NCBI GenBank assembly: GCA_030643245.1 | Contig: DAOWME010000001.1 | Location: forward strand, 1 to 45,989 | Length of the DNA: 45,989 nt | Source of the DNA: Deltaproteobacteria bacterium | GTDB taxonomy: Bacteria; Desulfobacterota; UBA8473 | Direction: 5' to 3' | Shown here: one piece after another, positions 1 through 45,989 of the stretch | How positions within the stretch are numbered: position 1 is the stretch's first letter | Layout of the letters: every line of letters begins with the position of its first letter | Notes under the pieces: generated by a model | Told to the model about the DNA's origin: nothing | Database searches by the model: none | Seen by the model: the letters and a program-made list of their open reading frames with translations, nothing else | Position numbers and translations under genes: made by a program

Positions 1-64
1 CGCAAGGGGATCACCTAATAACCAATACCTGATAACGAATAACAAGTAACCATGTGGAGGCTGT

Positions 65-295
65 TTGATAGATGGAAGATATATGCTATTAACTACGGTG
101 TATCCGGGGCAAGAAGTTACGCTTGTTGATATAAATGGAGGAAGGGGGATAAGGGCGAGACTTGCCAGTATGGGTTTGATACCCGGAGTAAAGCTCAGTG
201 TGTTGCGCACCGGGCCAGGCCCGGTAATGGTCGCGGTGAGAAATACCAGGCTCGCCCTCGGCCATGGGATGGCCCATAAGATTATAGTGAAGTAA
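65..295 (+). CDS. feoA: FeoA-family (SH3-like) ferrous iron transport accessory protein
   Basis: 76-aa ORF with an FeoA-like pattern (GQEVTLVDINGG..RLASMGLIPGVKLSV..GPVMVAV). GGAGG lies 4 nt upstream of the TTG start; ATG at 83 is an alternative start. Confidence 0.7.
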   Translation: MIDGRYMLLTTVYPGQEVTLVDINGGRGIRARLASMGLIPGVKLSVLRTGPGPVMVAVRNTRLALGHGMAHKIIVK

Positions 296-339
296 AAATT
301 TTTGAGCTAAAAGTTAGATTGGCCTAATATTTCCCACAG

Positions 340-564
340 ATGAAAGGAAATGAAGAGATAATCAAGATGATCAATCAAAAACTTAGCGAAATCCGGTGCA
401 GGAAGTGTAACCGACTTTTAATGAAGGGCGATGTGCTGCAGATAGAGATCAAATGTCCTAAATGCGGGTATATGCAGAAGCTGCGAGCAGATGGGGTCTT
501 GGGGGAAAAAATCCGAGAACTGAGAGAAGGAAAATATCTAGTTTTGCCGGTATCTGACGGTTGA
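340..564 (+). CDS. Com-family (Mu Com-like) zinc-ribbon protein
   Basis: 74-aa ORF with CxxC-N17-CxxC (RCRKCNRLLMKGDVLQIEIKCPKCG), as in Mu Com-type translational regulators. Confidence 0.5.
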   Translation: MKGNEEIIKMINQKLSEIRCRKCNRLLMKGDVLQIEIKCPKCGYMQKLRADGVLGEKIRELREGKYLVLPVSDG

Positions 565-571
565 ATAAACA

Positions 572-626
572 GGGCATAGGGCGAAAGGCTTAAGACTAGA
601 ACGGGAGAATCTAACCCTTATGCCTC
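572..626. repeat. Imperfect hairpin of the GGCATAGGG..AAGG / CCTT..CCCTATGCC repeat family
   Basis: gggcatagggcgaaagg ... aacccttatgcctc arms. Related hairpins occur at 10207-10291 and 43368-43408. Confidence 0.4.
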
Positions 627-876
627 TCAGGCAAATACAAGAACCCTCCGAGGGTCAGAGAAGAAAAGAGGCTTGCGAAGCCCGGCCTATGGAAGAATAA
701 TCGACTTGGCTTTTTTATTCTTATAAAGGGGAAGAGGTGAAAGGTTATATTATTTTCCCCGTGATGCGCAGTTTGCTAAGTTACAAAAGATTTAGAAGAC
801 AAAAATGGTCTGACGAAAAAGGTGAAAGAAGAATAGCTTTAATATAACCACTAAAATAGTAGGAAAGGAGTATGGA

Positions 877-2145
877 ATGACGACAATCAAGAGAAGTTTT
901 GTTATATTTGCAGTCACCCTCAGCCTGAGCATGTTAGCTGCGACACAAGTGGCCATGAGCCAGGAAATCTCCAACTACGAGCTGATGAAGGAAGTAACGA
1001 GATTGAAAGTAAAGACCGATCAGCTTGAAGCTCAGATCAAAGGGGAGATGCCGGGAGAATCAGGGGCAGGGGAAAAAGAGCATTATCACAGCGTCAAAAG
1101 CCTGGCTGATAGAGTCCGCAGGATTGAGGGTCAAGTGAAAGAGGGTGTGCTGGGAAACTGGGCCGACAGAATAGAACTGAGCGGGCTCATAGAGATCGAA
1201 GTCGGTTATGAGGACCTCGATTTTGACGATTCCGCCCAGTCTGATAAGGAATCGAGCGACATCGTCCTTGCAACGGTTGAGTTGGGCGTTGATGTTGATA
1301 TTGCGAAGCATGTCAAGGGCCACGTTCTCTTTCTATGGGAAGAAGACGACACAGAACCGGTTGACGTGGATGAGGGGATTATCACCATAGATGGAGAGGA
1401 TGTGGCGCCCGTTTACCTCAATGCAGGGAAAATGTATGTGCCTTTCGGAAATTTTGAAAGCCACTTCATCAGCGACCCGTTGACACTGGAGCTGGGAGAG
1501 ACAAGGGAGAGTGCTCTTAATCTCGGATTTGCGAATGAAATGTTTGACGTCTGTGTCGGCGCTTTCAACGGCGACATCGATGAGACAGGAGAAGACAACC
1601 ATGTGGAGACCTATTTTGTCGGCGCAACATTCACCCTTCCGGAAGGGACAGCGTCAGACCTTGGGTTGACGGCCGGAGCGTCCTACATATCCAATATCGC
1701 CGACAGTGACAGCCTCCAGGACGAGGATGGTGTTGGCCAGAAGGATGAGTCTGGCGCTAAGATCCAAGAGATCAAAGACTACGTGGGTGGAGCGAGTCTT
1801 TTTGTGAGTCTTTCTTTAATGGATCAATTCTTCTTGGAGGCCGAATATCTTGGGGCCACCGAGAGTTTTGAGGCCGGTGAATTAGGATTTGACGAGGGCG
1901 AGTCATGCAGGCCGAGTGCCTGGAATATTGAGCTTGCCTATGCAGCCGCCGAGAACCTTGAGTTTGGGGTCAAGTATGAGGGCAGTGATGATTGCGGGGA
2001 TTTTCTTCCGGAAAGCCAGTATGGCGCTATCGTAAGCTACAGTCTTTTTGAGAACACCTCACTTGCGCTTGAATATCTCTATGGGGAATTCGAGAATGAC
2101 GATGAGAGGAACTTGATCACCTGCCAGCTCGGCATAGAATTCTGA
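877..2145 (+). CDS. Outer-membrane beta-barrel porin-like protein (LbtU-like siderophore/iron porin family suspected)
   Basis: 422 aa with a signal peptide (LSMLAATQVAMSQE) and an N-terminal coiled coil. Alternating acidic/aromatic beta-strand pattern and a C-terminal ...QLGIEF (terminal Phe typical of OMPs). AAAGGAG SD 6 nt upstream. Confidence 0.55.
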   Translation: MTTIKRSFVIFAVTLSLSMLAATQVAMSQEISNYELMKEVTRLKVKTDQLEAQIKGEMPGESGAGEKEHYHSVKSLADRVRRIEGQVKEGVLGNWADRIELSGLIEIEVGYEDLDFDDSAQSDKESSDIVLATVELGVDVDIAKHVKGHVLFLWEEDDTEPVDVDEGIITIDGEDVAPVYLNAGKMYVPFGNFESHFISDPLTLELGETRESALNLGFANEMFDVCVGAFNGDIDETGEDNHVETYFVGATFTLPEGTASDLGLTAGASYISNIADSDSLQDEDGVGQKDESGAKIQEIKDYVGGASLFVSLSLMDQFFLEAEYLGATESFEAGELGFDEGESCRPSAWNIELAYAAAENLEFGVKYEGSDDCGDFLPESQYGAIVSYSLFENTSLALEYLYGEFENDDERNLITCQLGIEF

Positions 2146-2153
2146 TCATTAAG

Positions 2154-2339
2154 ATGATTGCCGTTGTTTTATTGCCGGCTGCCGGGTATCTCTTTCACAA
2201 ATACTATTTGGCTTTCACAAAGAAGGAGACAGGGTGTGGCTGCGTATACTGTAGCACCAAGACCGGAGAGGGGAACTGCTCCTGCCTGTCACTTACTGTG
2301 AACAATGGAATGGAACAAATACCAGATGACAAAGAATGA
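2154..2339 (+). CDS. FeoB-associated Cys-rich small membrane protein (putative)
   Basis: 61 aa with one N-terminal TM helix followed by a Cys cluster (GCGCVYCS..GNCSC). This architecture matches the family named that way. No clear SD. Confidence 0.45.
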   Translation: MIAVVLLPAAGYLFHKYYLAFTKKETGCGCVYCSTKTGEGNCSCLSLTVNNGMEQIPDDKE

Positions 2340-2401
2340 ATGCAGGATGTGGTGGGCGCAGCCCACCCCACATACTTCGTCCTAAGGAGTGAGGTTATAT
2401 A

Positions 2402-2683
2402 ATGCCGAATCGTGATGGAACAGGGCCACCTGGAAAAGGAAAGGGCATGGTGGGACAGGGCATGGGTGTGTTAGAGGACCAGTGTCCTGAATGTGGGGAG
2501 GAAAGGCTTCATAATCTAGACTCCGGCCGGAGGGCAAAAGAGGTCGGCTGGGGAGTCGGAGCAGGCCCCGGGGGATTCTGCGTATGCCTAAAGTGCAACA
2601 AAGAAGTTAAGCATATTACGGGTACGCCGTGCAGTGAAATGAAATGCCCTGATTGCGGCGCGCCGATGGCACGGAAACTTTAA
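2402..2683 (+). CDS. DUF5320-like protein with two CxxC zinc-ribbon pairs
   Basis: N-terminus MPNRDGTGPPGKGKGMVGQGMG resembles the DUF5320 signature (MPxxDGTGPxGxGP). CPEC...CLKC and CPDC motifs. GGAG upstream. Confidence 0.5.
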   Translation: MPNRDGTGPPGKGKGMVGQGMGVLEDQCPECGEERLHNLDSGRRAKEVGWGVGAGPGGFCVCLKCNKEVKHITGTPCSEMKCPDCGAPMARKL

Positions 2684-2813
2684 GAAGAAAAGAGACCTTA
2701 TAGACTTCGGGAAAACCGGAAAGTTAGCTGGTTCAACCCTAAATAGCCCAGTATAAAGTTGTTCGCTGTGGCTAAATTAACTAATAAAATCAGCATGTTG
2801 TCTCAAAATAAAC

Positions 2814-2840
2814 TTGACAAAATATCGGGGGGGGTATACG
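2814..2840 (+). promoter_or_regulatory. Sigma70-like promoter candidate with a G8 tract in the spacer
   Basis: TTGACA (2814-2819), a 15-nt spacer containing gggggggg (2827-2834), then TATACG (2835-2840). Lies immediately upstream of the ATPase operon. Confidence 0.3.
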
Positions 2841-2841
2841 A

Positions 2842-3141
2842 ATGAGATGCAACGATTACCAAAGAATCTGTGGAGGGGATATTGGGAATGAGAAAGATTT
2901 CCCTTCGGGGTTTTTTCTTCCGCTGGCCTTTGTTCCTCGGGAGACAAAAAAGGTTAAAGTTGTTCGCCTTCTTGGTTCATCTGACACAGATGATTGGCCC
3001 TTGGGCCTTGAGGTGTCTATCGGGGAGGTGTTTCGCTTGTTACGACAGGCTGCAACCGGAGGATGGACCGTAGAGACAGGTGGTGCGAATTTTACTATTA
3101 GCGCCGAGTTGGCCAGGAAGTTGTTGGTGCAAACACTATGA
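2842..3141 (+). CDS. FeoA-like small protein (start uncertain)
   Basis: The C-terminal ~75 aa (VKVVRLLGSSD..LGLEVSIGEVFRLL....FTISAELARKLLV) follow the FeoA pattern. The stop overlaps the ATG of the next gene (ATGA). The annotated ATG sits right after the putative -10, so the true start may be downstream or non-canonical. Confidence 0.45.
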   Translation: MRCNDYQRICGGDIGNEKDFPSGFFLPLAFVPRETKKVKVVRLLGSSDTDDWPLGLEVSIGEVFRLLRQAATGGWTVETGGANFTISAELARKLLVQTL

Positions 3142-5390
3142 AAAAGGACATCCAAAAATCTATCAAAGTCCTCCATAGCATTCCAGGCAGGATGCGGCTG
3201 AAGGTGAAATCCGTCCGATCTTCCCATGAACGGGCTTATATCATTGAACACTTTGTATCGAAGCATTCTCCGGTTATAAAGGTGGAAGCACGCCCAATTA
3301 CCGGTAGCGTGATACTTTTTTATGATCCCGAGAGAGCGGACCCTGATGCTATAATCGACCTTCTCCGGAAGGCATTAACCGTAAGCATGGATACCCCCCT
3401 TTCACTTTCGTCATCAAGTAACCCGGCATGTGGCCTCGATTGCAAAGTTTGCCATCCAGTAACTTCATCCATAGAGAATAAATCTCTCTTGGGCAGACTG
3501 GTAGAGGTGCTGGCGCTCACCGCCTTTATGGTTTATTCTTTTATAAGAAACTTTATTTTCAAATCCCCCTTTTCCCAGGGGCCGTTCACCATTATGGCCG
3601 GTTTAGCTGTTGTGGCAGCCATCCCCCTCTTTCGCCATGCACTGGATGATTTGCAACGAGGGAAGAGCATGAGCCTGTTCCCATTTCTAGCCTCCACCTG
3701 TGTCCTCGCTCTCTTTCTGGGCGAGACAATGACAGCGCTGGAAGTGATCTGGATTTTGCGGGTGGGGATGCTCTTAGAGGATTATGTAGCTGAGCGGTCC
3801 CGTAAGGCCATAAGCGAAATCCTTCAGGTGGCCGCAAAGGACACTTATGTTCTAATAGATGGGATAGAGGTTGAGATACCCGTGGACGAGGTCAAGGAGG
3901 GAGATATATTGGCCGTCCATACCGGAGAAAAAATCCCGGTGGATGGTGTTGTGCTGAGAGGGGAGGCCATGGTGGATGAGGCCCATATCACAGGACGGGT
4001 CGAGCCTCAGATACGCAAGGCCAAAGATCGGGCCTTTGCAGGGACCATCGTCCAGGAGGGAGTAATATTCATCCGGGCGGAAAAGGTGGGAGATGATACC
4101 TATCTTTGCCGTATCCTTCATCTTGTTGAGGATTCGCTGGCCAATCGCGCGCCTGTAGAGAAACAGGCAGACATCCTGGCGGCCCGGCTTTTTCGACTCG
4201 GGGTCTTTGCTACGTTAGCTGTTCTCCTGTTAACAGCGGACCCTCTACGGGCCTTCACAGTTATGCTCGTCATGGCCTGCCCGTGCGCTACTGTGCTTGC
4301 CGCTTCAACTGCCGTGACCGCGGCTTTAGCCAATGCCGCGCGTAACCATATACTCGTGAAGGGAGGTCTTCACCTGGAGAGGGTGGGGAAGGCAGACTGT
4401 TTCTGCTTTGATAAGACAGGGACTATTACCGCAGAGATTCCCCAAGTGATAGAGGTAATCCCACGGGCGCCAAAACAGACCGAAGCCCATGTACTCGCGT
4501 TGGCTGCCGTAGCTGAGATGCACAATGAGCACCCTATGGCCAAGGCCGTGGTCAATGCCTCCAGCAGCTATGGTATTACACCGGAGCCCCACGCGGTCTG
4601 TGAATTTGTATTGGGACGGGGGGTTAAGGCCATGATGGATGGAAATATGATCCTTGTGGGGAACACCAGGTTCCTGGAGGAGGAAGGTGTCAGCACCGCA
4701 TATTATAAAGGCAAGGCTGATAAAAATATATCTGCCGGGCATACGGTCCTCTTTGTGGCCAGGAACAAGAAGCTTCAGGGGATGATAGTTGTGGCCAACA
4801 CAATAAGGCCCAATGCCAGGGCCGTGCTGGACTGGCTTAGAAAGGATGGCGTATCCGCCCTCTATCTTGGGACCGGGGATACGGAATCCGTGGCAAAGTT
4901 CATTTCCGATACCCTCGGTTTTGACGGCTATCGATCCGACCTGATGCCAGAAGATAAGTCCGAATATATTGAAAGGCTTGAGGATGACGGTATGTCTGTG
5001 GTTATGATCGGCGATGGCGTGAATGACGCATTGGCCCTCTCAAAGGCCGGCGTGGGCATTGCCATGGGAGCTGGTGGCGCTGAAGTGGCGATTGAGGCGT
5101 CGGACATTGCCCTGGTGGACAGCGAACTGGAACGAATTGTGAACCTGCGACAGCTCAGCCACAAGACGCTTGGGGTTATCGAAGAGAACTACTACCTCGC
5201 AGTCTCTACCAATATCATCGGTGTGTTAATGGGGGCGCTGGGATGGCTGACCCCTATAATGGCAGGGGGGCTTCATATTGTTCATACCCTTGGAATACTT
5301 ATGAACTCAAGTCGTCTCGTTGTATGGGAAGCCCCGGGATTAAAGGAGAAGGAATTAAGCGGAGTTAATCTCAATGATAAAGACGGATAA
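3138..5390 (+). CDS. Heavy-metal P1B-type ATPase A with an N-terminal IPGRxRLK (HMA_2-like) domain; actuator TGE replaced by TGR
   Basis: 750 aa with DKTGT, GDGVND, NEHP (HP motif) and TM CPC (MACPCAT). N-terminus has HSIPGRMRLKV. The A-domain reads ITGRVEP instead of TGE(S)xP (R codon 3996-3998). Confidence 0.9.
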   Translation: MKKDIQKSIKVLHSIPGRMRLKVKSVRSSHERAYIIEHFVSKHSPVIKVEARPITGSVILFYDPERADPDAIIDLLRKALTVSMDTPLSLSSSSNPACGLDCKVCHPVTSSIENKSLLGRLVEVLALTAFMVYSFIRNFIFKSPFSQGPFTIMAGLAVVAAIPLFRHALDDLQRGKSMSLFPFLASTCVLALFLGETMTALEVIWILRVGMLLEDYVAERSRKAISEILQVAAKDTYVLIDGIEVEIPVDEVKEGDILAVHTGEKIPVDGVVLRGEAMVDEAHITGRVEPQIRKAKDRAFAGTIVQEGVIFIRAEKVGDDTYLCRILHLVEDSLANRAPVEKQADILAARLFRLGVFATLAVLLLTADPLRAFTVMLVMACPCATVLAASTAVTAALANAARNHILVKGGLHLERVGKADCFCFDKTGTITAEIPQVIEVIPRAPKQTEAHVLALAAVAEMHNEHPMAKAVVNASSSYGITPEPHAVCEFVLGRGVKAMMDGNMILVGNTRFLEEEGVSTAYYKGKADKNISAGHTVLFVARNKKLQGMIVVANTIRPNARAVLDWLRKDGVSALYLGTGDTESVAKFISDTLGFDGYRSDLMPEDKSEYIERLEDDGMSVVMIGDGVNDALALSKAGVGIAMGAGGAEVAIEASDIALVDSELERIVNLRQLSHKTLGVIEENYYLAVSTNIIGVLMGALGWLTPIMAGGLHIVHTLGILMNSSRLVVWEAPGLKEKELSGVNLNDKDG

Positions 5391-5733
5391 AATAGATGAA
5401 GATAAATTGATCGAAGGTCTCCTTAGAATAGCGTCAAATATAAAGATTGCGCATCATATCCCCGGAAGGATCAGGCTAAAGGCCTCTCTTTCAGGACTTA
5501 ATAGTGTTCAGGAAATAGATATTAAAAAGATAGTGGGTTCTATCCCCGGAATTCTCAGTGTGCGAATCAATCCGTTTGGCATGTCGGCAATCATCGAATA
5601 CGATCAGGAGCAACTTCCATGTGACCTATGGGTGAGTCTTGGCGAGGTGGGTAAGAGGCCTGAAATTGCTGCCCGGGTTGTGGAGCGTCTGCAGACATTG
5701 TTTTCCGATAGAAGAAGATATGAACAGTTTTAA
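5374..5733 (+). CDS. Stand-alone IPGRxRLK (HMA_2-like) domain protein
   Basis: 119 aa. HHIPGRIRLKASL ... SIPGILSVRINPFGMSAIIEY matches the N-terminal domains of both flanking ATPases. Overlaps both neighbours (17 nt and 14 nt). Confidence 0.7.
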   Translation: MIKTDKIDEDKLIEGLLRIASNIKIAHHIPGRIRLKASLSGLNSVQEIDIKKIVGSIPGILSVRINPFGMSAIIEYDQEQLPCDLWVSLGEVGKRPEIAARVVERLQTLFSDRRRYEQF

Positions 5734-7969
5734 AATAGCCCACAGCCTTCCCTGGCGGACCAGATTGGTGGTGCCCTCTTTAGTTGGGGAAAGGGACGCT
5801 GCCCGGAAAGTAGCTGATGCCCTCTCTGAGATCCCCAGGATTTCCATGGCGGATGTACGTCCCGGAACCGGTTCCATTATCATTACCCATGAAGAAGGCT
5901 CCCTGAACCTTGAAGCTGTCAGGTCTGTGCTGGAAAGGGAAATACCTGTATACGAAAGGGGGAATACCGCTTTTGAATATAGCTGCTGCAGGGCGCCCCT
6001 GTCCCGGGCAGAAAACAGGCAGACACACGTGCCCGGATGGGTCCTTGCAATAACCGGCATCTACCTGGCTATCATGTGGTGTGGTCGCCTCATTTTTGGA
6101 AGATCGATGTCCCCTCGCGTCTTTTCTCTCCGAAGGATATTCGGTGTTCCTGCTTTAGTGGCCGTAGGGCTGAGTCTTCCCATCTTGAGAGATGGTCTTA
6201 GAGATTTGATGGAAAGATGGCGCCCCAATATGGATCTCTTAATCGTAAGTGCTTCATATCTCTCCATTTTAATGGGGGAGCCTGTTACAGCCATGGTAGT
6301 GCTCTGGCTGGTAAATCTATCCGAATGGTTGGAGGAAAAGACCCAGGAGAGAACCAGGAAAGCCATCAGGTCCATGCTTCGCCAGGAAGTGCGGGAAGCC
6401 TGGATAGTCAGAGACGGAGTGGAGCTTGAAATTAAAGTCTCAGAGCTGTCCGTGGGGGATATACTCAGCCTTAGATTCGGCAGCGCAGTCCCCGCGGATG
6501 GCACGGTTCAAGATGGCGAAGCCCTGGTGGATGAGTCCGCCATGACCGGCGAAGCCCTGCCGGTTTTCAAGACCTCAGGCGATCAAGTCCTTGCCGGAAC
6601 CACGGTGGAAATGGGGCATATCTTTTTACATGTCGACTCCGTAGGTGAAGAAACCCGCCTGGCAGCTATCATCCGTCTCATTGAAGAGGGAGAGGCCTCA
6701 AAGGCCCCGATCCAGCTTTCAGCCGAACGTTTCAGTGACGCAGTGGTTCCTGTCTCATTATTTCTTGCCCTTGCTGTCTTCTTTTTCACAAGGAACCTTC
6801 AACGGGCCATTGCAATGCTGATTATCGCGTGTCCTTGCGGCATTGGTCTTTCAACCCCAACGGCGCTGACTGCAGCCCTTGGTAATGCGGCCCGCAGGGG
6901 TGTTCTCATCAAAGGGGGACGAAACCTGGAGACCGCAGGCAAGGTAAATACCCTCGTCTTTGATAAGACCGGCACACTGACATCAGGCACCCCCAGGGTC
7001 TCACGAGTGATCACCCTGGACGATGATTACGAACCAATCCAAATCCTTCAACTGGCAGCCAGTTCCCAGATGCACTGGAAGCATCCCATGACCATTGCCG
7101 TTCTTGAGAAGGTCGGGGAAATAGAGATCGAAATCCCGCCCCATGAAGAGACTGAATTTATTATAGGACATGGGGTCCGGGCAAAGATCAACGGGAATGA
7201 AATTCTCGTGGGGAGCCACCACTTCATGGAGGATTATGAGGTGGACCATGAGGTCGGTCATGATGAGGAAAAGAGGATACTTGAAAAAGGAGAAAGTGTG
7301 CTCTTTGTGGCCTCCAACGGAAAGCTCATCGGACTTATAGGCGTGGAGGACCGGGTGAAGGATAATACAGCAATTGCTTTGCTGAGGCTGAAGGACCTCG
7401 GTGTCCGACATATTGTTATGCTCACCGGAGATCATAAGCGGAACGCAATGGCCATTGCCAGAGACCTGCCCATTGATGAGATCCAGTGGTCCCAGTCTCC
7501 CGAAGATAAGGCTGCGTGGATTGCACAATGGAAGGAACGCAACCCCGGCGACCTTGTAGCCATGGTTGGAGACGGAATAAATGATACCCCTGCCTTTTCC
7601 CGTGCAGATCTCAGTCTTGCCATGGGAGACACGGGTGCGGATGTGGCCATGGAACACGCGGCTATTGTGCTGCGCCGGGGTGATCTGGAGCTCGTAGCCG
7701 AGGCAATAGATCTCGGGCAGGCGACCCTTTCAACGATTTCTCAGAATTACAGTCTCTCCGTTGGCCTGAACCTGGCAGGCGTAGTACTGGCGGCTTTTGG
7801 TTGGCTTTCTCCTCTTGCAGGGGCATTTTTTCATAACCTTATCACCGTGGCAGTAGTAAGCAATTCAACAAAACTTCTCTTTTACAGTCCCGAATCTTCT
7901 CCCTCGGCCGGCGAAAATTCACAGGCCGTGGAAGAAAGTGAAGTGAGCATGGGATCAACCAAACCTTAA
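5720..7969 (+). CDS. Heavy-metal P1B-type ATPase B with an N-terminal HMA_2-like domain
   Basis: 750 aa from the internal ATG at 5720 (MNSFKIAHSLPWRTRLVV). Motifs: TGEALP, DKTGT, GDGIND, WKHP, TM CPC (IACPCGIGLSTP). The longer track ORF from 5639 is probably an upstream extension. Confidence 0.9.
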   Translation: MNSFKIAHSLPWRTRLVVPSLVGERDAARKVADALSEIPRISMADVRPGTGSIIITHEEGSLNLEAVRSVLEREIPVYERGNTAFEYSCCRAPLSRAENRQTHVPGWVLAITGIYLAIMWCGRLIFGRSMSPRVFSLRRIFGVPALVAVGLSLPILRDGLRDLMERWRPNMDLLIVSASYLSILMGEPVTAMVVLWLVNLSEWLEEKTQERTRKAIRSMLRQEVREAWIVRDGVELEIKVSELSVGDILSLRFGSAVPADGTVQDGEALVDESAMTGEALPVFKTSGDQVLAGTTVEMGHIFLHVDSVGEETRLAAIIRLIEEGEASKAPIQLSAERFSDAVVPVSLFLALAVFFFTRNLQRAIAMLIIACPCGIGLSTPTALTAALGNAARRGVLIKGGRNLETAGKVNTLVFDKTGTLTSGTPRVSRVITLDDDYEPIQILQLAASSQMHWKHPMTIAVLEKVGEIEIEIPPHEETEFIIGHGVRAKINGNEILVGSHHFMEDYEVDHEVGHDEEKRILEKGESVLFVASNGKLIGLIGVEDRVKDNTAIALLRLKDLGVRHIVMLTGDHKRNAMAIARDLPIDEIQWSQSPEDKAAWIAQWKERNPGDLVAMVGDGINDTPAFSRADLSLAMGDTGADVAMEHAAIVLRRGDLELVAEAIDLGQATLSTISQNYSLSVGLNLAGVVLAAFGWLSPLAGAFFHNLITVAVVSNSTKLLFYSPESSPSAGENSQAVEESEVSMGSTKP

Positions 7970-7979
7970 GGAGGTAAAT

Positions 7980-8954
7980 ATGGAAAAAAACAAGAATATT
8001 CGAGAGAAAACGTTGGGCCCGGGTGGAGCCCCAATGGCAGGACAAATGGGGGTGGTTGCCGGACCCGGCTCCGGGTCTGTGATGGAAGGCCATGGTGTGA
8101 GGCCTACACAGGTTGAAACTCCGGCGGCAGGCAACTGTGACCAGATGCATTCGGGAGCTGATCCCTGGCAGGGTAGCCAGCCCCAGGGACAGAATCCGGG
8201 CAACGGACAGACCGGGTTTTCAGGCGCGAATCCTGGTCAGCCGGGTCCCACTGGAATGCCCACAGGGCAAACCGGCTTTCAACCCGCAGGGAACGACCCC
8301 CAGGGACAGATTGGTAATATGGGAGGAGCATCTCCTCCCGGTTCTTTCCAGACCGGACCATCCCCTGGCCAGTTTCCAGGCATGGGTCAGGCAGACGCTC
8401 CCGGCATGAACCCCGGTCAGATGTCATTTTATCCGGGAGCTCATCCGGGGACACCCCCCCAGGCAAATGGGGGCATGCCGGCAGGAAGCGCTCATTCCAT
8501 GGGCCCATATCCAGGTTATCCGGGATCTGGTCAGATGGGGGTTCCCGGTGTGCATCCGGGACAGACCGGCTACCAGCCAGGTTGGGATCCTGGCGCCGGT
8601 GTTCAAGGACCGGGCGGTATGCCGGGGATGGAAACAAATCCTCACATGGGTTCATCTATGGAAGGACATGGCTCCAGTCACATGGGGGCGGACGCCCACC
8701 ATATTTATCATGACGAAAACCGTTTCGGCCAGGTTGCCGACATGGTGGGACGTTTCCTCAAGGGTGAGGCAAACACCGATGATATTGTCAACGGCCTTTT
8801 TAGTCTCAACTTTCGGGATGATCAGTTCTGGAAAGGGGCCATAGCCGGTGTTATTGTGGCCATGCTTCTCAGCAGCGACATGGTGAAACAGGGCCTGGCC
8901 AAGAGTTTTGGCGCTGTTTTCCAGAAGGGTAAGGATGAGAAAGAAGGCGCTTAA
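7980..8954 (+). CDS. Gly/Pro/Gln/Met-rich low-complexity protein with a C-terminal YtxH-like amphipathic/TM anchor
   Basis: 324 aa with a strong AAGGAGG SD. About 230 aa of PG/QG/MG repeats with His/Met patches (MEGHG twice). The C-terminus NFRDDQFWKGAIAGVIVAMLL.. is paralogous to ORF 9573-9929. Confidence 0.7.
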   Translation: MEKNKNIREKTLGPGGAPMAGQMGVVAGPGSGSVMEGHGVRPTQVETPAAGNCDQMHSGADPWQGSQPQGQNPGNGQTGFSGANPGQPGPTGMPTGQTGFQPAGNDPQGQIGNMGGASPPGSFQTGPSPGQFPGMGQADAPGMNPGQMSFYPGAHPGTPPQANGGMPAGSAHSMGPYPGYPGSGQMGVPGVHPGQTGYQPGWDPGAGVQGPGGMPGMETNPHMGSSMEGHGSSHMGADAHHIYHDENRFGQVADMVGRFLKGEANTDDIVNGLFSLNFRDDQFWKGAIAGVIVAMLLSSDMVKQGLAKSFGAVFQKGKDEKEGA

Positions 8955-8994
8955 TGACCGGGTCAACCGGCTATAAGCAGATAATAGGTAACCA

Positions 8995-9113
8995 TTCACC
9001 TCACTGCAAAGTCGCAAAGAGCGCAAAGGAATACATGAAGTGACAAAAGAAGAAGATAATCTTTCAAAGGAAATTTCTTTAAAACTTTGCGCTCTTTGCG
9101 CCTTTGCGGTGAA
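8995..9113. repeat. Long inverted repeat (~27-bp arms, ~55-nt loop) inside the operon
   Basis: cactgcaaagtcgcaaagagcgcaaag (about 9002-9028) versus ctttgcgctctttgcgcctttgcggtg (9085-9111), with 2 mismatches. Lies between the stop at 8954 and the start at 9142. Confidence 0.75.
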
Positions 9114-9141
9114 CTATTAGGATAATAGAAAGGAGTCAGAT

Positions 9142-9537
9142 ATGTCAAATCACCCTCACCCTCATAATTTACAAACAACCCCGGCGAGTTATCATGTTTA
9201 CAAATCTTCCACGAGACCTTATTCCGGCACGACGCTCTTGAACGCAGGGATCTTTGGAACCATTGTGGGAGGAACAGCCGCCCTCGGAATGAATCTACAC
9301 AAGGTCCGCGACAACGAGATGACTGCAAAAGAGGCCGTTATCGACAGCCTTGCTAAAGGCGCGGGTGCAGGCGTGGCTACAGCGGCTGCCACTGCTGTTG
9401 CATCCTCAGCAGGTGGCGGTGGCCTTCTCTCTCTGGCCTTTATGGTGGCAACTGCCACAGGAGTCGGTTATGTTCTGCATTCAGTGGGGAAATCGGTTTC
9501 TGAAAAGGTAGTCAGCACTTCGGAGAAATCATCATAG
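9142..9537 (+). CDS. MamC (Mms13/Mam12)-like two-TM membrane protein
   Basis: 131 aa with an AAGGAG SD. GIFGTIVGGTAALGMNLHKVRDNEMTAKEAVIDSLAKGAGAGVATAAATAVASSAGGGGLLSL aligns by eye with MamC [63 protein letters not shown] (recalled from memory). Confidence 0.6.
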   Translation: MSNHPHPHNLQTTPASYHVYKSSTRPYSGTTLLNAGIFGTIVGGTAALGMNLHKVRDNEMTAKEAVIDSLAKGAGAGVATAAATAVASSAGGGGLLSLAFMVATATGVGYVLHSVGKSVSEKVVSTSEKSS

Positions 9538-9572
9538 GGAAGTTTCAGTCTTTTAAAGAAAGGAGCAAAGAA

Positions 9573-9929
9573 ATGATTAAACACCATACACTTAATCCTT
9601 CTCCCGATATGTATCCCATGAACCAGCCCGGTCAAATGCTCAATGATCCCCGTTCGCATGACGCCAATCTACAGAGAACAGATTACACACAGATGAGCAC
9701 ACCTGCTGATACTTCCATCTTAGGCGTTAATTTCCATGACCAGCAGTTCTGGAAAGGGGCATTGCTGGGAGCGGCAGTTACACTCATTGTTACTAATGAA
9801 ACCGTGCAAAAGGGAATCATAAAGACCGTGGCGAAGCTCTATGGTTCAATGCAGAGCGGTGTGCAGGAGATAAAGGAGAAGTTTGAGGATGTTCAGGCGG
9901 AGCTGAAGCATAACGCCAAAGAGAAATAA
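9573..9929 (+). CDS. YtxH-like small membrane-associated protein, paralogue of the C-terminus of ORF 7980-8954
   Basis: 118 aa with an AAAGGAG SD. VNFHDQQFWKGALLGAAVTLIV..VQKGI matches LNFRDDQFWKGAIAGVIVAMLL..VKQGL. The N-terminus is rich in P/Q/M/N. Confidence 0.65.
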   Translation: MIKHHTLNPSPDMYPMNQPGQMLNDPRSHDANLQRTDYTQMSTPADTSILGVNFHDQQFWKGALLGAAVTLIVTNETVQKGIIKTVAKLYGSMQSGVQEIKEKFEDVQAELKHNAKEK

Positions 9930-9971
9930 CAAAAGAAGAGTTGAGGTTGCGACAAAGGTAGGGAAGATAAA

Positions 9972-10160
9972 GTGAATAAAAACACGATTAAGAGTGTGAC
10001 AAAGGCAGGAATGGTAGTCTCCTTGGCCGGTCTTGTGTTGACCGCTCTTGGAAAGGGCCGGCGATCCAAATTGCAACACACATGGGCCGGTATTTCACTT
10101 ATCGGCTTTTCCGTCTGGCATTACAACACATACCGGAGTCCCGGCCGGAGGCAGACATAA
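9972..10160 (+). CDS. Small two-TM membrane protein (hypothetical)
   Basis: 62 aa with a GTG start. Two hydrophobic helices (GMVVSLAGLVLTAL, WAGISLIGFSVW) separated by a basic loop KGRRSK. Weak SD. Confidence 0.4.
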   Translation: MNKNTIKSVTKAGMVVSLAGLVLTALGKGRRSKLQHTWAGISLIGFSVWHYNTYRSPGRRQT

Positions 10161-10206
10161 AACAACAATTTGAATGTATATGAAATCCCATGTGTAAAAG
10201 GTAAAA

Positions 10207-10291
10207 GGTATAGGGTGTAAGGATCAAGGATCAACATGCAAGCTGTATAGTATGGTCAATTCCTTAAGCCGTGTACCTTGAACCCTATGCC
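10207..10291. repeat. Hairpin of the GGCATAGGG..AAGG repeat family
   Basis: ggtatagggtgtaagg (10207-10222) pairs with ccttgaaccctatgcc (10276-10291) at 13/16, with a ~53-nt loop. Confidence 0.45.
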
Positions 10292-10330
10292 TCGTTTAGC
10301 TTTAATATACTATCTATGGGAGGTAATACA

Positions 10331-10507
10331 ATGGTACATTTACCTTTATTCTTCAGTCCCATCGGATGGATTGTGCTTGGCGCAGCAGGTTACCTATTAT
10401 ATCAGTCCGGTAAAAAAGCAGGGGGAAAAGAAAGAAACGAAAATATCCTGTCCGGTCCTTCAAAAGAAATACAGGAAAGAGAACCGTCCGAGCGAAAGGA
10501 GGTCTAA
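10331..10507 (+). CDS. Small single-TM glycine-zipper protein
   Basis: 58 aa from the ATG at 10331 (GGGAGG 7 nt upstream). Sequence MVHLPLFFSPIGWIVLGAAGYLLYQSGKK followed by a charged tail. Confidence 0.55.
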   Translation: MVHLPLFFSPIGWIVLGAAGYLLYQSGKKAGGKERNENILSGPSKEIQEREPSERKEV

Positions 10508-10508
10508 A

Positions 10509-10781
10509 ATGTCAAATCCGGCTTTTTGGGTTGGGATAAGAACCCCCTTAGGCCTCCTGGCCATTGGAGGTTTAGGGTATATTCTTTACAAGATCGGTGG
10601 TAAAAAAAAGAACAGGTCAACGGAAGAGGATGAAGAAAGCCTTTCGGACAAGGCTGTAAAAGGCGCCATTAAGACTGTCTGTAAGGCCAAACTAGGGGTG
10701 GAAAAAGCCCTGGAAGAAAAAAAGAAACGGTTTTCTGAGATGTGGTCTGAGGCCAAAGAGGATATGCGGGAAAAGGGATAA
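10509..10781 (+). CDS. Small single-TM glycine-zipper protein, paralogue of 10331-10507
   Basis: 90 aa from the ATG at 10509 (AAGGAGG upstream). LGLLAIGGLGYILYKIGGKKK followed by a Lys/Glu-rich helical tail. Shares a G-x-x-GY(L/I)LY motif with the upstream gene. Confidence 0.6.
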   Translation: MSNPAFWVGIRTPLGLLAIGGLGYILYKIGGKKKNRSTEEDEESLSDKAVKGAIKTVCKAKLGVEKALEEKKKRFSEMWSEAKEDMREKG

Positions 10782-10918
10782 GGCAGAAGGTATGCGAGTA
10801 TACCCTGCACCTTAAGCAATGCCCTTTAGGCATTTTGTAATCGTTCAGAGGGTGCAATCGGCATGGTGCAGGGAAAATACCAAATATTGAAGAGTTACCT
10901 TTACTGGATCATCGTGCA

Positions 10919-11083
10919 TTAGGGACGAGGCCGAAATAACTTCCTCAAGTTGGCGCTCAGATTTAGGTCAGATTTTTTCGATCTGAAAATACAAAACCAC
11001 AGGAATAGTCTTTCCTATTTCGAGGATTTTGTGTTTGAAGATCGGGCAAAGATGGCCTGAAGATAAGAAACTTCGTGGGGAAC
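10919..11083 (+). repeat. Intergenic hairpin repeat (MITE/ERIC-like), copy 1, right end degenerate
   Basis: ttagggacgaggccgaaataacttcctcaagttggcgctcagatttaggtcag... matches the other copies up to gatggcctgaagat, then diverges. Confidence 0.85.
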
Positions 11084-11122
11084 ACATAGGGGAACACAGA
11101 AGGATAATACAGGGCATTTGAC

Positions 11123-11167
11123 ATAGAAACAGCAGATTAGTCTCTCTCTCTAACCTGCTGTTTCTAT
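11123..11167 (-). terminator. Strong hairpin downstream of tRNA-Pro (possible terminator, no clear U-tract)
   Basis: atagaaacagcag (11123-11135) pairs with ctgctgtttctat (11155-11167). The stem extends with G-U pairs to ~18 bp around a (tc)n loop. Confidence 0.35.
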
Positions 11168-11175
11168 TTACTTTA

Positions 11176-11252
11176 TGGTCGGGACGACTGGATTTGAACC
11201 AGCGACCCCCTGAACCCCATTCAGGTGCGCTACCAGGCTGCGCCACGTCCCG
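11176..11252 (-). tRNA. tRNA-Pro (anticodon GGG)
   Basis: 77-nt cloverleaf read by eye: CGGGACG acceptor, GCGC D-stem, CCTGA/ATGGGGT/TCAGG anticodon arm, GCTGG-TTCAAAT-CCAGT T-arm, encoded CCA. Confidence 0.9.
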
Positions 11253-11268
11253 ATAAGATTGTCAAGAT

Positions 11269-11652
11269 TTACTCCAGAATGTCTCTTATTACCTTCAACT
11301 CGTTCTTTATGTCATCCAACAGTTCCCTATATCCCTCTCCAGAAAGAGTAAATTTTGCCTCTCTATCCTCCTGGGAATTGGACTTCCTGAGCTTCTTCTT
11401 GGCCCCAGCTATGGTAAATTTCTCATTGTAAAGCAGGTTTTTTATCTCTAATATTGATTCCAGGTCTTTTCGTATGTAAAGTCTCTGCCTGGACTTGGTG
11501 CGAGAAGGCTTGACCAGGTTAAATTCGGACTCCCAATACCTCAAGACGTATGGCTCTACACCAACAATCTCGCTTACTTCCCCTATCTTGAAATATAGTT
11601 TATCAGGTATGCCTAAACCCCTTTTGTCTGCCCCTTGCTCTTTATCTTTCAT
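11269..11652 (-). CDS. MerR-family transcriptional regulator
   Basis: From the internal ATG at 11652 (MKDKEQG..). [34 protein letters not shown] is a MerR HTH. It occupies the usual position after ihfA in this conserved block. Confidence 0.8.
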
Positions 11653-11829
11653 TTTATTTCTTTGAACTGTAAAAGTCAATGTCAATAAGACGGCGGCAGC
11701 AATTCTAATTAGTTTCCATCCAGTAATGTCACTTTTTCGCAACCTCCTGCGTGAGCCTGCGGGTTTGTTTGTGCAGCGTACGCGTCTTAACAGAACAGGC
11801 AACGAAAAAATATGTCGTTAATGAAGCGG

Positions 11830-12016
11830 TTAGGGTCTGTCATGGAATAAGTGTTGCATATGGGCGCTCAGATTTAGGTCAGATTTGTACGATCCGAAAA
11901 TGCAATACCGGAGGAATAGTTGAACCTATTTCGAGGATTTTGTGTTTGAGGATCGTGCAAAGATGGCCTGAAGATGAGATGCACAGATGTGATACTTATT
12001 CCATGACAGACCCTAA
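11830..12016 (+). repeat. Intergenic hairpin repeat, copy 2 (variant termini)
   Basis: The core matches the family. The terminal arms ttagggtctgtcatggaataagt / acttattccatgacagaccctaa are a perfect 23-bp inverted repeat that differs in sequence from other copies. Confidence 0.9.
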
Positions 12017-12097
12017 GCCACAATCAGAATTACCCACCAGAATCTACAGTGATCTTACCCACTCCCCATTAATGCAACGTACTATGATATGAGGATC

Positions 12098-12373
12098 TCA
12101 GTTATTTAACATTCTCTTTAATACCTGACTTGGTCTAAATGTAAGCACTCTCCTGGCGGAGATTTCAATTTCATCCCCGGTTTGCGGGTTCCTGCCTCTT
12201 CGAGGGTCCTTATCTCTAAGGGTGAAATTTCCAAAGCCAGAGATCTTCACATTCTCGCCGGTTTCTAATTTCTCCTTTATAATTTCAAAGACCGTCTCCA
12301 CAATCTTTGCTGATTCCTTCTTGGAGATCCCAACGTTCTCATAAACGTTTTCAATGATATCTGCTTTTGTCAT
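12098..12373 (-). CDS. ihfA: Integration host factor subunit alpha
   Basis: 91 aa. [10 protein letters not shown]...GFGNF.LRDK..R.GRNP.TGDEI.I.ARRV.TFRPS is the HU/IHF signature, and the gene sits directly after pheT. Confidence 0.85.
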
Positions 12374-12388
12374 AACTCCCCCTCTAAT

Positions 12389-14797
12389 CTATAACCTTAT
12401 CCTGGCTCCCATATCTTCCAGCACTTTGGAGACCAATTTCTTATGTGCCTTATTTACCTCTTGGTCTGTTAGTGTACGCTTGAAAGACTGGTATTTAATG
12501 CGATAGGCGAGACTCTTTTCCCCCGAAGCGATAGGTTCCCCTTCGTATACGTCAAAAACCTGGATCTCCTTGACAAGCGAATTGTTGCATCCGATGATCG
12601 CATCATAGATGTCTCTTGATTGAACATCTTCTTTCACTATCAATGCCATGTCCCTGTAAATTGGTGGATATTTTGATAGAAGATTAATCTTCTTCTTACT
12701 AAAAGCATGTTTAACCAGTAGATCAAAATCTATTTCGAAGATATGCGCAGTTTTCGATAGATCATGGTTTTCCAAGACTTCGGAATGAACTTCCCCTAGG
12801 AAACCAATTTGAGTGTCCCCAATCATGATTGTAGAGGATTTGCCGGGATGTAAATAGGGGATATCTCCCGCACATGAGAAATTACAACCCCTTATGTTTA
12901 ATGCTCTAAAGAGATTTTCCAGGCTCCCTTTGATATCATAATAATCGATCTCGTCCCCGGAAAAATTCCAGGCTTCAACATATCTCAGGCCTGTCACCAG
13001 AGCAGATAACATCCTTTTCTCTATTGGAAGTTTATCTTCTTTGTTTGGAAAAAATACTGTTCCTATTTCGAAGAGTTTCAAGTCAGAGTTCTTATTGTAA
13101 ACATTGGTCTTCATAGTTCTTAGAAGCCCAGGGATCAGAGTGGTTCTCATGATTGACTGCTCTTCACTCAAGGGGTTCTTTATCCTGATGAATTTATGAA
13201 AAGGATGGTTAGCATCTACACCCAATGAGGTTATCAACTTAGGAGAGATAAAACTGTAATTCACAACCTCATAGTATCCCAATGATATCAGGACATACTT
13301 GACCTTATCCTCCGCGACCCACGCTGAACTCCTCCTGCCCGAGGTGACCCTTGCCAGGGGGGTAGTGGTGGGGATATTATCGTAACCATTAAGTCTGGCC
13401 ACTTCTTCAATGAGGTCAATCTCCCGATTCAAATCTACCCTCAGAGGAGGCACCCTGACGATCAACTTGTCCCTATCCAGATTTTTGTTGTCAAGCTCAA
13501 TGGCTTTAAGGTATCTTCTGACCCTTTCTTTCTCCAGGGAAGTGCCCAGTATCTTATTTATTCTCCTTATACTCAAAGTGATCTCCTTAGGGAGAAAAGG
13601 CGATGGACATTGATCTATTATCCCTTGAGCCACTTTACCGTCACAAAGGTCCGCGATCATCTGGGTAGTTATATTCAAAGCATTGATAACACCTTCCGGG
13701 TCTACCCCCCTCTCAAACCTATACGAGGCCTCTGTCTGTAAACCAAGTTTCTTAGAGGTCTTCCTAATATTGGACGGATCGAAGTAAGCGCTCTCAATAA
13801 GCACATTGGAAGTAGTCTCCGAGACTTCCGAGTTTAACCCGCCCATTATGCCACCGATAGCCACTGGCTTTTCGCCGTCACAAATCATCAGTGCATCACC
13901 CTGGAGAGTCCTCTCCAAGCGATCTAGTGTGGCGAAAGTGTCGCCATCCTTCGCTCGCTTTACCACAATCCTTTTTTCACTGAGCAGGTCAAAATCGAAG
14001 GCATGGAGAGGTTGACCAAACGCCATAAGGACGTAGTTGGTGACATCCACTACATTACAGATTGGGCGTACTCCAACGGATTCCAGCCTTCTCCGAATCC
14101 AAAACGGGGAGGTACCGACAGCAACATCACTAATCAATCTGGCAGAATACCTGGGACACAATTCAGGGTCCCGTACGTCAACAGAGGTCAAGTCATGGAT
14201 CCTTCCATCTTCCTCTCTTACCTCTATCGACGGTATTTTCAATACCTTACCCGTGACTGCTGCCACCTCTCTGGCCAGGCCTGCGATACTCAAGCAATCC
14301 GGCCGGTTTGGGGTAATGTTGAGATCGAAGATATGGTCCTCCAGGTTAAGGGCAGAAACAATATCCATACCTAATACCAAGTCATCCTCTAAAATCATTA
14401 TCCCGCTGGAATCCTCTCCAATTCCCAGTTCTTCTTCAGAACACATCATGCCTTCGGATAGCTCTCCCCTGATGCCGGCTTTCCTGATTTTCATGCTGTT
14501 TGGAAGCAAAGCCCCCTCCAACGCAAGTGGAACCTTGTCTCCAACTTTCATATTCCGGGCGCCGCACACAACAGGAAAGGTTCCATCACCTATACTCACC
14601 TGGCATAAAGAGAGCTTGTCAGCATTTGGATGGGACTTTATGGACAAGACCTTGCCTACAACCACATGGCTTAAGTCTTCCTCTATCTTAATGACACTTT
14701 CCACCTCCAGACCGGCCATCGTAAGGACATCTGCCAACTCAACCGGCGTAAGATCAATATCAACAAACTCCTTGAGCCAGTTCAAGCTTGCTCTCAT
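12389..14797 (-). CDS. pheT: Phenylalanine--tRNA ligase beta subunit
   Basis: 802 aa. N-terminal MRASLNWLKEFVDI, tRNA-binding, B3/4 and B5 domains, and C-terminal FDVYEG....KSLAYR. Confidence 0.95.
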   Translation of the reverse strand: MRASLNWLKEFVDIDLTPVELADVLTMAGLEVESVIKIEEDLSHVVVGKVLSIKSHPNADKLSLCQVSIGDGTFPVVCGARNMKVGDKVPLALEGALLPNSMKIRKAGIRGELSEGMMCSEEELGIGEDSSGIMILEDDLVLGMDIVSALNLEDHIFDLNITPNRPDCLSIAGLAREVAAVTGKVLKIPSIEVREEDGRIHDLTSVDVRDPELCPRYSARLISDVAVGTSPFWIRRRLESVGVRPICNVVDVTNYVLMAFGQPLHAFDFDLLSEKRIVVKRAKDGDTFATLDRLERTLQGDALMICDGEKPVAIGGIMGGLNSEVSETTSNVLIESAYFDPSNIRKTSKKLGLQTEASYRFERGVDPEGVINALNITTQMIADLCDGKVAQGIIDQCPSPFLPKEITLSIRRINKILGTSLEKERVRRYLKAIELDNKNLDRDKLIVRVPPLRVDLNREIDLIEEVARLNGYDNIPTTTPLARVTSGRRSSAWVAEDKVKYVLISLGYYEVVNYSFISPKLITSLGVDANHPFHKFIRIKNPLSEEQSIMRTTLIPGLLRTMKTNVYNKNSDLKLFEIGTVFFPNKEDKLPIEKRMLSALVTGLRYVEAWNFSGDEIDYYDIKGSLENLFRALNIRGCNFSCAGDIPYLHPGKSSTIMIGDTQIGFLGEVHSEVLENHDLSKTAHIFEIDFDLLVKHAFSKKKINLLSKYPPIYRDMALIVKEDVQSRDIYDAIIGCNNSLVKEIQVFDVYEGEPIASGEKSLAYRIKYQSFKRTLTDQEVNKAHKKLVSKVLEDMGARIRL

Positions 14798-14813
14798 TCA
14801 GCACTCCAATCCG

Positions 14814-15830
14814 TCAAAACTGCCCCAAAAATCTCATATCGTTTTCAAAGAACAGCCTGATATCACTGATCCCATACTTCAACATGGCGATCCTCTCAAT
14901 ACCCAGACCAAAAGCAAACCCCACAACTTCATTCGGGTTATACCCCACTATTCTAAAGACCTCAGGGTCAACCATGCCTGCCCCCAGAATCTCCATCCAC
15001 CCAGAGGAAGAACAGACCCTACAACCGTTTCCCTGACACATAACACACGCTATATCCACTTCTGCGCTTGGTTCAGTAAAAGGGAAGAAACTCGGTCGAA
15101 ATCTCACTTTAGTCTTGGCACCAAACATCTCATGGAGGAATATGGTCAGTATACCCTTCAGGTCCCCAAATGTAATATTGTCTCCCACCATAAGGCCCTC
15201 AACCTGATGGAACATGGGGGTGTGCGAAACATCAGAATCGCATCTGAAGACCTTTCCCGGGGCAATAATCTGAATAGGAGGTTCTTGCTTCTCCATCAGT
15301 CGAATCTGTACCGGAGAAGTATGGGTTCTCAGGAGGACCTCGTCGGATATGTAAAACGTGTCATGCATATCCCTTGCAGGATGGTCCTTAGGGATGTTCA
15401 ATGCCTCAAAATTATAATAGTCCGATTCAACCTCAGGGCCCTCAGAGATTTGAAAACCCAGCCCTAAAAAAATCTCTATCACTTCGTCACAGACTTCAGA
15501 GATGGGATGCTTCCTACCTGTGGGTACCCTTCTACCAGGGAGGGTTATATCCAGTTTCTCATGGAAGAGCCGTTCTTTCATTTTCCGTGCTTGTATGGAA
15601 GCTAATGACTCTCTTATCTTTTCTTCTAAAGAAAGCTTTATCTCGTTGGCAAGCCGGCCCACAATAGGTCTTTGTTCCGGTGATACATTAGCCAATCCTC
15701 TTAAAAGGGCCGTGATCTTCCCCTTTCTCCCCAAAAACTCGGTACGTACTTGGGTTACCTGACTTTCCTCCCCGGCAACTTTCAGGTTTCCTAAAGCCTC
15801 TCCAAATAACTTCTCTAGTTCTTCTTTCAT
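14814..15830 (-). CDS. pheS: Phenylalanine--tRNA ligase alpha subunit
   Basis: 338 aa from the ATG at 15830 (MKEELEKL..). Class II motifs (HPARDMHDTFY, FRPSFFPFTEPS, GFAFGLGIERIAMLKYGI). Confidence 0.95.
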   Translation of the reverse strand: MKEELEKLFGEALGNLKVAGEESQVTQVRTEFLGRKGKITALLRGLANVSPEQRPIVGRLANEIKLSLEEKIRESLASIQARKMKERLFHEKLDITLPGRRVPTGRKHPISEVCDEVIEIFLGLGFQISEGPEVESDYYNFEALNIPKDHPARDMHDTFYISDEVLLRTHTSPVQIRLMEKQEPPIQIIAPGKVFRCDSDVSHTPMFHQVEGLMVGDNITFGDLKGILTIFLHEMFGAKTKVRFRPSFFPFTEPSAEVDIACVMCQGNGCRVCSSSGWMEILGAGMVDPEVFRIVGYNPNEVVGFAFGLGIERIAMLKYGISDIRLFFENDMRFLGQF

Positions 15831-15915
15831 AAAAAAACCTGAAAAACCTTCCAGTTGGAAACTGGATAAATCCCCAGTCAAGTCAAGACAAAGAGGTCAA
15901 AAAACTTCGGGCAGC

Positions 15916-16126
15916 TAAGGTGCGGGTCCGAAATAACTTCCTCAAGTTGGCGCTCAGATTTAGGTCAGATTTGTTCGATCTGAAAATACAAGACCACAGG
16001 AATAGTCTTACTTATTTCTAGGATTTTGTGTTTGAAGATCGGTCAAAGCCTGTCCTCGACCCCGATCGGGGGATGGCCTGAAGATGAGATGTACAAATGG
16101 GGAAGTTATTTCGGCCTCGCCCCTAA
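15916..16126 (+). repeat. Intergenic hairpin repeat, copy 3 (long form with a 26-nt internal insertion)
   Basis: Full-length copy between rplT and pheS. Carries the agcctgtcctcgaccccgatcggggg insertion that is also present in copy 5. Confidence 0.9.
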
Positions 16127-16248
16127 GCCACCTTTTCCCGTTGTCTAGAACGTTCCTCGATACCTAAAGCTAAAGTCTTCGCAGGGCGAATCTTGCGAAG
16201 AAGAAACCGTAAGGACATTTTTGATGATGGAATTTCTCAAGGTTGGTC

Positions 16249-16602
16249 TCAGATGTTCTCTTTGGCAAGGTGGACAATCCTCGAAAATCCTTGGGGATCA
16301 AACACAGCCAGATCAGCCAGGATTTTCCTATCAATCTCTATATTGGTTTTCTTTAAACCATTCATTAACTTGCTGTATGAAACTCCGTCTAATCTCGCAG
16401 CCGCATTAATCCTAGTAATCCATAACCTTCTGAAATCTCGCTTCTTAGTCCTTCTATCTCTATAGGCATAATTCAATGCCCTGTCAACAGCTTCCGTGGC
16501 GGTTCTAAACAGCTTGCTCCTGGCTCCACGGTACCCTTTGGCCAGCTTTAGTATCCTCTTTCTCCTCTTTATCTTCTTATTTCCTCTTCTCACCCTTGGC
16601 AT
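16249..16602 (-). CDS. rplT: 50S ribosomal protein L20
   Basis: 117 aa. [33 protein letters not shown]. Confidence 0.97.
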
Positions 16603-16723
16603 CTTAAACCTTTCTCAGTGTGCACACTGGCCGGCAGACCAATGTGCTGATGGCCCCTCAACACATAAGATTAGAGGGTATTAGCTTATATATCTCGTTA
16701 CAGAACAGGAACAGGCTGCTAAT

Positions 16724-16921
16724 TTACGCATAAGGTAAAAGCCTCTTCAGACCCTTTGCATCGACTTTATCGATGTATCCTCCCTGTCGCAGACCCCGTT
16801 TACGTTTAGTCGATTTTTTTGTCAGGATATGGTTTGCATAGGCCTTACTTCTCTTTATTCTACCCGACTTTGTCAACTTGAACCGCTTGGCAGCCCCCTT
16901 TTTGGTCTTCAGCTTAGGCAT
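16724..16921 (-). CDS. rpmI: 50S ribosomal protein L35
   Basis: 65 aa from the ATG at 16921 ([24 protein letters not shown]). The longer track ORF is an upstream extension. Confidence 0.95.
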
Positions 16922-16949
16922 AAACAACTCCTTTAATATTATCGAATCC

Positions 16950-17468
16950 TCACGGCTTCGGGGCAATAATCATGGCCATGTTTCTCCCCTCAAGTTTGGG
17001 TGCTTGTTCAACTATCGCAATATCTTTAACCTCTTCCGCCACTCTATCAAGAATACTCCTGCCCATCTCCTTATGGTTAAACTCCCTACCCCTAAAGATG
17101 ACACAGACCTTCGCCTTATTTCCGTTATCCAAAAACCTCTTAATATGGCGGAGTTTATATTGGAAGTCATGTTCTTCTGTTTTTGGCCTCATTTTCACTT
17201 CTTTCACTTGAATAATGGTCTGACTCTTTTTGGCTTCATGGGCTTTCTTGCTCTGTTCATACTTGAACTTGCCATAATCCATTATTTTGCAAACTGGAGG
17301 ACGTGATTGAGGAGCGACCTCAACAAGGTCTAAGTCCTCTTCTGCAGCAATTCTTAAGGCCTCTTTTAATGGCAGTATACCGAGCTGCGTTCCTTCCTTA
17401 TTAATGACCCGCAACTCCTGGGATCTAATCCTCTCGTTTATTAGTACTCTTTTGATCTTGCTATTCAC
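16950..17468 (-). CDS. infC: Translation initiation factor IF-3
   Basis: 172 aa. [13 protein letters not shown]...LDLVEV......[17 protein letters not shown] start overlapping the thrS stop (GTGA). Confidence 0.95.
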
Positions 17469-19396
17469 CTCCTATTATGACATTCTTCTCGAACCCGCGA
17501 AATGAACTCATCTACCTTCATACGCTTAAGGTTTTCACCACTTCTCAAACGAGGGGAGACCTCCTCGTCATTCATTTCCTTGTCACCAACGACTAACATG
17601 TACGGTGTTTTCTGTAACTGGGCCTCACGTATCTTGAACCCCAATTTCTCGTTCCGAAAGTCCTTTTCAACCCTTACCCCACCGGATGTCAGTTTATCGA
17701 AAACTTCCTGAGCATAGTCTATATTTCTATCTGTAACCGTTAATACGATCGTCTGAACAGGGGCCAGCCATGTGGGGAATGCTCCTGCGTAATGTTCAAT
17801 CAACACCCCCATAAACCTTTCCAGAGCCCCCAGAATCACCCTATGCAACATGACAGGTCGCTGTTTCGTACCATTACTACTAATAAAAGTTAAATCGAAC
17901 CTTTCCGGTAAAGCAAAATCACATTGAATAGTAGCACATTGCCATTTTCTGTCAAGGGCATCTTTCAACCCTACGTCGATCTTTGGACCATAGAACGCCC
18001 CTTCACCTTCGTTGATATTATACGGGATGCCATTACTGTCGAGGACTCGTATCAAGCTCGACGTTGCTTTCTCCCATTGGAAATCGTCACCGATCGCCTT
18101 TTCCGGACGGGTACTGAGTTCCATCTCATATTCGAATCCGAATATTTTCATAACATCTTCCACAAAGTGGATAACGCCTTGGATCTCCTCCTCCAGCTGG
18201 TCTGGAGTACAGATAATATGAGCATCATCCTGGGTGAATTCTCTCACTCTGAAGAGACCATGAAGTACACCTGACTTTTCGTGGCGATGTACAGTACCCA
18301 ATTCAAAATACCTTTGAGGCAAGTCTCTATAACTTCTGGTTTTGGATTTGTAGATAAGCATATGGGCCAGACAGTTCATGGGCTTTAAGCCGTATTCCTG
18401 TCCTTCCATCTCAGTGAAGTACATATTTTCACGATAATTATCAAAATGCCCGGATTTTTTCCACATGTCTAGTTTTAATAGATGCGGCCCCCTTACCAAC
18501 TGGTAGCCCCGTTTAAGATGTTCCTCCTTTTCAAAATCCTCGAGTATTGTTCTGAGCATGGCTCCTTTGGGGTGAAAGATTACAAAACCCGCACCAGCAT
18601 CTTCATGTATGCTGAAAAGGTCTAAGGCCTTGCCTAACTTTCTGTGATCTCTTTTCTTTGCCTCCTCTAACCTGTGTAAGTAACCTTTAAGACTCTCATC
18701 GTCCGGAAAGGCCGTTCCATAAATGCGCTGCAGCATCTTGTTCTTTTCATCCCCACGCCAATAAGCTCCAGCAATGCTTGTCAACTTAAATGTCCTTATT
18801 TTTCCGGTAGAAGGTAGGTGAGGCCCCCGACACAGATCTGTAAACCCATCCTGAACATAGACTGAAACTACTTCATCATGGATCTCTTCAAGTAATTTCA
18901 CTTTATATATCTCACCTTGGTCCTCAAACATTGCAACAGCTTCATCCTTTGGCATCTCCTTCCTCACGATAGGCAAATCCTGATCTATGATCTCCTGCAT
19001 CTTCGACTCGATCGCAGTCAGGTCCTTTGGGGTAAAGTTATTTTCACAGTCGAAGTCGTAGTAGAAACCATCACCAGTAGTGGGGCCTATGGCGATCTTG
19101 ACGTCAGGATAAAGTGCTCTCACTGCCTGGGCCATAACGTGGGAGGTGCTGTGCCTAATTATATCGAGTCCCTCTTTAGAATCAGGCGTTAAAAACTCGA
19201 CATCCCCATCCTCTTGTAAAGGATAGGTCATATCAACGAGCCTTTTGTTAACCTTCCCGGCCACATAATCTTTTCCAGAGCCATTGTCAAAGCTCTTTGC
19301 CACTTCATAGAGAGGGGTCTCTTGCGGAAAGTCCTCTGAAGACCCATCAGGAAATCTCACTTGTATGCTTTCAACATCAGCTATTGTATTTTCCAT
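17465..19396 (-). CDS. thrS: Threonine--tRNA ligase
   Basis: TGS domain, HSTSH editing motif and class II core. The ATG at 19396 (MENTIADV..) is preferred over the GTG at 19426, which lies in the upstream terminator U-tract. Confidence 0.95.
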
Positions 19397-19427
19397 CTCT
19401 ACCTGTCTATGTTTATTAGAAGTCACC

Positions 19428-19477
19428 TAAAGAAAGAAAAGGCATCACAAACAACACAATAATTATGATGCCTTTCC
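19428..19477 (-). terminator. Rho-independent terminator-like hairpin between tRNA-Val and thrS (terminator or attenuator)
   Basis: On the - strand: aaaggcatca - 18-nt loop - tgatgccttt, followed by tctttcttt. Confidence 0.5.
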
Positions 19478-19580
19478 TGATATCATGGCTGGCAACAGAA
19501 AGGTACTTGTTTCAGAGTTAAAGTCTGCATCGGGTTATGGCTTTATTTCTACAGAAATGAAGTTCACTCTTCCAATAAGA

Positions 19581-19655
19581 TGGTAGGCACGGGCGGTTTC
19601 GAACCGCCGACTTCTACCGCGTCAAGGTAGCGCTCTCCCCCTGAGCTACGTGCCT
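19581..19655 (-). tRNA. tRNA-Val (anticodon GAC)
   Basis: 75-nt cloverleaf: AGGCACG acceptor, GCTC/GAGC D-arm, CTACC-TTGACGC-GGTAG anticodon arm, GGCGG-TTCGAAA-CCGCC T-arm, encoded CCA. Confidence 0.9.
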
Positions 19656-19688
19656 ATGTAATAGGGAACCCATCAATTTATTTTTCGT

Positions 19689-19717
19689 ATTTTCTATCAC
19701 TAATCGATTTTTGTCAA
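19689..19717 (-). promoter_or_regulatory. Sigma70-like promoter candidate for tRNA-Val
   Basis: On the - strand: TTGACA (19717-19712), 17 nt, GAAAAT (19694-19689), about 35 nt upstream of the mature tRNA 5' end. Confidence 0.3.
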
Positions 19718-19847
19718 GGAAATTATTGGAATACCAGTACTTCTCGTCCCTTATCAAAGACTCGATGATGATTGGATAAAAATCACGCAGGCTAACGCAT
19801 AGACTGCCTCGCCCATTAGAATCGCTGTCGGGATATTCCACTGTAAT

Positions 19848-21806
19848 TCACTGTGCTTCGGGTGATGCTGATACGCATGTGACGGATACGATATCTGATT
19901 TTGCACTCTCTAAGCCCATCTTATCCATTGCAGTGATCTGGTATTCATGCTTCTTTCCGGGTTTGGTAACGGTTATCCTGAACTCATTAGTGTCTATCTC
20001 TCCAACCAGGTTACTTCCAAGCATCCCTCTTTCGTACACTCGATATATTATAACATCCTGTTCAGGGTTGACATTCCATGTCAACCTTATCTCATTTATC
20101 TCACAGGCAACCCTCAAACCACTCGGCTTGGTCGGTAGTGATCTGGTTATTGCGACTACTATTTCGGACTGCGGGCTTTCCAAACCATCTATATCCATAG
20201 CCTGAACCTTATACCTATACATGGTGCCATCTTCCAGGTTCTTGTCAACGTAATAGGCTTCTTGTCCTGTCAGAGCAACGATCTTCTCGAAATCTCCATC
20301 GGGGTAGTACGCCCTGAATAGCCTGTATTCCTTGATCCCTCCCTCCGAATTTTCGTTCCACCTTAGGATTACCTCTTTAGCTCTGTTATTCAACGCTTCC
20401 AACCCAGCAGGGGACTGCGGGAGAGGTTTAGTACTGGCAGACACCACTAGTGAACCTCCTGTCTCTGCCTTTTCTCTATTGTAAGCCGATATATAGAAAT
20501 AGTACGTGGCATTATCCTCCAACTGTCTACCATCCTTCTTCTTTTGGTAGTAGTAGACCGTCTTCTTTCTCGATGTTATATCCTCAATCTCCACAAAACT
20601 ACGCTCTCTATCCGTACTTCCGTAAATTTTGTATCCTTTCACCCCCTCATGGGGGTGCATATCCCATCTTAGCGAGACCCTTCTCGCCAGACCACCCTCT
20701 GCCCTCAGCCCTGTGGGTATCCTCACAGTACAACCTGATACGGGTATCGACCCACGACTCTCTGAGCCATTCTCACTGTATGCAGAAATCCTGTAGAAAT
20801 ATGTTGTTCCATCCATTAATTTCGTATCTCTAAACAAAGGCTTAATGGGACCAATCTCGGCAATAATCTCATAATTTCCTTCCTCTGAATCACTCCTCCA
20901 AATTCGGTATCCCTTGAGTTTCAGCCCACACTCGTTGCTCTGAGAACTGGAAGACCACGCCAATCGAATACTTCTTACATCGGGCTCCGCCTCCACGTTA
21001 CCGGGGACGTCTGAGGCCATCGCTGTTGTGGCAAATGCCACACTTGACATCTCACTCTCTAGGCTGTCCCGGTCTAAAGCCACTATCTTATAGTAGTAAG
21101 TCCTTCCATTCTCCAGCCCCGTGTCCACAACCCTGTTCTCTATTGCCTTCGCTACTTGTTGGAATTCACTGTTGGGAGAACCACTGCGATATATCTTATA
21201 TCCTACCAGGTCGCGTTCAGTATTTGCATCCCACCTCAACAATACCTGACGGACCTGTCCAATTGCTATGAGGCCAATCGGAATCTTGGGGCCAGTTGCC
21301 ATCATACGATGAACATCCCTTATCTTTCTTACCATCCTCACAACCATATTATGTAATTCCGAATCGCTCTCGGTCTTTTCGGTCTGGACGATCTCAATCT
21401 TACCGGTCTCTACGTTGATCACCCTAATGTCAGTTTCGACTAAGGTACCAAACTTAGCGACACTACGATTACCAGTATCAGACACATAGATATTCCCCTC
21501 TTTCCCCATGATGAGGCCGCGAGGTTTCCTAAATTGCCCGGGCTTACTGCCCTTTTCTTTTCTCAGGAGCCGAGTCGTCTTCCCCGTCGGGTCAAGGACC
21601 TGTATCTGGTCCTTCCCCCTGTTCAAAACATAAATGTACCCGCTTTGATCGGCCATCACAGAACTCACCTTCTTCGTATCGTCGCCAGTAATCCGTTTTA
21701 TAAAGCTCACGACCTCGACAGGATGCGAGATTCCGGGAAGGCTCAACACGAGAGACAGGCACAAGAATACGTTTACAAAAAGCATTAACGATGATCTTGC
21801 ATACAT
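19848..21806 (-). CDS. Secreted NHL-repeat plus multi-FN3 (fibronectin type III) protein
   Basis: Signal peptide from the ATG at 21806 (MYARSSLMLFVNVFLCLSLVLSLPG). NHL-like YVLNRG..QVLD / NIYVSDTGN, then about 5 repeats of the pattern L.W......V.GY.IYR......F..I......Y.D..L..GT.Y.Y.V.A.D..G.ES. Confidence 0.75.
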   Translation of the reverse strand: MYARSSLMLFVNVFLCLSLVLSLPGISHPVEVVSFIKRITGDDTKKVSSVMADQSGYIYVLNRGKDQIQVLDPTGKTTRLLRKEKGSKPGQFRKPRGLIMGKEGNIYVSDTGNRSVAKFGTLVETDIRVINVETGKIEIVQTEKTESDSELHNMVVRMVRKIRDVHRMMATGPKIPIGLIAIGQVRQVLLRWDANTERDLVGYKIYRSGSPNSEFQQVAKAIENRVVDTGLENGRTYYYKIVALDRDSLESEMSSVAFATTAMASDVPGNVEAEPDVRSIRLAWSSSSQSNECGLKLKGYRIWRSDSEEGNYEIIAEIGPIKPLFRDTKLMDGTTYFYRISAYSENGSESRGSIPVSGCTVRIPTGLRAEGGLARRVSLRWDMHPHEGVKGYKIYGSTDRERSFVEIEDITSRKKTVYYYQKKKDGRQLEDNATYYFYISAYNREKAETGGSLVVSASTKPLPQSPAGLEALNNRAKEVILRWNENSEGGIKEYRLFRAYYPDGDFEKIVALTGQEAYYVDKNLEDGTMYRYKVQAMDIDGLESPQSEIVVAITRSLPTKPSGLRVACEINEIRLTWNVNPEQDVIIYRVYERGMLGSNLVGEIDTNEFRITVTKPGKKHEYQITAMDKMGLESAKSDIVSVTCVSASPEAQ

Positions 21807-21860
21807 GGCGCTACTCCCGCAGGAAGTCCATAGTTTATCCTTCACAGTTGCGGTAATCAC

Positions 21861-22206
21861 TTATAGATTTCTTTTGGATTGATCACTTTCACAGGATCCC
21901 CATGTCCTCTTCCTGCTCAGGATCTTGCTTCCCCGGTAAATATAGTGAGCCCCTGAGACTATTGTGGAGATCCCTTCAGCCCAGATAATGACAGATAAGA
22001 TATTGTCATCGATCATGTTTGAGTAATTATTTAGTAAGACACTGAAAATAGTAAGAAGCTGAAGGCAAGTGGTAAGTTTGCTGGCAATGCTAGGCTTGGT
22101 ACCACCTTGTGGGAAGTAAAGAAGAAGACCATTATCCCGACGATTATCAAGATGTCACGGCTCACAACGGTCACTGTCAGCCAATTGGGAACGATCTTCA
22201 AGGAAA
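21861..22206 (-). pseudogene. CDP-alcohol phosphatidyltransferase (pgsA-like) remnant, 5'-truncated and frameshifted
   Basis: Two - strand frames carry consecutive pieces: IVPNWLTVTVVSRDILIIVG... then KPSIASKLTTCLQLLTIFSVLL...VIIWAEGISTIVSGAHYIYRG (typical C-terminal half of the family). There is no N-terminal DG..D..AR motif region, and the 5' end abuts a repeat fragment. Confidence 0.6.
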
Positions 22207-22248
22207 TAAGGGACGTGGCCGAAATAACTTCCTCAAGTTGGCGCTCAG
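22207..22248 (+). repeat. Intergenic hairpin repeat, copy 4 (42-bp left-end fragment)
   Basis: taagggacgtggccgaaataacttcctcaagttggcgctcag, then unrelated sequence. Confidence 0.8.
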
Positions 22249-22277
22249 GGGTTAAAAAATTGGGTGTGTTCATAAAA

Positions 22278-23063
22278 TTACATGTTACCCTCTGAATCTA
22301 TCTTTATCCTTTCATCTCTCCGCTTATTCCAAAAAACCCAATCATTAATATCCTCTTCTCGTGAAAAGTATACGGGTTTTAAAGCCTTTCCCTCAGGCGT
22401 AATAATTATTTTCTGCATATCCTTTACTATGTATTCCCACTCCTCCAGGCTAACCTCGCGAGGGCCTGGCACCTGCCGGGGGCCTGGAACCTCTCTGAGT
22501 CCCCCAACTTCAGAGACGGGTCTGGGGATCTCCCTCGGAGGACCAGTCACACGTATCCTCCCCTTGTAGACCTTGATAAGCACTGACTTATCTTTCCTGA
22601 CGTTCATTCTATAGACAGTGCCTTTGACACCTGCCACAGCATTTTCACTAGTTATCTCAAATCCATTGTTTCTCCCCACAAGTTCTTTGACGTTAGCCCA
22701 GCTCCTGCCCAAAAATAATCTGAGCTTGAAGCTTCTACTCCCACTTTCCCTCTCATAGCTCAAATCACTGACCTTGAAGCTAGTGTTATCTGCAAATCGA
22801 ACAAAACTTCCATCCGGCAGCCTTATCTCTAATAAAGCTTTTTCACATGTGCTCACCCTATCCTCTTCATAGAGCACATCCTGTACCTTCAAGGGAATCC
22901 TATCACCCTCTCCTTTATGCAAGGCGAAGGCCTTCCCCCGGAGCAAGGTGACGATAGCCCGGTCTTCGGGAGTTCCGGTCTCTTTACAAAGAGAGTCGGA
23001 TACAAAAAAAAGACTCAGTATCAGTAGTATACTCAAATATATTGCCGATCCGAACTTTCTCAT
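22278..23063 (-). CDS. FecR-domain periplasmic protein
   Basis: 261 aa with a signal peptide. GKAFALHKGEG...L.V.DVLYEEDRV.T...LLEIRLPDGSFVRFADNTSFKV is FecR-like. Short PGPR(E/Q)V tandem repeats in the C-terminal half. Confidence 0.7.
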   Translation of the reverse strand: MRKFGSAIYLSILLILSLFFVSDSLCKETGTPEDRAIVTLLRGKAFALHKGEGDRIPLKVQDVLYEEDRVSTCEKALLEIRLPDGSFVRFADNTSFKVSDLSYERESGSRSFKLRLFLGRSWANVKELVGRNNGFEITSENAVAGVKGTVYRMNVRKDKSVLIKVYKGRIRVTGPPREIPRPVSEVGGLREVPGPRQVPGPREVSLEEWEYIVKDMQKIIITPEGKALKPVYFSREEDINDWVFWNKRRDERIKIDSEGNM

Positions 23064-23070
23064 GGATATA

Positions 23071-23388
23071 CTATTCCAACTCTCTTAATGTCACCTCAAT
23101 AGTCTGGAGGGAGTGACTGGCATAGACATCCAGACTATAAGGGGCATAACCCTCTTTCTTTATCTCTATCTTGTGGGTACCACTGCTGAGTTTTATATAG
23201 CCTGGCTTCCCATCATATTTGTTCACCTCTCCCATGGAAACCCCGTCTATAAAAACCTCTGCATCAGCGGGATTGCAGAGAATCTTCAATGCCCCTTCGT
23301 TACCCACGCCTATGATAGCTTCTCTCGGGGTACCACACCCCAATAAAATAAAGACCAGAACCAGAGATACAAAGACCACTTTCTTCAT
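23071..23388 (-). CDS. PEGA-domain lipoprotein
   Basis: From the ATG at 23388 (MKKVVFVSLVLVFILLGCG lipobox). ADAEVFIDGVSMG....IKLSSGTHKIEIKKEGYAPY is a PEGA motif. Confidence 0.75.
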   Translation of the reverse strand: MKKVVFVSLVLVFILLGCGTPREAIIGVGNEGALKILCNPADAEVFIDGVSMGEVNKYDGKPGYIKLSSGTHKIEIKKEGYAPYSLDVYASHSLQTIEVTLRELE

Positions 23389-23466
23389 ACTCAAATACCT
23401 TTCTGACAGACGAAACGCCCGCCCCAATACGTATTGAAGGAAACCTGTGGATGGGAAGAAAATTCG

Positions 23467-24399
23467 CTATGGTTTAAGCTTGACCACATCATTGACCTTG
23501 AGTCCCATCCCGGACTTGATGACAACCTTGGTTAGGTTTCTTCCGACATAACCTGTAACCATCAGTTCACCTCTCATCTGACCTTCTTCTCTCCCCAACA
23601 AAACATGGGTCTCAGGGTCATAGATCTTTTCGCCCAATGAATAAACTCCCAAAACATCACCGATATTTAACCCCACATCCTTGCCGGCATTTATATATGC
23701 ATTTGAGCCGCTTATCTTCGCAATCCTTCCGCTCCACTCTACGGTCTGCAACTGTCTGACAAGGTTATCCATAAATTTCACGATGGCGGACCTTAATGCG
23801 TTTTGTCCCATGGTTTCGTCATAACCACCACGCTGCCCTAACCCAAATACTTCAGAGATCTTCTTTTCGAAGACACCGGAGCCTGAATCAGCAAAAAGCA
23901 ATTGTCCCGTGGTGGTGTCCACTACCCTGACATCTACGGTGCATTCTGCTTTCTGAATTTTCTGTTTGTATACGCCGTAATCCTTTCCCTCTGTTTTTAC
24001 ACCGAACTGGGATATGGAACCGGTTACGATGGCGTTCAAACCTAGTATCTTCCCTGCCTGGGCGGCTGTCGCAGGGTTAACCGCACCCGACTGTCCCAGG
24101 GCCTGTTCTCCCAGAACCTTCTGTAATTGCTCTCTCTCGACCATGATGAATGCTCCTGTCTTAAAGAGCTCAGTAGTCAGGATATCGGAAGCAGACGACC
24201 CCAATCTTCCCTTGCCATAGGTCGACTTGTTCACAAAATCCACTATACCTACCCTCTTTTTAGGCCCTTTGGACGCTATCTTGGGGGGTGCTGGCTCTTC
24301 TTTCTGGGGAGCCGCTGTCATCGTGGGCATATGGGCGCAGCCAAAAGTACACAAGAATAGTGCAGTAACTAAACACGTCATGATTTTATTATTCAACAT
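23467..24399 (-). CDS. CsgG/HfaB-family outer-membrane lipoprotein (secretion channel-like)
   Basis: 310 aa with lipobox LCTFGC. RVGIVDFVNKS.....LGSSASDILTTELFKTGAFIMVEREQLQKVLGEQALGQSG...AAQAGKILGLNAIVTGSISQFG is the CsgG-family core. Confidence 0.8.
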   Translation of the reverse strand: MLNNKIMTCLVTALFLCTFGCAHMPTMTAAPQKEEPAPPKIASKGPKKRVGIVDFVNKSTYGKGRLGSSASDILTTELFKTGAFIMVEREQLQKVLGEQALGQSGAVNPATAAQAGKILGLNAIVTGSISQFGVKTEGKDYGVYKQKIQKAECTVDVRVVDTTTGQLLFADSGSGVFEKKISEVFGLGQRGGYDETMGQNALRSAIVKFMDNLVRQLQTVEWSGRIAKISGSNAYINAGKDVGLNIGDVLGVYSLGEKIYDPETHVLLGREEGQMRGELMVTGYVGRNLTKVVIKSGMGLKVNDVVKLKP

Positions 24400-24462
24400 A
24401 ACCTACCCTCCTATAACTCATGACACATTACTCATGCCATGTCGCATATAACATCATATCCC

Positions 24463-25125
24463 TTACTGTCCCAGGCAGCCGCCTCCGCCTTGAGACGGAA
24501 CATAGCGAGGTCCATTGGGCAATGTAGAAAATGTCATGTTAATCACCCGTATCACGTAAGGTTCATATTCCTGCAAGGCAGCAAAGGACAGGTTGTCGAC
24601 CATGTCGACCATGTCATCACTTTCGAGTACAAACTTTTTCTCCGCGACCTCGTGCTCTGATTCCCAAATCTGTCCCCCGGTCCTTGCATCTATGAGTTGA
24701 AACCTGGCGCCCACTTTTACTGAAGAGTAAACCACCAAATAAGTGGTACTCCACTCCGTTACAGTCGCATACAGCAACGCATCAACATTGAGAAGCTCCC
24801 CTATCTCCAAGGGGGTCATGGAACCAAGTTGACCCGCCTCTCGTATGCCCTTTTGGGCGAGTAAGGAGTCGATCCCTGCGACCGCGGGTGTTGCGTAACC
24901 CTTACTGAGAATTATGCTGTAGAGCCTTGGTCTGAAAACACCGCCTGCATCCATGTCCGTGGTTTCATTCTGCACAGGCAACACGGCAATTGACATTGGC
25001 ATCTTATCCTGGTAGTCAGGAACATTACTGTGAGGGATTTTAATCGCACAACTACTGGGAAGAAAAAGGATAATTGAAAGAATGAAGATATGTCTTGCCT
25101 TCATCCCCGTCTTCCTGCTTATCAT
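24463..25125 (-). CDS. DUF799 (GNA1162-like) lipoprotein, copy 2
   Basis: From the ATG at 25125 (MISRKTGMKARHIFILSIILFLPSSC lipobox; GAGGAG SD). IAVLPVQNETTDMDA..VFRP....LSKGY.....ID.LL....I.EAGQL......E.G.LL.VDALLY.TVTEWST. Confidence 0.7.
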   Translation of the reverse strand: MISRKTGMKARHIFILSIILFLPSSCAIKIPHSNVPDYQDKMPMSIAVLPVQNETTDMDAGGVFRPRLYSIILSKGYATPAVAGIDSLLAQKGIREAGQLGSMTPLEIGELLNVDALLYATVTEWSTTYLVVYSSVKVGARFQLIDARTGGQIWESEHEVAEKKFVLESDDMVDMVDNLSFAALQEYEPYVIRVINMTFSTLPNGPRYVPSQGGGGCLGQ

Positions 25126-25888
25126 AGCAAACTCCTCTTCTGGTATATAGCCTCCAGTCCTCAAGAAACGTGAAAGAGCATACTGAACACCCCCCTTCAC
25201 CCATGAAAGGGTGGAGAGAAAACGGACAAATAAGTCTATCCCTCACTTTGCGAGAAATATGCCTGCGGTGCTTTCCAGGGTGGATATGCCTGTAACCGTT
25301 GGGTAACGTGGAAAATGCAGCATTGATAAGTTTCTTGACGTAAGGATCATATCTGCGCAAGAGAGCAAAAGTCAAGATCTCCTCTATGGCATCCTCATCC
25401 AACGAGAACTTCCATTCAGCAACTTCATGCTCCGATTTCCAGAGTTTCTGTCCTGTCCGCGTATCAAAGATCTGAAATCTGGCCCCTACATTTATTGAGG
25501 CGTAATTCACCAGATAGGTAGTACTCCACTCCGTCACCGTAGTATATAGCACCGCATCAACACTGAGGAGCTCCCCTATCTCGTGAGGGGTCATGGAACC
25601 AAGCTGACCTGCCTCCCTTATATCCCTTTCCAGGAGTTTTGAATCAATCACCGCTGTCTGAGGGGACAGATATCCTTTATGGGTAACCATATCAACCAGC
25701 CATGGTCTGAACACCTTCGGTGCGTCCATGTCCACGGTTTCATTCTGAACAGGCAACACGGCAATTGACGTCGGCATCCTCTCTTTATAATCCGGCGTCA
25801 CATAATGAGATATCCTCGGCACACAACCACTGAAAGTGAAGACCACCATTAAGAAGAAGAGGCTAAATTCGGGACATCTCACGTACAC
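25052..25888 (-). CDS. DUF799 (GNA1162-like) lipoprotein, copy 1, with an atypical ~80-aa C-terminal extension
   Basis: Lipobox VFTFSGC. Roughly 60% identical by eye to the downstream paralogue over the core. The tail past STLPNG overlaps the next gene by 74 nt. Confidence 0.65.
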   Translation of the reverse strand: MYVRCPEFSLFFLMVVFTFSGCVPRISHYVTPDYKERMPTSIAVLPVQNETVDMDAPKVFRPWLVDMVTHKGYLSPQTAVIDSKLLERDIREAGQLGSMTPHEIGELLSVDAVLYTTVTEWSTTYLVNYASINVGARFQIFDTRTGQKLWKSEHEVAEWKFSLDEDAIEEILTFALLRRYDPYVKKLINAAFSTLPNGYRHIHPGKHRRHISRKVRDRLICPFSLHPFMGEGGCSVCSFTFLEDWRLYTRRGVCYDKQEDGDEGKTYLHSFNYPFSSQ

Positions 25889-25907
25889 TCCCTCTCAAAA
25901 TAGTGCA

Positions 25908-27134
25908 TTACTTGGGGAGGATAGTAAGTTCGATCGCGTTCTGTGTCATCTTGGTAATATCGATCGAAAACTTCTGAAAACTCTTGGTAGCCAATTCATC
26001 AGCAAGAGATTGGGCATCACCCTTTATGTCTAAATCAATCCTGGCTACACCCGCAGATATGCTTCTCTGATGAACGCCTTTAACCCCTCGCACCTCTCCT
26101 TTCAACACATTCTTGAGACTCAGGAAATCTTGATAGCTGGAGATCCCGTTCACGGTCATTTGAACGAGCGTGGTCCCCCCAATCTCATCGCGATGTGTAC
26201 CCAGTATCTGGTCCATGAGTTTGGAGGCCAAGTCAGAAGTCGACTTTTTAAGTGCCTCTGTTCCGGCCGTGATCTCATCTATGTGGACCGCGGCTCCATG
26301 GCTGCTTGTTGAAGCGATAAACGCCCCGGTGTCGGTTCGGATCGCCCGTGCCGTTACGTTTGCCTGGCAAGATTTCATCGAAGAATTCATTACATTGCCC
26401 ACATATTTAGCCAGTGCCTTGCCAACGATTACCACATCAGCATCGTACTGATTTCCAAGGGACACAGCCGTGTTGTCATTTAGGTTCATGACCCGGTAAT
26501 CCTTGCTTACACTCATGTTTCCAGCCTTGGCAGCGTGATCAACAACATTGAAACCCTTTTCCCTGAATTTCTCAACCAAGACGGTTTCAGTAACGGAGAG
26601 GTCCGTTTCAGAGGCATGATTCCCCCACCAATATCGGTATTGTTCGTGACCTATGTTCTGCTCCGCAATCAAGAAGATGACCCTCGGTTTGTGCTTCCTT
26701 GCCAGTATAAGGTCTATGGCTGACAGGTCATTCTTGAGATCGCCCATTGCCACGGTGGCTTGTACTGTAACCTTGTAAATGGGTTCAACAGAAGCCTCCG
26801 ATATTATCCTGTAGTTTTGTATATACCCCTGGGTTTTCGTGTAGATCTTATCACTTAGGAGTTGATAGTTTTCAACCCTGGTCTCCGAGGATACCATAGT
26901 ACCCACAGCCTGTTCAACCGCCTTTCTCAACGCATCTTCGATGGCGCTGTCTCTGGCCATGGCCTTGTCATTATTCCGAATGGCGGCCATACCCTCTGCA
27001 CTCACTACCAGTGATTGAAGAGTCTGCTGCGCAACTGCATAACCAGCGAAAATAACGGTCACCAGAAAACACAGAGACCATACCCTAATCGGTTTCTCCA
27101 AGACACCCCCTCCTTCTTTGTTTAAGGACAACAT
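25908..27134 (-). CDS. Periplasmic LPP20/FlgT-N-like plus TolB-N/CsgG-like fold protein (hypothetical)
   Basis: 408 aa with a signal peptide. The N-terminal AEGMAAI..ND.AMARDSAIEDALRKAVEQAVG pattern is LPP20/FlgT_N-like. The middle region (PRVIFLIAEQN...FREKGFNVVD...LGNQYDADVVIVGKA) resembles lipoprotein-activator folds. Start uncertain. Confidence 0.45.
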   Translation of the reverse strand: MLSLNKEGGGVLEKPIRVWSLCFLVTVIFAGYAVAQQTLQSLVVSAEGMAAIRNNDKAMARDSAIEDALRKAVEQAVGTMVSSETRVENYQLLSDKIYTKTQGYIQNYRIISEASVEPIYKVTVQATVAMGDLKNDLSAIDLILARKHKPRVIFLIAEQNIGHEQYRYWWGNHASETDLSVTETVLVEKFREKGFNVVDHAAKAGNMSVSKDYRVMNLNDNTAVSLGNQYDADVVIVGKALAKYVGNVMNSSMKSCQANVTARAIRTDTGAFIASTSSHGAAVHIDEITAGTEALKKSTSDLASKLMDQILGTHRDEIGGTTLVQMTVNGISSYQDFLSLKNVLKGEVRGVKGVHQRSISAGVARIDLDIKGDAQSLADELATKSFQKFSIDITKMTQNAIELTILPK

Positions 27135-27277
27135 CTTTCACTTTGCAGGGCTTCGGCCAACGGCTTGATCTTACCTCGATCTGTTATCTGTCATTTCGTC
27201 CCCGTCCCTTAGCCTATTCCGACCCGTCAAGGCCGACCTCCAACTTTTATATATCTTCGGTTGTCTTCTCATTTTCT

Positions 27278-28453
27278 TTAGAAAAACCTCAATTCATCCT
27301 TGAGCTTCCTGATAATCAACAAGGCATCGGCGCCGGAGACCGGATCCATTGAAGCGAATTCACCTGTAGTCAGATCCTTGGCCTCCATGATCCCTCGGGT
27401 AGTAACGACCATGACCGCATTGAAATAAGGAAGGTCATTCCTCAAATCAGGGAATGGGGATGTACTTCCAATGTACTTTGTGGCAAGTTTGCGATCTCCA
27501 CCAACCTTTATCAGAATGTCCTGTACCATTATGGCATACAAAGCCCTTGTTATGAGCTCATCAGGAACAAAAGTATGATTTGGGTAAGGTTCCAGTCCTT
27601 TTATGCCAATTTCCATGACAGTTTGTATGTCCGTCCTCAGAACATGGTCAGAAATATCAGTGGCAGCTTCAGTCTTCTCGATCTTATCTGCGGCAAAGGC
27701 TGTTGATGGGGCCTTGTAACTCGTGTCAAACCTTTTTGGAGATCGCTTCTTATAGAGTTTCTCCAACTCAAGTTCCTGAATAAATAACGCGGCCATGTCC
27801 GACCTGGTCACTTTATCTATCAGCGCTATCTTCTTACCTATCAAACTTCCAGGTGCAGCTCTCTGGATCTTTTGAACGAGTTTCCAATGGTTGTTCGCGG
27901 CTATCAAATACTTATCATTGATATCCAGTACTTTCTTAAACATCTCGCCTGCTTTGTCGAACTCGTAGGCGAGCTTATATGCTTCACCCATATAGTAATA
28001 GGCAGCCGACGATTCAGGATCGATATCGATTGCATCTTCAAAGTTATTCTCTGCATCATCGAGCCAGTCGTCCTTTCTTTCCATCGCGTAGATCCTAACC
28101 AGACCGACCAAAGCATTAACCTTCTCATCCTTGGTCTTGGCATAGTTCTTACCCTTCTTTGCGTTGGCAAATGCCTCCTTAAAGTTACCGTCATAACCGT
28201 ATACCAGGCCAAGCCCGGTAAAAGCAGCGGAAAATTTCGGAGCTAACTGTATAGCAATGCCAAATTCCCGTTTTGCGTCCTCATATTTCCCTTTGTCCAG
28301 AAGTTTCATCCCGCTAAACACGTGATGGTCCGGAGTATCTAGGGCGCTCACGGCTTTCCTTGGTTTGGGGCCACATGCGCCAAGATAAACCAGAGACAAT
28401 ATTAAAACCGTAAGAAAAATCCACCTCACCGTATGCATCTCTTCTAACTTCAT
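27278..28453 (-). CDS. TPR-repeat lipoprotein with a C-terminal SLH-like region
   Basis: From the ATG at 28453 (GGGAG SD; lipobox LVYLGACG). TPR-like A..YY.G.AY......A...F..AL repeats, then TRSDMAALF / ITRALYAIMV SLH-like segments. Confidence 0.6.
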   Translation of the reverse strand: MKLEEMHTVRWIFLTVLILSLVYLGACGPKPRKAVSALDTPDHHVFSGMKLLDKGKYEDAKREFGIAIQLAPKFSAAFTGLGLVYGYDGNFKEAFANAKKGKNYAKTKDEKVNALVGLVRIYAMERKDDWLDDAENNFEDAIDIDPESSAAYYYMGEAYKLAYEFDKAGEMFKKVLDINDKYLIAANNHWKLVQKIQRAAPGSLIGKKIALIDKVTRSDMAALFIQELELEKLYKKRSPKRFDTSYKAPSTAFAADKIEKTEAATDISDHVLRTDIQTVMEIGIKGLEPYPNHTFVPDELITRALYAIMVQDILIKVGGDRKLATKYIGSTSPFPDLRNDLPYFNAVMVVTTRGIMEAKDLTTGEFASMDPVSGADALLIIRKLKDELRFF

Positions 28454-28524
28454 TTTTCTCCCTCTGTTGGTTTCGTGGACCTTGCAAAAAGCTGTCGCAT
28501 TGAACACGAAGGAATCATCAAAAA

Positions 28525-29349
28525 TCAATCTACGACAAACATTACGCGGCATTGAGATAAGAAACTAAGATTCCTGGAGGAATCCCTCAGCATATTCGCA
28601 TCGGAACTGCTTATGACCACATTACTATTCCCTGATCCCTCAGTTTTTATCCCTTTGACGATGATAGGGTTGTTTGCCACGCGATCATTCTGTCTAGCCA
28701 CTTCAACATCTTTTCCGTAACCAACTATCCCTTGCTGAATCGCAAATTCTCTTGACACATAAGCAGAGCCGTAAACCTCTCTCCCCTCTTCATCAAGAAC
28801 TTTCGGGGACATGGCCGGGTGGAGTTCCAACCCCTTTGTGTCAATAATAAGCCCCGTATATATCGGACTGCCGGCAGAAGGCACCGATCGTCCGCCCGTA
28901 GCAGGCAACAGGATGTCAGCCAATTCTCCTGTAATGGGCATTTCGATAATCACTTCGACACCACCATCGTCAAAGTATTTCTTGTCAACCACCTTGGCCC
29001 CACGAATGAAGCCTTGAACCCTGGACTGTATTACATCGCTTTGGGTCATCGCATTTACTACTGTGGTTTCAGAGTCAATCCTCACCCCTTTTATAGTCTC
29101 TAAAAGATTTCTCAGGGCATCCACTTTGGCGGCTCTCTCCGCACCTAACCTTGCAACTGAAATGTTGGGCGCAGACCGGCTTGGAGCCCCACTACCAAGG
29201 GCCCTTATTACACTAGTTGTCCAGTTCACCTCCCCTTGACCGATGGTCTGAACGACTTGACCCGAATTGCCTTCCAGTAAACCACCAACGGCAAAAGAAA
29301 AGAGTACCAAGAAAAATGATAAAACCGTTATGCCTGCCTGCTTCTTCAT
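28525..29349 (-). CDS. LPP20-family periplasmic protein
   Basis: 274 aa with a signal peptide. IRALGSGAP......ARLGAERAAKVDALRNLLETIKGVRIDSETTV is an LPP20-type motif. First gene of the envelope cluster. Confidence 0.6.
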   Translation of the reverse strand: MKKQAGITVLSFFLVLFSFAVGGLLEGNSGQVVQTIGQGEVNWTTSVIRALGSGAPSRSAPNISVARLGAERAAKVDALRNLLETIKGVRIDSETTVVNAMTQSDVIQSRVQGFIRGAKVVDKKYFDDGGVEVIIEMPITGELADILLPATGGRSVPSAGSPIYTGLIIDTKGLELHPAMSPKVLDEEGREVYGSAYVSREFAIQQGIVGYGKDVEVARQNDRVANNPIIVKGIKTEGSGNSNVVISSSDANMLRDSSRNLSFLSQCRVMFVVD

Positions 29350-29374
29350 CTTTGACCCCCTTCCAACATATGTT

Positions 29375-29532
29375 CACTAGTGTTGTGTCATGCGTGAGAT
29401 ATCGTATCAGGCGCTCGTCATTCCCACGAAGGTGGGAATCTACTATTTCTGGCTACTTCGGCACTTCCGGATTCCCGCTTCCGCGGGAATGACGGTCATC
29501 TTTGCGACATTACATAGATGACATGACACTAG
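29375..29532. repeat. Small composite repeat with terminal inverted repeats and two ATTCCC-N8-GGGAAT hairpins
   Basis: Termini cactagtgttgtgtcatg / catgacactag. Internal gtcattcccacgaaggtgggaatc and ggattcccgcttccgcgggaatgac lie in inverted orientation. Confidence 0.7.
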
Positions 29533-29536
29533 CTTG

Positions 29537-29717
29537 TTTCCATCCAGAAATGGCCCTTTTTCCCCTGAGCTGCGTTCTCCTCAGGTTTCCGCCTGCGACG
29601 TACGATCATGTACGACTCGGCGCAAACCGTCGTGCGGCCTTGCTCAGAGAATAAATTGCTCATTTCTGAATTGGAGACCAACTCGTGCCCTTTTCTCAAG
29701 AAGTCCATTTATGGATG
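29537..29717. mobile_element. 181-bp MITE-like insertion flanked by a 12-bp direct repeat
   Basis: gacactagcttg at 29525-29536 and again at 29718-29729. Terminal inverted repeats ccatccagaaatgg (29540-29553) / ccatttatggatgg (29705-29718). No credible ORF. Confidence 0.65.
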
Positions 29718-29830
29718 GACACTAGCTTGAAACATGCTAAATAAAACCTCTTGTTTGCTGGCGAAATGAATCTTGCACTACACCTAGATACCATCTCAAA
29801 AAACGTATAGCTTCTGTTCAGAACCTCTTT

Positions 29831-29859
29831 AATCTATAGCCGAAACCAGCCTTTGTCAA
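29831..29859 (-). promoter_or_regulatory. Sigma70-like promoter candidate for the envelope lipoprotein operon
   Basis: On the - strand: TTGACA (29859-29854), 17 nt, TAGATT (29836-29831). The transcript would cross both small repeats before the ATG at 29349. Confidence 0.4.
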
Positions 29860-29873
29860 GAAAAAATAGAATC

Positions 29874-30084
29874 TAAGGGACGAGGCTGAAATAACTTCCC
29901 CTTTTGTGCATCTCATCTTCAGGCCATCCCCCGATCGGGGTCGAGGACAGGCTTTGACCGATCTTCAAGCACAAAATCCTCGAAATAGGTCGGACTATTC
30001 CTGCGGTTTTGCGCTTTCAAATCGAACAAATCTAACCTAAATCTGAGCGCCAACTTGAGGAAGTTATTTCGGCCTCGTCCCTAA
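29874..30084 (-). repeat. Intergenic hairpin repeat, copy 5 (long form, inverted orientation)
   Basis: Full-length 211 bp with the same 26-nt insertion as copy 3. It ends one base before the hflX stop codon (30085-30087). Confidence 0.9.
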
Positions 30085-31347
30085 TCAAAAACAAAACGCG
30101 TCTAAGGAATCGGCTAGTATCTTATCTATCTCAGCTTCAATAATCACCTCCTCCCCATCATACTCCTTCCTGGTAATCCTCCCATTCCTGTGTATCCTGG
30201 AGATCAAGTCACCCGCAGTAACAGGCAATCTCAGTTTCACCTTCTTCAATTTACACGGTATCAAGGTTTCAACCTTATACAGTAGATCATCAATGCCCCT
30301 TCCCGTTAATGCAGATACAGCGACACAGTTGTCCAGCCCCCGTTGACAGTATTCAATAATGTTATTTATATTGTCAGCTTTATCTATTTTGTTCAATAGA
30401 TGAATGACGGGTTTTTTAGACACCCCTATCTCTTGCAGAACATTATTGACTGAATTTATGTTATCGTCAAATCGAGGATGGGTGATGTCGATCACATGAA
30501 CCATGATATCCGACTCATTGACCTCTTCAAGTGTGGCTTTAAATGCGGCGATAAGCTGATGGGGAAGCCTTTCTATGAAACCAACCGTATCGGAGATCAG
30601 GATATCCCGGTTACTTGGCAGTCTTATTTTCCTTGTGGTGGGATCCAGGGTGGCAAACAACTTGTCTTCAACCACTACCGCGGCATCGGAGAGGCGATTC
30701 AACAGGCTTGACTTCCCTGCGTTCGTATAACCGATAATGGAGACTTTAGAACAATAAATCCGGTCCCTTCCTTTTCGGTGGAGGGATCTTACCTTTCTGA
30801 CCACCTCAAGATCCCTTTTGATCCTTGTGATCCGATCCCTTACTTTCCTACGGTCAACCTCCAGCTTAGTCTCTCCCGGTCCCCTTGTCCCTATTCCTCC
30901 ACCCAAACGTGACAGGGAAAGCCCTTTGCCTACAAGGCGTGGTAATAGATAATTGAGTTGAGCCAGTTCAACCTGGAGTTTCCCTTCGTTTGATTTTGCT
31001 CTCTGTGCAAATATGTCCAGTATCAATCCCGTCCTGTCCAGAACCTTAACGCCAAATGCTCCCTCAAGGTTTCGTTGCTGGGCCGGGGTCAAGTCGCTAT
31101 CAAAGACAACCAGATCGGCATCCGTTGAAGTTATAAGATCCTTTACCTCCTCCACCTTCCCTCTACCCATGAGATAGGCAGGGTTCGGATGCCTGAGATC
31201 TTGTATGACACTCCCAAGCACCTCTCCACCTGCAGTCTCCGTGAGTTTTGCCAGCTCTGTCAGGGAATCCTCAACCTTTCGTTTCTCCTCTGTCTGCCAC
31301 CCGACACCAACTAATATGGTCTTTTCCTTCGATCTATTCGTCTTAAT
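30085..31347 (-). CDS. hflX: GTPase HflX (start probably non-canonical, ATT at 31347)
   Basis: LDRTGLILDIFAQRAKSNEGKLQVELAQL plus G1-G4 motifs. The 42 codons upstream of the track GTG (31221) encode a clear HflX N-terminal domain (KTILVGVGW...SLTELAKLTETAGGEV), but the only start-like codons there are ATT, ATA and TTA. Confidence 0.85.
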   Translation of the reverse strand: MKTNRSKEKTILVGVGWQTEEKRKVEDSLTELAKLTETAGGEVLGSVIQDLRHPNPAYLMGRGKVEEVKDLITSTDADLVVFDSDLTPAQQRNLEGAFGVKVLDRTGLILDIFAQRAKSNEGKLQVELAQLNYLLPRLVGKGLSLSRLGGGIGTRGPGETKLEVDRRKVRDRITRIKRDLEVVRKVRSLHRKGRDRIYCSKVSIIGYTNAGKSSLLNRLSDAAVVVEDKLFATLDPTTRKIRLPSNRDILISDTVGFIERLPHQLIAAFKATLEEVNESDIMVHVIDITHPRFDDNINSVNNVLQEIGVSKKPVIHLLNKIDKADNINNIIEYCQRGLDNCVAVSALTGRGIDDLLYKVETLIPCKLKKVKLRLPVTAGDLISRIHRNGRITRKEYDGEEVIIEAEIDKILADSLDAFCF

Positions 31348-31374
31348 CTACCTCACCCCTCTCCGGCATCCCAT

Positions 31375-32775
31375 CTAAAGCTTTACCTCTTTACCTGTAA
31401 ATACCTGATCTACCTTGAGGTTCTCGAACCGGAAGGTACTGTACCTCGTCAGAATCCTTGCGGGTTCATCATCAGTTAGTTCAGTACCTCTGTAGTAGGT
31501 CTTCTTTTGTGGCCTGTCATTCACTATCTCATGATCCTCAATGACGATATCTCCGCCCTTTATTAGATAAGCACAGTCGCTGAAACGGTCTTTCAATTCA
31601 TCTGCCCTTGTGTCTTCGTCAATGTCATAGATCGCTATGTCCGCTTCCGCCCCCACACCCAGATGTCCTTTATTGTCCAAACCGAGGATGTCCGCTGGGT
31701 TCTGCCTGGTAATCCTTGCAATATCCATCAGGGAATACTCAAAGTAAGGAAGCTCTTTTTCAAATAGGTTGTCCCTGTTCTCGGCTCGCATCAGCCATGA
31801 AAATATTTTTGGGTATGCCTGGAATGACGCATTGACAGGGCTGTCCGTGGAAAACGATATACGCTTGAGAGGCTCGCTGAGGGCAAGTTTCAAGGCTAAA
31901 AACGGGGCTTCTCCCTCTGGGGTCTTTCCCCGGGAGAAAATGATAGGCTCAGAGAGCCCCATATCAACGCTCCCGCAAATTTCACCATATGTTTGCTTCG
32001 GGGTCGATATCTTCAGATTTTCCTCAAAATCGAACAATCCCAAATCTACAGAAGCCCCTCCGTCCATGTACGTCAAGACCTTCTCGTAATCTTTTTCACT
32101 GTCCATGACTGAACCCACATGAGAAAAATGATAGGTTCCAAGATTTTCAATCTCTCGTTTCAGCAGCTTCGGATAGGTATGCATGATTACCCTCGGGATC
32201 CTCTCCTTGCTGATACTCGAAAAAAATTTAAGCACCTTCTTTTCCCTCACATTTCTCATGATAAACTTCCTTTGAGCGTATTTTACAAAAGGTTCGTATA
32301 TCTTCAGCCCAATGGCCTTGGCCCTGGCCACGGCTAAAGACAAAGCCTTTTCAACCTCTTCGAGATGCTTGGTAGATCTGATTTTTTCCTCAATATCCAT
32401 TAAGTTCACAACGAGGAAGGATGAGGTGTCCAATATGGGTATTGAAGATAGCTCATGATGGACATAATTGGCAGTCAATTGGGTCATGAAGGGCTCGTTT
32501 ACGTGAGTATATCCCATCTTCGCGTATATACGGCCTATCTCAGTGGGTGAGTAGAAACATTTTATCCCTCTTGTCAGATTTAAACCATATGTAGCTACGT
32601 GACTGTGGATGTCAATACCCCCTGCCATGATGGCTCTTCCGGATACGTTAATAGTCCTATCGACAGTGGAGGTCCTATCTACGATCTGTTCTCCCTCTAT
32701 AAAGATGTCACCCTCTTCTCCGTTGAGGTTGTTCTTAGGATCGTATAACCTTCCCCCTTGTATCCTGATCTTCAT
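31375..32775 (-). CDS. fwdA: Formylmethanofuran dehydrogenase subunit A-like amidohydrolase
   Basis: 466 aa. MKIRIQGGRLYDPKNNLNGEEGDIFIEGEQIV....GRAIMAGGIDIHSHV matches the FwdA/FmdA N-terminus and metal-binding HxH. Confidence 0.7.
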   Translation of the reverse strand: MKIRIQGGRLYDPKNNLNGEEGDIFIEGEQIVDRTSTVDRTINVSGRAIMAGGIDIHSHVATYGLNLTRGIKCFYSPTEIGRIYAKMGYTHVNEPFMTQLTANYVHHELSSIPILDTSSFLVVNLMDIEEKIRSTKHLEEVEKALSLAVARAKAIGLKIYEPFVKYAQRKFIMRNVREKKVLKFFSSISKERIPRVIMHTYPKLLKREIENLGTYHFSHVGSVMDSEKDYEKVLTYMDGGASVDLGLFDFEENLKISTPKQTYGEICGSVDMGLSEPIIFSRGKTPEGEAPFLALKLALSEPLKRISFSTDSPVNASFQAYPKIFSWLMRAENRDNLFEKELPYFEYSLMDIARITRQNPADILGLDNKGHLGVGAEADIAIYDIDEDTRADELKDRFSDCAYLIKGGDIVIEDHEIVNDRPQKKTYYRGTELTDDEPARILTRYSTFRFENLKVDQVFTGKEVKL

Positions 32776-32964
32776 GTGGTCCCTTTACAATTTTTCGATC
32801 TGTGCAGTTACTCAACCCCAATGTCTTGAAGCGTCTCTGATGAATAGATGAACAGCATTGCATTAAGCGTCGGCAAGCGGTAAACCTGACCAACTGCACA
32901 GGTCGCAACTTTTCTCTATCTGCGGTCACCCGTCTGCAATCACCCAGACAAAGCGTATAATCGG

Positions 32965-33705
32965 TTATTCCTGTTGATTGTCCGACGTTTCATCAAACAT
33001 CCTCGCACGAAACGCCCTCAATTCGTTTCCGAGGAGCGAGTATGTCCATCTCTTTCCCGACCTGGTTTTGAACCCACGGTCATTCAGGAGAGCGACAATC
33101 TTCCGATGGGGGACACCCCGCGTCGCACGTTCGTGGGCAGTCTTCACTGCTTCTTCAAACTGATCCCTGTATTGTTCTCTAACTGAGGGGGCCGACGGTT
33201 TCTTTTCCTCATCCTCCACCTTGTTTCTTCCTTCAATCTCATAAGATATGTTAGCCTCTCTTGCCTTTGCCTTCCTGTATTTGCCCAACATCTCTTCATA
33301 TACAGGGCAATTGCGATCACAGTCTGCCTTGAAGGGGTTATTCTCACACCTGCAATCAAGGGTAGTGTCTGATTTGTAAATATACTTGATGTTGGACTTT
33401 GTACTGTGCCGTATCTTCGAAGGAGAACTGGAAGATATGGAAGACAGGACATCGACACAATATCTATTCATCCAATCCCGGCACTCATCTGCAGATATGC
33501 CTATATATTTGAACCAGGCCGCCAAGAACTGAGTCAGGTCTTGACGGGAAGGCGTGCGCTCTCCCTCAGGGAATCGTTCCAACGAGAGTCCATTTGTGAC
33601 TAGATCCTTGATACAATGAAATAAGCGCCCCTTATTATTTTCTTCAAGGGCCTTTCTCAATCCTTTCAGGTTCATATTCGTGTTTGATGGCCTTTGATTA
33701 TTCAT
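32965..33705 (-). CDS. Hypothetical protein with a C-terminal recombinase-domain-like HTH (mobile or phage origin suspected)
   Basis: From the ATG at 33705 (MNNQRPSN..). The C-terminus RKIVALLNDRGFKTRSGKRWTYSLLGNEL resembles the Recombinase domain of serine recombinases. Has a Cys-rich middle and no catalytic domain recognised. Confidence 0.4.
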   Translation of the reverse strand: MNNQRPSNTNMNLKGLRKALEENNKGRLFHCIKDLVTNGLSLERFPEGERTPSRQDLTQFLAAWFKYIGISADECRDWMNRYCVDVLSSISSSSPSKIRHSTKSNIKYIYKSDTTLDCRCENNPFKADCDRNCPVYEEMLGKYRKAKAREANISYEIEGRNKVEDEEKKPSAPSVREQYRDQFEEAVKTAHERATRGVPHRKIVALLNDRGFKTRSGKRWTYSLLGNELRAFRARMFDETSDNQQE

Positions 33706-33991
33706 ATGCGGAAATAGTAATCGCGGTTCCCCATCGAACCTCCAGAACCGGCCCCAGCTGTAAAGCATAAACCCTTTTGCCCTGCCAGGTCCCGAACTTC
33801 CATCCACGATAGACAACCCTCATGAATGGAGCACCTTTCCGGTATCCATTCCGGAAGTGGATTTCATCATAATTACGGTTTTCAATCCGTTTGTCCCAAT
33901 AGGGCTTGATCTCCCGATATTCCTCATGCTTCTCACCTGAAGCGATCAAATCAAATCATCTACGCTCCACTGTCAGGTGTAAAATCTTCAT
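33698..33991 (-). pseudogene. ASCH-domain gene interrupted by an in-frame TGA at the conserved Trp position
   Basis: ATG at 33991: MKILHLTVERR-TGA(33956-33958)-FDLIASGEKHEEYREIKPYWDKR... all in one frame. Family members typically read ..kWFd.I.sGeK.EEYREiKpYW. Confidence 0.6.
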
Positions 33992-34007
33992 GGCTTATAA
34001 GACTTGT

Positions 34008-35303
34008 TTAAAAAGACTCACTGAGACGTTGGTATATATCATCGAGTATTACCTCGTCCGATGGGTAGTCAGTCTCCAGAACCTTCCTCAGTTTAAGGGG
34101 GAGGCCATCCATCCTGTAAGCTATCCCTTCCGCTTCCACCCCCGTGATTGCTGTCGGGAAGACCACCTGGCACTTGTTTGTTGTTCTCGTCCAAAACGGA
34201 TCGATGAGAATTATCGGTATCTTCTTCAGCAGGTCAGACTGTTCCGAGGGCATAGACCAAAATGGGTCCTCTCCAACCACCAACGCGGCATCGATCTCAT
34301 GGAGGTTTTCCAATAACGTGGGCATACCATGGTCAGCCGGATGATCACAGGAAAAATCCGCCGGCACAGGACTTCCCAATTCCCTAAGGAGAAGTTGCAT
34401 TGCTCCGTTTGTGTTGAAATCGTCATACAGAGGAATGATTACGAACCTTGTCTTCCGGTTCAACTCCTTGACGAGGGCCATAAGAGTCTCAACATTCCTG
34501 ACAGCATTGCCGTTGCGTGACAACCCCAACCCAAAAAAGATCGCGCCATAGGCCGACCTGGCCATATACTGAACCATATCTTGTATGGCGGCAATATCCC
34601 CTTCGTAGTCTTCAACCTTCTCGTTCCGCAACAGTTTTATCATCGTTTCCATCGCGATAAAATCAGCGCCCGGCTCTACCAGCAGATACTTGCGAGACAT
34701 CCTGACCAATTCATTTTCCGCAACATCCACAGTGAATACAACCCTGTCCAGATTTCCCCTTTCCTTACATCTCCCCCTTGGGTAGAGGGAATACCGGGCT
34801 AAGTGTTTTGGGGTAGAGTGTACCGGGTTGCACCCCCAATAGACGATAACGTCGGCGCTGTTCCTTACCTCGTCTAAGGGCGCAATGTAAAAGCCTGAAT
34901 TCTCCATCGCGGAATAATACGGACTCAGGAGGACTGCCTTCCTCGGTTCAAACCATCCCTTTAACACTCTGGCGATATCCAGTGCGACATTTTGAGCGTA
35001 ATATCCCGAGTTTGTAAGTCCGTATACTAACGGCTTCCTTGAGCGCTTCAAGATATCCACAGCCCTGGAAACGGCCGTTTCATAATCGGTCTCCACCAGG
35101 TTGTTTTCCCTGACCATCGGTCTTTCTACCCGCCCCCTTTTTACAGTAGAGGTAAACTTCTTGGTGAAAAAAAACTTGTTAATGCCCCATTGACAAACAT
35201 TTCTTATGGACTTTACCTTATTGTCGGCAACTACTACGTCGATGTCATCACACAGGCAACCACATGAAGGGCATATCACCGATTCATACAATGTCTCCGC
35301 CAA
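34008..35303 (-). CDS. fwdB: Formylmethanofuran dehydrogenase subunit B-like (molybdopterin oxidoreductase family)
   Basis: 431 aa with a TTG start. The N-terminal ICPSCGCLCDDIDVVV motif is characteristic of FwdB/FmdB. Confidence 0.7.
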   Translation of the reverse strand: MAETLYESVICPSCGCLCDDIDVVVADNKVKSIRNVCQWGINKFFFTKKFTSTVKRGRVERPMVRENNLVETDYETAVSRAVDILKRSRKPLVYGLTNSGYYAQNVALDIARVLKGWFEPRKAVLLSPYYSAMENSGFYIAPLDEVRNSADVIVYWGCNPVHSTPKHLARYSLYPRGRCKERGNLDRVVFTVDVAENELVRMSRKYLLVEPGADFIAMETMIKLLRNEKVEDYEGDIAAIQDMVQYMARSAYGAIFFGLGLSRNGNAVRNVETLMALVKELNRKTRFVIIPLYDDFNTNGAMQLLLRELGSPVPADFSCDHPADHGMPTLLENLHEIDAALVVGEDPFWSMPSEQSDLLKKIPIILIDPFWTRTTNKCQVVFPTAITGVEAEGIAYRMDGLPLKLRKVLETDYPSDEVILDDIYQRLSESF

Positions 35304-35340
35304 ACTTTATCTCCATCTTTCATAAGAGCGCAGGTTCAAA

Positions 35341-35808
35341 TCAGACAAGGCTGATGGCCGTGGTGGGACACAACTCCACACATGCTCTGCATATATAGTC
35401 GGATGGGTCCGCCCGCCGGCAAGACTGAGGGTCCACCAGTTTGATCCTTCCGTTATCTATCCTCAACACCACATCGTCTTTAAAGCGAGGGCCTCTTCCG
35501 GATTCCACCTCTTGACTCTTCTCCAGGTTTATCTCACATACTACAACACATATGCCGCATCCATTACACTTTTCCGGCTCGATCAAGAGCCCTGTTACCT
35601 CCTTCTCGAAATCCAGACCAGGACCCAAAAGCTCGTTCAGTTTGGCAAGAGACTCTGAATACCCGGGTTCCAAGAGAATGGGGCAGTCTTCCGGCCTGAC
35701 ATCTCTGGAGATCAGGTGATTGGCAAAACCCAAACATGAAAAACCGCACTTCTTGCAGTCGGTTTTCGGGAGATACTTTTGCAACTGGTACATTGACAAC
35801 TTTGCCAT
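35341..35808 (-). CDS. Fe-S protein: N-terminal RnfB/AcsC-type 'putative Fe-S cluster' domain plus a 2x[4Fe-4S] ferredoxin domain
   Basis: 155 aa. LPKTDCKKCGFSCLGFA......EDCP, then CNGCGICVVVCE and CRACVELCP. Confidence 0.7.
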   Translation of the reverse strand: MAKLSMYQLQKYLPKTDCKKCGFSCLGFANHLISRDVRPEDCPILLEPGYSESLAKLNELLGPGLDFEKEVTGLLIEPEKCNGCGICVVVCEINLEKSQEVESGRGPRFKDDVVLRIDNGRIKLVDPQSCRRADPSDYICRACVELCPTTAISLV

Positions 35809-35908
35809 AGAATCAACCTATTTCTTCCCACCCAATGTCATGTCTGTAACGCCAGAATGGTGTGAGCACACGAAATTTTCACCGACGCTGATGTTCGGTT
35901 CACTCCGT

Positions 35909-37540
35909 TCACTTTGAAAAGAGCGTACACACCTTTGCCGCCACGCCGCTGGCTTGAGACACCGTTTCAGGTATATCCTTCGGCCCCTGGCATGTCCCGG
36001 CTAAATAAATTCCTTTCCTCAATGTCTCCAGGGGTCTCGATGCCGGATGGAGCGAACGGATAAAACCGTGCCTGTCAGTTTCTAGCTCAAGTATCTCAGC
36101 AAGCCGGGTAGTCTCTTCAGAAGGCTCAAGTGCCACCGCCAGGACCACCATATCAAACGCAACCTCACTTACCTTTCCGGTCTTAGTATCTTCAAACAAA
36201 ACGATGGGATCTCCGGTGTCGGTATTCTCCGTTATCTCACCGGGTAGGCCTTTGATGAATTTCATCCCTTCTTTTTCCGACCGAACGTAGAGTTCCTCGA
36301 ACCCCTTCCCAAAGGCACGAAGATCGTTGTAAAAGATCCATACATCTGCATCAGGCTCATGTTCCATAACCAATCTACCCTCCTTTATACTGGCCAAACA
36401 GCAATAAACTGAACAGTACTCATGGAAATGGACATCTCTGGAGCCGACACATTGGATGAAGGCCACCTTCTTTATATGTTTACCATCCGGTCTTATAAGT
36501 TCTCCACTGGTTGGACCGGACGCACATATTATTCGCTCAAACTCGATATTGGTAAACACATTCCTTATCCTACCGTATCCATACTGTCCCTTCCTGGAGG
36601 CATCGAAGGTCTTTGTACCAGTCGATACAATGATGGCTCCGACCTTCAAGGTCAGCGTCTTTGGCTCTTCGGAAAGGTTTATGGCATCCAATTCACAGAC
36701 CTTCGTGCATAGTCCGCACTCAATACACTTTTCCTTATCTATAGTATATCTCAAGGGCACCGACTGGGCGAACATAACATAGATGCACTTTCTAGGCTTC
36801 AGGTTAAGATCCCATTCGTTAGGTAATATCACGGGGCAAACCTCGACACAGGCGCTACAGCCGTTGCATTTTTTCATATCCACATATCTCGGTCTAACCT
36901 CGATCTCTGCGTTGAAATTTCCCGCGTCGCCCGTTATGCTCGTTATCCTGGCATTTGTTATTAGCTCAATGTTAAGATCCTTCGAAACGTCTACGAGCTT
37001 AGGCCCAAGGATACATATTGAGCAGTCCATGGTTGGAAAGGTCTTGTCAAGTTGGGCCATGATGCCGCCTATAGACAGAGTACTCTCCACCACATAGACC
37101 TTATAACCCGCTTGAGCTATGTCCAGTGCAGCCTGGACCCCTCCCACACCCCCGCCTACTATGAGGACCTCTTTTATCATCCTTTCTTCTTTGGGAAACC
37201 GTCCCCCGTCCTTCTTCAGCCTTTCTTTCAGTATATCGAGGAGGCCTTCTTTATCCTCCACCTTGTCCATATCAATATACCCTATGCCGGTTTTCTTCAG
37301 TTGGGGCAACTTGTTGAAGGTATTACGGTGGACATCCTCGGCACATGCCATGATCAATACGCGATCGAGTTCATCCTTCTCGACACGATCACATAGAAAC
37401 TTCAATCCCTTCTGCGAACAGAGGTACTTCTGCGAATAGACGACGGTGTTGGGCAAATCCATAATTTCAGCATCTTTTCCCAAATCAAAAGCAAAGCCGG
37501 AAGACGGACATGCACATAGAAAGATGCCGGTCTTGTCCAT
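35909..37540 (-). CDS. hdrA: Heterodisulfide reductase subunit A-like flavoprotein (second copy, no MvhD)
   Basis: 543 aa. LIVGGGVGGVQAALDIAQAGYKVYVVE FAD fold, CNGCSACVEVCP / CIECGLCTKVCE clusters and C-terminal GIYLAGTCQGPKDIPETV. Confidence 0.85.
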   Translation of the reverse strand: MDKTGIFLCACPSSGFAFDLGKDAEIMDLPNTVVYSQKYLCSQKGLKFLCDRVEKDELDRVLIMACAEDVHRNTFNKLPQLKKTGIGYIDMDKVEDKEGLLDILKERLKKDGGRFPKEERMIKEVLIVGGGVGGVQAALDIAQAGYKVYVVESTLSIGGIMAQLDKTFPTMDCSICILGPKLVDVSKDLNIELITNARITSITGDAGNFNAEIEVRPRYVDMKKCNGCSACVEVCPVILPNEWDLNLKPRKCIYVMFAQSVPLRYTIDKEKCIECGLCTKVCELDAINLSEEPKTLTLKVGAIIVSTGTKTFDASRKGQYGYGRIRNVFTNIEFERIICASGPTSGELIRPDGKHIKKVAFIQCVGSRDVHFHEYCSVYCCLASIKEGRLVMEHEPDADVWIFYNDLRAFGKGFEELYVRSEKEGMKFIKGLPGEITENTDTGDPIVLFEDTKTGKVSEVAFDMVVLAVALEPSEETTRLAEILELETDRHGFIRSLHPASRPLETLRKGIYLAGTCQGPKDIPETVSQASGVAAKVCTLFSK

Positions 37541-37543
37541 GAT

Positions 37544-39883
37544 CTACCTCTCTAAATTCTTCAACTGGGTTGCCATCTCCTCGGTGACCCTTTGAAACAC
37601 TATGCCTTCTGCGGCGGATACCCACTCCAATCTGAGCCGCCTGGGGTCTATGCCCTTCTTGGGCAGGGACTTCATCAACGAATTAACCCTTTCTTCGCAT
37701 CTGTAGTTCCCGGACACGTAATGACAATCTCCCGGAGGGTGACACCCTGAGACGAGTATCATGCCTGCTCCCTTATCAAAGGCATAGCGTATAATGTCCT
37801 TACTCAACCTGCCTGAACACATGGTCCTGATTATCCGAACATTGGGGGGATACTGTAGCCTGGACACACCCGCAAAATCTGCACCCGCATACGAACACCA
37901 ATTACAGCAGAAGGCTATTATCTTTTCCCTTGGGTTCTCTTCAAGGGCAGCATCTATTTGTGAACATATCTGTTCTGTGGTGAAACCCAGTGCTTCTATC
38001 GCTCCTGTGGGACATGCCCCGGCACATACACCGCACCCCTTACACGCGGCCTCAATAACTCTCGCCTTCTTCTCCCCCTCGACCTCCACTTCTTCTATAG
38101 CCAGGAAGGGGCATTCTTTTATGCAAATCCCGCATCCCACACACTTGTCTATGTCCACCTTCGATATGATTCCATCGAGCCTCAGTTTGTCCTTGGAGAA
38201 GAGTCCGCATACCTTGGCAGCAACTCCACTGGCCTGCGCTACAGATTCAGCTACATCCTTCGGACCCAGACAGGCGCCGGCCAAATAGATTCCGTCAATA
38301 ACAGTGTCTATGGGCCTAAGTTTCGGATGGGCCTCCATAAAGAAACCATCAGGACCTGTGGGAACCTTCACTATCTCCTTGAGAAGATCCGTATCTCTGC
38401 CGGGTTCCATTCCCACAGCCAGCACCACCATTTCCGTATCCCGGGATCTCATACGATTGAGGGCGTCACTGTGTGCCTTTATCAAAAGGTTATTGTCTTC
38501 CGTTTCGGTCACCTCCGTAATGTCCCCCCTGACGAAGAGCACCCCGGCCTCTCTGACGGACCTGTACATCTCCTCGAACTCTCTCCTCGGTATCCTTATG
38601 TCCTTATGATAGACGCTTATATCTGTTTCCGGGGATAGAGATTTCAACAATTTTGCCTGTTTTACGGTTGACATGCAGCAGATTCTTGAACAGTACTCGT
38701 TCCCCTCTTCTTCCCTCGAACCGATGCACTGTATGAAAGTTATTTTCCGGGGCTCTCTCCCGTCAGAAGGTCTCAATGGATGTCCCCCTGTTGGCCCATC
38801 GGTATCCAGCATCCTCTCCAACTGGAGTGAGGTGATCACATTCTTGAATTCACTGTAGGCATACCCTGGCTTATTTTGGGGATCAAAGGAGTCAAATCCC
38901 GTGGCCACGATAATACTGCCGACCTCCACCTCCAATTCTTCTTCTTTTCCCTCAAGATCTACCGCATCCACAGGACAGCATTCCACACAAAGTCCGCACC
39001 TTGTGCAGTGATCCATATCTACAACATACGTGGAAGGCGTGGCCTCTTCAGAGGGAAGATAGATGGCCTTTCTCGAACCAATACCTGCGTTGAATTCATC
39101 CGTGACTTCTACAGGGCACACCGTGGTACATTCACCGCACTGGATACAATCTTCTTTGACATATCGGGGATGCCTTACGATTCTCACCTTGAAATTGCCG
39201 ATGAACCCATCTACGGACTTCACCTCTGAACTCGTAAAAACTTGGATCCTCGGGTGGATCATCGCCTCTGTCATCCTGGGGATAAGTATGCATTTTGGCG
39301 GGGTGGAATCAGAGGAGATCCCCGAGAGCTGAGACACCTTGCCTCCGAGAGTAGGCGCTTTTTCTGCGAGATAGACTTGATGACCAGCGTTGGCTATGTC
39401 AGAGGCTGCCTGAAGACCGCTAATGCCACCACCGATGACCAAGGCGCTTTTTGTGGTGGGAACTTCCCTGTCGGACAGTGGCTGAAGAAGCCTTGCCTTT
39501 GCTACCCCCATCTTGACGAGATCCATAGCCTTAGTCGTAGCCATATCAGGCTCGTGCATATGGACCCAGGAGCAGTGTTCCCTTATATTAACCATCTCCA
39601 TAAGATAAGGGTTCAGGCCGGCCTCTGCAACAGCCCGCATAAAAGTAGGCTCATGGAGTTTAGGAGAACAGGATGCCACTACAACCCGATTTAAATTATG
39701 TTCCTCTATGTCTTCTTTAATCTGAGTCTGACCTGTTTCAGCACAACAATAAGTATTCTCCCTGGCTATAACCACATTGTCAAGGGAAGACGCAAAATTA
39801 ACTACCGCAGAGGTATCGATTACCGCCGCGATATTCTTACCGCAATGGCACACATATACCCCGATCCGTATCTCTTCACTCAC
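37544..39883 (-). CDS. hdrA: Heterodisulfide reductase subunit A fused to an MvhD-like domain
   Basis: 779 aa with a GTG start. RIGVYVCHCGKNIA, VIGGGISGLQAA and several CxxCxxCxxxCP motifs. The C-terminus IIAFCCNWCSYAGADFAG....P.NVRIIRTMCSGR matches the MvhD family. Confidence 0.9.
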   Translation of the reverse strand: MSEEIRIGVYVCHCGKNIAAVIDTSAVVNFASSLDNVVIARENTYCCAETGQTQIKEDIEEHNLNRVVVASCSPKLHEPTFMRAVAEAGLNPYLMEMVNIREHCSWVHMHEPDMATTKAMDLVKMGVAKARLLQPLSDREVPTTKSALVIGGGISGLQAASDIANAGHQVYLAEKAPTLGGKVSQLSGISSDSTPPKCILIPRMTEAMIHPRIQVFTSSEVKSVDGFIGNFKVRIVRHPRYVKEDCIQCGECTTVCPVEVTDEFNAGIGSRKAIYLPSEEATPSTYVVDMDHCTRCGLCVECCPVDAVDLEGKEEELEVEVGSIIVATGFDSFDPQNKPGYAYSEFKNVITSLQLERMLDTDGPTGGHPLRPSDGREPRKITFIQCIGSREEEGNEYCSRICCMSTVKQAKLLKSLSPETDISVYHKDIRIPRREFEEMYRSVREAGVLFVRGDITEVTETEDNNLLIKAHSDALNRMRSRDTEMVVLAVGMEPGRDTDLLKEIVKVPTGPDGFFMEAHPKLRPIDTVIDGIYLAGACLGPKDVAESVAQASGVAAKVCGLFSKDKLRLDGIISKVDIDKCVGCGICIKECPFLAIEEVEVEGEKKARVIEAACKGCGVCAGACPTGAIEALGFTTEQICSQIDAALEENPREKIIAFCCNWCSYAGADFAGVSRLQYPPNVRIIRTMCSGRLSKDIIRYAFDKGAGMILVSGCHPPGDCHYVSGNYRCEERVNSLMKSLPKKGIDPRRLRLEWVSAAEGIVFQRVTEEMATQLKNLER

Positions 39884-39900
39884 AGAATCACCCCATTAGA

Positions 39901-40091
39901 TTAGGGACGGGGACGAAATAACTTCCTCAATCAAGTTGGCGCTCAGATTTAGGTTAGATTTGTTCGATCTGAAAACGCAAAACCGCAGGAATAGTCGAAC
40001 TATTTTTAGGATTTTGTGTTTGAAGATCGGGCAAAGATGGCCTGAAGATGAGATGCACAAATGGGGAAGTTATTTCGTCCCCGTCCCTTAA
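39901..40091 (+). repeat. Intergenic hairpin repeat, copy 6 (short form)
   Basis: Perfect 23-bp terminal arms gggacggggacgaaataacttcc / ggaagttatttcgtccccgtccc. Starts 18 nt upstream of the hdrA GTG. Confidence 0.9.
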
Positions 40092-40128
40092 GTTAGGCCG
40101 CACATTTTCGCAGACGCACAAACAGTTA

Positions 40129-40157
40129 AATTTATCAGTCCCTAGTAGTTTTGTAAA
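40129..40157 (-). promoter_or_regulatory. Sigma70-like promoter candidate for the hdrA-fwd operon
   Basis: On the - strand: TTTACA (40157-40152), 17 nt, TAAATT (40134-40129). This would place repeat copy 6 in the 5' UTR. Confidence 0.4.
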
Positions 40158-40174
40158 GGGTTTTGTGTGCCCCC

Positions 40175-40606
40175 TCACTGTCCCCTCTTCTTCACCCATT
40201 CCGGTATCTTTGAGTCCGATATTGAATCAATTCTGGGGATGTAAGGTTTTATGTCGATTACAGGTGTTCCATCAATCGCGTCTATCTTGTCAACAGAGAT
40301 GGTATTTCTATGGATCGACAATATTTTGCACACAGATATGGAGATGAGGTTGGGCCGCAACGGGGAACGGGTAGCGAATACACCTGTCAGAGGATTTTTC
40401 CTGTTTCCCCGCGGATGAACCTGGAGGACTTTTCTCTCATGGGGGGTATCGTTTTTATGAAACCAGGAACAGACTATTATGTGGGAAAATTGGTCTAGCC
40501 CCAGGAGTGCATCTCCGTATTTTTCATAAACTTCGATAGTGGCTCCGCTGTGCCCTTTCCTAATGACCCCGAGGGGAAATATCTGGAAATAATTTACTTG
40601 AGTCAT
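40175..40606 (-). CDS. trmO: TsaA/TrmO-family tRNA methyltransferase-like protein (UPF0066)
   Basis: 143 aa. GLDQFSHIIVCSWFH.......VHPRGN....LTGVFATRSPLRPN.I..SVCKI.......I.VD.IDAIDGTPV+DIKPY. Confidence 0.75.
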   Translation of the reverse strand: MTQVNYFQIFPLGVIRKGHSGATIEVYEKYGDALLGLDQFSHIIVCSWFHKNDTPHERKVLQVHPRGNRKNPLTGVFATRSPLRPNLISISVCKILSIHRNTISVDKIDAIDGTPVIDIKPYIPRIDSISDSKIPEWVKKRGQ

Positions 40607-40640
40607 AACCCCATTCTCCGGTCGGGCATTGGGAAGGCTC

Positions 40641-41097
40641 TCATAATCCCCACACCTCTCCCATATCTGTTATTGATGGGTCATCATAACGTGCCAGGGT
40701 CGCCAACCACTCCGGCATTTCTTCTTTGATGGTCTCTTTAAGAAAGGTCAAATCCTCTTTTTCTACCATCCCCCGCTCGTACAGAAAGGAATAGAACTTC
40801 TTTAAACTGGCTGCATTACTTCTGGTTGATGACGCGCTGGCCCACATTGTTTTCTTAATGAACCAGTATCCGAGAAACATGCCGACTTCACATATCCCAT
40901 CCTTTGCCTCGGTCGCATCGTCGTATAGCAGAAACTCATTGATGTAGAAATCGATGTTCTCAGTATGCTTATTGACGGTCTTCTCTTTTAAGTTTCGCTT
41001 TGAAAAGCCAGTCTTCAAATTCATCCAGCAGTTTATCATTGGCTTTTCGGATCTTACTGCACGCAATTTCATATTCCTGATAATCGTTTCCTGACAT
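40641..41097 (-). pseudogene. Small helical protein with an integrase-N-terminal (SAM-like) fold, apparently frameshifted at a T4 run
   Basis: ATG at 41097 with AGAGGTG SD: MSGNDYQEYEIACSKIRKANDKLLDEFEDWL, which stops 11 codons later. The rest (SKRNLKEKTVNKHTENIDFYINEFL...AASLKKFYSFLYERGMV) continues in the frame of the long track ORF. Removing one T at 41003-41006 joins them. Confidence 0.5.
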
Positions 41098-41128
41098 GAC
41101 GCACCTCTGACTTGAAATTTTACTTCGT

Positions 41129-43231
<2,103 letters not shown>

Positions 43232-43367
43232 TCATAATGCGGGGTAATATGTGCACAAACGGCGGGATATACGTGCATATGGAATAATAGATTTTCAGAA
43301 AAAGAATTTTGGGGTCCTCTTGGGTCCATAGAAGTGCTACCAGTATGGCTGTTTGATCAGTAGGCGT

Positions 43368-43408
43368 AAGGCACAGGGTTTAAGGTAAAAGACCTTTAGC
43401 CCTGAGCC
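43368..43408. repeat. Hairpin of the GGCATAGGG..AAGG repeat family
   Basis: aaggcacagggtttaagg / cctttagccctgagcc with a 7-nt loop. A half-site, agggcatagtg, occurs at 43481. Confidence 0.4.
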
Positions 43409-43540
43409 ATTACATAACACCTGGATATGACAATATTCCGGGACTCATTACTACCCCAAAAACAATTTCTTAAAGGGTAAAGGGCATAGTGTTGCAGGGA
43501 CGGTTCCATAGTCCGTGATAGCCGTATGGAGATGTCTAAT

Positions 43541-43562
43541 GGGGTAGTCGTGAGACTACCCC
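43541..43562 (-). terminator. Hairpin just downstream of the mutase operon (terminator-like, no U-tract)
   Basis: ggggtagtc-gtga-gactacccc, a 9-bp stem, 14 nt after the stop at 43576. Confidence 0.3.
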
Positions 43563-43575
43563 TTCTTATCCTATT

Positions 43576-43977
43576 CTAAGATGAAAGACCTGAAACATAG
43601 TCAACAGCATCACTTGGTGCAGAACCAGGCCCAAATACTTTTTTTATACCCATGTTCAGGAGCTGAGGTATATCCCCCGATGGTATGACCCCCCCCATTA
43701 TGAGCGGCGCATCTATCTTCCGTTCATTGAACGATTCCAACACAGTAGAAGCCACGAAGAGGTGCTGCCCCATTGAGCAGGTGATGCCCACAACATCCGC
43801 ATCCTCCTCCTCAGCTACCTTGGCCAATTCCTTGGGATCACTGAAGTAAGTGAAAACAACCTCAATACCCGCATTTCTAAAACTGCTCATCACAGATAAA
43901 AGTCCCCGGTCATGTCCGTCGAGGGAAAAACGTGCCATTAGGGCCTTCACCTTTTCCCTGTTTTGATTTTCAACCAT
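43576..43977 (-). CDS. Cobalamin (B12)-binding small subunit of an acyl-CoA mutase
   Basis: From the ATG at 43977 (GGGAGG SD). LDGHDRGLLSVMSSFRNAGIEVV...GITCSMGQH...L carries the DxHxxG B12-binding motif. Confidence 0.85.
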   Translation of the reverse strand: MVENQNREKVKALMARFSLDGHDRGLLSVMSSFRNAGIEVVFTYFSDPKELAKVAEEEDADVVGITCSMGQHLFVASTVLESFNERKIDAPLIMGGVIPSGDIPQLLNMGIKKVFGPGSAPSDAVDYVSGLSS

Positions 43978-43987
43978 GGTTTCCTCC

Positions 43988-45688
43988 CTATGTAGAATAT
44001 ATCCTTCCTCCACTCACTTCAACTATCGCCTCCATCATTTCGCCCAAGGTGCATTTGGCCTTGGCTGCCTCAATGAGTTTAGGCATGAGTATTCCCGCTT
44101 TTTCCACAGTATCATAACCGGCCATAGCTTCCTTTATCCTATCGAGTGAATCCTTGACCTTCGTATTATCCCGATTGGCCCGCCACTTTTCCATCTTCTT
44201 TACGACCTCGGCCTCGATCTCAGGCTGATATCCTGTAAAGGCAGGGACCACTTCCTCTTCCTCTGTTTTGAATTTGTTCAAACCTACGACGACCCTTTCA
44301 CCACTGTCAACCTCCTGTCGCCATTTTATGCTCTGCTTCTCCAAGAGCTGGCGTAACCACTCATTCTTTATGCATTGGAAGTAACCTCCCTTGCTCTCTA
44401 TCTCACTCATCACCTTCTTTGCCTCTTCTTCCACCTTGTCCGTAAGCCATTCCAGATAATAAGAACCCCCCAAAGGATCGGTTACATGGGGCACACCTGT
44501 CTCGTTAAGGACTATCTGGTTTATGCGTATTGCTGTACGAACCGCCTCTTCTGAAGGCAGTCCGATAGCCTCGTCGTAAGAATTGGTGTGCATGGACTGT
44601 ACACCGCCCAGGACACAGGCCAAAACCTGCAGGGTAGACCTTGCTATGTTGTTCAAGGGCTGCTGAGAGGTGAGGGAAGAGCCGGCAGTATGAACATGTA
44701 TCCTGTACTGAAGGGACTTCGGGTCTTTACATCCAAACCTCTCCTTCATAATCTTGGCCCACAACCTCCTCCATGCCCTAAGCTTTGCCACTTCCTCAAA
44801 GAAGTCCATCCCCAGATGGACCTGAGAGCTGAACCTCGAAACAAATTCATCGGGTTGTAGTCCGGCCTTTATGCCTCCTTCAACGAGATCAACGGCCTTC
44901 GAAAGAACGATCCCCAGCTCCTGGGCCGGCGTAGCGTTCATCTCTCCCAACACGTAACCACAAAGGTTTGTGTGGTTCCAACTCTTTATGTTTCTGCAAC
45001 TGTATTTTATTAACTCAATCTCTAGTTTGTATTGTGTATCAGGGACAGGAGATGGCAGGTTCGTGGTCAAGCACCGGTTCCCCAATCCATTTTGGCTTTG
45101 GCCGGCAAGCTCTCCCGGCTTATGCCCTCTGCCCTCAGCATAAGCAACATACATGGCAAGGAACGGAAGACACGTGAACCTGATATTGTCGGCCACCCGT
45201 GTCTTGGGAAGATCGTAGTCCCTCAGAAGGACATCGATGTCACCGAGCGTACTTATATTGACACCCCCCAAACCTATCATTCCGCGTGATCTGGGGTCGT
45301 CAGGATCAAAACCGCAGTGGGTAGGCGTATCCACTGCGAAGAGAACGGCCGCCTGCTTTCCATACCCTTTCATCCCTTGTCTTATCAGGTATTTGGTGCG
45401 CTCCTTAGTCTCTTCACCTGTGCCGTAACCGTGGAGTTGCTGAATCATCCAAGGCATATATTGATAGCCAAGCGCCCTGTTTCCCCTCGAATAGGGAAAT
45501 GCTCCGGGCATTTCCGGCTCTGAACCCTCTATGTCCTCCGGCGTATACACATACTTGAGGGGTATCCCGGATTCTGAGTTGTATTGAGGCGAACCAAACT
45601 TCAGCTTCTTTTCATAGACCTCCTTCACCTCCTTCTCCCAGTCCTTCATCATCTCATTCACTTTATCAAGGGTCTTTTTAGAAAACAT
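43988..45688 (-). CDS. Methylmalonyl-CoA mutase-family large (substrate-binding) subunit, divergent
   Basis: 566 aa. PGAFPYSRG, TIM-barrel mutase pattern, SMHTNSYDEAIGLPSEEA. The substrate-region motif differs from canonical MCM (see findings). Confidence 0.85.
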   Translation of the reverse strand: MFSKKTLDKVNEMMKDWEKEVKEVYEKKLKFGSPQYNSESGIPLKYVYTPEDIEGSEPEMPGAFPYSRGNRALGYQYMPWMIQQLHGYGTGEETKERTKYLIRQGMKGYGKQAAVLFAVDTPTHCGFDPDDPRSRGMIGLGGVNISTLGDIDVLLRDYDLPKTRVADNIRFTCLPFLAMYVAYAEGRGHKPGELAGQSQNGLGNRCLTTNLPSPVPDTQYKLEIELIKYSCRNIKSWNHTNLCGYVLGEMNATPAQELGIVLSKAVDLVEGGIKAGLQPDEFVSRFSSQVHLGMDFFEEVAKLRAWRRLWAKIMKERFGCKDPKSLQYRIHVHTAGSSLTSQQPLNNIARSTLQVLACVLGGVQSMHTNSYDEAIGLPSEEAVRTAIRINQIVLNETGVPHVTDPLGGSYYLEWLTDKVEEEAKKVMSEIESKGGYFQCIKNEWLRQLLEKQSIKWRQEVDSGERVVVGLNKFKTEEEEVVPAFTGYQPEIEAEVVKKMEKWRANRDNTKVKDSLDRIKEAMAGYDTVEKAGILMPKLIEAAKAKCTLGEMMEAIVEVSGGRIYST

Positions 45689-45846
45689 AACTTTACCTCC
45701 CCGCGAATAATTTCATTTGATCCTCCATAGCTAAATCCACCGCTCCAAGATTGAAGGTCATTAAGAATAAACCAAGGGTGGAATACTCCCGTAGTCTTAA
45801 GCACATATAACCTAACAGCTATTAGAGAATAAATCAAATAGAAAAG

Positions 45847-45989
45847 TAAGGGACGAGGCTGAAATAACTTCCCCATTTGTGCATCTCATCTTCAGGCCAT
45901 CTTTGACCGATCTTCAAGCACAAAATCCTCGAAATAGGTCGGACTATTCCTGCGGTTTTGCGCTTTCAGATCGAACAAATCTAACCTAA
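45847..45989 (-). repeat. Intergenic hairpin repeat, copy 7 (inverted orientation, cut by the window end)
   Basis: taagggacgaggctgaaataacttcccc... is near-identical to copy 5 but lacks the 26-nt insertion. Confidence 0.85.

Follow-up and report, generated by a model that had tools for sequence, protein, structure and literature searches.

Can a gene cluster without FezB, the pump that defines ferrosome (fez) clusters, still belong to the ferrosome family? Ferrosomes are iron-storing membrane vesicles that fez clusters build in anaerobic bacteria; the defining FezB is a P1B-6 ATPase bearing D[Y/F]SCA, and its family forms ferrosomes experimentally. To our knowledge, it is also the sole pump with genetic proof of being needed for ferrosomes. 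The question is raised by positions 65-10781 of a 45,989-nucleotide stretch of deltaproteobacterial DNA (the window), which the original prediction had read as a candidate ferrosome-like cluster rather than a plain efflux operon. Synteny and homology with FezB-containing clusters support that reading, and we conclude, with a probability of roughly 0.6, that the locus belongs to the large fez cluster family of Thermodesulfobacteriota, as a variant lacking FezB and its 240-aa FeoA partner. This assignment rests on homology, synteny, motifs and recurrence.

Gene content and synteny

The region holds 15 intact ORFs, all on the + strand, in line with the predicted co-directional, mostly overlapping gene set; their products were searched against Pfam and NCBIfam profiles. 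The core genes are tightly packed, with overlaps at 3138/3141, 5374/5390 and 5720/5733 and a gap of 10 nt ahead of 7980.

65..295, +, FeoA-domain protein, 76 aa (Pfam FeoA 1e-18)
340..564, +, Com-type zinc-ribbon protein, 74 aa (Pfam Zn_ribbon_Com 2.4e-12)
877..2145, +, outer-membrane porin-like protein, 422 aa (Porin_O_P 21.3 bits, Porin_4 2.4e-5)
2154..2339, +, Cys-rich small membrane peptide, 61 aa (FeoB_associated-like, weak, E=0.0038)
2402..2683, +, zinc-ribbon/DUF5320-like protein, 93 aa (DUF5320 E=0.007, Zn_ribbon_8 1.4e-4)
2842..3141, +, 99-aa protein, possibly divergent FeoA/SH3-like (Pfam FeoA E=0.014, below cut-off)
3138..5390, +, ATPase 1, FezH-type P1B ATPase, 750 aa (Pfam, NCBIfam, motifs, tree)
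5374..5733, +, stand-alone Arg-rich HMA_2 protein, 119 aa, FezD-like, group 3-1 (HMA_2 1.6e-8)
5720..7969, +, ATPase 2, 'P1B6-like' (CtpC-type signature) P1B ATPase, 749 aa (motifs, tree, model)
7980..8954, +, long GxxxG protein, 324 aa, group 2-3-like (composition, alignment, orthologues)
9142..9537, +, MamC-homologous small membrane protein, 131 aa, FezF/group 4-like by position (NCBIfam MamC 1.8e-14)
9573..9929, +, short GxxxG protein, 118 aa, FezE/G-like, group 2-1-like (alignment, orthologues)
9972..10160, +, conserved peptide, 62 aa (s62), group 3-3 position (orthologues in 14 other contigs)
10271..10507, +, single-TM Gly-rich peptide, 78 aa, or 58 aa if the start is 10331 (homologues)
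10512..10781, +, single-TM peptide, 89 aa, charged C-terminal helix (homologues; paralogue of the 10271..10507 peptide)

The core (2842-10781) comprises, with the FezH-type ATPase, the Arg-rich HMA_2 protein, two GxxxG proteins, the MamC homologue, the 62-aa peptide and two single-TM peptides. It is homologous, gene by gene and in kept order, to the large fez clusters that Grant & Komeili described in sulfate reducers, such as D. alaskensis Dde_0489-0496, and its motifs agree with groups in their supplementary tables. Every core gene also has an orthologue in conserved order in clusters with a true FezB. Novelty had been seen in the large gene mix and the magnetosome-type protein; given the gene-for-gene match, both are normal for the class. 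The small ORFs have conserved counterparts in other loci, with order kept, and are thus more than chance ORFs.

Two ATPases of different type

The predicted pair of CPC-type P1B ATPases and the accompanying 119-aa HMA_2-type protein were borne out: CPC lies in TM4 of both pumps, and HMA_2 exceeds the Pfam cut-off of 30 bits in all three proteins (ATPase 1, 41.6; ATPase 2, 32.0; 119-aa protein, 35.1 bits, E 1.6e-8). The HMA-like domains had been described as lacking a CxxC metal site, which holds for the HMA_2 domain itself; ATPase 1 nevertheless has a Cys motif in the linker after that domain, where residues ~97-107 read ACGLDCKVCHP. CxxxCxxC[HR]P is kept in seven of nine cluster-borne pumps of this type (A1), and an eighth has the looser CKSCDC. 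The predicted length of 750 aa is right for ATPase 1; for ATPase 2 the most likely start is 5720, which gives 749 aa, agrees with the NCBI gene call and retains the conserved HxLxWRTR motif.

ATPase 1 combines the HMA_2 N-terminus HSIPGRMRLKVK with ACPCATV in TM4 and HIVHT in TM6. Dde_0489 and Desti_4191 in Table S1 of Grant & Komeili belong to the same class (ACPCATV/HIVHT/HSIPGRxRxK), which makes ATPase 1 the FezH type of described fez clusters; A1 pumps form a clade with bootstrap 87-96 in our P1B ATPase tree. Its actuator has TGR in place of the catalytic TGE, as do all eight aligned A1 pumps (one of them NGR). Two further NGR cases (L031 and L032) emerged from a motif search, and [TNS]GR occurs in 23 representatives at 50% identity, whereas A2-type pumps, FezB, CtpC-like pumps, CopA and ZntA retain TGE. 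A1 adjoins a FezB-type or A2-type pump in 12 of the 12 clusters read; where such a neighbour is among the pumps of the tree, the alignment confirms its TGE. Since the FezH-type pumps examined carry TGR rather than TGE, FezH probably plays an accessory role and depends on a competent pump beside it; the catalytic consequence of TGR is judged here by analogy with other P-type ATPases.

ATPase 2 carries the R-rich HSLPWRTRLVV, ACPCGIG in TM4, HNLIT in TM6 and an intact TGE, the motif set of Desti_4193 in the tables of Grant & Komeili. Eight TM helices are predicted (AlphaFold2 model, pLDDT 83.8). Pumps of this type (A2) form a clade of their own (bootstrap 98-100), with catalytic motifs intact and invariant over the family. 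Boudehen et al. defined CPC in TM4 with HN in TM6 as the 'P1B6-like' signature of mycobacterial CtpC. By signature, the closest characterised relative of A2 is M. tuberculosis CtpC, a Zn (or Mn) exporter of the plasma membrane, not an organelle pump. The deep branching order of the A2, CtpC-like and FezB clades has bootstrap values of only 6-34.

Absence of FezB and recurrence of the layout

D[Y/F]SCA occurs in neither ATPase of the window cluster, and FezB was not found in the window or in the 8.5 kb upstream in L016, a contig 99.89% identical to it; a FezB gene may lie elsewhere in the genome. The FezB-less layout recurs with intact genes in four independent contigs (window/L016, L001, L012 and L030) at 45-62% protein identity. 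The same ATPase pair (Desti_4191 and Desti_4193) is listed for Desulfomonile tiedjei DCB-1 by Grant & Komeili, in whose supplementary tables of FezB species and fez clusters this strain was not found. The original prediction had noticed neither the missing FezB nor the 'P1B6-like' pump.

Beside A1 and a true FezB (scored as D[FY]SCA plus HNxxT), the HMA_2 protein, long GxxxG, MamC-like, short GxxxG and s62 genes keep their order in L008, L010, L011 and L025. All three pumps (A1, FezB and A2) stand together in the complete chromosomes L031 and L032 (Desulfobulbus, Desulfobacter) and in contig L015, surrounded by the same small-gene set, except that s62 stands elsewhere or was not detected. Two partial contigs, L024 and L026, hold the FezB end of this arrangement. 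The FezB-FeoA240 pair and second MamC-like paralogue of three-pump clusters are missing from the window.

Small membrane proteins of the core

The 119-aa protein contains KIAHHIPGRIRLKAS, which fits published group 3-1 (compare GIAHHIPGRLRVKFS in Dde_0490), and has orthologues in L008, L010, L014, L015 and L025. The predicted G/P/Q/M-rich character of the 324-aa protein is clear from residues 1-255 (G 23.5%, P 14%, Q 9%, M 7.5%); this His-containing N-terminal region is followed by a C-terminal hydrophobic helix, LNFRDDQFWKGAIAGV, resembling DFWKGALVGAAVVF of Dde_0491, and orthologues occur at 12 loci. Both GxxxG proteins (...DQFWKGAxxGA...) fit the group 2 motif of the published fez groups.

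The 118-aa protein joins helix DQQFWKGALLGAAV to the charged amphipathic helix GVQEIKEKFEDVQAE and has orthologues at E 1e-15 to 1e-35. It had been taken for a YtxH-like paralogue of the MamC-like protein, yet alignment pairs it with the C-terminus of the 324-aa protein. Its similarity to YtxH (E=0.15), DUF5132 and DUF6110 is weak, although YtxH matches 8 of 27 members of the GxxxG family (best 2.8e-5), and DUF5132 matches 7 of 27. DUF6110 is reported to be related to the PacL family DUF1490, which matched no window protein or GxxxG family member.

The claim of a MamC-like protein stands: the 131-aa product matches NCBIfam MamC at 1.8e-14 (53.8 bits, under the equivalog cut-off of 100), carries the precomputed Pfam label PF26373 'MamC', and belongs to a family in which all 36 members match the NCBIfam model. 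In every locus read with enough flanking DNA, its gene has these GxxxG genes and ATPases of the fez type as neighbours. Its position corresponds to that of group 4-1 Dde_0492 in the D. alaskensis cluster of Grant & Komeili. Two transmembrane helices are expected by analogy with MamC and FezF; the low-confidence model (pLDDT 57) has three helices.

The 62-aa peptide, whose gene the ENA caller missed, has orthologues in 14 other contigs (E 1e-8 to 4e-23). One hydrophobic segment is over threshold and a second, AGISLIGFSVW, was read by eye; the peptide is probably a two-helix membrane hairpin. Homologues of the 78-aa peptide (E 1e-10 to 1e-14) lie beside FezB-FeoA in L015, L031 and L032 and follow s62 in L022. 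The 89-aa peptide has homologues in L015, L031 and L032 (E 2e-18, 3e-19 and 4e-16).

Iron context and flanks

Of two predicted FeoA-like proteins, the one at 65-295 is secure and the 99-aa protein scores below the cut-off and does not match the 240-aa triple-FeoA family; L001 has a clear FeoA gene in its position. The 99-aa gene overlaps the ATPase 1 start by 4 nt. In L016 the counterpart of the 65-295 gene follows a 100-aa DtxR-type (Fe_dep_repress) gene, and the 8.5 kb upstream hold this gene, feoA-feoB and DUF4198; these neighbours recur in L008, L010, L014 and L031. A search for a DtxR/IdeR-type operator found none. The Zn_ribbon_Com protein has no orthologue among the other loci compared, and L016 has a second copy of 540-~730 (the 3' end of its gene plus downstream leader) upstream of feoAB.

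Three proposed iron-uptake accessories hold as weaker assignments. The porin is barely over the Porin_O_P cut-off of 20.9 bits, with a signal-peptide-like N-terminus (hydrophobic residues 4-22) and a homologue (1e-84) beside the L014 cluster. The FeoB-associated match of the 61-aa peptide is below cut-off, and the peptide weakly matches (0.0014) an ORF just upstream of an OprB-like porin gene in L010. The DUF5320 match of the 93-aa protein is slight in the window, but its L014 orthologue (4e-37) bears a precomputed DUF5320 label. The remainder of the window, where annotated, holds housekeeping genes on the - strand.

Discussion

We consider it possible, though doubtful, that the locus instead encodes an export platform like the mycobacterial 'effluxosome', in which a CtpC-like pump on small scaffold proteins exports Zn, Mn, Co or Fe and no internal organelle forms. 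Small TM-plus-amphipathic-helix proteins would stabilise the pump, export would cross the inner membrane, and the porin would let metal leave the periplasm. The CtpC signature of ATPase 2, the IMG label 'manganese/zinc-transporting P-type ATPase C' on relatives, the exporter topology predicted by its model, the porin gene within the cluster, and the TM plus charged-helix layout and weak domain matches of the GxxxG proteins are all consistent with this. However, the lack of DUF1490 matches and the presence of a MamC homologue, which has no counterpart in described PacL-Ctp modules, argue otherwise, and feoAB, FeoA and a DtxR-type repressor suit storage more than detoxification. The entire accessory gene set is, moreover, common to clusters with FezB, whose family forms ferrosomes experimentally. 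Decay of a three-pump cluster (FezB, FezH and A2) that lost FezB-FeoA and has no specific function left is improbable: three-pump loci do share the small genes around A1 and A2, the window does lack that pair and the MamC-like paralogue, and MITE-like repeats and a tRNA gene mark the cluster end, but every ORF is intact, starts overlap stops, the layout and pump pair recur independently, and A2 catalytic motifs are invariant.

An ordinary Cu/Zn/Cd resistance operon with incidental small neighbours, already disfavoured, seems very improbable. Both pumps pass the generic heavy-metal model TIGR01525 and also TIGR01512, their nearest solved structures are CopA and ZntA, CPC is in TM4, and a MerR-family gene lies downstream (11269-11802). 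Against this, the pumps score 283-364 bits where the NCBIfam CopA/ZntA equivalog cut-offs are 1005-1316, the well-supported clades of A1, A2 and FezB do not include CopA and ZntA of E. coli, HMA_2 lacks CxxC, A1 lacks the TGE glutamate, small-gene order is conserved over distant genomes, and the MerR gene lies on the other strand, in the company of ihfA-like and pheST genes. Membership in a magnetosome gene cluster is effectively refuted by context. MamC homology and one relative in a Ca. Magnetomoraceae genome speak for it, but the MamC score is sub-equivalog, the precomputed Pfam labels in the flanks examined include no mamA/B/K/M/P/Q/E or mad genes, and Grant & Komeili list position-equivalent group 4-1 genes for non-magnetotactic Desulfovibrio and relatives.

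For a fez-type cluster, the compartment, transport direction, metal and protein roles that we infer would combine as follows. An iron/manganese-responsive DtxR-type repressor would control synthesis of small Gly-rich membrane proteins. These proteins, namely the MamC/FezF-like protein, both GxxxG proteins and the 62-, 78- and 89-aa peptides, would come together in a specialised membrane domain or vesicle and give it its shape. ATPase 2, with CPC, HN and TGE in place, would be the working pump and would carry divalent metal from the cytoplasm into the compartment, most likely Fe2+ given the FeoA/FeoAB/DtxR context, with Mn2+, Zn2+ or Co2+ as alternatives. ATPase 1, without the actuator glutamate for dephosphorylation, would probably serve as a partner, slow or regulatory, and not pump on its own. 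Arg-rich HMA_2 domains in both pumps and the 119-aa protein would mediate recognition among components, and candidate contacts with metal or mineral are the MamC-like loop and, in the 324-aa protein, the G/P/Q/M/H-rich tail. The real departure of this locus from described fez clusters is the absence of FezB together with the presence of a CPC/HNxxT 'P1B6-like' pump, and organelle formation by such a FezB-less cluster is putative.

Organisation of the cluster

The cluster comprises 15 ORFs on the + strand that occupy 65-10781 of the window, and the remainder is - strand housekeeping DNA, where tRNA-Pro (11176-11252) comes first and is succeeded by genes for a MerR-family protein, an HU/IHF protein and PheT/PheS. 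By PheT, whose best named matches reach 67-68% identity, the organism falls within uncultured Thermodesulfobacteriota. The following genes carry the argument:

65-295, + strand, stand-alone FeoA
2842-3141, + strand, 99-aa ORF, first gene of the core (2842-10781)
3138-5390, + strand, ATPase 1 (A1)
5374-5733, + strand, 119-aa Arg-rich HMA_2 protein
5720-7969, + strand, ATPase 2 (A2)
7980-8954, + strand, 324-aa long GxxxG protein
9142-9537, + strand, 131-aa MamC-like protein
9573-9929, + strand, 118-aa short GxxxG protein
9972-10160, + strand, 62-aa peptide (s62)

Overlaps of 4 nt (99-aa ORF and A1), 17 nt (A1 and 119-aa ORF) and 14 nt (119-aa ORF and A2) join the first genes of the core, the last value holding for an A2 start at 5720, which retains a conserved HxLxWRTR motif and matches a 749-aa NCBI gene call. 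On the ENA contig A2 is called 15 codons short (734 aa; 5720-5765 dropped), with loss of the Arg-rich motif, and the s62 gene (9972-10160) is uncalled; thus, automatic annotation under-reports parts of the cluster.

Upstream of the core, the cluster also encodes a Com-type Zn ribbon, a porin, a Cys-rich peptide and a DUF5320-like protein. A near-identical contig (L016) extends the locus 8.5 kb further upstream, where it encodes feoA-feoB, a 108-aa protein, DUF4198, an ABC ATPase, DUF4857, RelB and a 100-aa DtxR-type protein. Iron-homeostasis neighbours, a feature of fez (ferrosome) clusters, are therefore present both in the window (FeoA) and upstream of it (the DtxR-type gene, feoA-feoB and DUF4198). 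The 100-aa gene (L016 8142-8444) holds only the Fe_dep_repress DNA-binding domain and is followed by the stand-alone, SH3-like FeoA (window 65-295); together they resemble a DtxR divided between two genes, without the central metal-binding/dimerisation domain. A fuller form of the DtxR-type gene (165-185 aa) occurs in the related loci L014 and L031.

The stretch 540-~730, made up of the Com-type zinc-ribbon gene's 3' end and the leader preceding the porin gene, is 91% identical to L016 1-~190, just upstream of feoA-feoB and 8.5 kb to the left in the same genome. A duplicated segment thus fronts two iron-related operons and may be a regulatory region common to both. The duplicated leader matched no Rfam family and folded no better than shuffles, no IdeR/DtxR-box-like palindrome and no short inverted repeats were found in the promoter regions, and promoter and terminator scans gave counts not above those of shuffled sequence.

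Intergenic DNA of the window also contains six copies of a MITE-like element of ~200 nt, one of them directly after the cluster end, ahead of tRNA-Pro:

10921-11103, + strand, MITE-like element
11832-12021, + strand, MITE-like element
15918-16131, + strand, MITE-like element
39907-40095, + strand, MITE-like element
29952-30085, - strand, MITE-like element
45874-45989, - strand, MITE-like element

The element has terminal inverted repeats of ~28 nt (TTAGGGACGAGGCCGAAATAACTTCC ... GGAAGTTATTTCGGCCTCGCCCCTAA) and no match in Rfam. Elsewhere, the adjacent - strand ORFs 24463-25200 and 25052-25888 contain DNA segments that are 73-79% identical and 775 nt apart, an arrangement that suggests tandem gene duplication:

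24632-24879 and 25407-25654, repeated segment
24923-25020 and 25698-25795, repeated segment

Small proteins of the cluster

The original prediction had named families for several small proteins. The first FeoA (65-295) stands on a solid Pfam match (1e-18), whereas the second FeoA, the FeoB-associated peptide, DUF5320 and YtxH drew only weak Pfam matches. All of the small ORFs flagged there are conserved in other loci, and the porin and DUF5320-like genes recur. The 99-aa protein, considered as a fragment of the FeoA that partners FezB (the defining pump of fez clusters), was rejected as such because it has no match to the 240-aa triple-FeoA family.

Two kinds of small protein typical of fez clusters were identified. 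The N-terminal Arg-rich RxR/RxRxR motif expected on the pump and on at least one small protein occurs in A1 (HSIPGRMRLKVK), A2 (HSLPWRTRLVV) and the 119-aa protein (HHIPGRIRLKAS), and these three also match Pfam HMA_2 above the cut-off. Small hydrophobic GxxxG proteins are represented by the 324-aa protein, which is G/P/Q/M-rich with 11 His, and by the 118-aa protein, both with FWKGAxxGxxxA. This region aligns with 25 orthologues and agrees with the group 2 motifs in Table S4 (Grant & Komeili). In the alignment, LNFRDDQFWKGAxxGxxxALLxTNxTVQK is common to the GxxxG proteins, and the short ones carry an extra GVxEIKEKFEDVxAE. Members of the family gave weak matches to YtxH, DUF5132 and DUF6110, the last of which is reported to be a relative of the PacL family and to be encoded with P1B6 pumps (Boudehen et al. 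2022). DUF1490 (PacL) itself matched no window protein and none of 27 GxxxG family members.

The 131-aa protein is, by profile comparison, a homologue of MamC and not an equivalog. It matches NCBIfam MamC (NF038051) at 53.8 bits (E=1.8e-14, 85 of 97 model positions), under the equivalog cut-off of 100 bits; matches at E<=0.001 were obtained for 36/36 family members (best 2.7e-19), and the precomputed database label of the family is PF26373 'MamC'. MamC (Mms13), a small membrane protein, has two TM helices joined by a loop. The 131-aa protein is expected to share this layout; its AlphaFold2 model is of low confidence (pLDDT 57). The two differ in setting, as MamC is encoded in mamGFDC or mms operons and the 131-aa gene belongs to fez-type clusters found in anaerobes that are not magnetotactic. 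The three-pump clusters of Desulfobulbus (L031 935-1291) and Desulfobacter (L032 839-1258) encode another MamC-like paralogue immediately ahead of FezB, and this one is more divergent (E about 1e-7). In the Grant & Komeili supplement, group 4 includes S. putrefaciens Sputcn32_3195, which we take to be FezF because of its size and the description of FezF as a two-TM protein in their preprint (bioRxiv 10.1101/2020.01.10.902569).

Two pumps, neither of them FezB

FezB is defined by D[Y/F]SCA and HNxxT in its membrane helices together with an N-terminal Arg-rich motif, and FezH is a second R-rich pump with other membrane sites (Grant & Komeili, bioRxiv 10.1101/2020.01.10.902569, a 2020 preprint whose Fez gene names we follow). 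Neither window pump has D[Y/F]SCA. A1 carries MACPCATV in TM4 and HIVHT in TM6; A2 carries IACPCGIG in TM4 and, in its last TM helix, the HNxxT signature as HNLIT. There is no further ATPase in the + strand cluster or in the 8.5 kb upstream.

In Table S1, the motif group ACPCATV / HIVHT / HS[IV]PGRxRxK includes Dde_0489 and Desti_4191. The D. alaskensis G20 fez cluster has Dde_0489 as its second ATPase, the one that is not FezB, and we therefore infer that this group is FezH. A1 has ACPCATV/HIVHT in common with this fez-type second pump, and on these motif groups A1 is taken as FezH-type and A2 as Desti_4193-type. The comparison extends to both pumps of Desulfomonile tiedjei DCB-1: Desti_4191 (ACPCATV/HIVHT/HAIPGRMRVKVS) and Desti_4193 (ACPCGVS/HNLIT/HTLDWRTRIKVP) have motif sets identical to those of A1 and A2. 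Both stand in Table S1 (the ATPase tree) as related R-rich ATPases, Desti_4193 in the grey common to other ungrouped sequences, and neither was found in the available FezB-species or fez-cluster ATPase tables. D. tiedjei as a FezB-less carrier is thus suggestive only.

All A2 relatives combine [AT]CPC[GA], HNxx[TS] and an RTRI-type N-terminus; the family grades into Streptomyces-type ACPCAA/HNTSS proteins, and some members are named 'manganese/zinc-transporting P-type ATPase C' in IMG. CPC in TM4 with HN in TM6 has been called 'P1B6-like', a term applied to CtpC (Boudehen et al. 2022), and in A2 this signature (C371-P-C373, H705-N706) is invariant across a 47-sequence family alignment. No match to the DUF1490 (PacL) protein that accompanies CtpC was found in the cluster, whose proteins gave only weak YtxH, DUF5132 and DUF6110 matches. 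Neighbour-joining trees separate an A1 clade (bootstrap 87-96), an A2 clade (98-100) and a FezB clade (100), and place E. coli CopA and ZntA outside all three; deeper in the trees, links of A2 to the Streptomyces-type CPC/HNxSS clade or to FezB are unsupported (bootstrap 6-34).

No solved structure of a close relative of either pump was found, the best PDB matches being CopA at about 300-335 bits. The AlphaFold2 model of A2 (pLDDT 83.8) predicts a beta-beta-alpha-beta-beta-alpha N-terminal domain and eight membrane helices; the helix count is taken from this model, Kyte-Doolittle counting being too crude. The HMA_2 domains of both pumps lack CxxC. A1 has CxxxCxxC only in the linker after this domain, where CxxxCxxC[HR]P is conserved in 7/9 A1 pumps encoded in clusters; an eighth carries a looser version of it.

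Two sets of relatives depart from this architecture. Five A1 relatives (P0235, P0236, P0243, P0324 and P0325) are 1600-1700 aa long, match the query in 3-4 stretches and appear, from these matches, to be fused multi-ATPase proteins; in the three inspected (P0235, P0236, P0243), the N-terminus is R-rich and the TM4 motif is either degenerate or no longer recognisable (CPS in P0235). In L013 (3925-13366), an A2-type pump adjoins a P2-type ATPase (Cation_ATPase_N/C) with an HMA_2 Arg-rich N-terminus, two stand-alone HMA_2 proteins, a DUF5132-like peptide and CbiM/CbiQ/ABC cobalt/nickel-uptake genes. Thus, the Arg-rich HMA_2 module is not confined to P1B pumps.

The actuator glutamate of P-type ATPases, in the motif TGE, is needed for aspartyl-phosphate hydrolysis, as established for SERCA and CopA. 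At this site the alignment shows TGR, or NGR in a single case, for 8/8 A1-type pumps, and by motif search the L031 and L032 A1 pumps have NGR as well. TGE is kept in A2, FezB, CtpC-like pumps, CopA and ZntA. Among 50%-identity representatives, 23 sequences have [TNS]GR; all those displayed carry the A1-type motifs xCPCAT/xSPCAT, plus HxxH[TS] where the C-terminus is present, and TGE reappears where the motifs shift to CPCAA/HNxST. FezH-type proteins retain DKTGT, TGD and GDGxND. Because the glutamate needed in SERCA and CopA is replaced, FezH-type pumps probably cannot cycle normally. A1 is encoded beside a FezB-type or A2-type pump in 12/12 clusters read.

Synteny across related loci

The comparison covered DNA that flanks relatives of the MamC-like protein and A2. 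A search of genome contigs with A1 returned three loci, of which only L001 was informative, and a metagenome search with the MamC-like alignment returned 11, mostly short.

In L008 (5.1-Mb chromosome), L010 (2.1-Mb contig), L011 (Ca. Magnetomoraceae) and L025, A1, the HMA_2 protein, long GxxxG, MamC-like protein, short GxxxG and s62 are followed by a true FezB (DFSCA or DYSCA with HNxxT) and then a 240-aa FeoA protein, without A2; two partial contigs (L024, L026) cover the end of this arrangement that holds FezB. FezB-less clusters comprise the window and its 99.89%-identical counterpart L016, L001, L012 (Desulfomonilaceae) and L030, which keep the same accessory genes with A2 as pump. A1 is present in all of these except L030, whose upstream DNA contains none, and the 8.5 kb upstream of the window contain no FezB. 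A2 does not take FezB's place after s62, and lies between A1 (or the HMA_2 gene) and long GxxxG. All three pumps occur in L015, L031 (Desulfobulbus, 4.8-Mb chromosome) and L032 (Desulfobacter, 5.5 Mb), in the order FezB (DYSCA or DYSCV) with FeoA, two small peptides on the - strand with homology to the last two ORFs of the window (78 and 89 aa), A1, accessory genes and A2. Additionally, L014 encodes A1, an A2-type pump, three GxxxG proteins, s62, HMA_2 and proteins homologous to the DUF5320-like protein (4e-37) and the porin (1e-84) of the window.

The Grant & Komeili supplement gives the order of the D. alaskensis G20 cluster (Dde_0489-0496) as ACPCATV/HIVHT ATPase, groups 3-1, 2-3, 4-1, 2-1 and 3-3, FezB and group 6 FeoA, which is the gene order of L008, L010, L011 and L025. 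The window shares with Dde_0489-0496 a FezH-type ATPase, an Arg-rich HMA_2 protein of 105-120 aa, long and short GxxxG proteins with the motif D-F-W-K-G-x-x-x-G-A, a group-4 two-TM protein, a small group 3-3 peptide and FeoA proteins, with an iron regulator and feoAB nearby in both, in the same gene order. In contrast, the window lacks FezB (D[Y/F]SCA) and the 240-aa triple-FeoA protein, adds the CPC/HNxxT ATPase between the HMA_2 and long GxxxG genes, and has the porin, Cys-rich peptide, DUF5320-like protein and Com-type Zn ribbon upstream. L012 (Desulfomonilaceae) carries the full cluster as in the window.

Discussion

By homology and synteny, the locus is a member of the ferrosome-cluster family, yet it lacks the FezB that defines it. 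Ferrosomes are a recently recognised bacterial organelle, and we give a ferrosome-like reading of the locus a probability of about 0.6. In this, the simplest reading, A2 would fill the role that FezB has elsewhere; no other pump of the cluster has all its catalytic motifs complete. A1/FezH would be an accessory, and the small Gly-rich proteins may organise a membrane compartment. The iron context (FeoA, feoAB, DtxR) favours Fe2+ as the substrate.

The chief alternative to this reading is that the cytoplasmic membrane carries a PacL/CtpC-like efflux platform, which the A2 signature and the porin make plausible and which we nevertheless consider rather improbable. Like M. tuberculosis CtpC with PacL1 (PMC9374683, PMC13460109), A2 has an R-rich N-terminus, CPC in TM4 and HN in TM6, and is encoded with small proteins of one TM helix plus a charged helix. 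On the side of the differences, A2 is only ~39% identical to actinobacterial CtpC-like proteins, the window's small proteins have neither a DUF1490 match nor a C-terminal His-rich metal-binding motif, and the genes paired with A2 encode a FezH-type pump, a MamC homologue and iron-uptake proteins.

A ferrosome-like locus could also have lost FezB and be a decaying remnant, but four intact, diverged FezB-less instances make this unlikely. A plain resistance operon is not supported; both pumps scored 283-364 bits against CopA/ZntA NCBIfam equivalog cut-offs of 1005-1316. Nor is a magnetosome cluster supported, despite the MamC homologue: no magnetosome gene cluster was found around the MamC-like gene, which has fez-type neighbours in every locus read.

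Published work already covers the fez system, FezH and the R-rich, GxxxG and group-4 proteins. In the literature searched, where ferrosome work was represented by the 2020 preprint, we found no description of the FezB-less arrangement, of CtpC-type pumps as members of fez-type clusters or of the TGE-to-TGR replacement in FezH. Homology between the group-4-like protein and MamC was likewise undescribed there, though databases label the family 'MamC', and a search for literature linking MamC to fez clusters found no paper.

In the ferrosome literature searched, FezB is treated as the importer that loads the organelle, and fez clusters are located by FezB searches. We describe a recurrent cluster in which the accessory membrane proteins are all kept and FezB is swapped for a CtpC-type pump, so that part of the family is missed by FezB-based searches. 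The swap is a natural experiment on the components needed for the compartment. It also connects the ferrosome machinery with the CtpC/'P1B6-like' pumps, poorly understood proteins that matter for metal resistance in M. tuberculosis. The change from TGE to TGR throughout the FezH clade offers a testable idea for why FezH is always paired with another pump, and the MamC homology provides a sequence-level link between ferrosome and magnetosome membranes.

More tentatively, ferrosome-like compartments might be built without FezB, with a CtpC-type pump and a dephosphorylation-impaired FezH loading them, possibly with a metal other than iron. If true, such loading would unite ferrosomes with the mycobacterial PacL/CtpC 'effluxosomes', which have so far been treated apart. 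Combined with the MamC homology of the two-TM Fez protein, it would suggest that ferrosomes, magnetosomes and P-ATPase membrane platforms draw on a common set of small Gly-rich membrane proteins.

Follow-up and report, generated by a model that had tools for sequence, protein, structure and literature searches.

The window, the whole stretch of 45,989 nucleotides analysed here from contig DAOWME010000001.1 of a Deltaproteobacteria bacterium, comes from an anaerobe and carries at 65-10781 a gene cluster that is, judged by its content, ferrosome-type (fez-like), a type concerned with iron storage. The cluster encodes two P1B-type ATPases, here called A and B, and a small protein, S. The genes, together with the motifs of the two ATPases that matter to the argument, are listed below.

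65..295, + strand: FeoA-domain protein, first gene of the cluster (Pfam PF04023, E 1e-18)
340..564, + strand: Com-type zinc-ribbon protein (Pfam PF10122, E 2.4e-12)
877..2145, + strand: porin-like outer-membrane protein (weak Pfam matches, Porin_4 below and Porin_O_P barely above the cut-off)
2842..3141, + strand: 99-aa open reading frame with no Pfam match; its stop and the start of A share 4 nt
3138..5390, + strand: ATPase A, HMA_2-headed P1B-type ATPase of 750 aa, assigned as a FezH orthologue
3150..3386, + strand: HMA_2 (CoBaHMA, "R-rich") domain of A, HSIPGRMRLK (PF19991, residues 5-83, 41.6 bits)
3429..3455, + strand: Cys/His patch CGLDCKVCH of A, in the linker before the first membrane helix
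3990..3998, + strand: T-G-R of A, at the TGE position of P-type ATPases
4278..4286, + strand: CPC of membrane helix 4 of A (C381-P382-C383)
4410..4424, + strand: DKTGT phosphorylation motif of A (D425)
5374..5733, + strand: S, small HMA_2 protein of 119 aa, HHIPGRIRLK (Pfam PF19991, 35.1 bits)
5720..7969, + strand: ATPase B, HMA_2-headed P1B-type ATPase of the CPC/HNLIT type, 749 aa, TGE kept
6545..6553, + strand: canonical T-G-E of B
7980..8954, + strand: GxxxG-anchored protein (GAIAG, motif read from the sequence); BLAST family in 39 of 52 FezH loci
9142..9537, + strand: MamC-like small membrane protein, 55% identical to L007 11882-12268
9573..9929, + strand: second GxxxG-anchored paralogue (FWKGALLGA), in the same BLAST family as 7980-8954
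10278..10781, + strand: small protein of a family found in 8 FezH loci (start approximate), probably the final cluster gene

Grant et al. (bioRxiv 10.1101/2020.01.10.902569) defined FezB and FezH together with the fez cluster itself, its R-rich motif, and its GxxxG proteins; FezH is their "second uncharacterised P1B-ATPase", found in the larger clusters of this kind. FezB is needed for ferrosomes to form in D. magneticus, S. putrefaciens, and R. palustris. The accessory set of such clusters is present in the window, namely the GAIAG and GALLG anchors, S with its R-rich motif, and the FeoA-domain protein at 65-295, and the same accessory BLAST families are present in loci that have FezB. A recurrent gene order in loci L007-L009 and 48 further loci is fezH, a small HMA_2 gene, a GxxxG gene, a MamC-like gene, a second GxxxG gene, fezB, and a FeoA-domain gene. 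Among 52 FezH loci, FeoA-domain proteins occur in 35 and the MamC-like family, whose L007 member matches Pfam PF26373 (MamC), in 26; homologues of the porin-like protein occur in 4.

The defining FezB gene was not found in the locus, which has only a pump of the B type instead, and for this reason the names "ferrosome-type" and "fez-like" are used. A pump with the DYSCA (P1B-6) motif was likewise not found in this genome, of which the assembly is 85% complete. We assume that membrane-bound iron granules (ferrosomes) are formed by this variant cluster without a canonical FezB. Since the contig begins at base 1, upstream genes, for example feoB, may be missing. A promoter and terminator scan returned counts at the chance level, and the E. 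coli-type Fur box consensus had no match.

ATPase A and the FezH family

By motif and phylogeny, A is a FezH orthologue; neither this identity nor the ferrosome context had been noticed in a preliminary description of this DNA. FezH proteins (group 1-2 of Grant et al.) are recognized by an R-rich N-terminal motif, [AST]CPC[AS]T in helix 4, and HxxH[TS] in helix 6; the corresponding sequences in A are HSIPGRMRLKV, MACPCATV, and HIVHT, in agreement with the entries of the published table. All 52 FezH sequences form one clade (SH-aLRT 100), in which A is nested beside the Desulfoglaeba protein. The identity between A and this relative, Ga0097685_112182 of Desulfoglaeba alkanexedens, is 68-69%, and Grant et al. 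(10.1101/2020.01.10.902569) placed the latter in the FezH colour group with ACPCATV, HIVHT, and SRIPGRLRLRVP. With the family as a whole (for example Dde_0489, Desti_4191, and Ga0097685_112182), A shares the R-rich motif, ACPCATV, HIVHT, and the cluster position, and no feature was found to distinguish it.

A is a member of the P1B family by descent, but one without the catalytic glutamate of that family. Matches to TIGR01525 (cut-off 346 bits) score 463.6 bits for A and 539 bits for B, and DKTGT, the nucleotide-site motif HP, GDGxND, and CPC are unbroken in both, as the preliminary description had stated, and so is TGD. Its reading of ITGRVEP in A is confirmed as well: R287, encoded by CGG at 3996-3998, falls exactly on the Glu of SGEP in A. 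fulgidus CopA (3j08) in a HMMER alignment. The phosphatase motif of the P1B family, TGE with its catalytic Glu, is absent from A and present in B, where the TGEALP noted earlier is part of SAMTGEALP at 6536-6562.

The Cys/His patch that had been pointed out in A is also present, in a linker modelled at low confidence (AlphaFold2 pLDDT <50, residues 85-113). A CxnCxnC patch is found in 28 of 52 genomic and 68 of 120 database FezH sequences, and in none of 42 FezB or 15 B-type pumps. The AlphaFold2 model of A (pLDDT 79.9) has 8 transmembrane helices and is E1-like; it is silent on a contact between R287 and D425.

Arginine at the glutamate position

FezH loci were gathered with a CPCATVLA DNA pattern, and the residues at the TGE position were extracted by alignment. 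The best 120 database homologues of A (48-97% identity) all read (T/N/S)G(R/K). In species-representative genomes, the 74 FezH sequences that cover the motif comprise 41 TGR, 26 NGR, 3 SGR, and 4 TGN, with no TGE, and all 32 of 32 neighbouring FezB or B-type pumps read (T/S)GE. When the FezH sequences were pooled (n = 164), the position was occupied by Arg in 159, Asn in 4, and Lys in 1, and never by Glu; all six Arg codons are in use. Representatives at 50% identity that carry the FezH membrane signature, from a set of about 15 billion proteins, have R in 29 cases, Q, N, H, and C in 1 each, and E in 0. Whether TGR is conserved in orthologues of A, a point raised in the preliminary description, can thus be answered: TGE is found in none of them, and Arg at the Glu position is, on these alignments, a family-wide trait held by purifying selection. 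A mutation confined to this strain, or a sequencing error, in an otherwise ordinary pump has practically no probability as the source of the Arg and was ruled out, since Glu is missing from every FezH examined; nothing beyond the one codon speaks for it. Among the sampled genomes that carry FezH, the labels include Desulfobacterota, Campylobacterota, Deferribacterales, Thermodesulfovibrionales, and Planctomycetota.

In alignment A1 of FezH, the invariant residues are R287, DKTGT, TGD, GDGVND, K607, E460, H465, G493, G495, CPC, N684, H713, H716, and T717. FezH keeps all the residues required for ATP binding, for phosphorylation of Asp425, and for metal binding in the membrane (CPC, N684, H713, H716, T717). 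Pseudogene decay was ruled out, the kinase-side motifs being invariant. The loss of a residue regarded as universal could still be taken to mean that FezH is a non-catalytic pseudo-ATPase, a membrane scaffold that neither binds ATP nor is phosphorylated. We consider this very improbable, because the invariant set from DKTGT through G495, in which E460, H465, G493, and G495 belong to the nucleotide site, would be needless in a pure scaffold and because the Arg is itself under purifying selection.

Two residues downstream of the Arg, at loop position +2, Glu is found in 123 of the 164 FezH sequences, Gln in 12, and Asp in 9, whereas the FezB and B-type partners are hydrophobic there (Val/Leu). 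This pattern favours a reading in which the dephosphorylation loop of FezH is rewired and the pump fully active: the carboxylate would have moved two residues downstream (TGE-S-V-P to TGR-S-E-P), the Arg would aid phosphate binding, turnover would be normal, and the paired pumps would serve two substrates. Strong conservation of the membrane metal site and of the entire actuator domain, as in a working transporter, also agrees with such a pump. However, 20 of the 164 sequences have neither an acid nor an amide at +2, the loops of Planctomycetota/Victivallales FezH (TGNGLH, TGNAIP) are free of carboxylate, and around Glu183 of SERCA substitutions such as S184D, S184R, and E183D are poorly tolerated (PMC2268108). 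On balance, we judge normal turnover through a rewired loop to be rather unlikely.

The glutamate of TGE/TGES is treated as universal, and a 2023 review describes the phosphatase motif with its glutamate as present "in all pumps" (PMC10654040). FezH is a widespread family with Arg at this position that nonetheless has the whole phosphorylation machinery, and amounts to a natural experiment in which a P-type ATPase lacks its built-in phosphatase. The FezH family itself was already known; what is new is that no examined member has the TGE glutamate. The TGR trait goes unmentioned in the preprint text of Grant et al., while the published version or the CoBaHMA paper might mention it, and a literature search found no other papers that name FezH.

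ATPase B, the small protein, and their relation to FezH

B starts at the ATG at 5720, not at 5717, and ends at 7969. The 749 residues that result do not bear out the identical length of 750 aa once given for the two ATPases, and the near-match is a coincidence. The view that the pair is not simply redundant holds up better: A and B are 34% identical, fall into separate well-supported clades, and differ in the residues of the membrane metal site. The clade of B has 14 members (SH-aLRT 100), and (T/S)GE is kept in 117 of 120 homologues of B.

With IACPCGIG, HNLIT, and HSLPWRTRLVV as its motifs, B is, by sequence, a catalytically canonical pump, standing where FezB, a P1B-6 pump, is usually found. 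It has in common with FezB the HMA_2/R-rich head, the HNxxT of P1B-6 helix 6 (HNLIT in B), TGE, and a position in a cluster that also encodes FeoA and GxxxG proteins. The hallmark of FezB (P1B-6), however, is D[Y/F]SCA in helix 4, where B instead has IACPCGIG and belongs to a separate clade; the same P1B-6 motif is absent from A (MACPCATV). The locus shows, as far as gene content can, that FezB is replaceable by a CPC/HNLIT pump. In the table of Grant et al., B is matched by Desti_4193 of Desulfomonile tiedjei DCB-1, which has the unusual HxxxWRTR head common to B and is an unclassified singleton in their tree. Desti_4193 (B type) lies two locus tags from Desti_4191 (FezH type), an arrangement like that of the A and B types here, and we infer that the gene between them is a homologue of S.

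Other P1B-ATPases with a CoBaHMA/HMA_2 head, among them CtpC of Mycobacterium tuberculosis, belong to the same R-rich superclade as A and B and also have CPC in helix 4, but the CtpC group (ACPCAVG/HNASS in Grant's table) forms a clade apart from both FezH and the B type. A CtpC-like pump of Scalindua (L255) reads ITGESNL. Three mycobacterial sequences are included in the tree and were left out of the scoring of the Glu position. Several homologues of A and B bear the JGI label "P-type ATPase C".

The same N-terminal domain had been recognized in A, S, and B, and PF19991 (HMA_2) scores above its gathering score of 30 bits in each (41.6, 35.1, and 32.1 bits, respectively). The CoBaHMA domain is defined by a His before strand 1 and by basic residues within strand 1 (PMC8890360), and the aligned heads H-SIPGRMRLK (A), HHIPGRIRLK (S), and H-SLPWRTRL (B) have both. 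S has no hydrophobic stretch and is therefore probably soluble; it is 44% identical to the Desulfoglaeba gene at the same position. The genes of A and S overlap by 17 nt and those of S and B by 14 nt. These overlaps fit a single operon with possible translational coupling, and to that extent agree with the earlier proposal that A and B are coupled through S. S is not a dedicated coupler of A and B, however, but the usual neighbour of fezH: in about 32 of 52 loci a small HMA_2 gene lies directly 3' of fezH, whatever comes next, and S is absent from L241 and L242, the two closest relatives of the A-B pair.

A TGE-bearing FezB and/or B-type pump is encoded within about 10 kb of FezH in 46 of 52 loci, and in 12 loci all three ATPases (FezH, FezB, and B type) occur together. 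The usual partner of FezH is FezB, rather than the B type of the present locus. FezH stands without a FezB or B-type neighbour in the remaining 6 of 52; the pairing is thus not obligatory, and a role for FezH is possible without either partner. At L210 and L219, both included in these counts, two ATPases are overlapped by long antisense open reading frames.

Co-location in 46 loci, gene overlaps that suggest joint synthesis, and an HMA_2 module common to all three proteins would be expected of an obligate heteromeric pump, A with B or FezH with FezB, that S bridges through the three HMA_2 domains. Such a pump, the strongest form of the pairing suggested in the preliminary description, is quite unlikely in view of the solitary FezH genes, of a partner that varies (FezB, B type, or both), and of the missing S in L241 and L242. 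P-type ATPases are, moreover, normally single catalytic chains.

A proposed role for FezH

Mutants of ATP7A and ATP7B in which TGE is replaced by AAA, the position of the FezH Arg, are phosphorylated and do not complete the cycle. The same is true of the SERCA1a mutants E183A/Q, at this position, and E183R, with the same residue as FezH. SERCA E183R has no Ca uptake, accumulates E1P, converts E1P to E2P at <10% of the wild-type rate, and forms no E2P from Pi, and E183A, Q, S, and H accumulate E2P (PMC2268108). Because the very substitution found in FezH blocks transport and traps the phosphoenzyme in SERCA, FezH is, by analogy, most likely a slow-cycling or switch-like partner. The SERCA mutants are engineered loss-of-function proteins, whereas FezH is a natural clade that spans several phyla; its Arg is under selection and may be compensated, for instance by the Glu at +2. 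The preliminary description had called A dephosphorylation-impaired. The loss of the catalytic Glu on which this rested is family-wide, but the term may be too narrow, since E183R in SERCA blocks the E1P-to-E2P step and not only E2P hydrolysis.

The explanation that we favour as a whole, with somewhat more confidence than doubt, is a fez-like cluster that combines a cycling B or FezB with a slow or switch-like FezH. B, or FezB elsewhere, would run through the cycle and fill the vesicle with Fe2+. FezH would bind metal and be phosphorylated by ATP, and the normal actuator-catalysed steps would then be blocked; without these steps, it would dwell for long in a phosphorylated, metal-engaged state and turn over very slowly. 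Its role may thus be that of a second transporter, slow or gated, or of a switch for the organelle that depends on metal and ATP, and not that of a redundant copy, and the three HMA_2 domains may be a common targeting or interaction module. The coordinated Glu at +2 is an observation on the other side, as a shifted carboxylate might restore hydrolysis and leave a normal pump.

In a more specific form, which we put forward only tentatively, FezH would represent the first case in nature of a P-type ATPase clade without the actuator glutamate and would be a switch, not a pump: metal would trigger autophosphorylation, and the Arg would hold a long-lived phosphorylated state that controls a ferrosome-type organelle. 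Its possible outputs would include the gating of iron release, the timing of the vesicle at the return of iron, and the regulation of the neighbouring pump through the HMA_2 modules.

For ferrosome biology, FezH gains a concrete, testable property, and the data suggest that larger fez clusters consist of one cycling pump and one slow or switch-like ATPase. Cultured carriers of the genes are Desulfomonile tiedjei DCB-1, Desulfovibrio alaskensis G20, and Desulfoglaeba alkanexedens.

The ATPase pair and its ferrosome-type cluster

The two P1B ATPases, A and B, and the small HMA_2 protein between them, S, are encoded in one direction by overlapping genes (17 nt for A/S, 14 nt for S/B).

Features of the cluster and its surroundings
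65-295: FeoA
3138-5390, same direction as S and B: ATPase A, 750 aa (six-frame ORF list)
5374-5733, same direction as A and B: S, small ORF, 119 aa (six-frame ORF list)
5720-7969, same direction as A and S: ATPase B, ATG at 5720, 749 aa
7980-8954, downstream of B: GxxxG-anchored protein, paralogue of 9573-9929
9142-9537, downstream of B: MamC-like protein, 55% identical to a Desulfoglaeba gene with a Pfam MamC match
9573-9929, downstream of B: GxxxG-anchored protein, paralogue of 7980-8954
11269-11802, minus strand: MerR-family regulator, divergent, just past the cluster end
after the MerR gene, minus strand: pheST and thrS, housekeeping

The central observation of the preliminary description, that A lacks the Glu of the TGE motif and B retains it, is confirmed: the DNA of A reads ACA GGA CGG (T-G-R) at 3990-3998, SAMTGEALP of B lies at 6536-6562, and a HMMER alignment pairs the Glu of SGEP in A. 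fulgidus CopA with R287 of A. Equally sound were the intact remaining core motifs of both pumps (DKTGT, HP, GDGxND and CPC, to which TGD can be added), the threefold IPGRxRLK-type domain (A, S and B all score above the Pfam gathering threshold of HMA_2, PF19991) and the Cys/His patch CGLDCKVCH of A (3429-3455); the equal length of 750 aa claimed for both pumps was not, as B has 749. Both pass the NCBIfam P1B cut-off, with 34% identity over their full length. The AlphaFold2 model of A (pLDDT 79.9) comprises the HMA_2 fold, a disordered Cys-rich linker (pLDDT <50 at CGLDCKVCH) and eight membrane helices; it is nearest to the E1 CopA structure 7r0g and so does not inform the R287-Asp425 geometry. 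The public gene call for B (P0121, 734 aa) starts 15 residues downstream of the ATG, removing strand 1 of HMA_2, which is probably why its stored Pfam list lacks PF19991.

On long contigs, homologues of A occur in a recurrent cluster that encodes, in order, FeoA and FeoB, a DUF4198 protein and the A-type ATPase, then a small HMA_2 protein and small membrane proteins, of which one has a Pfam MamC match, and after these another ATPase, marked by DYSCA in helix 4, and a FeoA-domain protein. The arrangement is that of the fez (ferrosome) cluster described by Grant et al. (bioRxiv 10.1101/2020.01.10.902569), who defined FezB as a P1B-6 ATPase carrying D[Y/F]SCA and HNxxT, and also defined GxxxG-motif proteins and an N-terminal "R-rich motif". 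FezH is their second, uncharacterised P1B-ATPase of larger clusters, and its colour group in their supplementary tables includes a Desulfoglaeba alkanexedens protein (ACPCATV / HIVHT / SRIPGRLRLRVP) that is 68-69% identical to A (L007_A in our set). The R-rich motif, exemplified in the tables by HRLPGRIRLRY of RPA2333, is the IPGRxRLK motif of A, S and B; it corresponds to HMA_2 of Pfam, and its His and basic residues match it to the CoBaHMA domain (PMC8890360). Neither the cluster type, nor the presence of two ATPases, nor the R-rich domain is new, and A is a new FezH member.

B carries IACPCGIG, HNLIT and HSLPWRTRLVV, and its single match in the Grant tables is the unclassified Desti_4193 of Desulfomonile tiedjei (ACPCGVS / HNLIT / HTLDWRTRIKVP). 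Desti_4191 is a FezH in the same tables, so both ATPase types of the window also occur in a cultured strain, at a distance of two locus tags. In the B sub-clade (window 5720-5770, L241, L242, Desti_4193) Trp replaces the usual Gly before RxR in the HMA_2 head (PWRTR, SWRSR, DWRTR); other B-type pumps, those of the CPC/HNLIT kind, have Tyr or Phe there. Besides A and B, the only such pump in the source genome (assembly 85% complete) is a CopA-like one, and a FezB with DYSCA was not found in it; we therefore call the cluster ferrosome-type rather than a proven fez cluster. From 11269 on, the MerR regulator and housekeeping genes occupy the opposite strand. Two small Cys-rich ORFs lie between a porin gene and the ATPases (2154-2683), with sub-threshold matches to a FeoB-associated Cys-rich protein (E 0.0038) and DUF5320 (E 0.007). 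A 99-aa ORF without a Pfam match (2842-3141), FeoA-fold-like in its C-terminal half by eye only, overlaps the first 4 nt of A (ATGA).

Arginine at the glutamate position across FezH

The Arg of A is a family trait, and orthologues with TGE, which would have pointed to a strain-specific change, were not found. The loop reads (T/N/S)G(R/K) in all 120 best database homologues of A (48-97% identity). A search of species-representative genomes with a DNA pattern for CPCATVLA yielded 80 loci, in which the 74 FezH ORFs covering the motif have TGR (41), NGR (26), SGR (3) or TGN (4) and never TGE; all neighbouring FezB (22) and B-type pumps (10) have (T/S)GE. Among 164 distinct FezH sequences pooled, the position is Arg in 159, Asn in 4 and Lys in 1, and all six Arg codons are in use there, so selection acts on the amino acid itself. 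When 1.84 billion cluster representatives were searched with a profile, about 35 clusters showed the membrane signature of FezH; they have R (29), Q, N, H or C (1 each) and none has E, which is present in 99 of 105 non-FezH matches.

In a tree of 129 sequences, FezH (52), FezB (42) and the B type (14) each form one clade (SH-aLRT 100), and together with the mycobacterial CtpC group they make up a loosely resolved superclade of HMA_2-headed pumps. As FezH is a single clade, loss of the Glu looks like one old event. R287 is invariant in the FezH alignment, as are D425-K-T-G-T429, G580-D581, K607 and G625-D-G-V-N-D630 on the kinase side, E460, H465, G493 and G495 at the nucleotide site, and C381-P-C383, N684, H713, H716 and T717 at the membrane site. 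The kinase side and ion site are fully kept, and the phosphatase residue alone has changed.

Asn replaces Arg in FezH of Planctomycetota (L217, L232, L233) and Victivallales (L221), where the loops TGNGLH, TGNGIL and TGNAIP contain no acidic residue and the gene order is small HMA_2, GxxxG protein, MamC-like protein, FezB, FeoA, FezH. Six proteins of 1600-1700 aa (P0268, P0276, P0286, P0304, P0334, P0335) match the FezH profile in 3-4 stretches; their first module has no recognisable TGE, and they look like tandem fusions of a dead P1B ATPase to a second pump.

FezH is named only in the Grant preprint among the literature searched, which did not extend to the published Nature version or the dedicated CoBaHMA paper, and the preprint text is silent on the actuator motif. 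A whole family without the catalytic glutamate, and a variant of the cluster with a CPC/HNLIT pump in place of FezB, are apparently undescribed in that literature.

Expected consequences for turnover

The aspartyl phosphate is hydrolysed by a water molecule that the Glu of the actuator domain holds in position. According to a 2023 review, this Glu occurs "in all pumps" (PMC10654040). In SERCA, changing E183 to A, Q, S or H leads to E2P build-up (PMC2268108), and with E183R, the very Glu-to-Arg replacement seen in FezH, Ca uptake is lost and E1P builds up, the E1P-to-E2P step slows to <10% of wild type, and no E2P is formed from Pi (Anthonisen, Clausen and Andersen, abstract 52, PMC2268108). 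By this analogy we infer that FezH is phosphorylated but slow: it would bind metal, be phosphorylated by ATP, and then stay long in the phosphorylated state.

The main caveat to slow turnover is a coordinated loop change: a carboxylate shifted to loop position +2 could rescue hydrolysis. Glu stands there in 75% of FezH sequences, another 13% have Gln or Asp, and the partner pumps have Val or Leu. Against a general rescue, +2 is neither acid nor amide in 12% of FezH, and the loops from Planctomycetota and Victivallales (TGNGLH, TGNAIP) hold no carboxylate.

Partners of FezH

Neighbours were counted in 52 loci, namely 20-kb regions around 48 genomic FezH genes, the window and L007-L009.

Pumps near FezH
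FezB in region: 42/52
B-type pump in region: 16/52
Both: 12/52
B type only: 4/52 (window, L241, L242, Scalindua L255 with a CtpC-like pump)
Neither: 6/52

FezH is thus an accessory ATPase, nearly always beside a TGE-bearing pump, with a variable partner type and a pairing that is not absolute. A small HMA_2 gene lies directly 3' of fezH in about 32 of the 52 loci and anywhere in the region in 38, and is absent from L241 and L242, the loci most closely related to the A-B pair of the window; S therefore goes with FezH and is not an A-B link. The GxxxG family occurs in 39 of the loci and the MamC-like family in 26. The earlier interpretation, a heteromeric or regulatory A-B pair coupled through S, is accordingly supported in part: a TGE-bearing partner does stand near most FezH, but its type varies, six FezH are solo, and the coupling role of S falls away. 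With slow turnover, bulk pumping would be left to FezB or B, and FezH may serve as a second transporter, slow or gated, or as a switch. Near two of the six solo FezH genes, at 3-5 kb, lies a non-P1B P-type ATPase (L214 8863-11913, 1016 aa, LTGESMP; L251 13470-16058, 862 aa, LTGETFP).

Follow-up and report, generated by a model that had tools for sequence, protein, structure and literature searches.

A MamC-superfamily membrane protein in a ferrosome-type gene cluster of a Desulfobacterota bacterium

Bacteria are known to form two kinds of lipid-bounded iron organelle, ferrosomes and magnetosomes, which have been treated as genetically distinct. In MamC (Mms13), an abundant protein of the magnetosome membrane that faces the magnetite and affects crystal size, a loop Glu-x3-Asp pair has been reported to bind magnetite. 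Ferrosome (fez) iron-storage gene clusters were catalogued by Grant et al., who count FeoA-domain proteins among the cluster components. Their supplement lists a hypothetical protein, "Group 4-6", of 117 to 146 aa, encoded exactly between the Group 2-3 and Group 2-1 genes, with Desulfobacter vibrioformis (Q366DRAFT_02522) and Desulfuromonas thiophila (Ga0056074_10192) as carriers. The matching position in Shewanella putrefaciens is held by FezF, which by elimination is Sputcn32_3195 of subgroup 4-2. In D. magneticus, ferrosomes formed with fezABC alone, and the ferrosome proteome was enriched only for FezA, FezB, and FezC. Our literature search returned no report on the function or ferrosome location of any Group 4 or FezF protein, nor any link between MamC and fez clusters.

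The window analyzed here is a whole contig of 45,989 nucleotides from a Desulfobacterota bacterium. A preliminary description had picked out a 131-aa ORF as a MamC homologue beside P1B ATPases in a window lacking mam genes. Two P1B ATPases are indeed encoded just upstream of this ORF, and neither the window nor the 10 related loci examined yielded any member of the mam or mad families. The locus comprises the following features.

877..2145, forward strand: siderophore porin of the LbtU family, opening the same-strand block (NCBIfam NF033652, E 1.9e-81, 274 bits versus a cut-off of 90)
2402..2683, forward strand: small zinc-ribbon protein, 93 aa (weak zinc-ribbon Pfam and NCBIfam matches)
2842..3141, forward strand: FeoA-like small protein, 99 aa (Pfam FeoA E 0.014, below cut-off; 4-nt overlap with the next gene)
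3138..5390, forward strand: FezH-type P1B ATPase, 750 aa (HMA_2, E1-E2 ATPase, and Hydrolase domains)
5374..5733, forward strand: small R-rich HMA2 protein, 119 aa, of Grant's "Group 3-1" type (Pfam HMA_2 E 1.6e-8)
5720..7969, forward strand: second Fez-like P1B ATPase, of hybrid type (probable start ATG 5720)
7980..8954, forward strand: 324-aa protein rich in Pro, Gly, and Gln that carries a GxxxG helix at its C terminus, of Grant's "Group 2-3" type
9001..9112, forward strand: long hairpin in the 187-nt spacer 5' of the MamC-like gene (arms of 28 nt, 93% complementary; loop of 56 nt)
9142..9537, forward strand: MamC-family membrane protein, 131 aa, in the fez "Group 4-6" (FezF-like) position
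9573..9929, forward strand: GxxxG/YtxH-like protein, 118 aa, of Grant's "Group 2-1" type (weak YtxH and DUF5132 matches)
9972..10160, forward strand: small conserved membrane ORF, 62 aa, GTG start (71% identity to L010:1818-2048, E 1e-31)
10331..10507, forward strand: small membrane protein, 58 aa, GWIVLGAAGYLLYQSGKK (in public gene calls; homologue at the same position in L010)
10509..10781, forward strand: small membrane protein, 90 aa, LLAIGGLGYILYKIGGKKK, a paralogue-like neighbor (in public gene calls)

The ORF at 9142-9537 starts with ATG, with AAAGGAG six bases upstream, and its product is a true homologue of MamC, as the preliminary description had proposed. The NCBIfam MamC model (NF038051) matches residues 27-111 with an E value of 1.8e-14 (53.8 bits), Pfam PF26373 ("MamC") has a precomputed match, and BLASTP with compositional adjustment yields an E value of 6e-7. 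An hhalign comparison of 25 members of its clade with 19 named MamC proteins gives 99.1% probability (E 1.1e-18) over 85 ungapped columns. Identity to MamC is 24 to 35% over the whole alignment and 32% over the 85 profile columns, reaching 47 to 48% only in the local BLAST segment, so that the 35 to 40% initially estimated by eye was slightly high. The MamC architecture recognized at that stage was borne out, since the Gly/Ala-rich helix, the polar loop of approximately 20 residues, and the Gly/Ala-rich second region align to MamC without gaps.

9232..9297, forward strand: helix 1, a hydrophobic Gly/Ala-zipper of approximately residues 31-52, LLNAGIFGTIVGGTAALGMNLH, aligning ungapped to MamC TM1
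9298..9357, forward strand: polar loop joining the two hydrophobic regions (residues 53-72), including E64 and D68; the aligned loop of MamC contains Glu66/Asp70
9358..9480, forward strand: second hydrophobic region, residues 73-113, GAGAGVATAAATAVASSAGGGGLLSLAFMVATATGVGY

Across the superfamily, helix 1 has an invariant G39 and almost no variation at G36, G43, A47, and N51; in the second hydrophobic region, G77 and A79 are invariant and Y110 is nearly so. Seven of these residues (G36, G39, G43, N51, G77, A79, and Y110) are common to MamC and the window protein.

The genes around the MamC-like ORF make up a cluster of the ferrosome type (fez) described in the catalogue of Grant et al. It is the adjacent P1B ATPases that identify the cluster; they explain the setting of the gene and are not the unexpected context they had first seemed. 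The ATPase at 3138-5390 is of the FezH type, which is characterized by an R-rich N terminus, ACPCAT in TM4, and HI.H[TS] in TM6. It carries the R-rich motif HSIPGRMRLKVK, ACPCATV in TM4, and HIVHT in TM6, in agreement with the motif table of Grant et al. (ACPCATV / HI.H[TS] / H.IPGR.R), and is 53 to 61% identical to the upstream ATPase of two related loci (L005 and L007). The HMA-like protein at 5374-5733 contains the Group 3-1 motif IAHHIPGRIRLK, and its motif IKIAHHIPGRIRLKAS fits Group 3-1 motifs such as EIAHHLPGRIRLKLK. GxxxG membrane proteins of Group 2 are encoded on both sides of the MamC-like ORF, each with a QFWKGA... motif (Groups 2-3 and 2-1). At 7980-8954, the C-terminal motif QFWKGAIAGVIVAM compares with QFWKGAVVGAAAAV of D. 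vibrioformis Q366DRAFT_02521 (327 aa), and the gene has a counterpart at the same position in L010; at 9573-9929, QFWKGALLGAAVTL compares with the Group 2-1 motifs QFWKGAVLGAAVTL and TFWKGAILGAGVAL. An assignment of these FWKG... neighbors to the Mad-type magnetosome proteins was dropped because they match the GxxxG groups of Grant et al. Iron-homeostasis genes are also present: in addition to the LbtU porin, a longer ENA copy of the contig carries genes for a DtxR-like repressor, FeoA, FeoAB, and a DUF4198 protein upstream of the porin gene. Downstream, the 58-aa and 90-aa proteins have the motif G..LG..GY.LY in common. The rest of the window encodes housekeeping functions (pheST, thrS, infC, ligA, hdrA/mvhD-like, mcm).

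The gene order of this cluster recurs in all 10 related loci examined, which come from Geopsychrobacteraceae, "Ca. Magnetomoraceae", Desulfomonilaceae, other Desulfobacterota MAGs, and Seleniivibrio. In each, the MamC-like gene lies between two GxxxG genes in a fez cluster with FezH/FezB-type P1B ATPases, which does not fit an orphan mamC. The ORF is the uncharacterized "Group 4-6" of Grant et al., an identification based on position, size, and taxon and not on comparison of the listed sequences themselves: it occupies the same slot between Group 2-3 and Group 2-1 GxxxG genes beside FezH, in the same phylum and within the range of 117 to 146 aa. Furthermore, there are natural fusion proteins in which a MamC-like part and a GxxxG part of Group 2-1 form one chain, and the 118-aa GxxxG protein of the window is 48% identical to the C-terminal half of one such fusion (P0301). 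These fusions support a MamC-like protein that works with GxxxG proteins.

Taken together, the ORF probably encodes a two-helix MamC-superfamily membrane protein, in its Desulfobacterota "Group 4-6" version, that belongs to a ferrosome-like compartment and acts there with GxxxG proteins. It would be cotranscribed and produced together with the Fez-type P1B ATPases, the R-rich HMA2 protein, and the GxxxG membrane proteins, the ATPases being thought to pump Fe2+ into the lipid-bounded compartment. The hairpin would insert into the compartment membrane, its Gly/Ala-zipper helices packing against the neighboring GxxxG proteins, and its polar loop would face the lumen by analogy with MamC. There, the conserved Asp68, together with Glu/Gln64 and Thr61, could bind Fe2+ or tether the iron-phosphate granule. 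Since D. magneticus forms ferrosomes with fezABC alone, such a protein is not universally required.

The small size of the protein, its two hydrophobic helices, and the presence of adjacent P1B ATPases in all loci examined would also suit a regulatory or stabilizing subunit of these ATPases, akin to the small membrane partners known for other P-type ATPases, with no role in an organelle membrane or on a mineral. We consider this unlikely. Its relative MamC, encoded in the mamGFDC operon, functions in magnetosomes and is not known to have a P1B ATPase as partner; the fusions observed are with a GxxxG protein, not with an ATPase; and it is the two GxxxG genes that are the fixed neighbors, whereas the ATPase positions vary among loci.

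A metal efflux or detoxification system, with the protein as a co-opted generic glycine-zipper membrane protein, is a distinctly improbable reading of the cluster, although the ATPases themselves give it some ground. Neither the 46-kb contig nor the 9 kb preceding it contains a canonical FezB (P1B-6; D[Y/F]SCA in TM4 plus HNxxT in TM6), the ATPase whose signature defines fez clusters. Where most fez clusters have FezB, the window has the ATPase at 5720-7969, with the R-rich motif FKIAHSLPWRTRLVVP, IIACPCG in TM4, and FFHNLIT in TM6; it thus has HNxxT as in FezB, yet CPC in place of D[YF]SCA. It is approximately 36% identical to FezB-type and 33 to 35% identical to FezH-type ATPases, and a CPC/HNLIT-type ATPase occupies the same position in a Desulfomonilaceae locus (L019). 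Both ATPases of the window contain CPC, which is typical of Cu/Zn/Cd pumps, and a MerR-family regulator is encoded downstream on the opposite strand. However, all other accessory genes are fez specific (the FezH motifs, the R-rich HMA2 protein, and the Group 2-1 and 2-3 GxxxG proteins), the surrounding genes concern iron and not copper or zinc, and canonical FezB (D[YF]SC[AV] plus HNxxT) is present by motif in five orthologous clusters (L005, L007, L011, L018, and L020).

A genuine mamC of a magnetotactic Desulfobacterota bacterium, with its island on another contig and its product shaping magnetite or greigite from the magnetosome membrane, is very improbable in spite of the homology. The window is a whole contig, with the remaining genome outside its view; one clade member is already named "magnetosome protein MamC" in GenBank; and gMMP-15, a magnetotactic member of "Ca. 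Magnetomoraceae", is the source of one close relative. In gMMP-15 too, however, the gene sits in a fez cluster amid housekeeping genes, whereas the true mamC of Magnetococcus marinus MC-1 adjoins a gene for a MamE-like protease. (The DUF2202 protein encoded beside mamC in MC-1 shows no pairwise similarity to a fez-cluster DUF2202 protein.) The clade also has members in genomes of Geopsychrobacteraceae and Desulfuromonas and, judged by position, in four species in culture that are not known to be magnetotactic.

The protein itself forms a clade separate from bona fide MamC. Its 53.8 bits do not reach the curated whole-protein cut-off of NF038051 (100 bits), while true MamC proteins score 133.7 (P0152) and 142.1 (P0100). 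Both have a length of approximately 120 to 130 aa, but the window protein differs by a 30-residue His/Pro/Tyr/Thr-rich N-terminal extension, its loop reads NLHKV...DSLAKGAGAG instead of KN...DTGKE..GAG, and its C-terminal part has ATATGVGY.LNS.GKS where MamC has KYAWDRGVE and an acidic tail. The setting differs as well, being a fez cluster rather than mamGFDC/mamAB, as does the presumed mineral partner, iron phosphate rather than magnetite.

The loop pair that first suggested magnetite contact is present in the protein and is not a signature of its clade. The context KEAVIDSLAK includes E64 (GAG at 9331-9333) and D68 (GAC at 9343-9345), so that the E-x3-D spacing initially described is correct. 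The retrieved true MamC sequences have EAAID (Magnetospirillum) or EAVID (M. marinus MC-1) at the aligned place, the latter being identical to the loop of the window protein. Of 128 clade members, 58 have E and 55 (43%) have Q at position 64, while 99 (77%) have D and 19 have N at position 68. The E...D pair is kept in 44 of 128 clade members versus 63 of 118 MamC proteins; both loop positions are acidic in 99 of those 118. The frequent replacement of Glu64 by Gln weakens a strict templating role for the pair.

An artifact of the Gly/Ala-rich transmembrane composition, a caveat already raised in the preliminary description, was tested and rejected as next to impossible: the sequence is rich in G/A/T/V, carries an HMMER bias term of approximately 10 to 12 bits, and finds no match in a local Pfam copy, but it scores 56.7 bits on a profile built from named MamC proteins only, versus at most 9.8 bits among 2,000 full shuffles and 18.2 bits among 2,000 shuffles preserving the composition of each segment, the BLAST match falls in the polar loop, the 85 ungapped columns include the conserved polar residues N51, T61, D68, and Y110, and the local Pfam copy lacks PF26373, so that its miss is not evidence against homology.

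Homology searches retrieved 79 homologues of the 131-aa protein. PF26373 combined with an exhaustive HMMER search extends the family to 334 clusters at 50% identity, with members in fez clusters of Desulfobacterota, Deferribacterota, Campylobacterota, and Gammaproteobacteria; the family is not restricted to magnetotactic bacteria, contrary to the initial view of MamC as confined to magnetotactic Alphaproteobacteria and relatives. (A search with a merged alignment returned close members only, and a profile search of contigs with the family alignment was dominated by low-complexity GAG[AT]G[VI]A... and gave just two loci.) Other Group 4 proteins match MamC to various degrees. A Vibrio member matches MamC-only profiles (hhalign, 96.2%) and the NCBIfam model (8.8e-9), and an Arcobacter member matches MamC at 9.4e-7. 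Azospirillum and Cereibacter members match weakly, the Azospirillum protein, of the same subgroup 4-2 as FezF, reaching 64.8% in hhalign (E 2.6e-6 in a database of 909 ORFs). "Group 4-1"-like proteins occur in Desulfovibrionales and Deferribacterota. That of Seleniivibrio woodruffii (WP_303850211.1) scores 62 bits on the MamC-only profile, matches PF26373, and lies in a syntenic order (ATPase, HMA2, approximately 170 aa, MamC-like, approximately 105 aa, approximately 65 aa, ATPase, FeoA). In profile-profile comparison, these proteins match the window clade with an E value of 1.8e-37 and, with KE..G.G.AT and KYLWD, are nearer to true MamC than the window clade is (hhalign score 163 versus 125).

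The place of a MamC relative in a ferrosome-type cluster suggests that one family of small membrane proteins is common to the two iron organelles of bacteria. We give even odds to a broader version in which MamC and Group 4/FezF are one family and the window holds a FezB-less fez variant, a new CPC/HNxxT P1B ATPase having replaced FezB. If MamC and Group 4/FezF are one family, magnetosomes and ferrosomes would share a mineral- or membrane-organizing hairpin protein; recruitment of MamC from an ancestor of the ferrosome type, or recruitment in the opposite direction, would then be probable. It would form the first sequence-level bridge between the two organelles, hint at the origin of MamC, and provide a candidate for the contact between the ferrosome membrane and the iron-phosphate granule. 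The uncharacterized FezF and Group 4 proteins thereby become testable targets. "MamC" matches in metagenome surveys (through PF26373 or certain names in GenBank) should not be taken as evidence of magnetotaxis.

A PDB sequence search with the 131-aa protein returned nothing beyond chance matches (E above 0.2). An AF2 model from a 44-sequence alignment, of low confidence (pLDDT 56.5, pTM 0.25), has three helices, the second hydrophobic region being split into two at GGGG. The 62-aa ORF at 9972..10160 is missing from public gene calls. The hairpin at 9001..9112 is not followed by a T-run and has no second copy of its motif in the window; the spacer containing it (8955-9141) folds as RNA at -64.5 kcal/mol (z = -7.3). 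In addition, the MamC-like gene is present in JGI sample 3300008410, which is cited in a study of seep sediments from the Gulf of Mexico.

The MamC-like ORF (9142-9537, + strand) was confirmed as a 131-aa reading frame with an ATG start and a good ribosome-binding site, and the MamC homology proposed in the preliminary description was borne out by independent searches. Residues 27 to 111 align to positions 4 to 88 of the 97-position NCBIfam MamC model (E 1.8e-14, 53.8 bits), and the public precomputed Pfam annotation assigns PF26373 ("MamC") to the protein and to 77 of 79 database homologues. When compared to named MamC proteins (Magnetospirillum, Magnetococcus marinus MC-1, Magnetofaba, Magnetovibrio, and others) by BLASTP with compositional adjustment, its polar loop is 47% identical to that of MC-1 MamC over 36 aa (E 6e-7), and the Magnetospirillum MamC alignment shows 48% identity over 54 aa. 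In addition, profile-profile comparison of 25 relatives with 19 named MamC proteins gave a probability of 99.1% (E 1.1e-18; 85 ungapped columns, 32% identity). Scored against a MamC-only profile, the protein reaches 56.7 bits, versus at best 9.8 bits for core shuffles and 18.2 bits for segment-composition-preserving shuffles (n = 2,000 each). The BLASTP, profile-profile, and shuffle results therefore exclude Gly/Ala-rich composition alone as the cause, and at the sequence level the resemblance to MamC is real.

The gene is nevertheless, judging by its scores and motifs, not a bona fide mamC, so that the initial interpretation holds for the relationship to MamC but not for the identity of the gene, which belongs to a group of ferrosome (fez) cluster proteins. 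Its 53.8 bits fall below the curated NCBIfam cutoff of 100 bits, whereas real MamC proteins score 134 to 142 bits. Its relatives form their own clade, which differs from MamC in an N-terminal extension of approximately 30 residues rich in His, Pro, Tyr, and Thr, in the loop (NLHKVq..MT..A..DSLAKGAGAG, whereas MamC has KN...DTGKE..GAG), and in the C-terminal motif (ATATGVGY.LNS.GKS instead of KYAWDRGVE). The true mamC of MC-1 adjoins a gene for a MamE-like protease, while the window gene sits in a fez-type cluster. The window, a complete 45,989-bp metagenome contig, contains no gene resembling mam, as noted initially, or mad.

The E-x3-D spacing described for the loop (KEAVIDSLAK) is indeed present, with E64 encoded by GAG (9331-9333) and D68 by GAC (9343-9345). 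In the MamC loop, the corresponding residues Glu66 and Asp70 are said to template magnetite (summarised in PMC6584501). Across the 128 clade members, residue 64 is Glu in 58 and Gln in 55, and residue 68 is Asp in 99 and Asn in 19. The E...D pair is kept in only 44 of the 128 and is no clade feature; both positions are acidic in 99 of 118 MamC proteins.

The two P1B ATPases reported next to the ORF lie directly upstream, in a same-strand block (877-10781) whose predicted products match the fez gene clusters of Grant et al. (bioRxiv 10.1101/2020.01.10.902569). Group numbers below are theirs.

877-2145, + strand, LbtU-type siderophore porin, opening the block
3138-5390, + strand, ATPase with the FezH signature (TM4 ACPCATV, TM6 HIVHT, R-rich motif HSIPGRMRLKVK)
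5374-5733, + strand, R-rich HMA2 protein, Group 3-1, 119 aa (IAHHIPGRIRLK)
5720-7969, + strand, hybrid P1B ATPase directly after FezH (R-rich HMA2 N terminus H.L.WRTR, TM4 IIACPCG with CPC, FezB-like TM6 HNLIT)
7980-8954, + strand, Pro/Gly-rich 324-aa protein, GxxxG Group 2-3 (motif match QFWKGAIAGVIVAM)
9142-9537, + strand, MamC-like protein
9573-9929, + strand, 118-aa protein, GxxxG Group 2-1 (motif match QFWKGALLGAAVTL)
9972-10160, + strand, uncalled 62-aa ORF (GTG start, two hydrophobic segments, HTWAG...WHYN)

Public gene calls start the hybrid ATPase too late (5765); the ATG at 5720 restores its R-rich motif. The same ATPase follows FezH in a Desulfomonilaceae locus (L019:4374-6698), and a FezB with D[YF]SCA is absent from both the window contig and that locus. 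With the hybrid ATPase in place of canonical FezB, the window therefore holds a variant fez cluster that lacks the P1B-6 signature; the hybrid may substitute for FezB and have a different metal site. The 62-aa ORF is 71% identical to the same-position ORF of a Desulfobacterales metagenome-assembled genome (MAG; L010) and is probably a genuine cluster gene for a small membrane protein. Upstream of the cluster, a longer public ENA copy of the contig carries an iron-uptake block (L016:316-8815: feoA-feoB, a 108-aa ORF, DUF4198, ABC ATPase, DUF4857, RelB, a DtxR-like repressor, and a second FeoA); the feoAB/DUF4198 set is also found near the cluster in Geopsychrobacteraceae loci. The rest of the window (12 to 46 kb) contains pheST, HU, infC, thrS, a CsgG/FlgT-like lipoprotein cluster, hflX, hdrA/mvhD-like genes, ligA, and methylmalonyl-CoA mutase.

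The MamC-like gene has the same setting, between the two GxxxG genes of a fez cluster, in every related locus fetched: Geopsychrobacteraceae chromosomes (L004-L006, L011), "Ca. Magnetomoraceae" gMMP-15 (L007-L009), the Desulfobacterales MAG, a 2.1-Mb contig (L018), the Desulfomonilaceae locus, two further MAGs (L020, L021), and a Seleniivibrio-type Deferribacterota (L022). Canonical FezB (VD[FY]SC[AV] and HNxxT) is present in L005, L007, L011, L018, and L020. Magnetotactic gMMP-15 is no exception: its copy, too, lies in the fez cluster, with housekeeping genes around it. A clade member from a Deltaproteobacteria MAG (P0009, MBW2707995.1) is named "magnetosome protein MamC" in GenBank, yet it is encoded in a fez-type cluster (L021); Methylocystis bryophila WP_158658879.1 (P0360) was noted alongside it. 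Such labels on fez-clade proteins could inflate magnetotactic counts in metagenome surveys.

The tables of Grant et al. (bioRxiv 10.1101/2020.01.10.902569) place a hypothetical protein, "Group 4-6", between the 2-3 and 2-1 genes (Desulfobacter vibrioformis, 132 aa; Desulfuromonas thiophila, 117 aa); Desulfocapsa and Desulfoglaeba have one as well. By position, size, and phylum, the MamC-like protein is a Group 4-6 protein. Fez clusters of other phyla were retrieved from plasmid records with FezB as bait (Azospirillum, Arcobacter, Cereibacter, and Vibrio). In each of the four, the ORF that immediately precedes the Group 2-1/YtxH gene is the best match among all ORFs to the merged MamC-plus-clade or the clade profile; with the MamC-only profile, it is best only in Vibrio and Arcobacter. 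The Vibrio ORF (hhalign against named MamC, 96.2%; NCBIfam MamC E 8.8e-9) and the Arcobacter ORF (NCBIfam MamC E 9.4e-7) are followed by weak matches in Azospirillum (64.8% hhalign; E 2.6e-6) and Cereibacter (30% hhalign; E 2e-7), both E values referring to a 909-ORF database. When 1.84 billion representatives were searched exhaustively with HMMER, 334 family members were recovered (E up to 1e-3), many of which fall in neither MamC nor the window clade. One of the latter, a Seleniivibrio woodruffii protein listed as Group 4-1 by Grant et al., carries PF26373 and reaches 62 bits against the MamC-only profile; its KYLWD-type group is nearer to MamC than the window clade is (hhalign score, 163 versus 125). 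These profile matches therefore suggest that Group 4 largely equals the MamC superfamily, with subgroups 4-2 and 4-9 placed on weak scores and the grouping of Grant et al.

The MamC-like gene is thus a new member of both a catalogued, uncharacterised fez-cluster group and the Pfam MamC family. The group and MamC would constitute one family, a link that is apparently unreported: in the papers searched and in the preprint supplement of Grant et al., no statement connecting MamC with fez clusters was found. One shared family would tie ferrosomes to magnetosomes. Downstream of the true mamC in MC-1, a gene (L023:6489-7646) encodes a DUF2202 (ferritin-like) domain, a family among the conserved fez-cluster components listed by Grant et al. 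DUF2202 is a possible second magnetosome-ferrosome link; the MC-1 protein showed no significant pairwise BLAST similarity to the DUF2202 protein of the Arcobacter fez cluster.

Natural fusions on metagenome contigs (P0301, 252 aa; P0355, 285 aa) join a MamC-like N terminus (38% identical to the window protein) through a Pro/Gln-rich linker to a Group 2-1 GxxxG/YtxH-like domain (48% identical to the 118-aa protein), in the order of the two separate window genes. The MamC-like protein would be coexpressed with the Fez ATPases and could form a membrane hairpin in a ferrosome-like compartment (the structure model is of low confidence), its Gly/Ala-zipper helices packing on the GxxxG partners. By analogy with MamC, the loop would face the lumen, and Asp68, together with Glu/Gln64, could there bind Fe2+ or anchor an Fe-P-O granule. 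This fez role is weakened because the contig lacks FezB and because fezABC alone suffice for ferrosomes in D. magneticus (bioRxiv 10.1101/2020.01.10.902569).

The spacer upstream of the MamC-like gene (8955-9141), at 187 nt unusually long, is filled by a long and very stable hairpin (arms 9001-9028 and 9085-9112; 28 nt, 93% complementary; -64.5 kcal/mol, z = -7.3). It is not followed by a T-run, occurs once in the window, and is absent from related loci, where the spacer measures 26 to 62 nt. The hairpin could have a role in mRNA processing or stability, or it could be a repeat that inserted there. Further downstream, a direct repeat of approximately 125 to 134 nt (10935-11068 and 11846-11979; 84% identity; inverted arms at 11830-11865 and 11981-12016) had no Rfam match and could be a small repeat of mobile or regulatory type. 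It brackets tRNA-Pro(GGG) (11176-11252, - strand) and a MerR-family gene (11269-11802, - strand).
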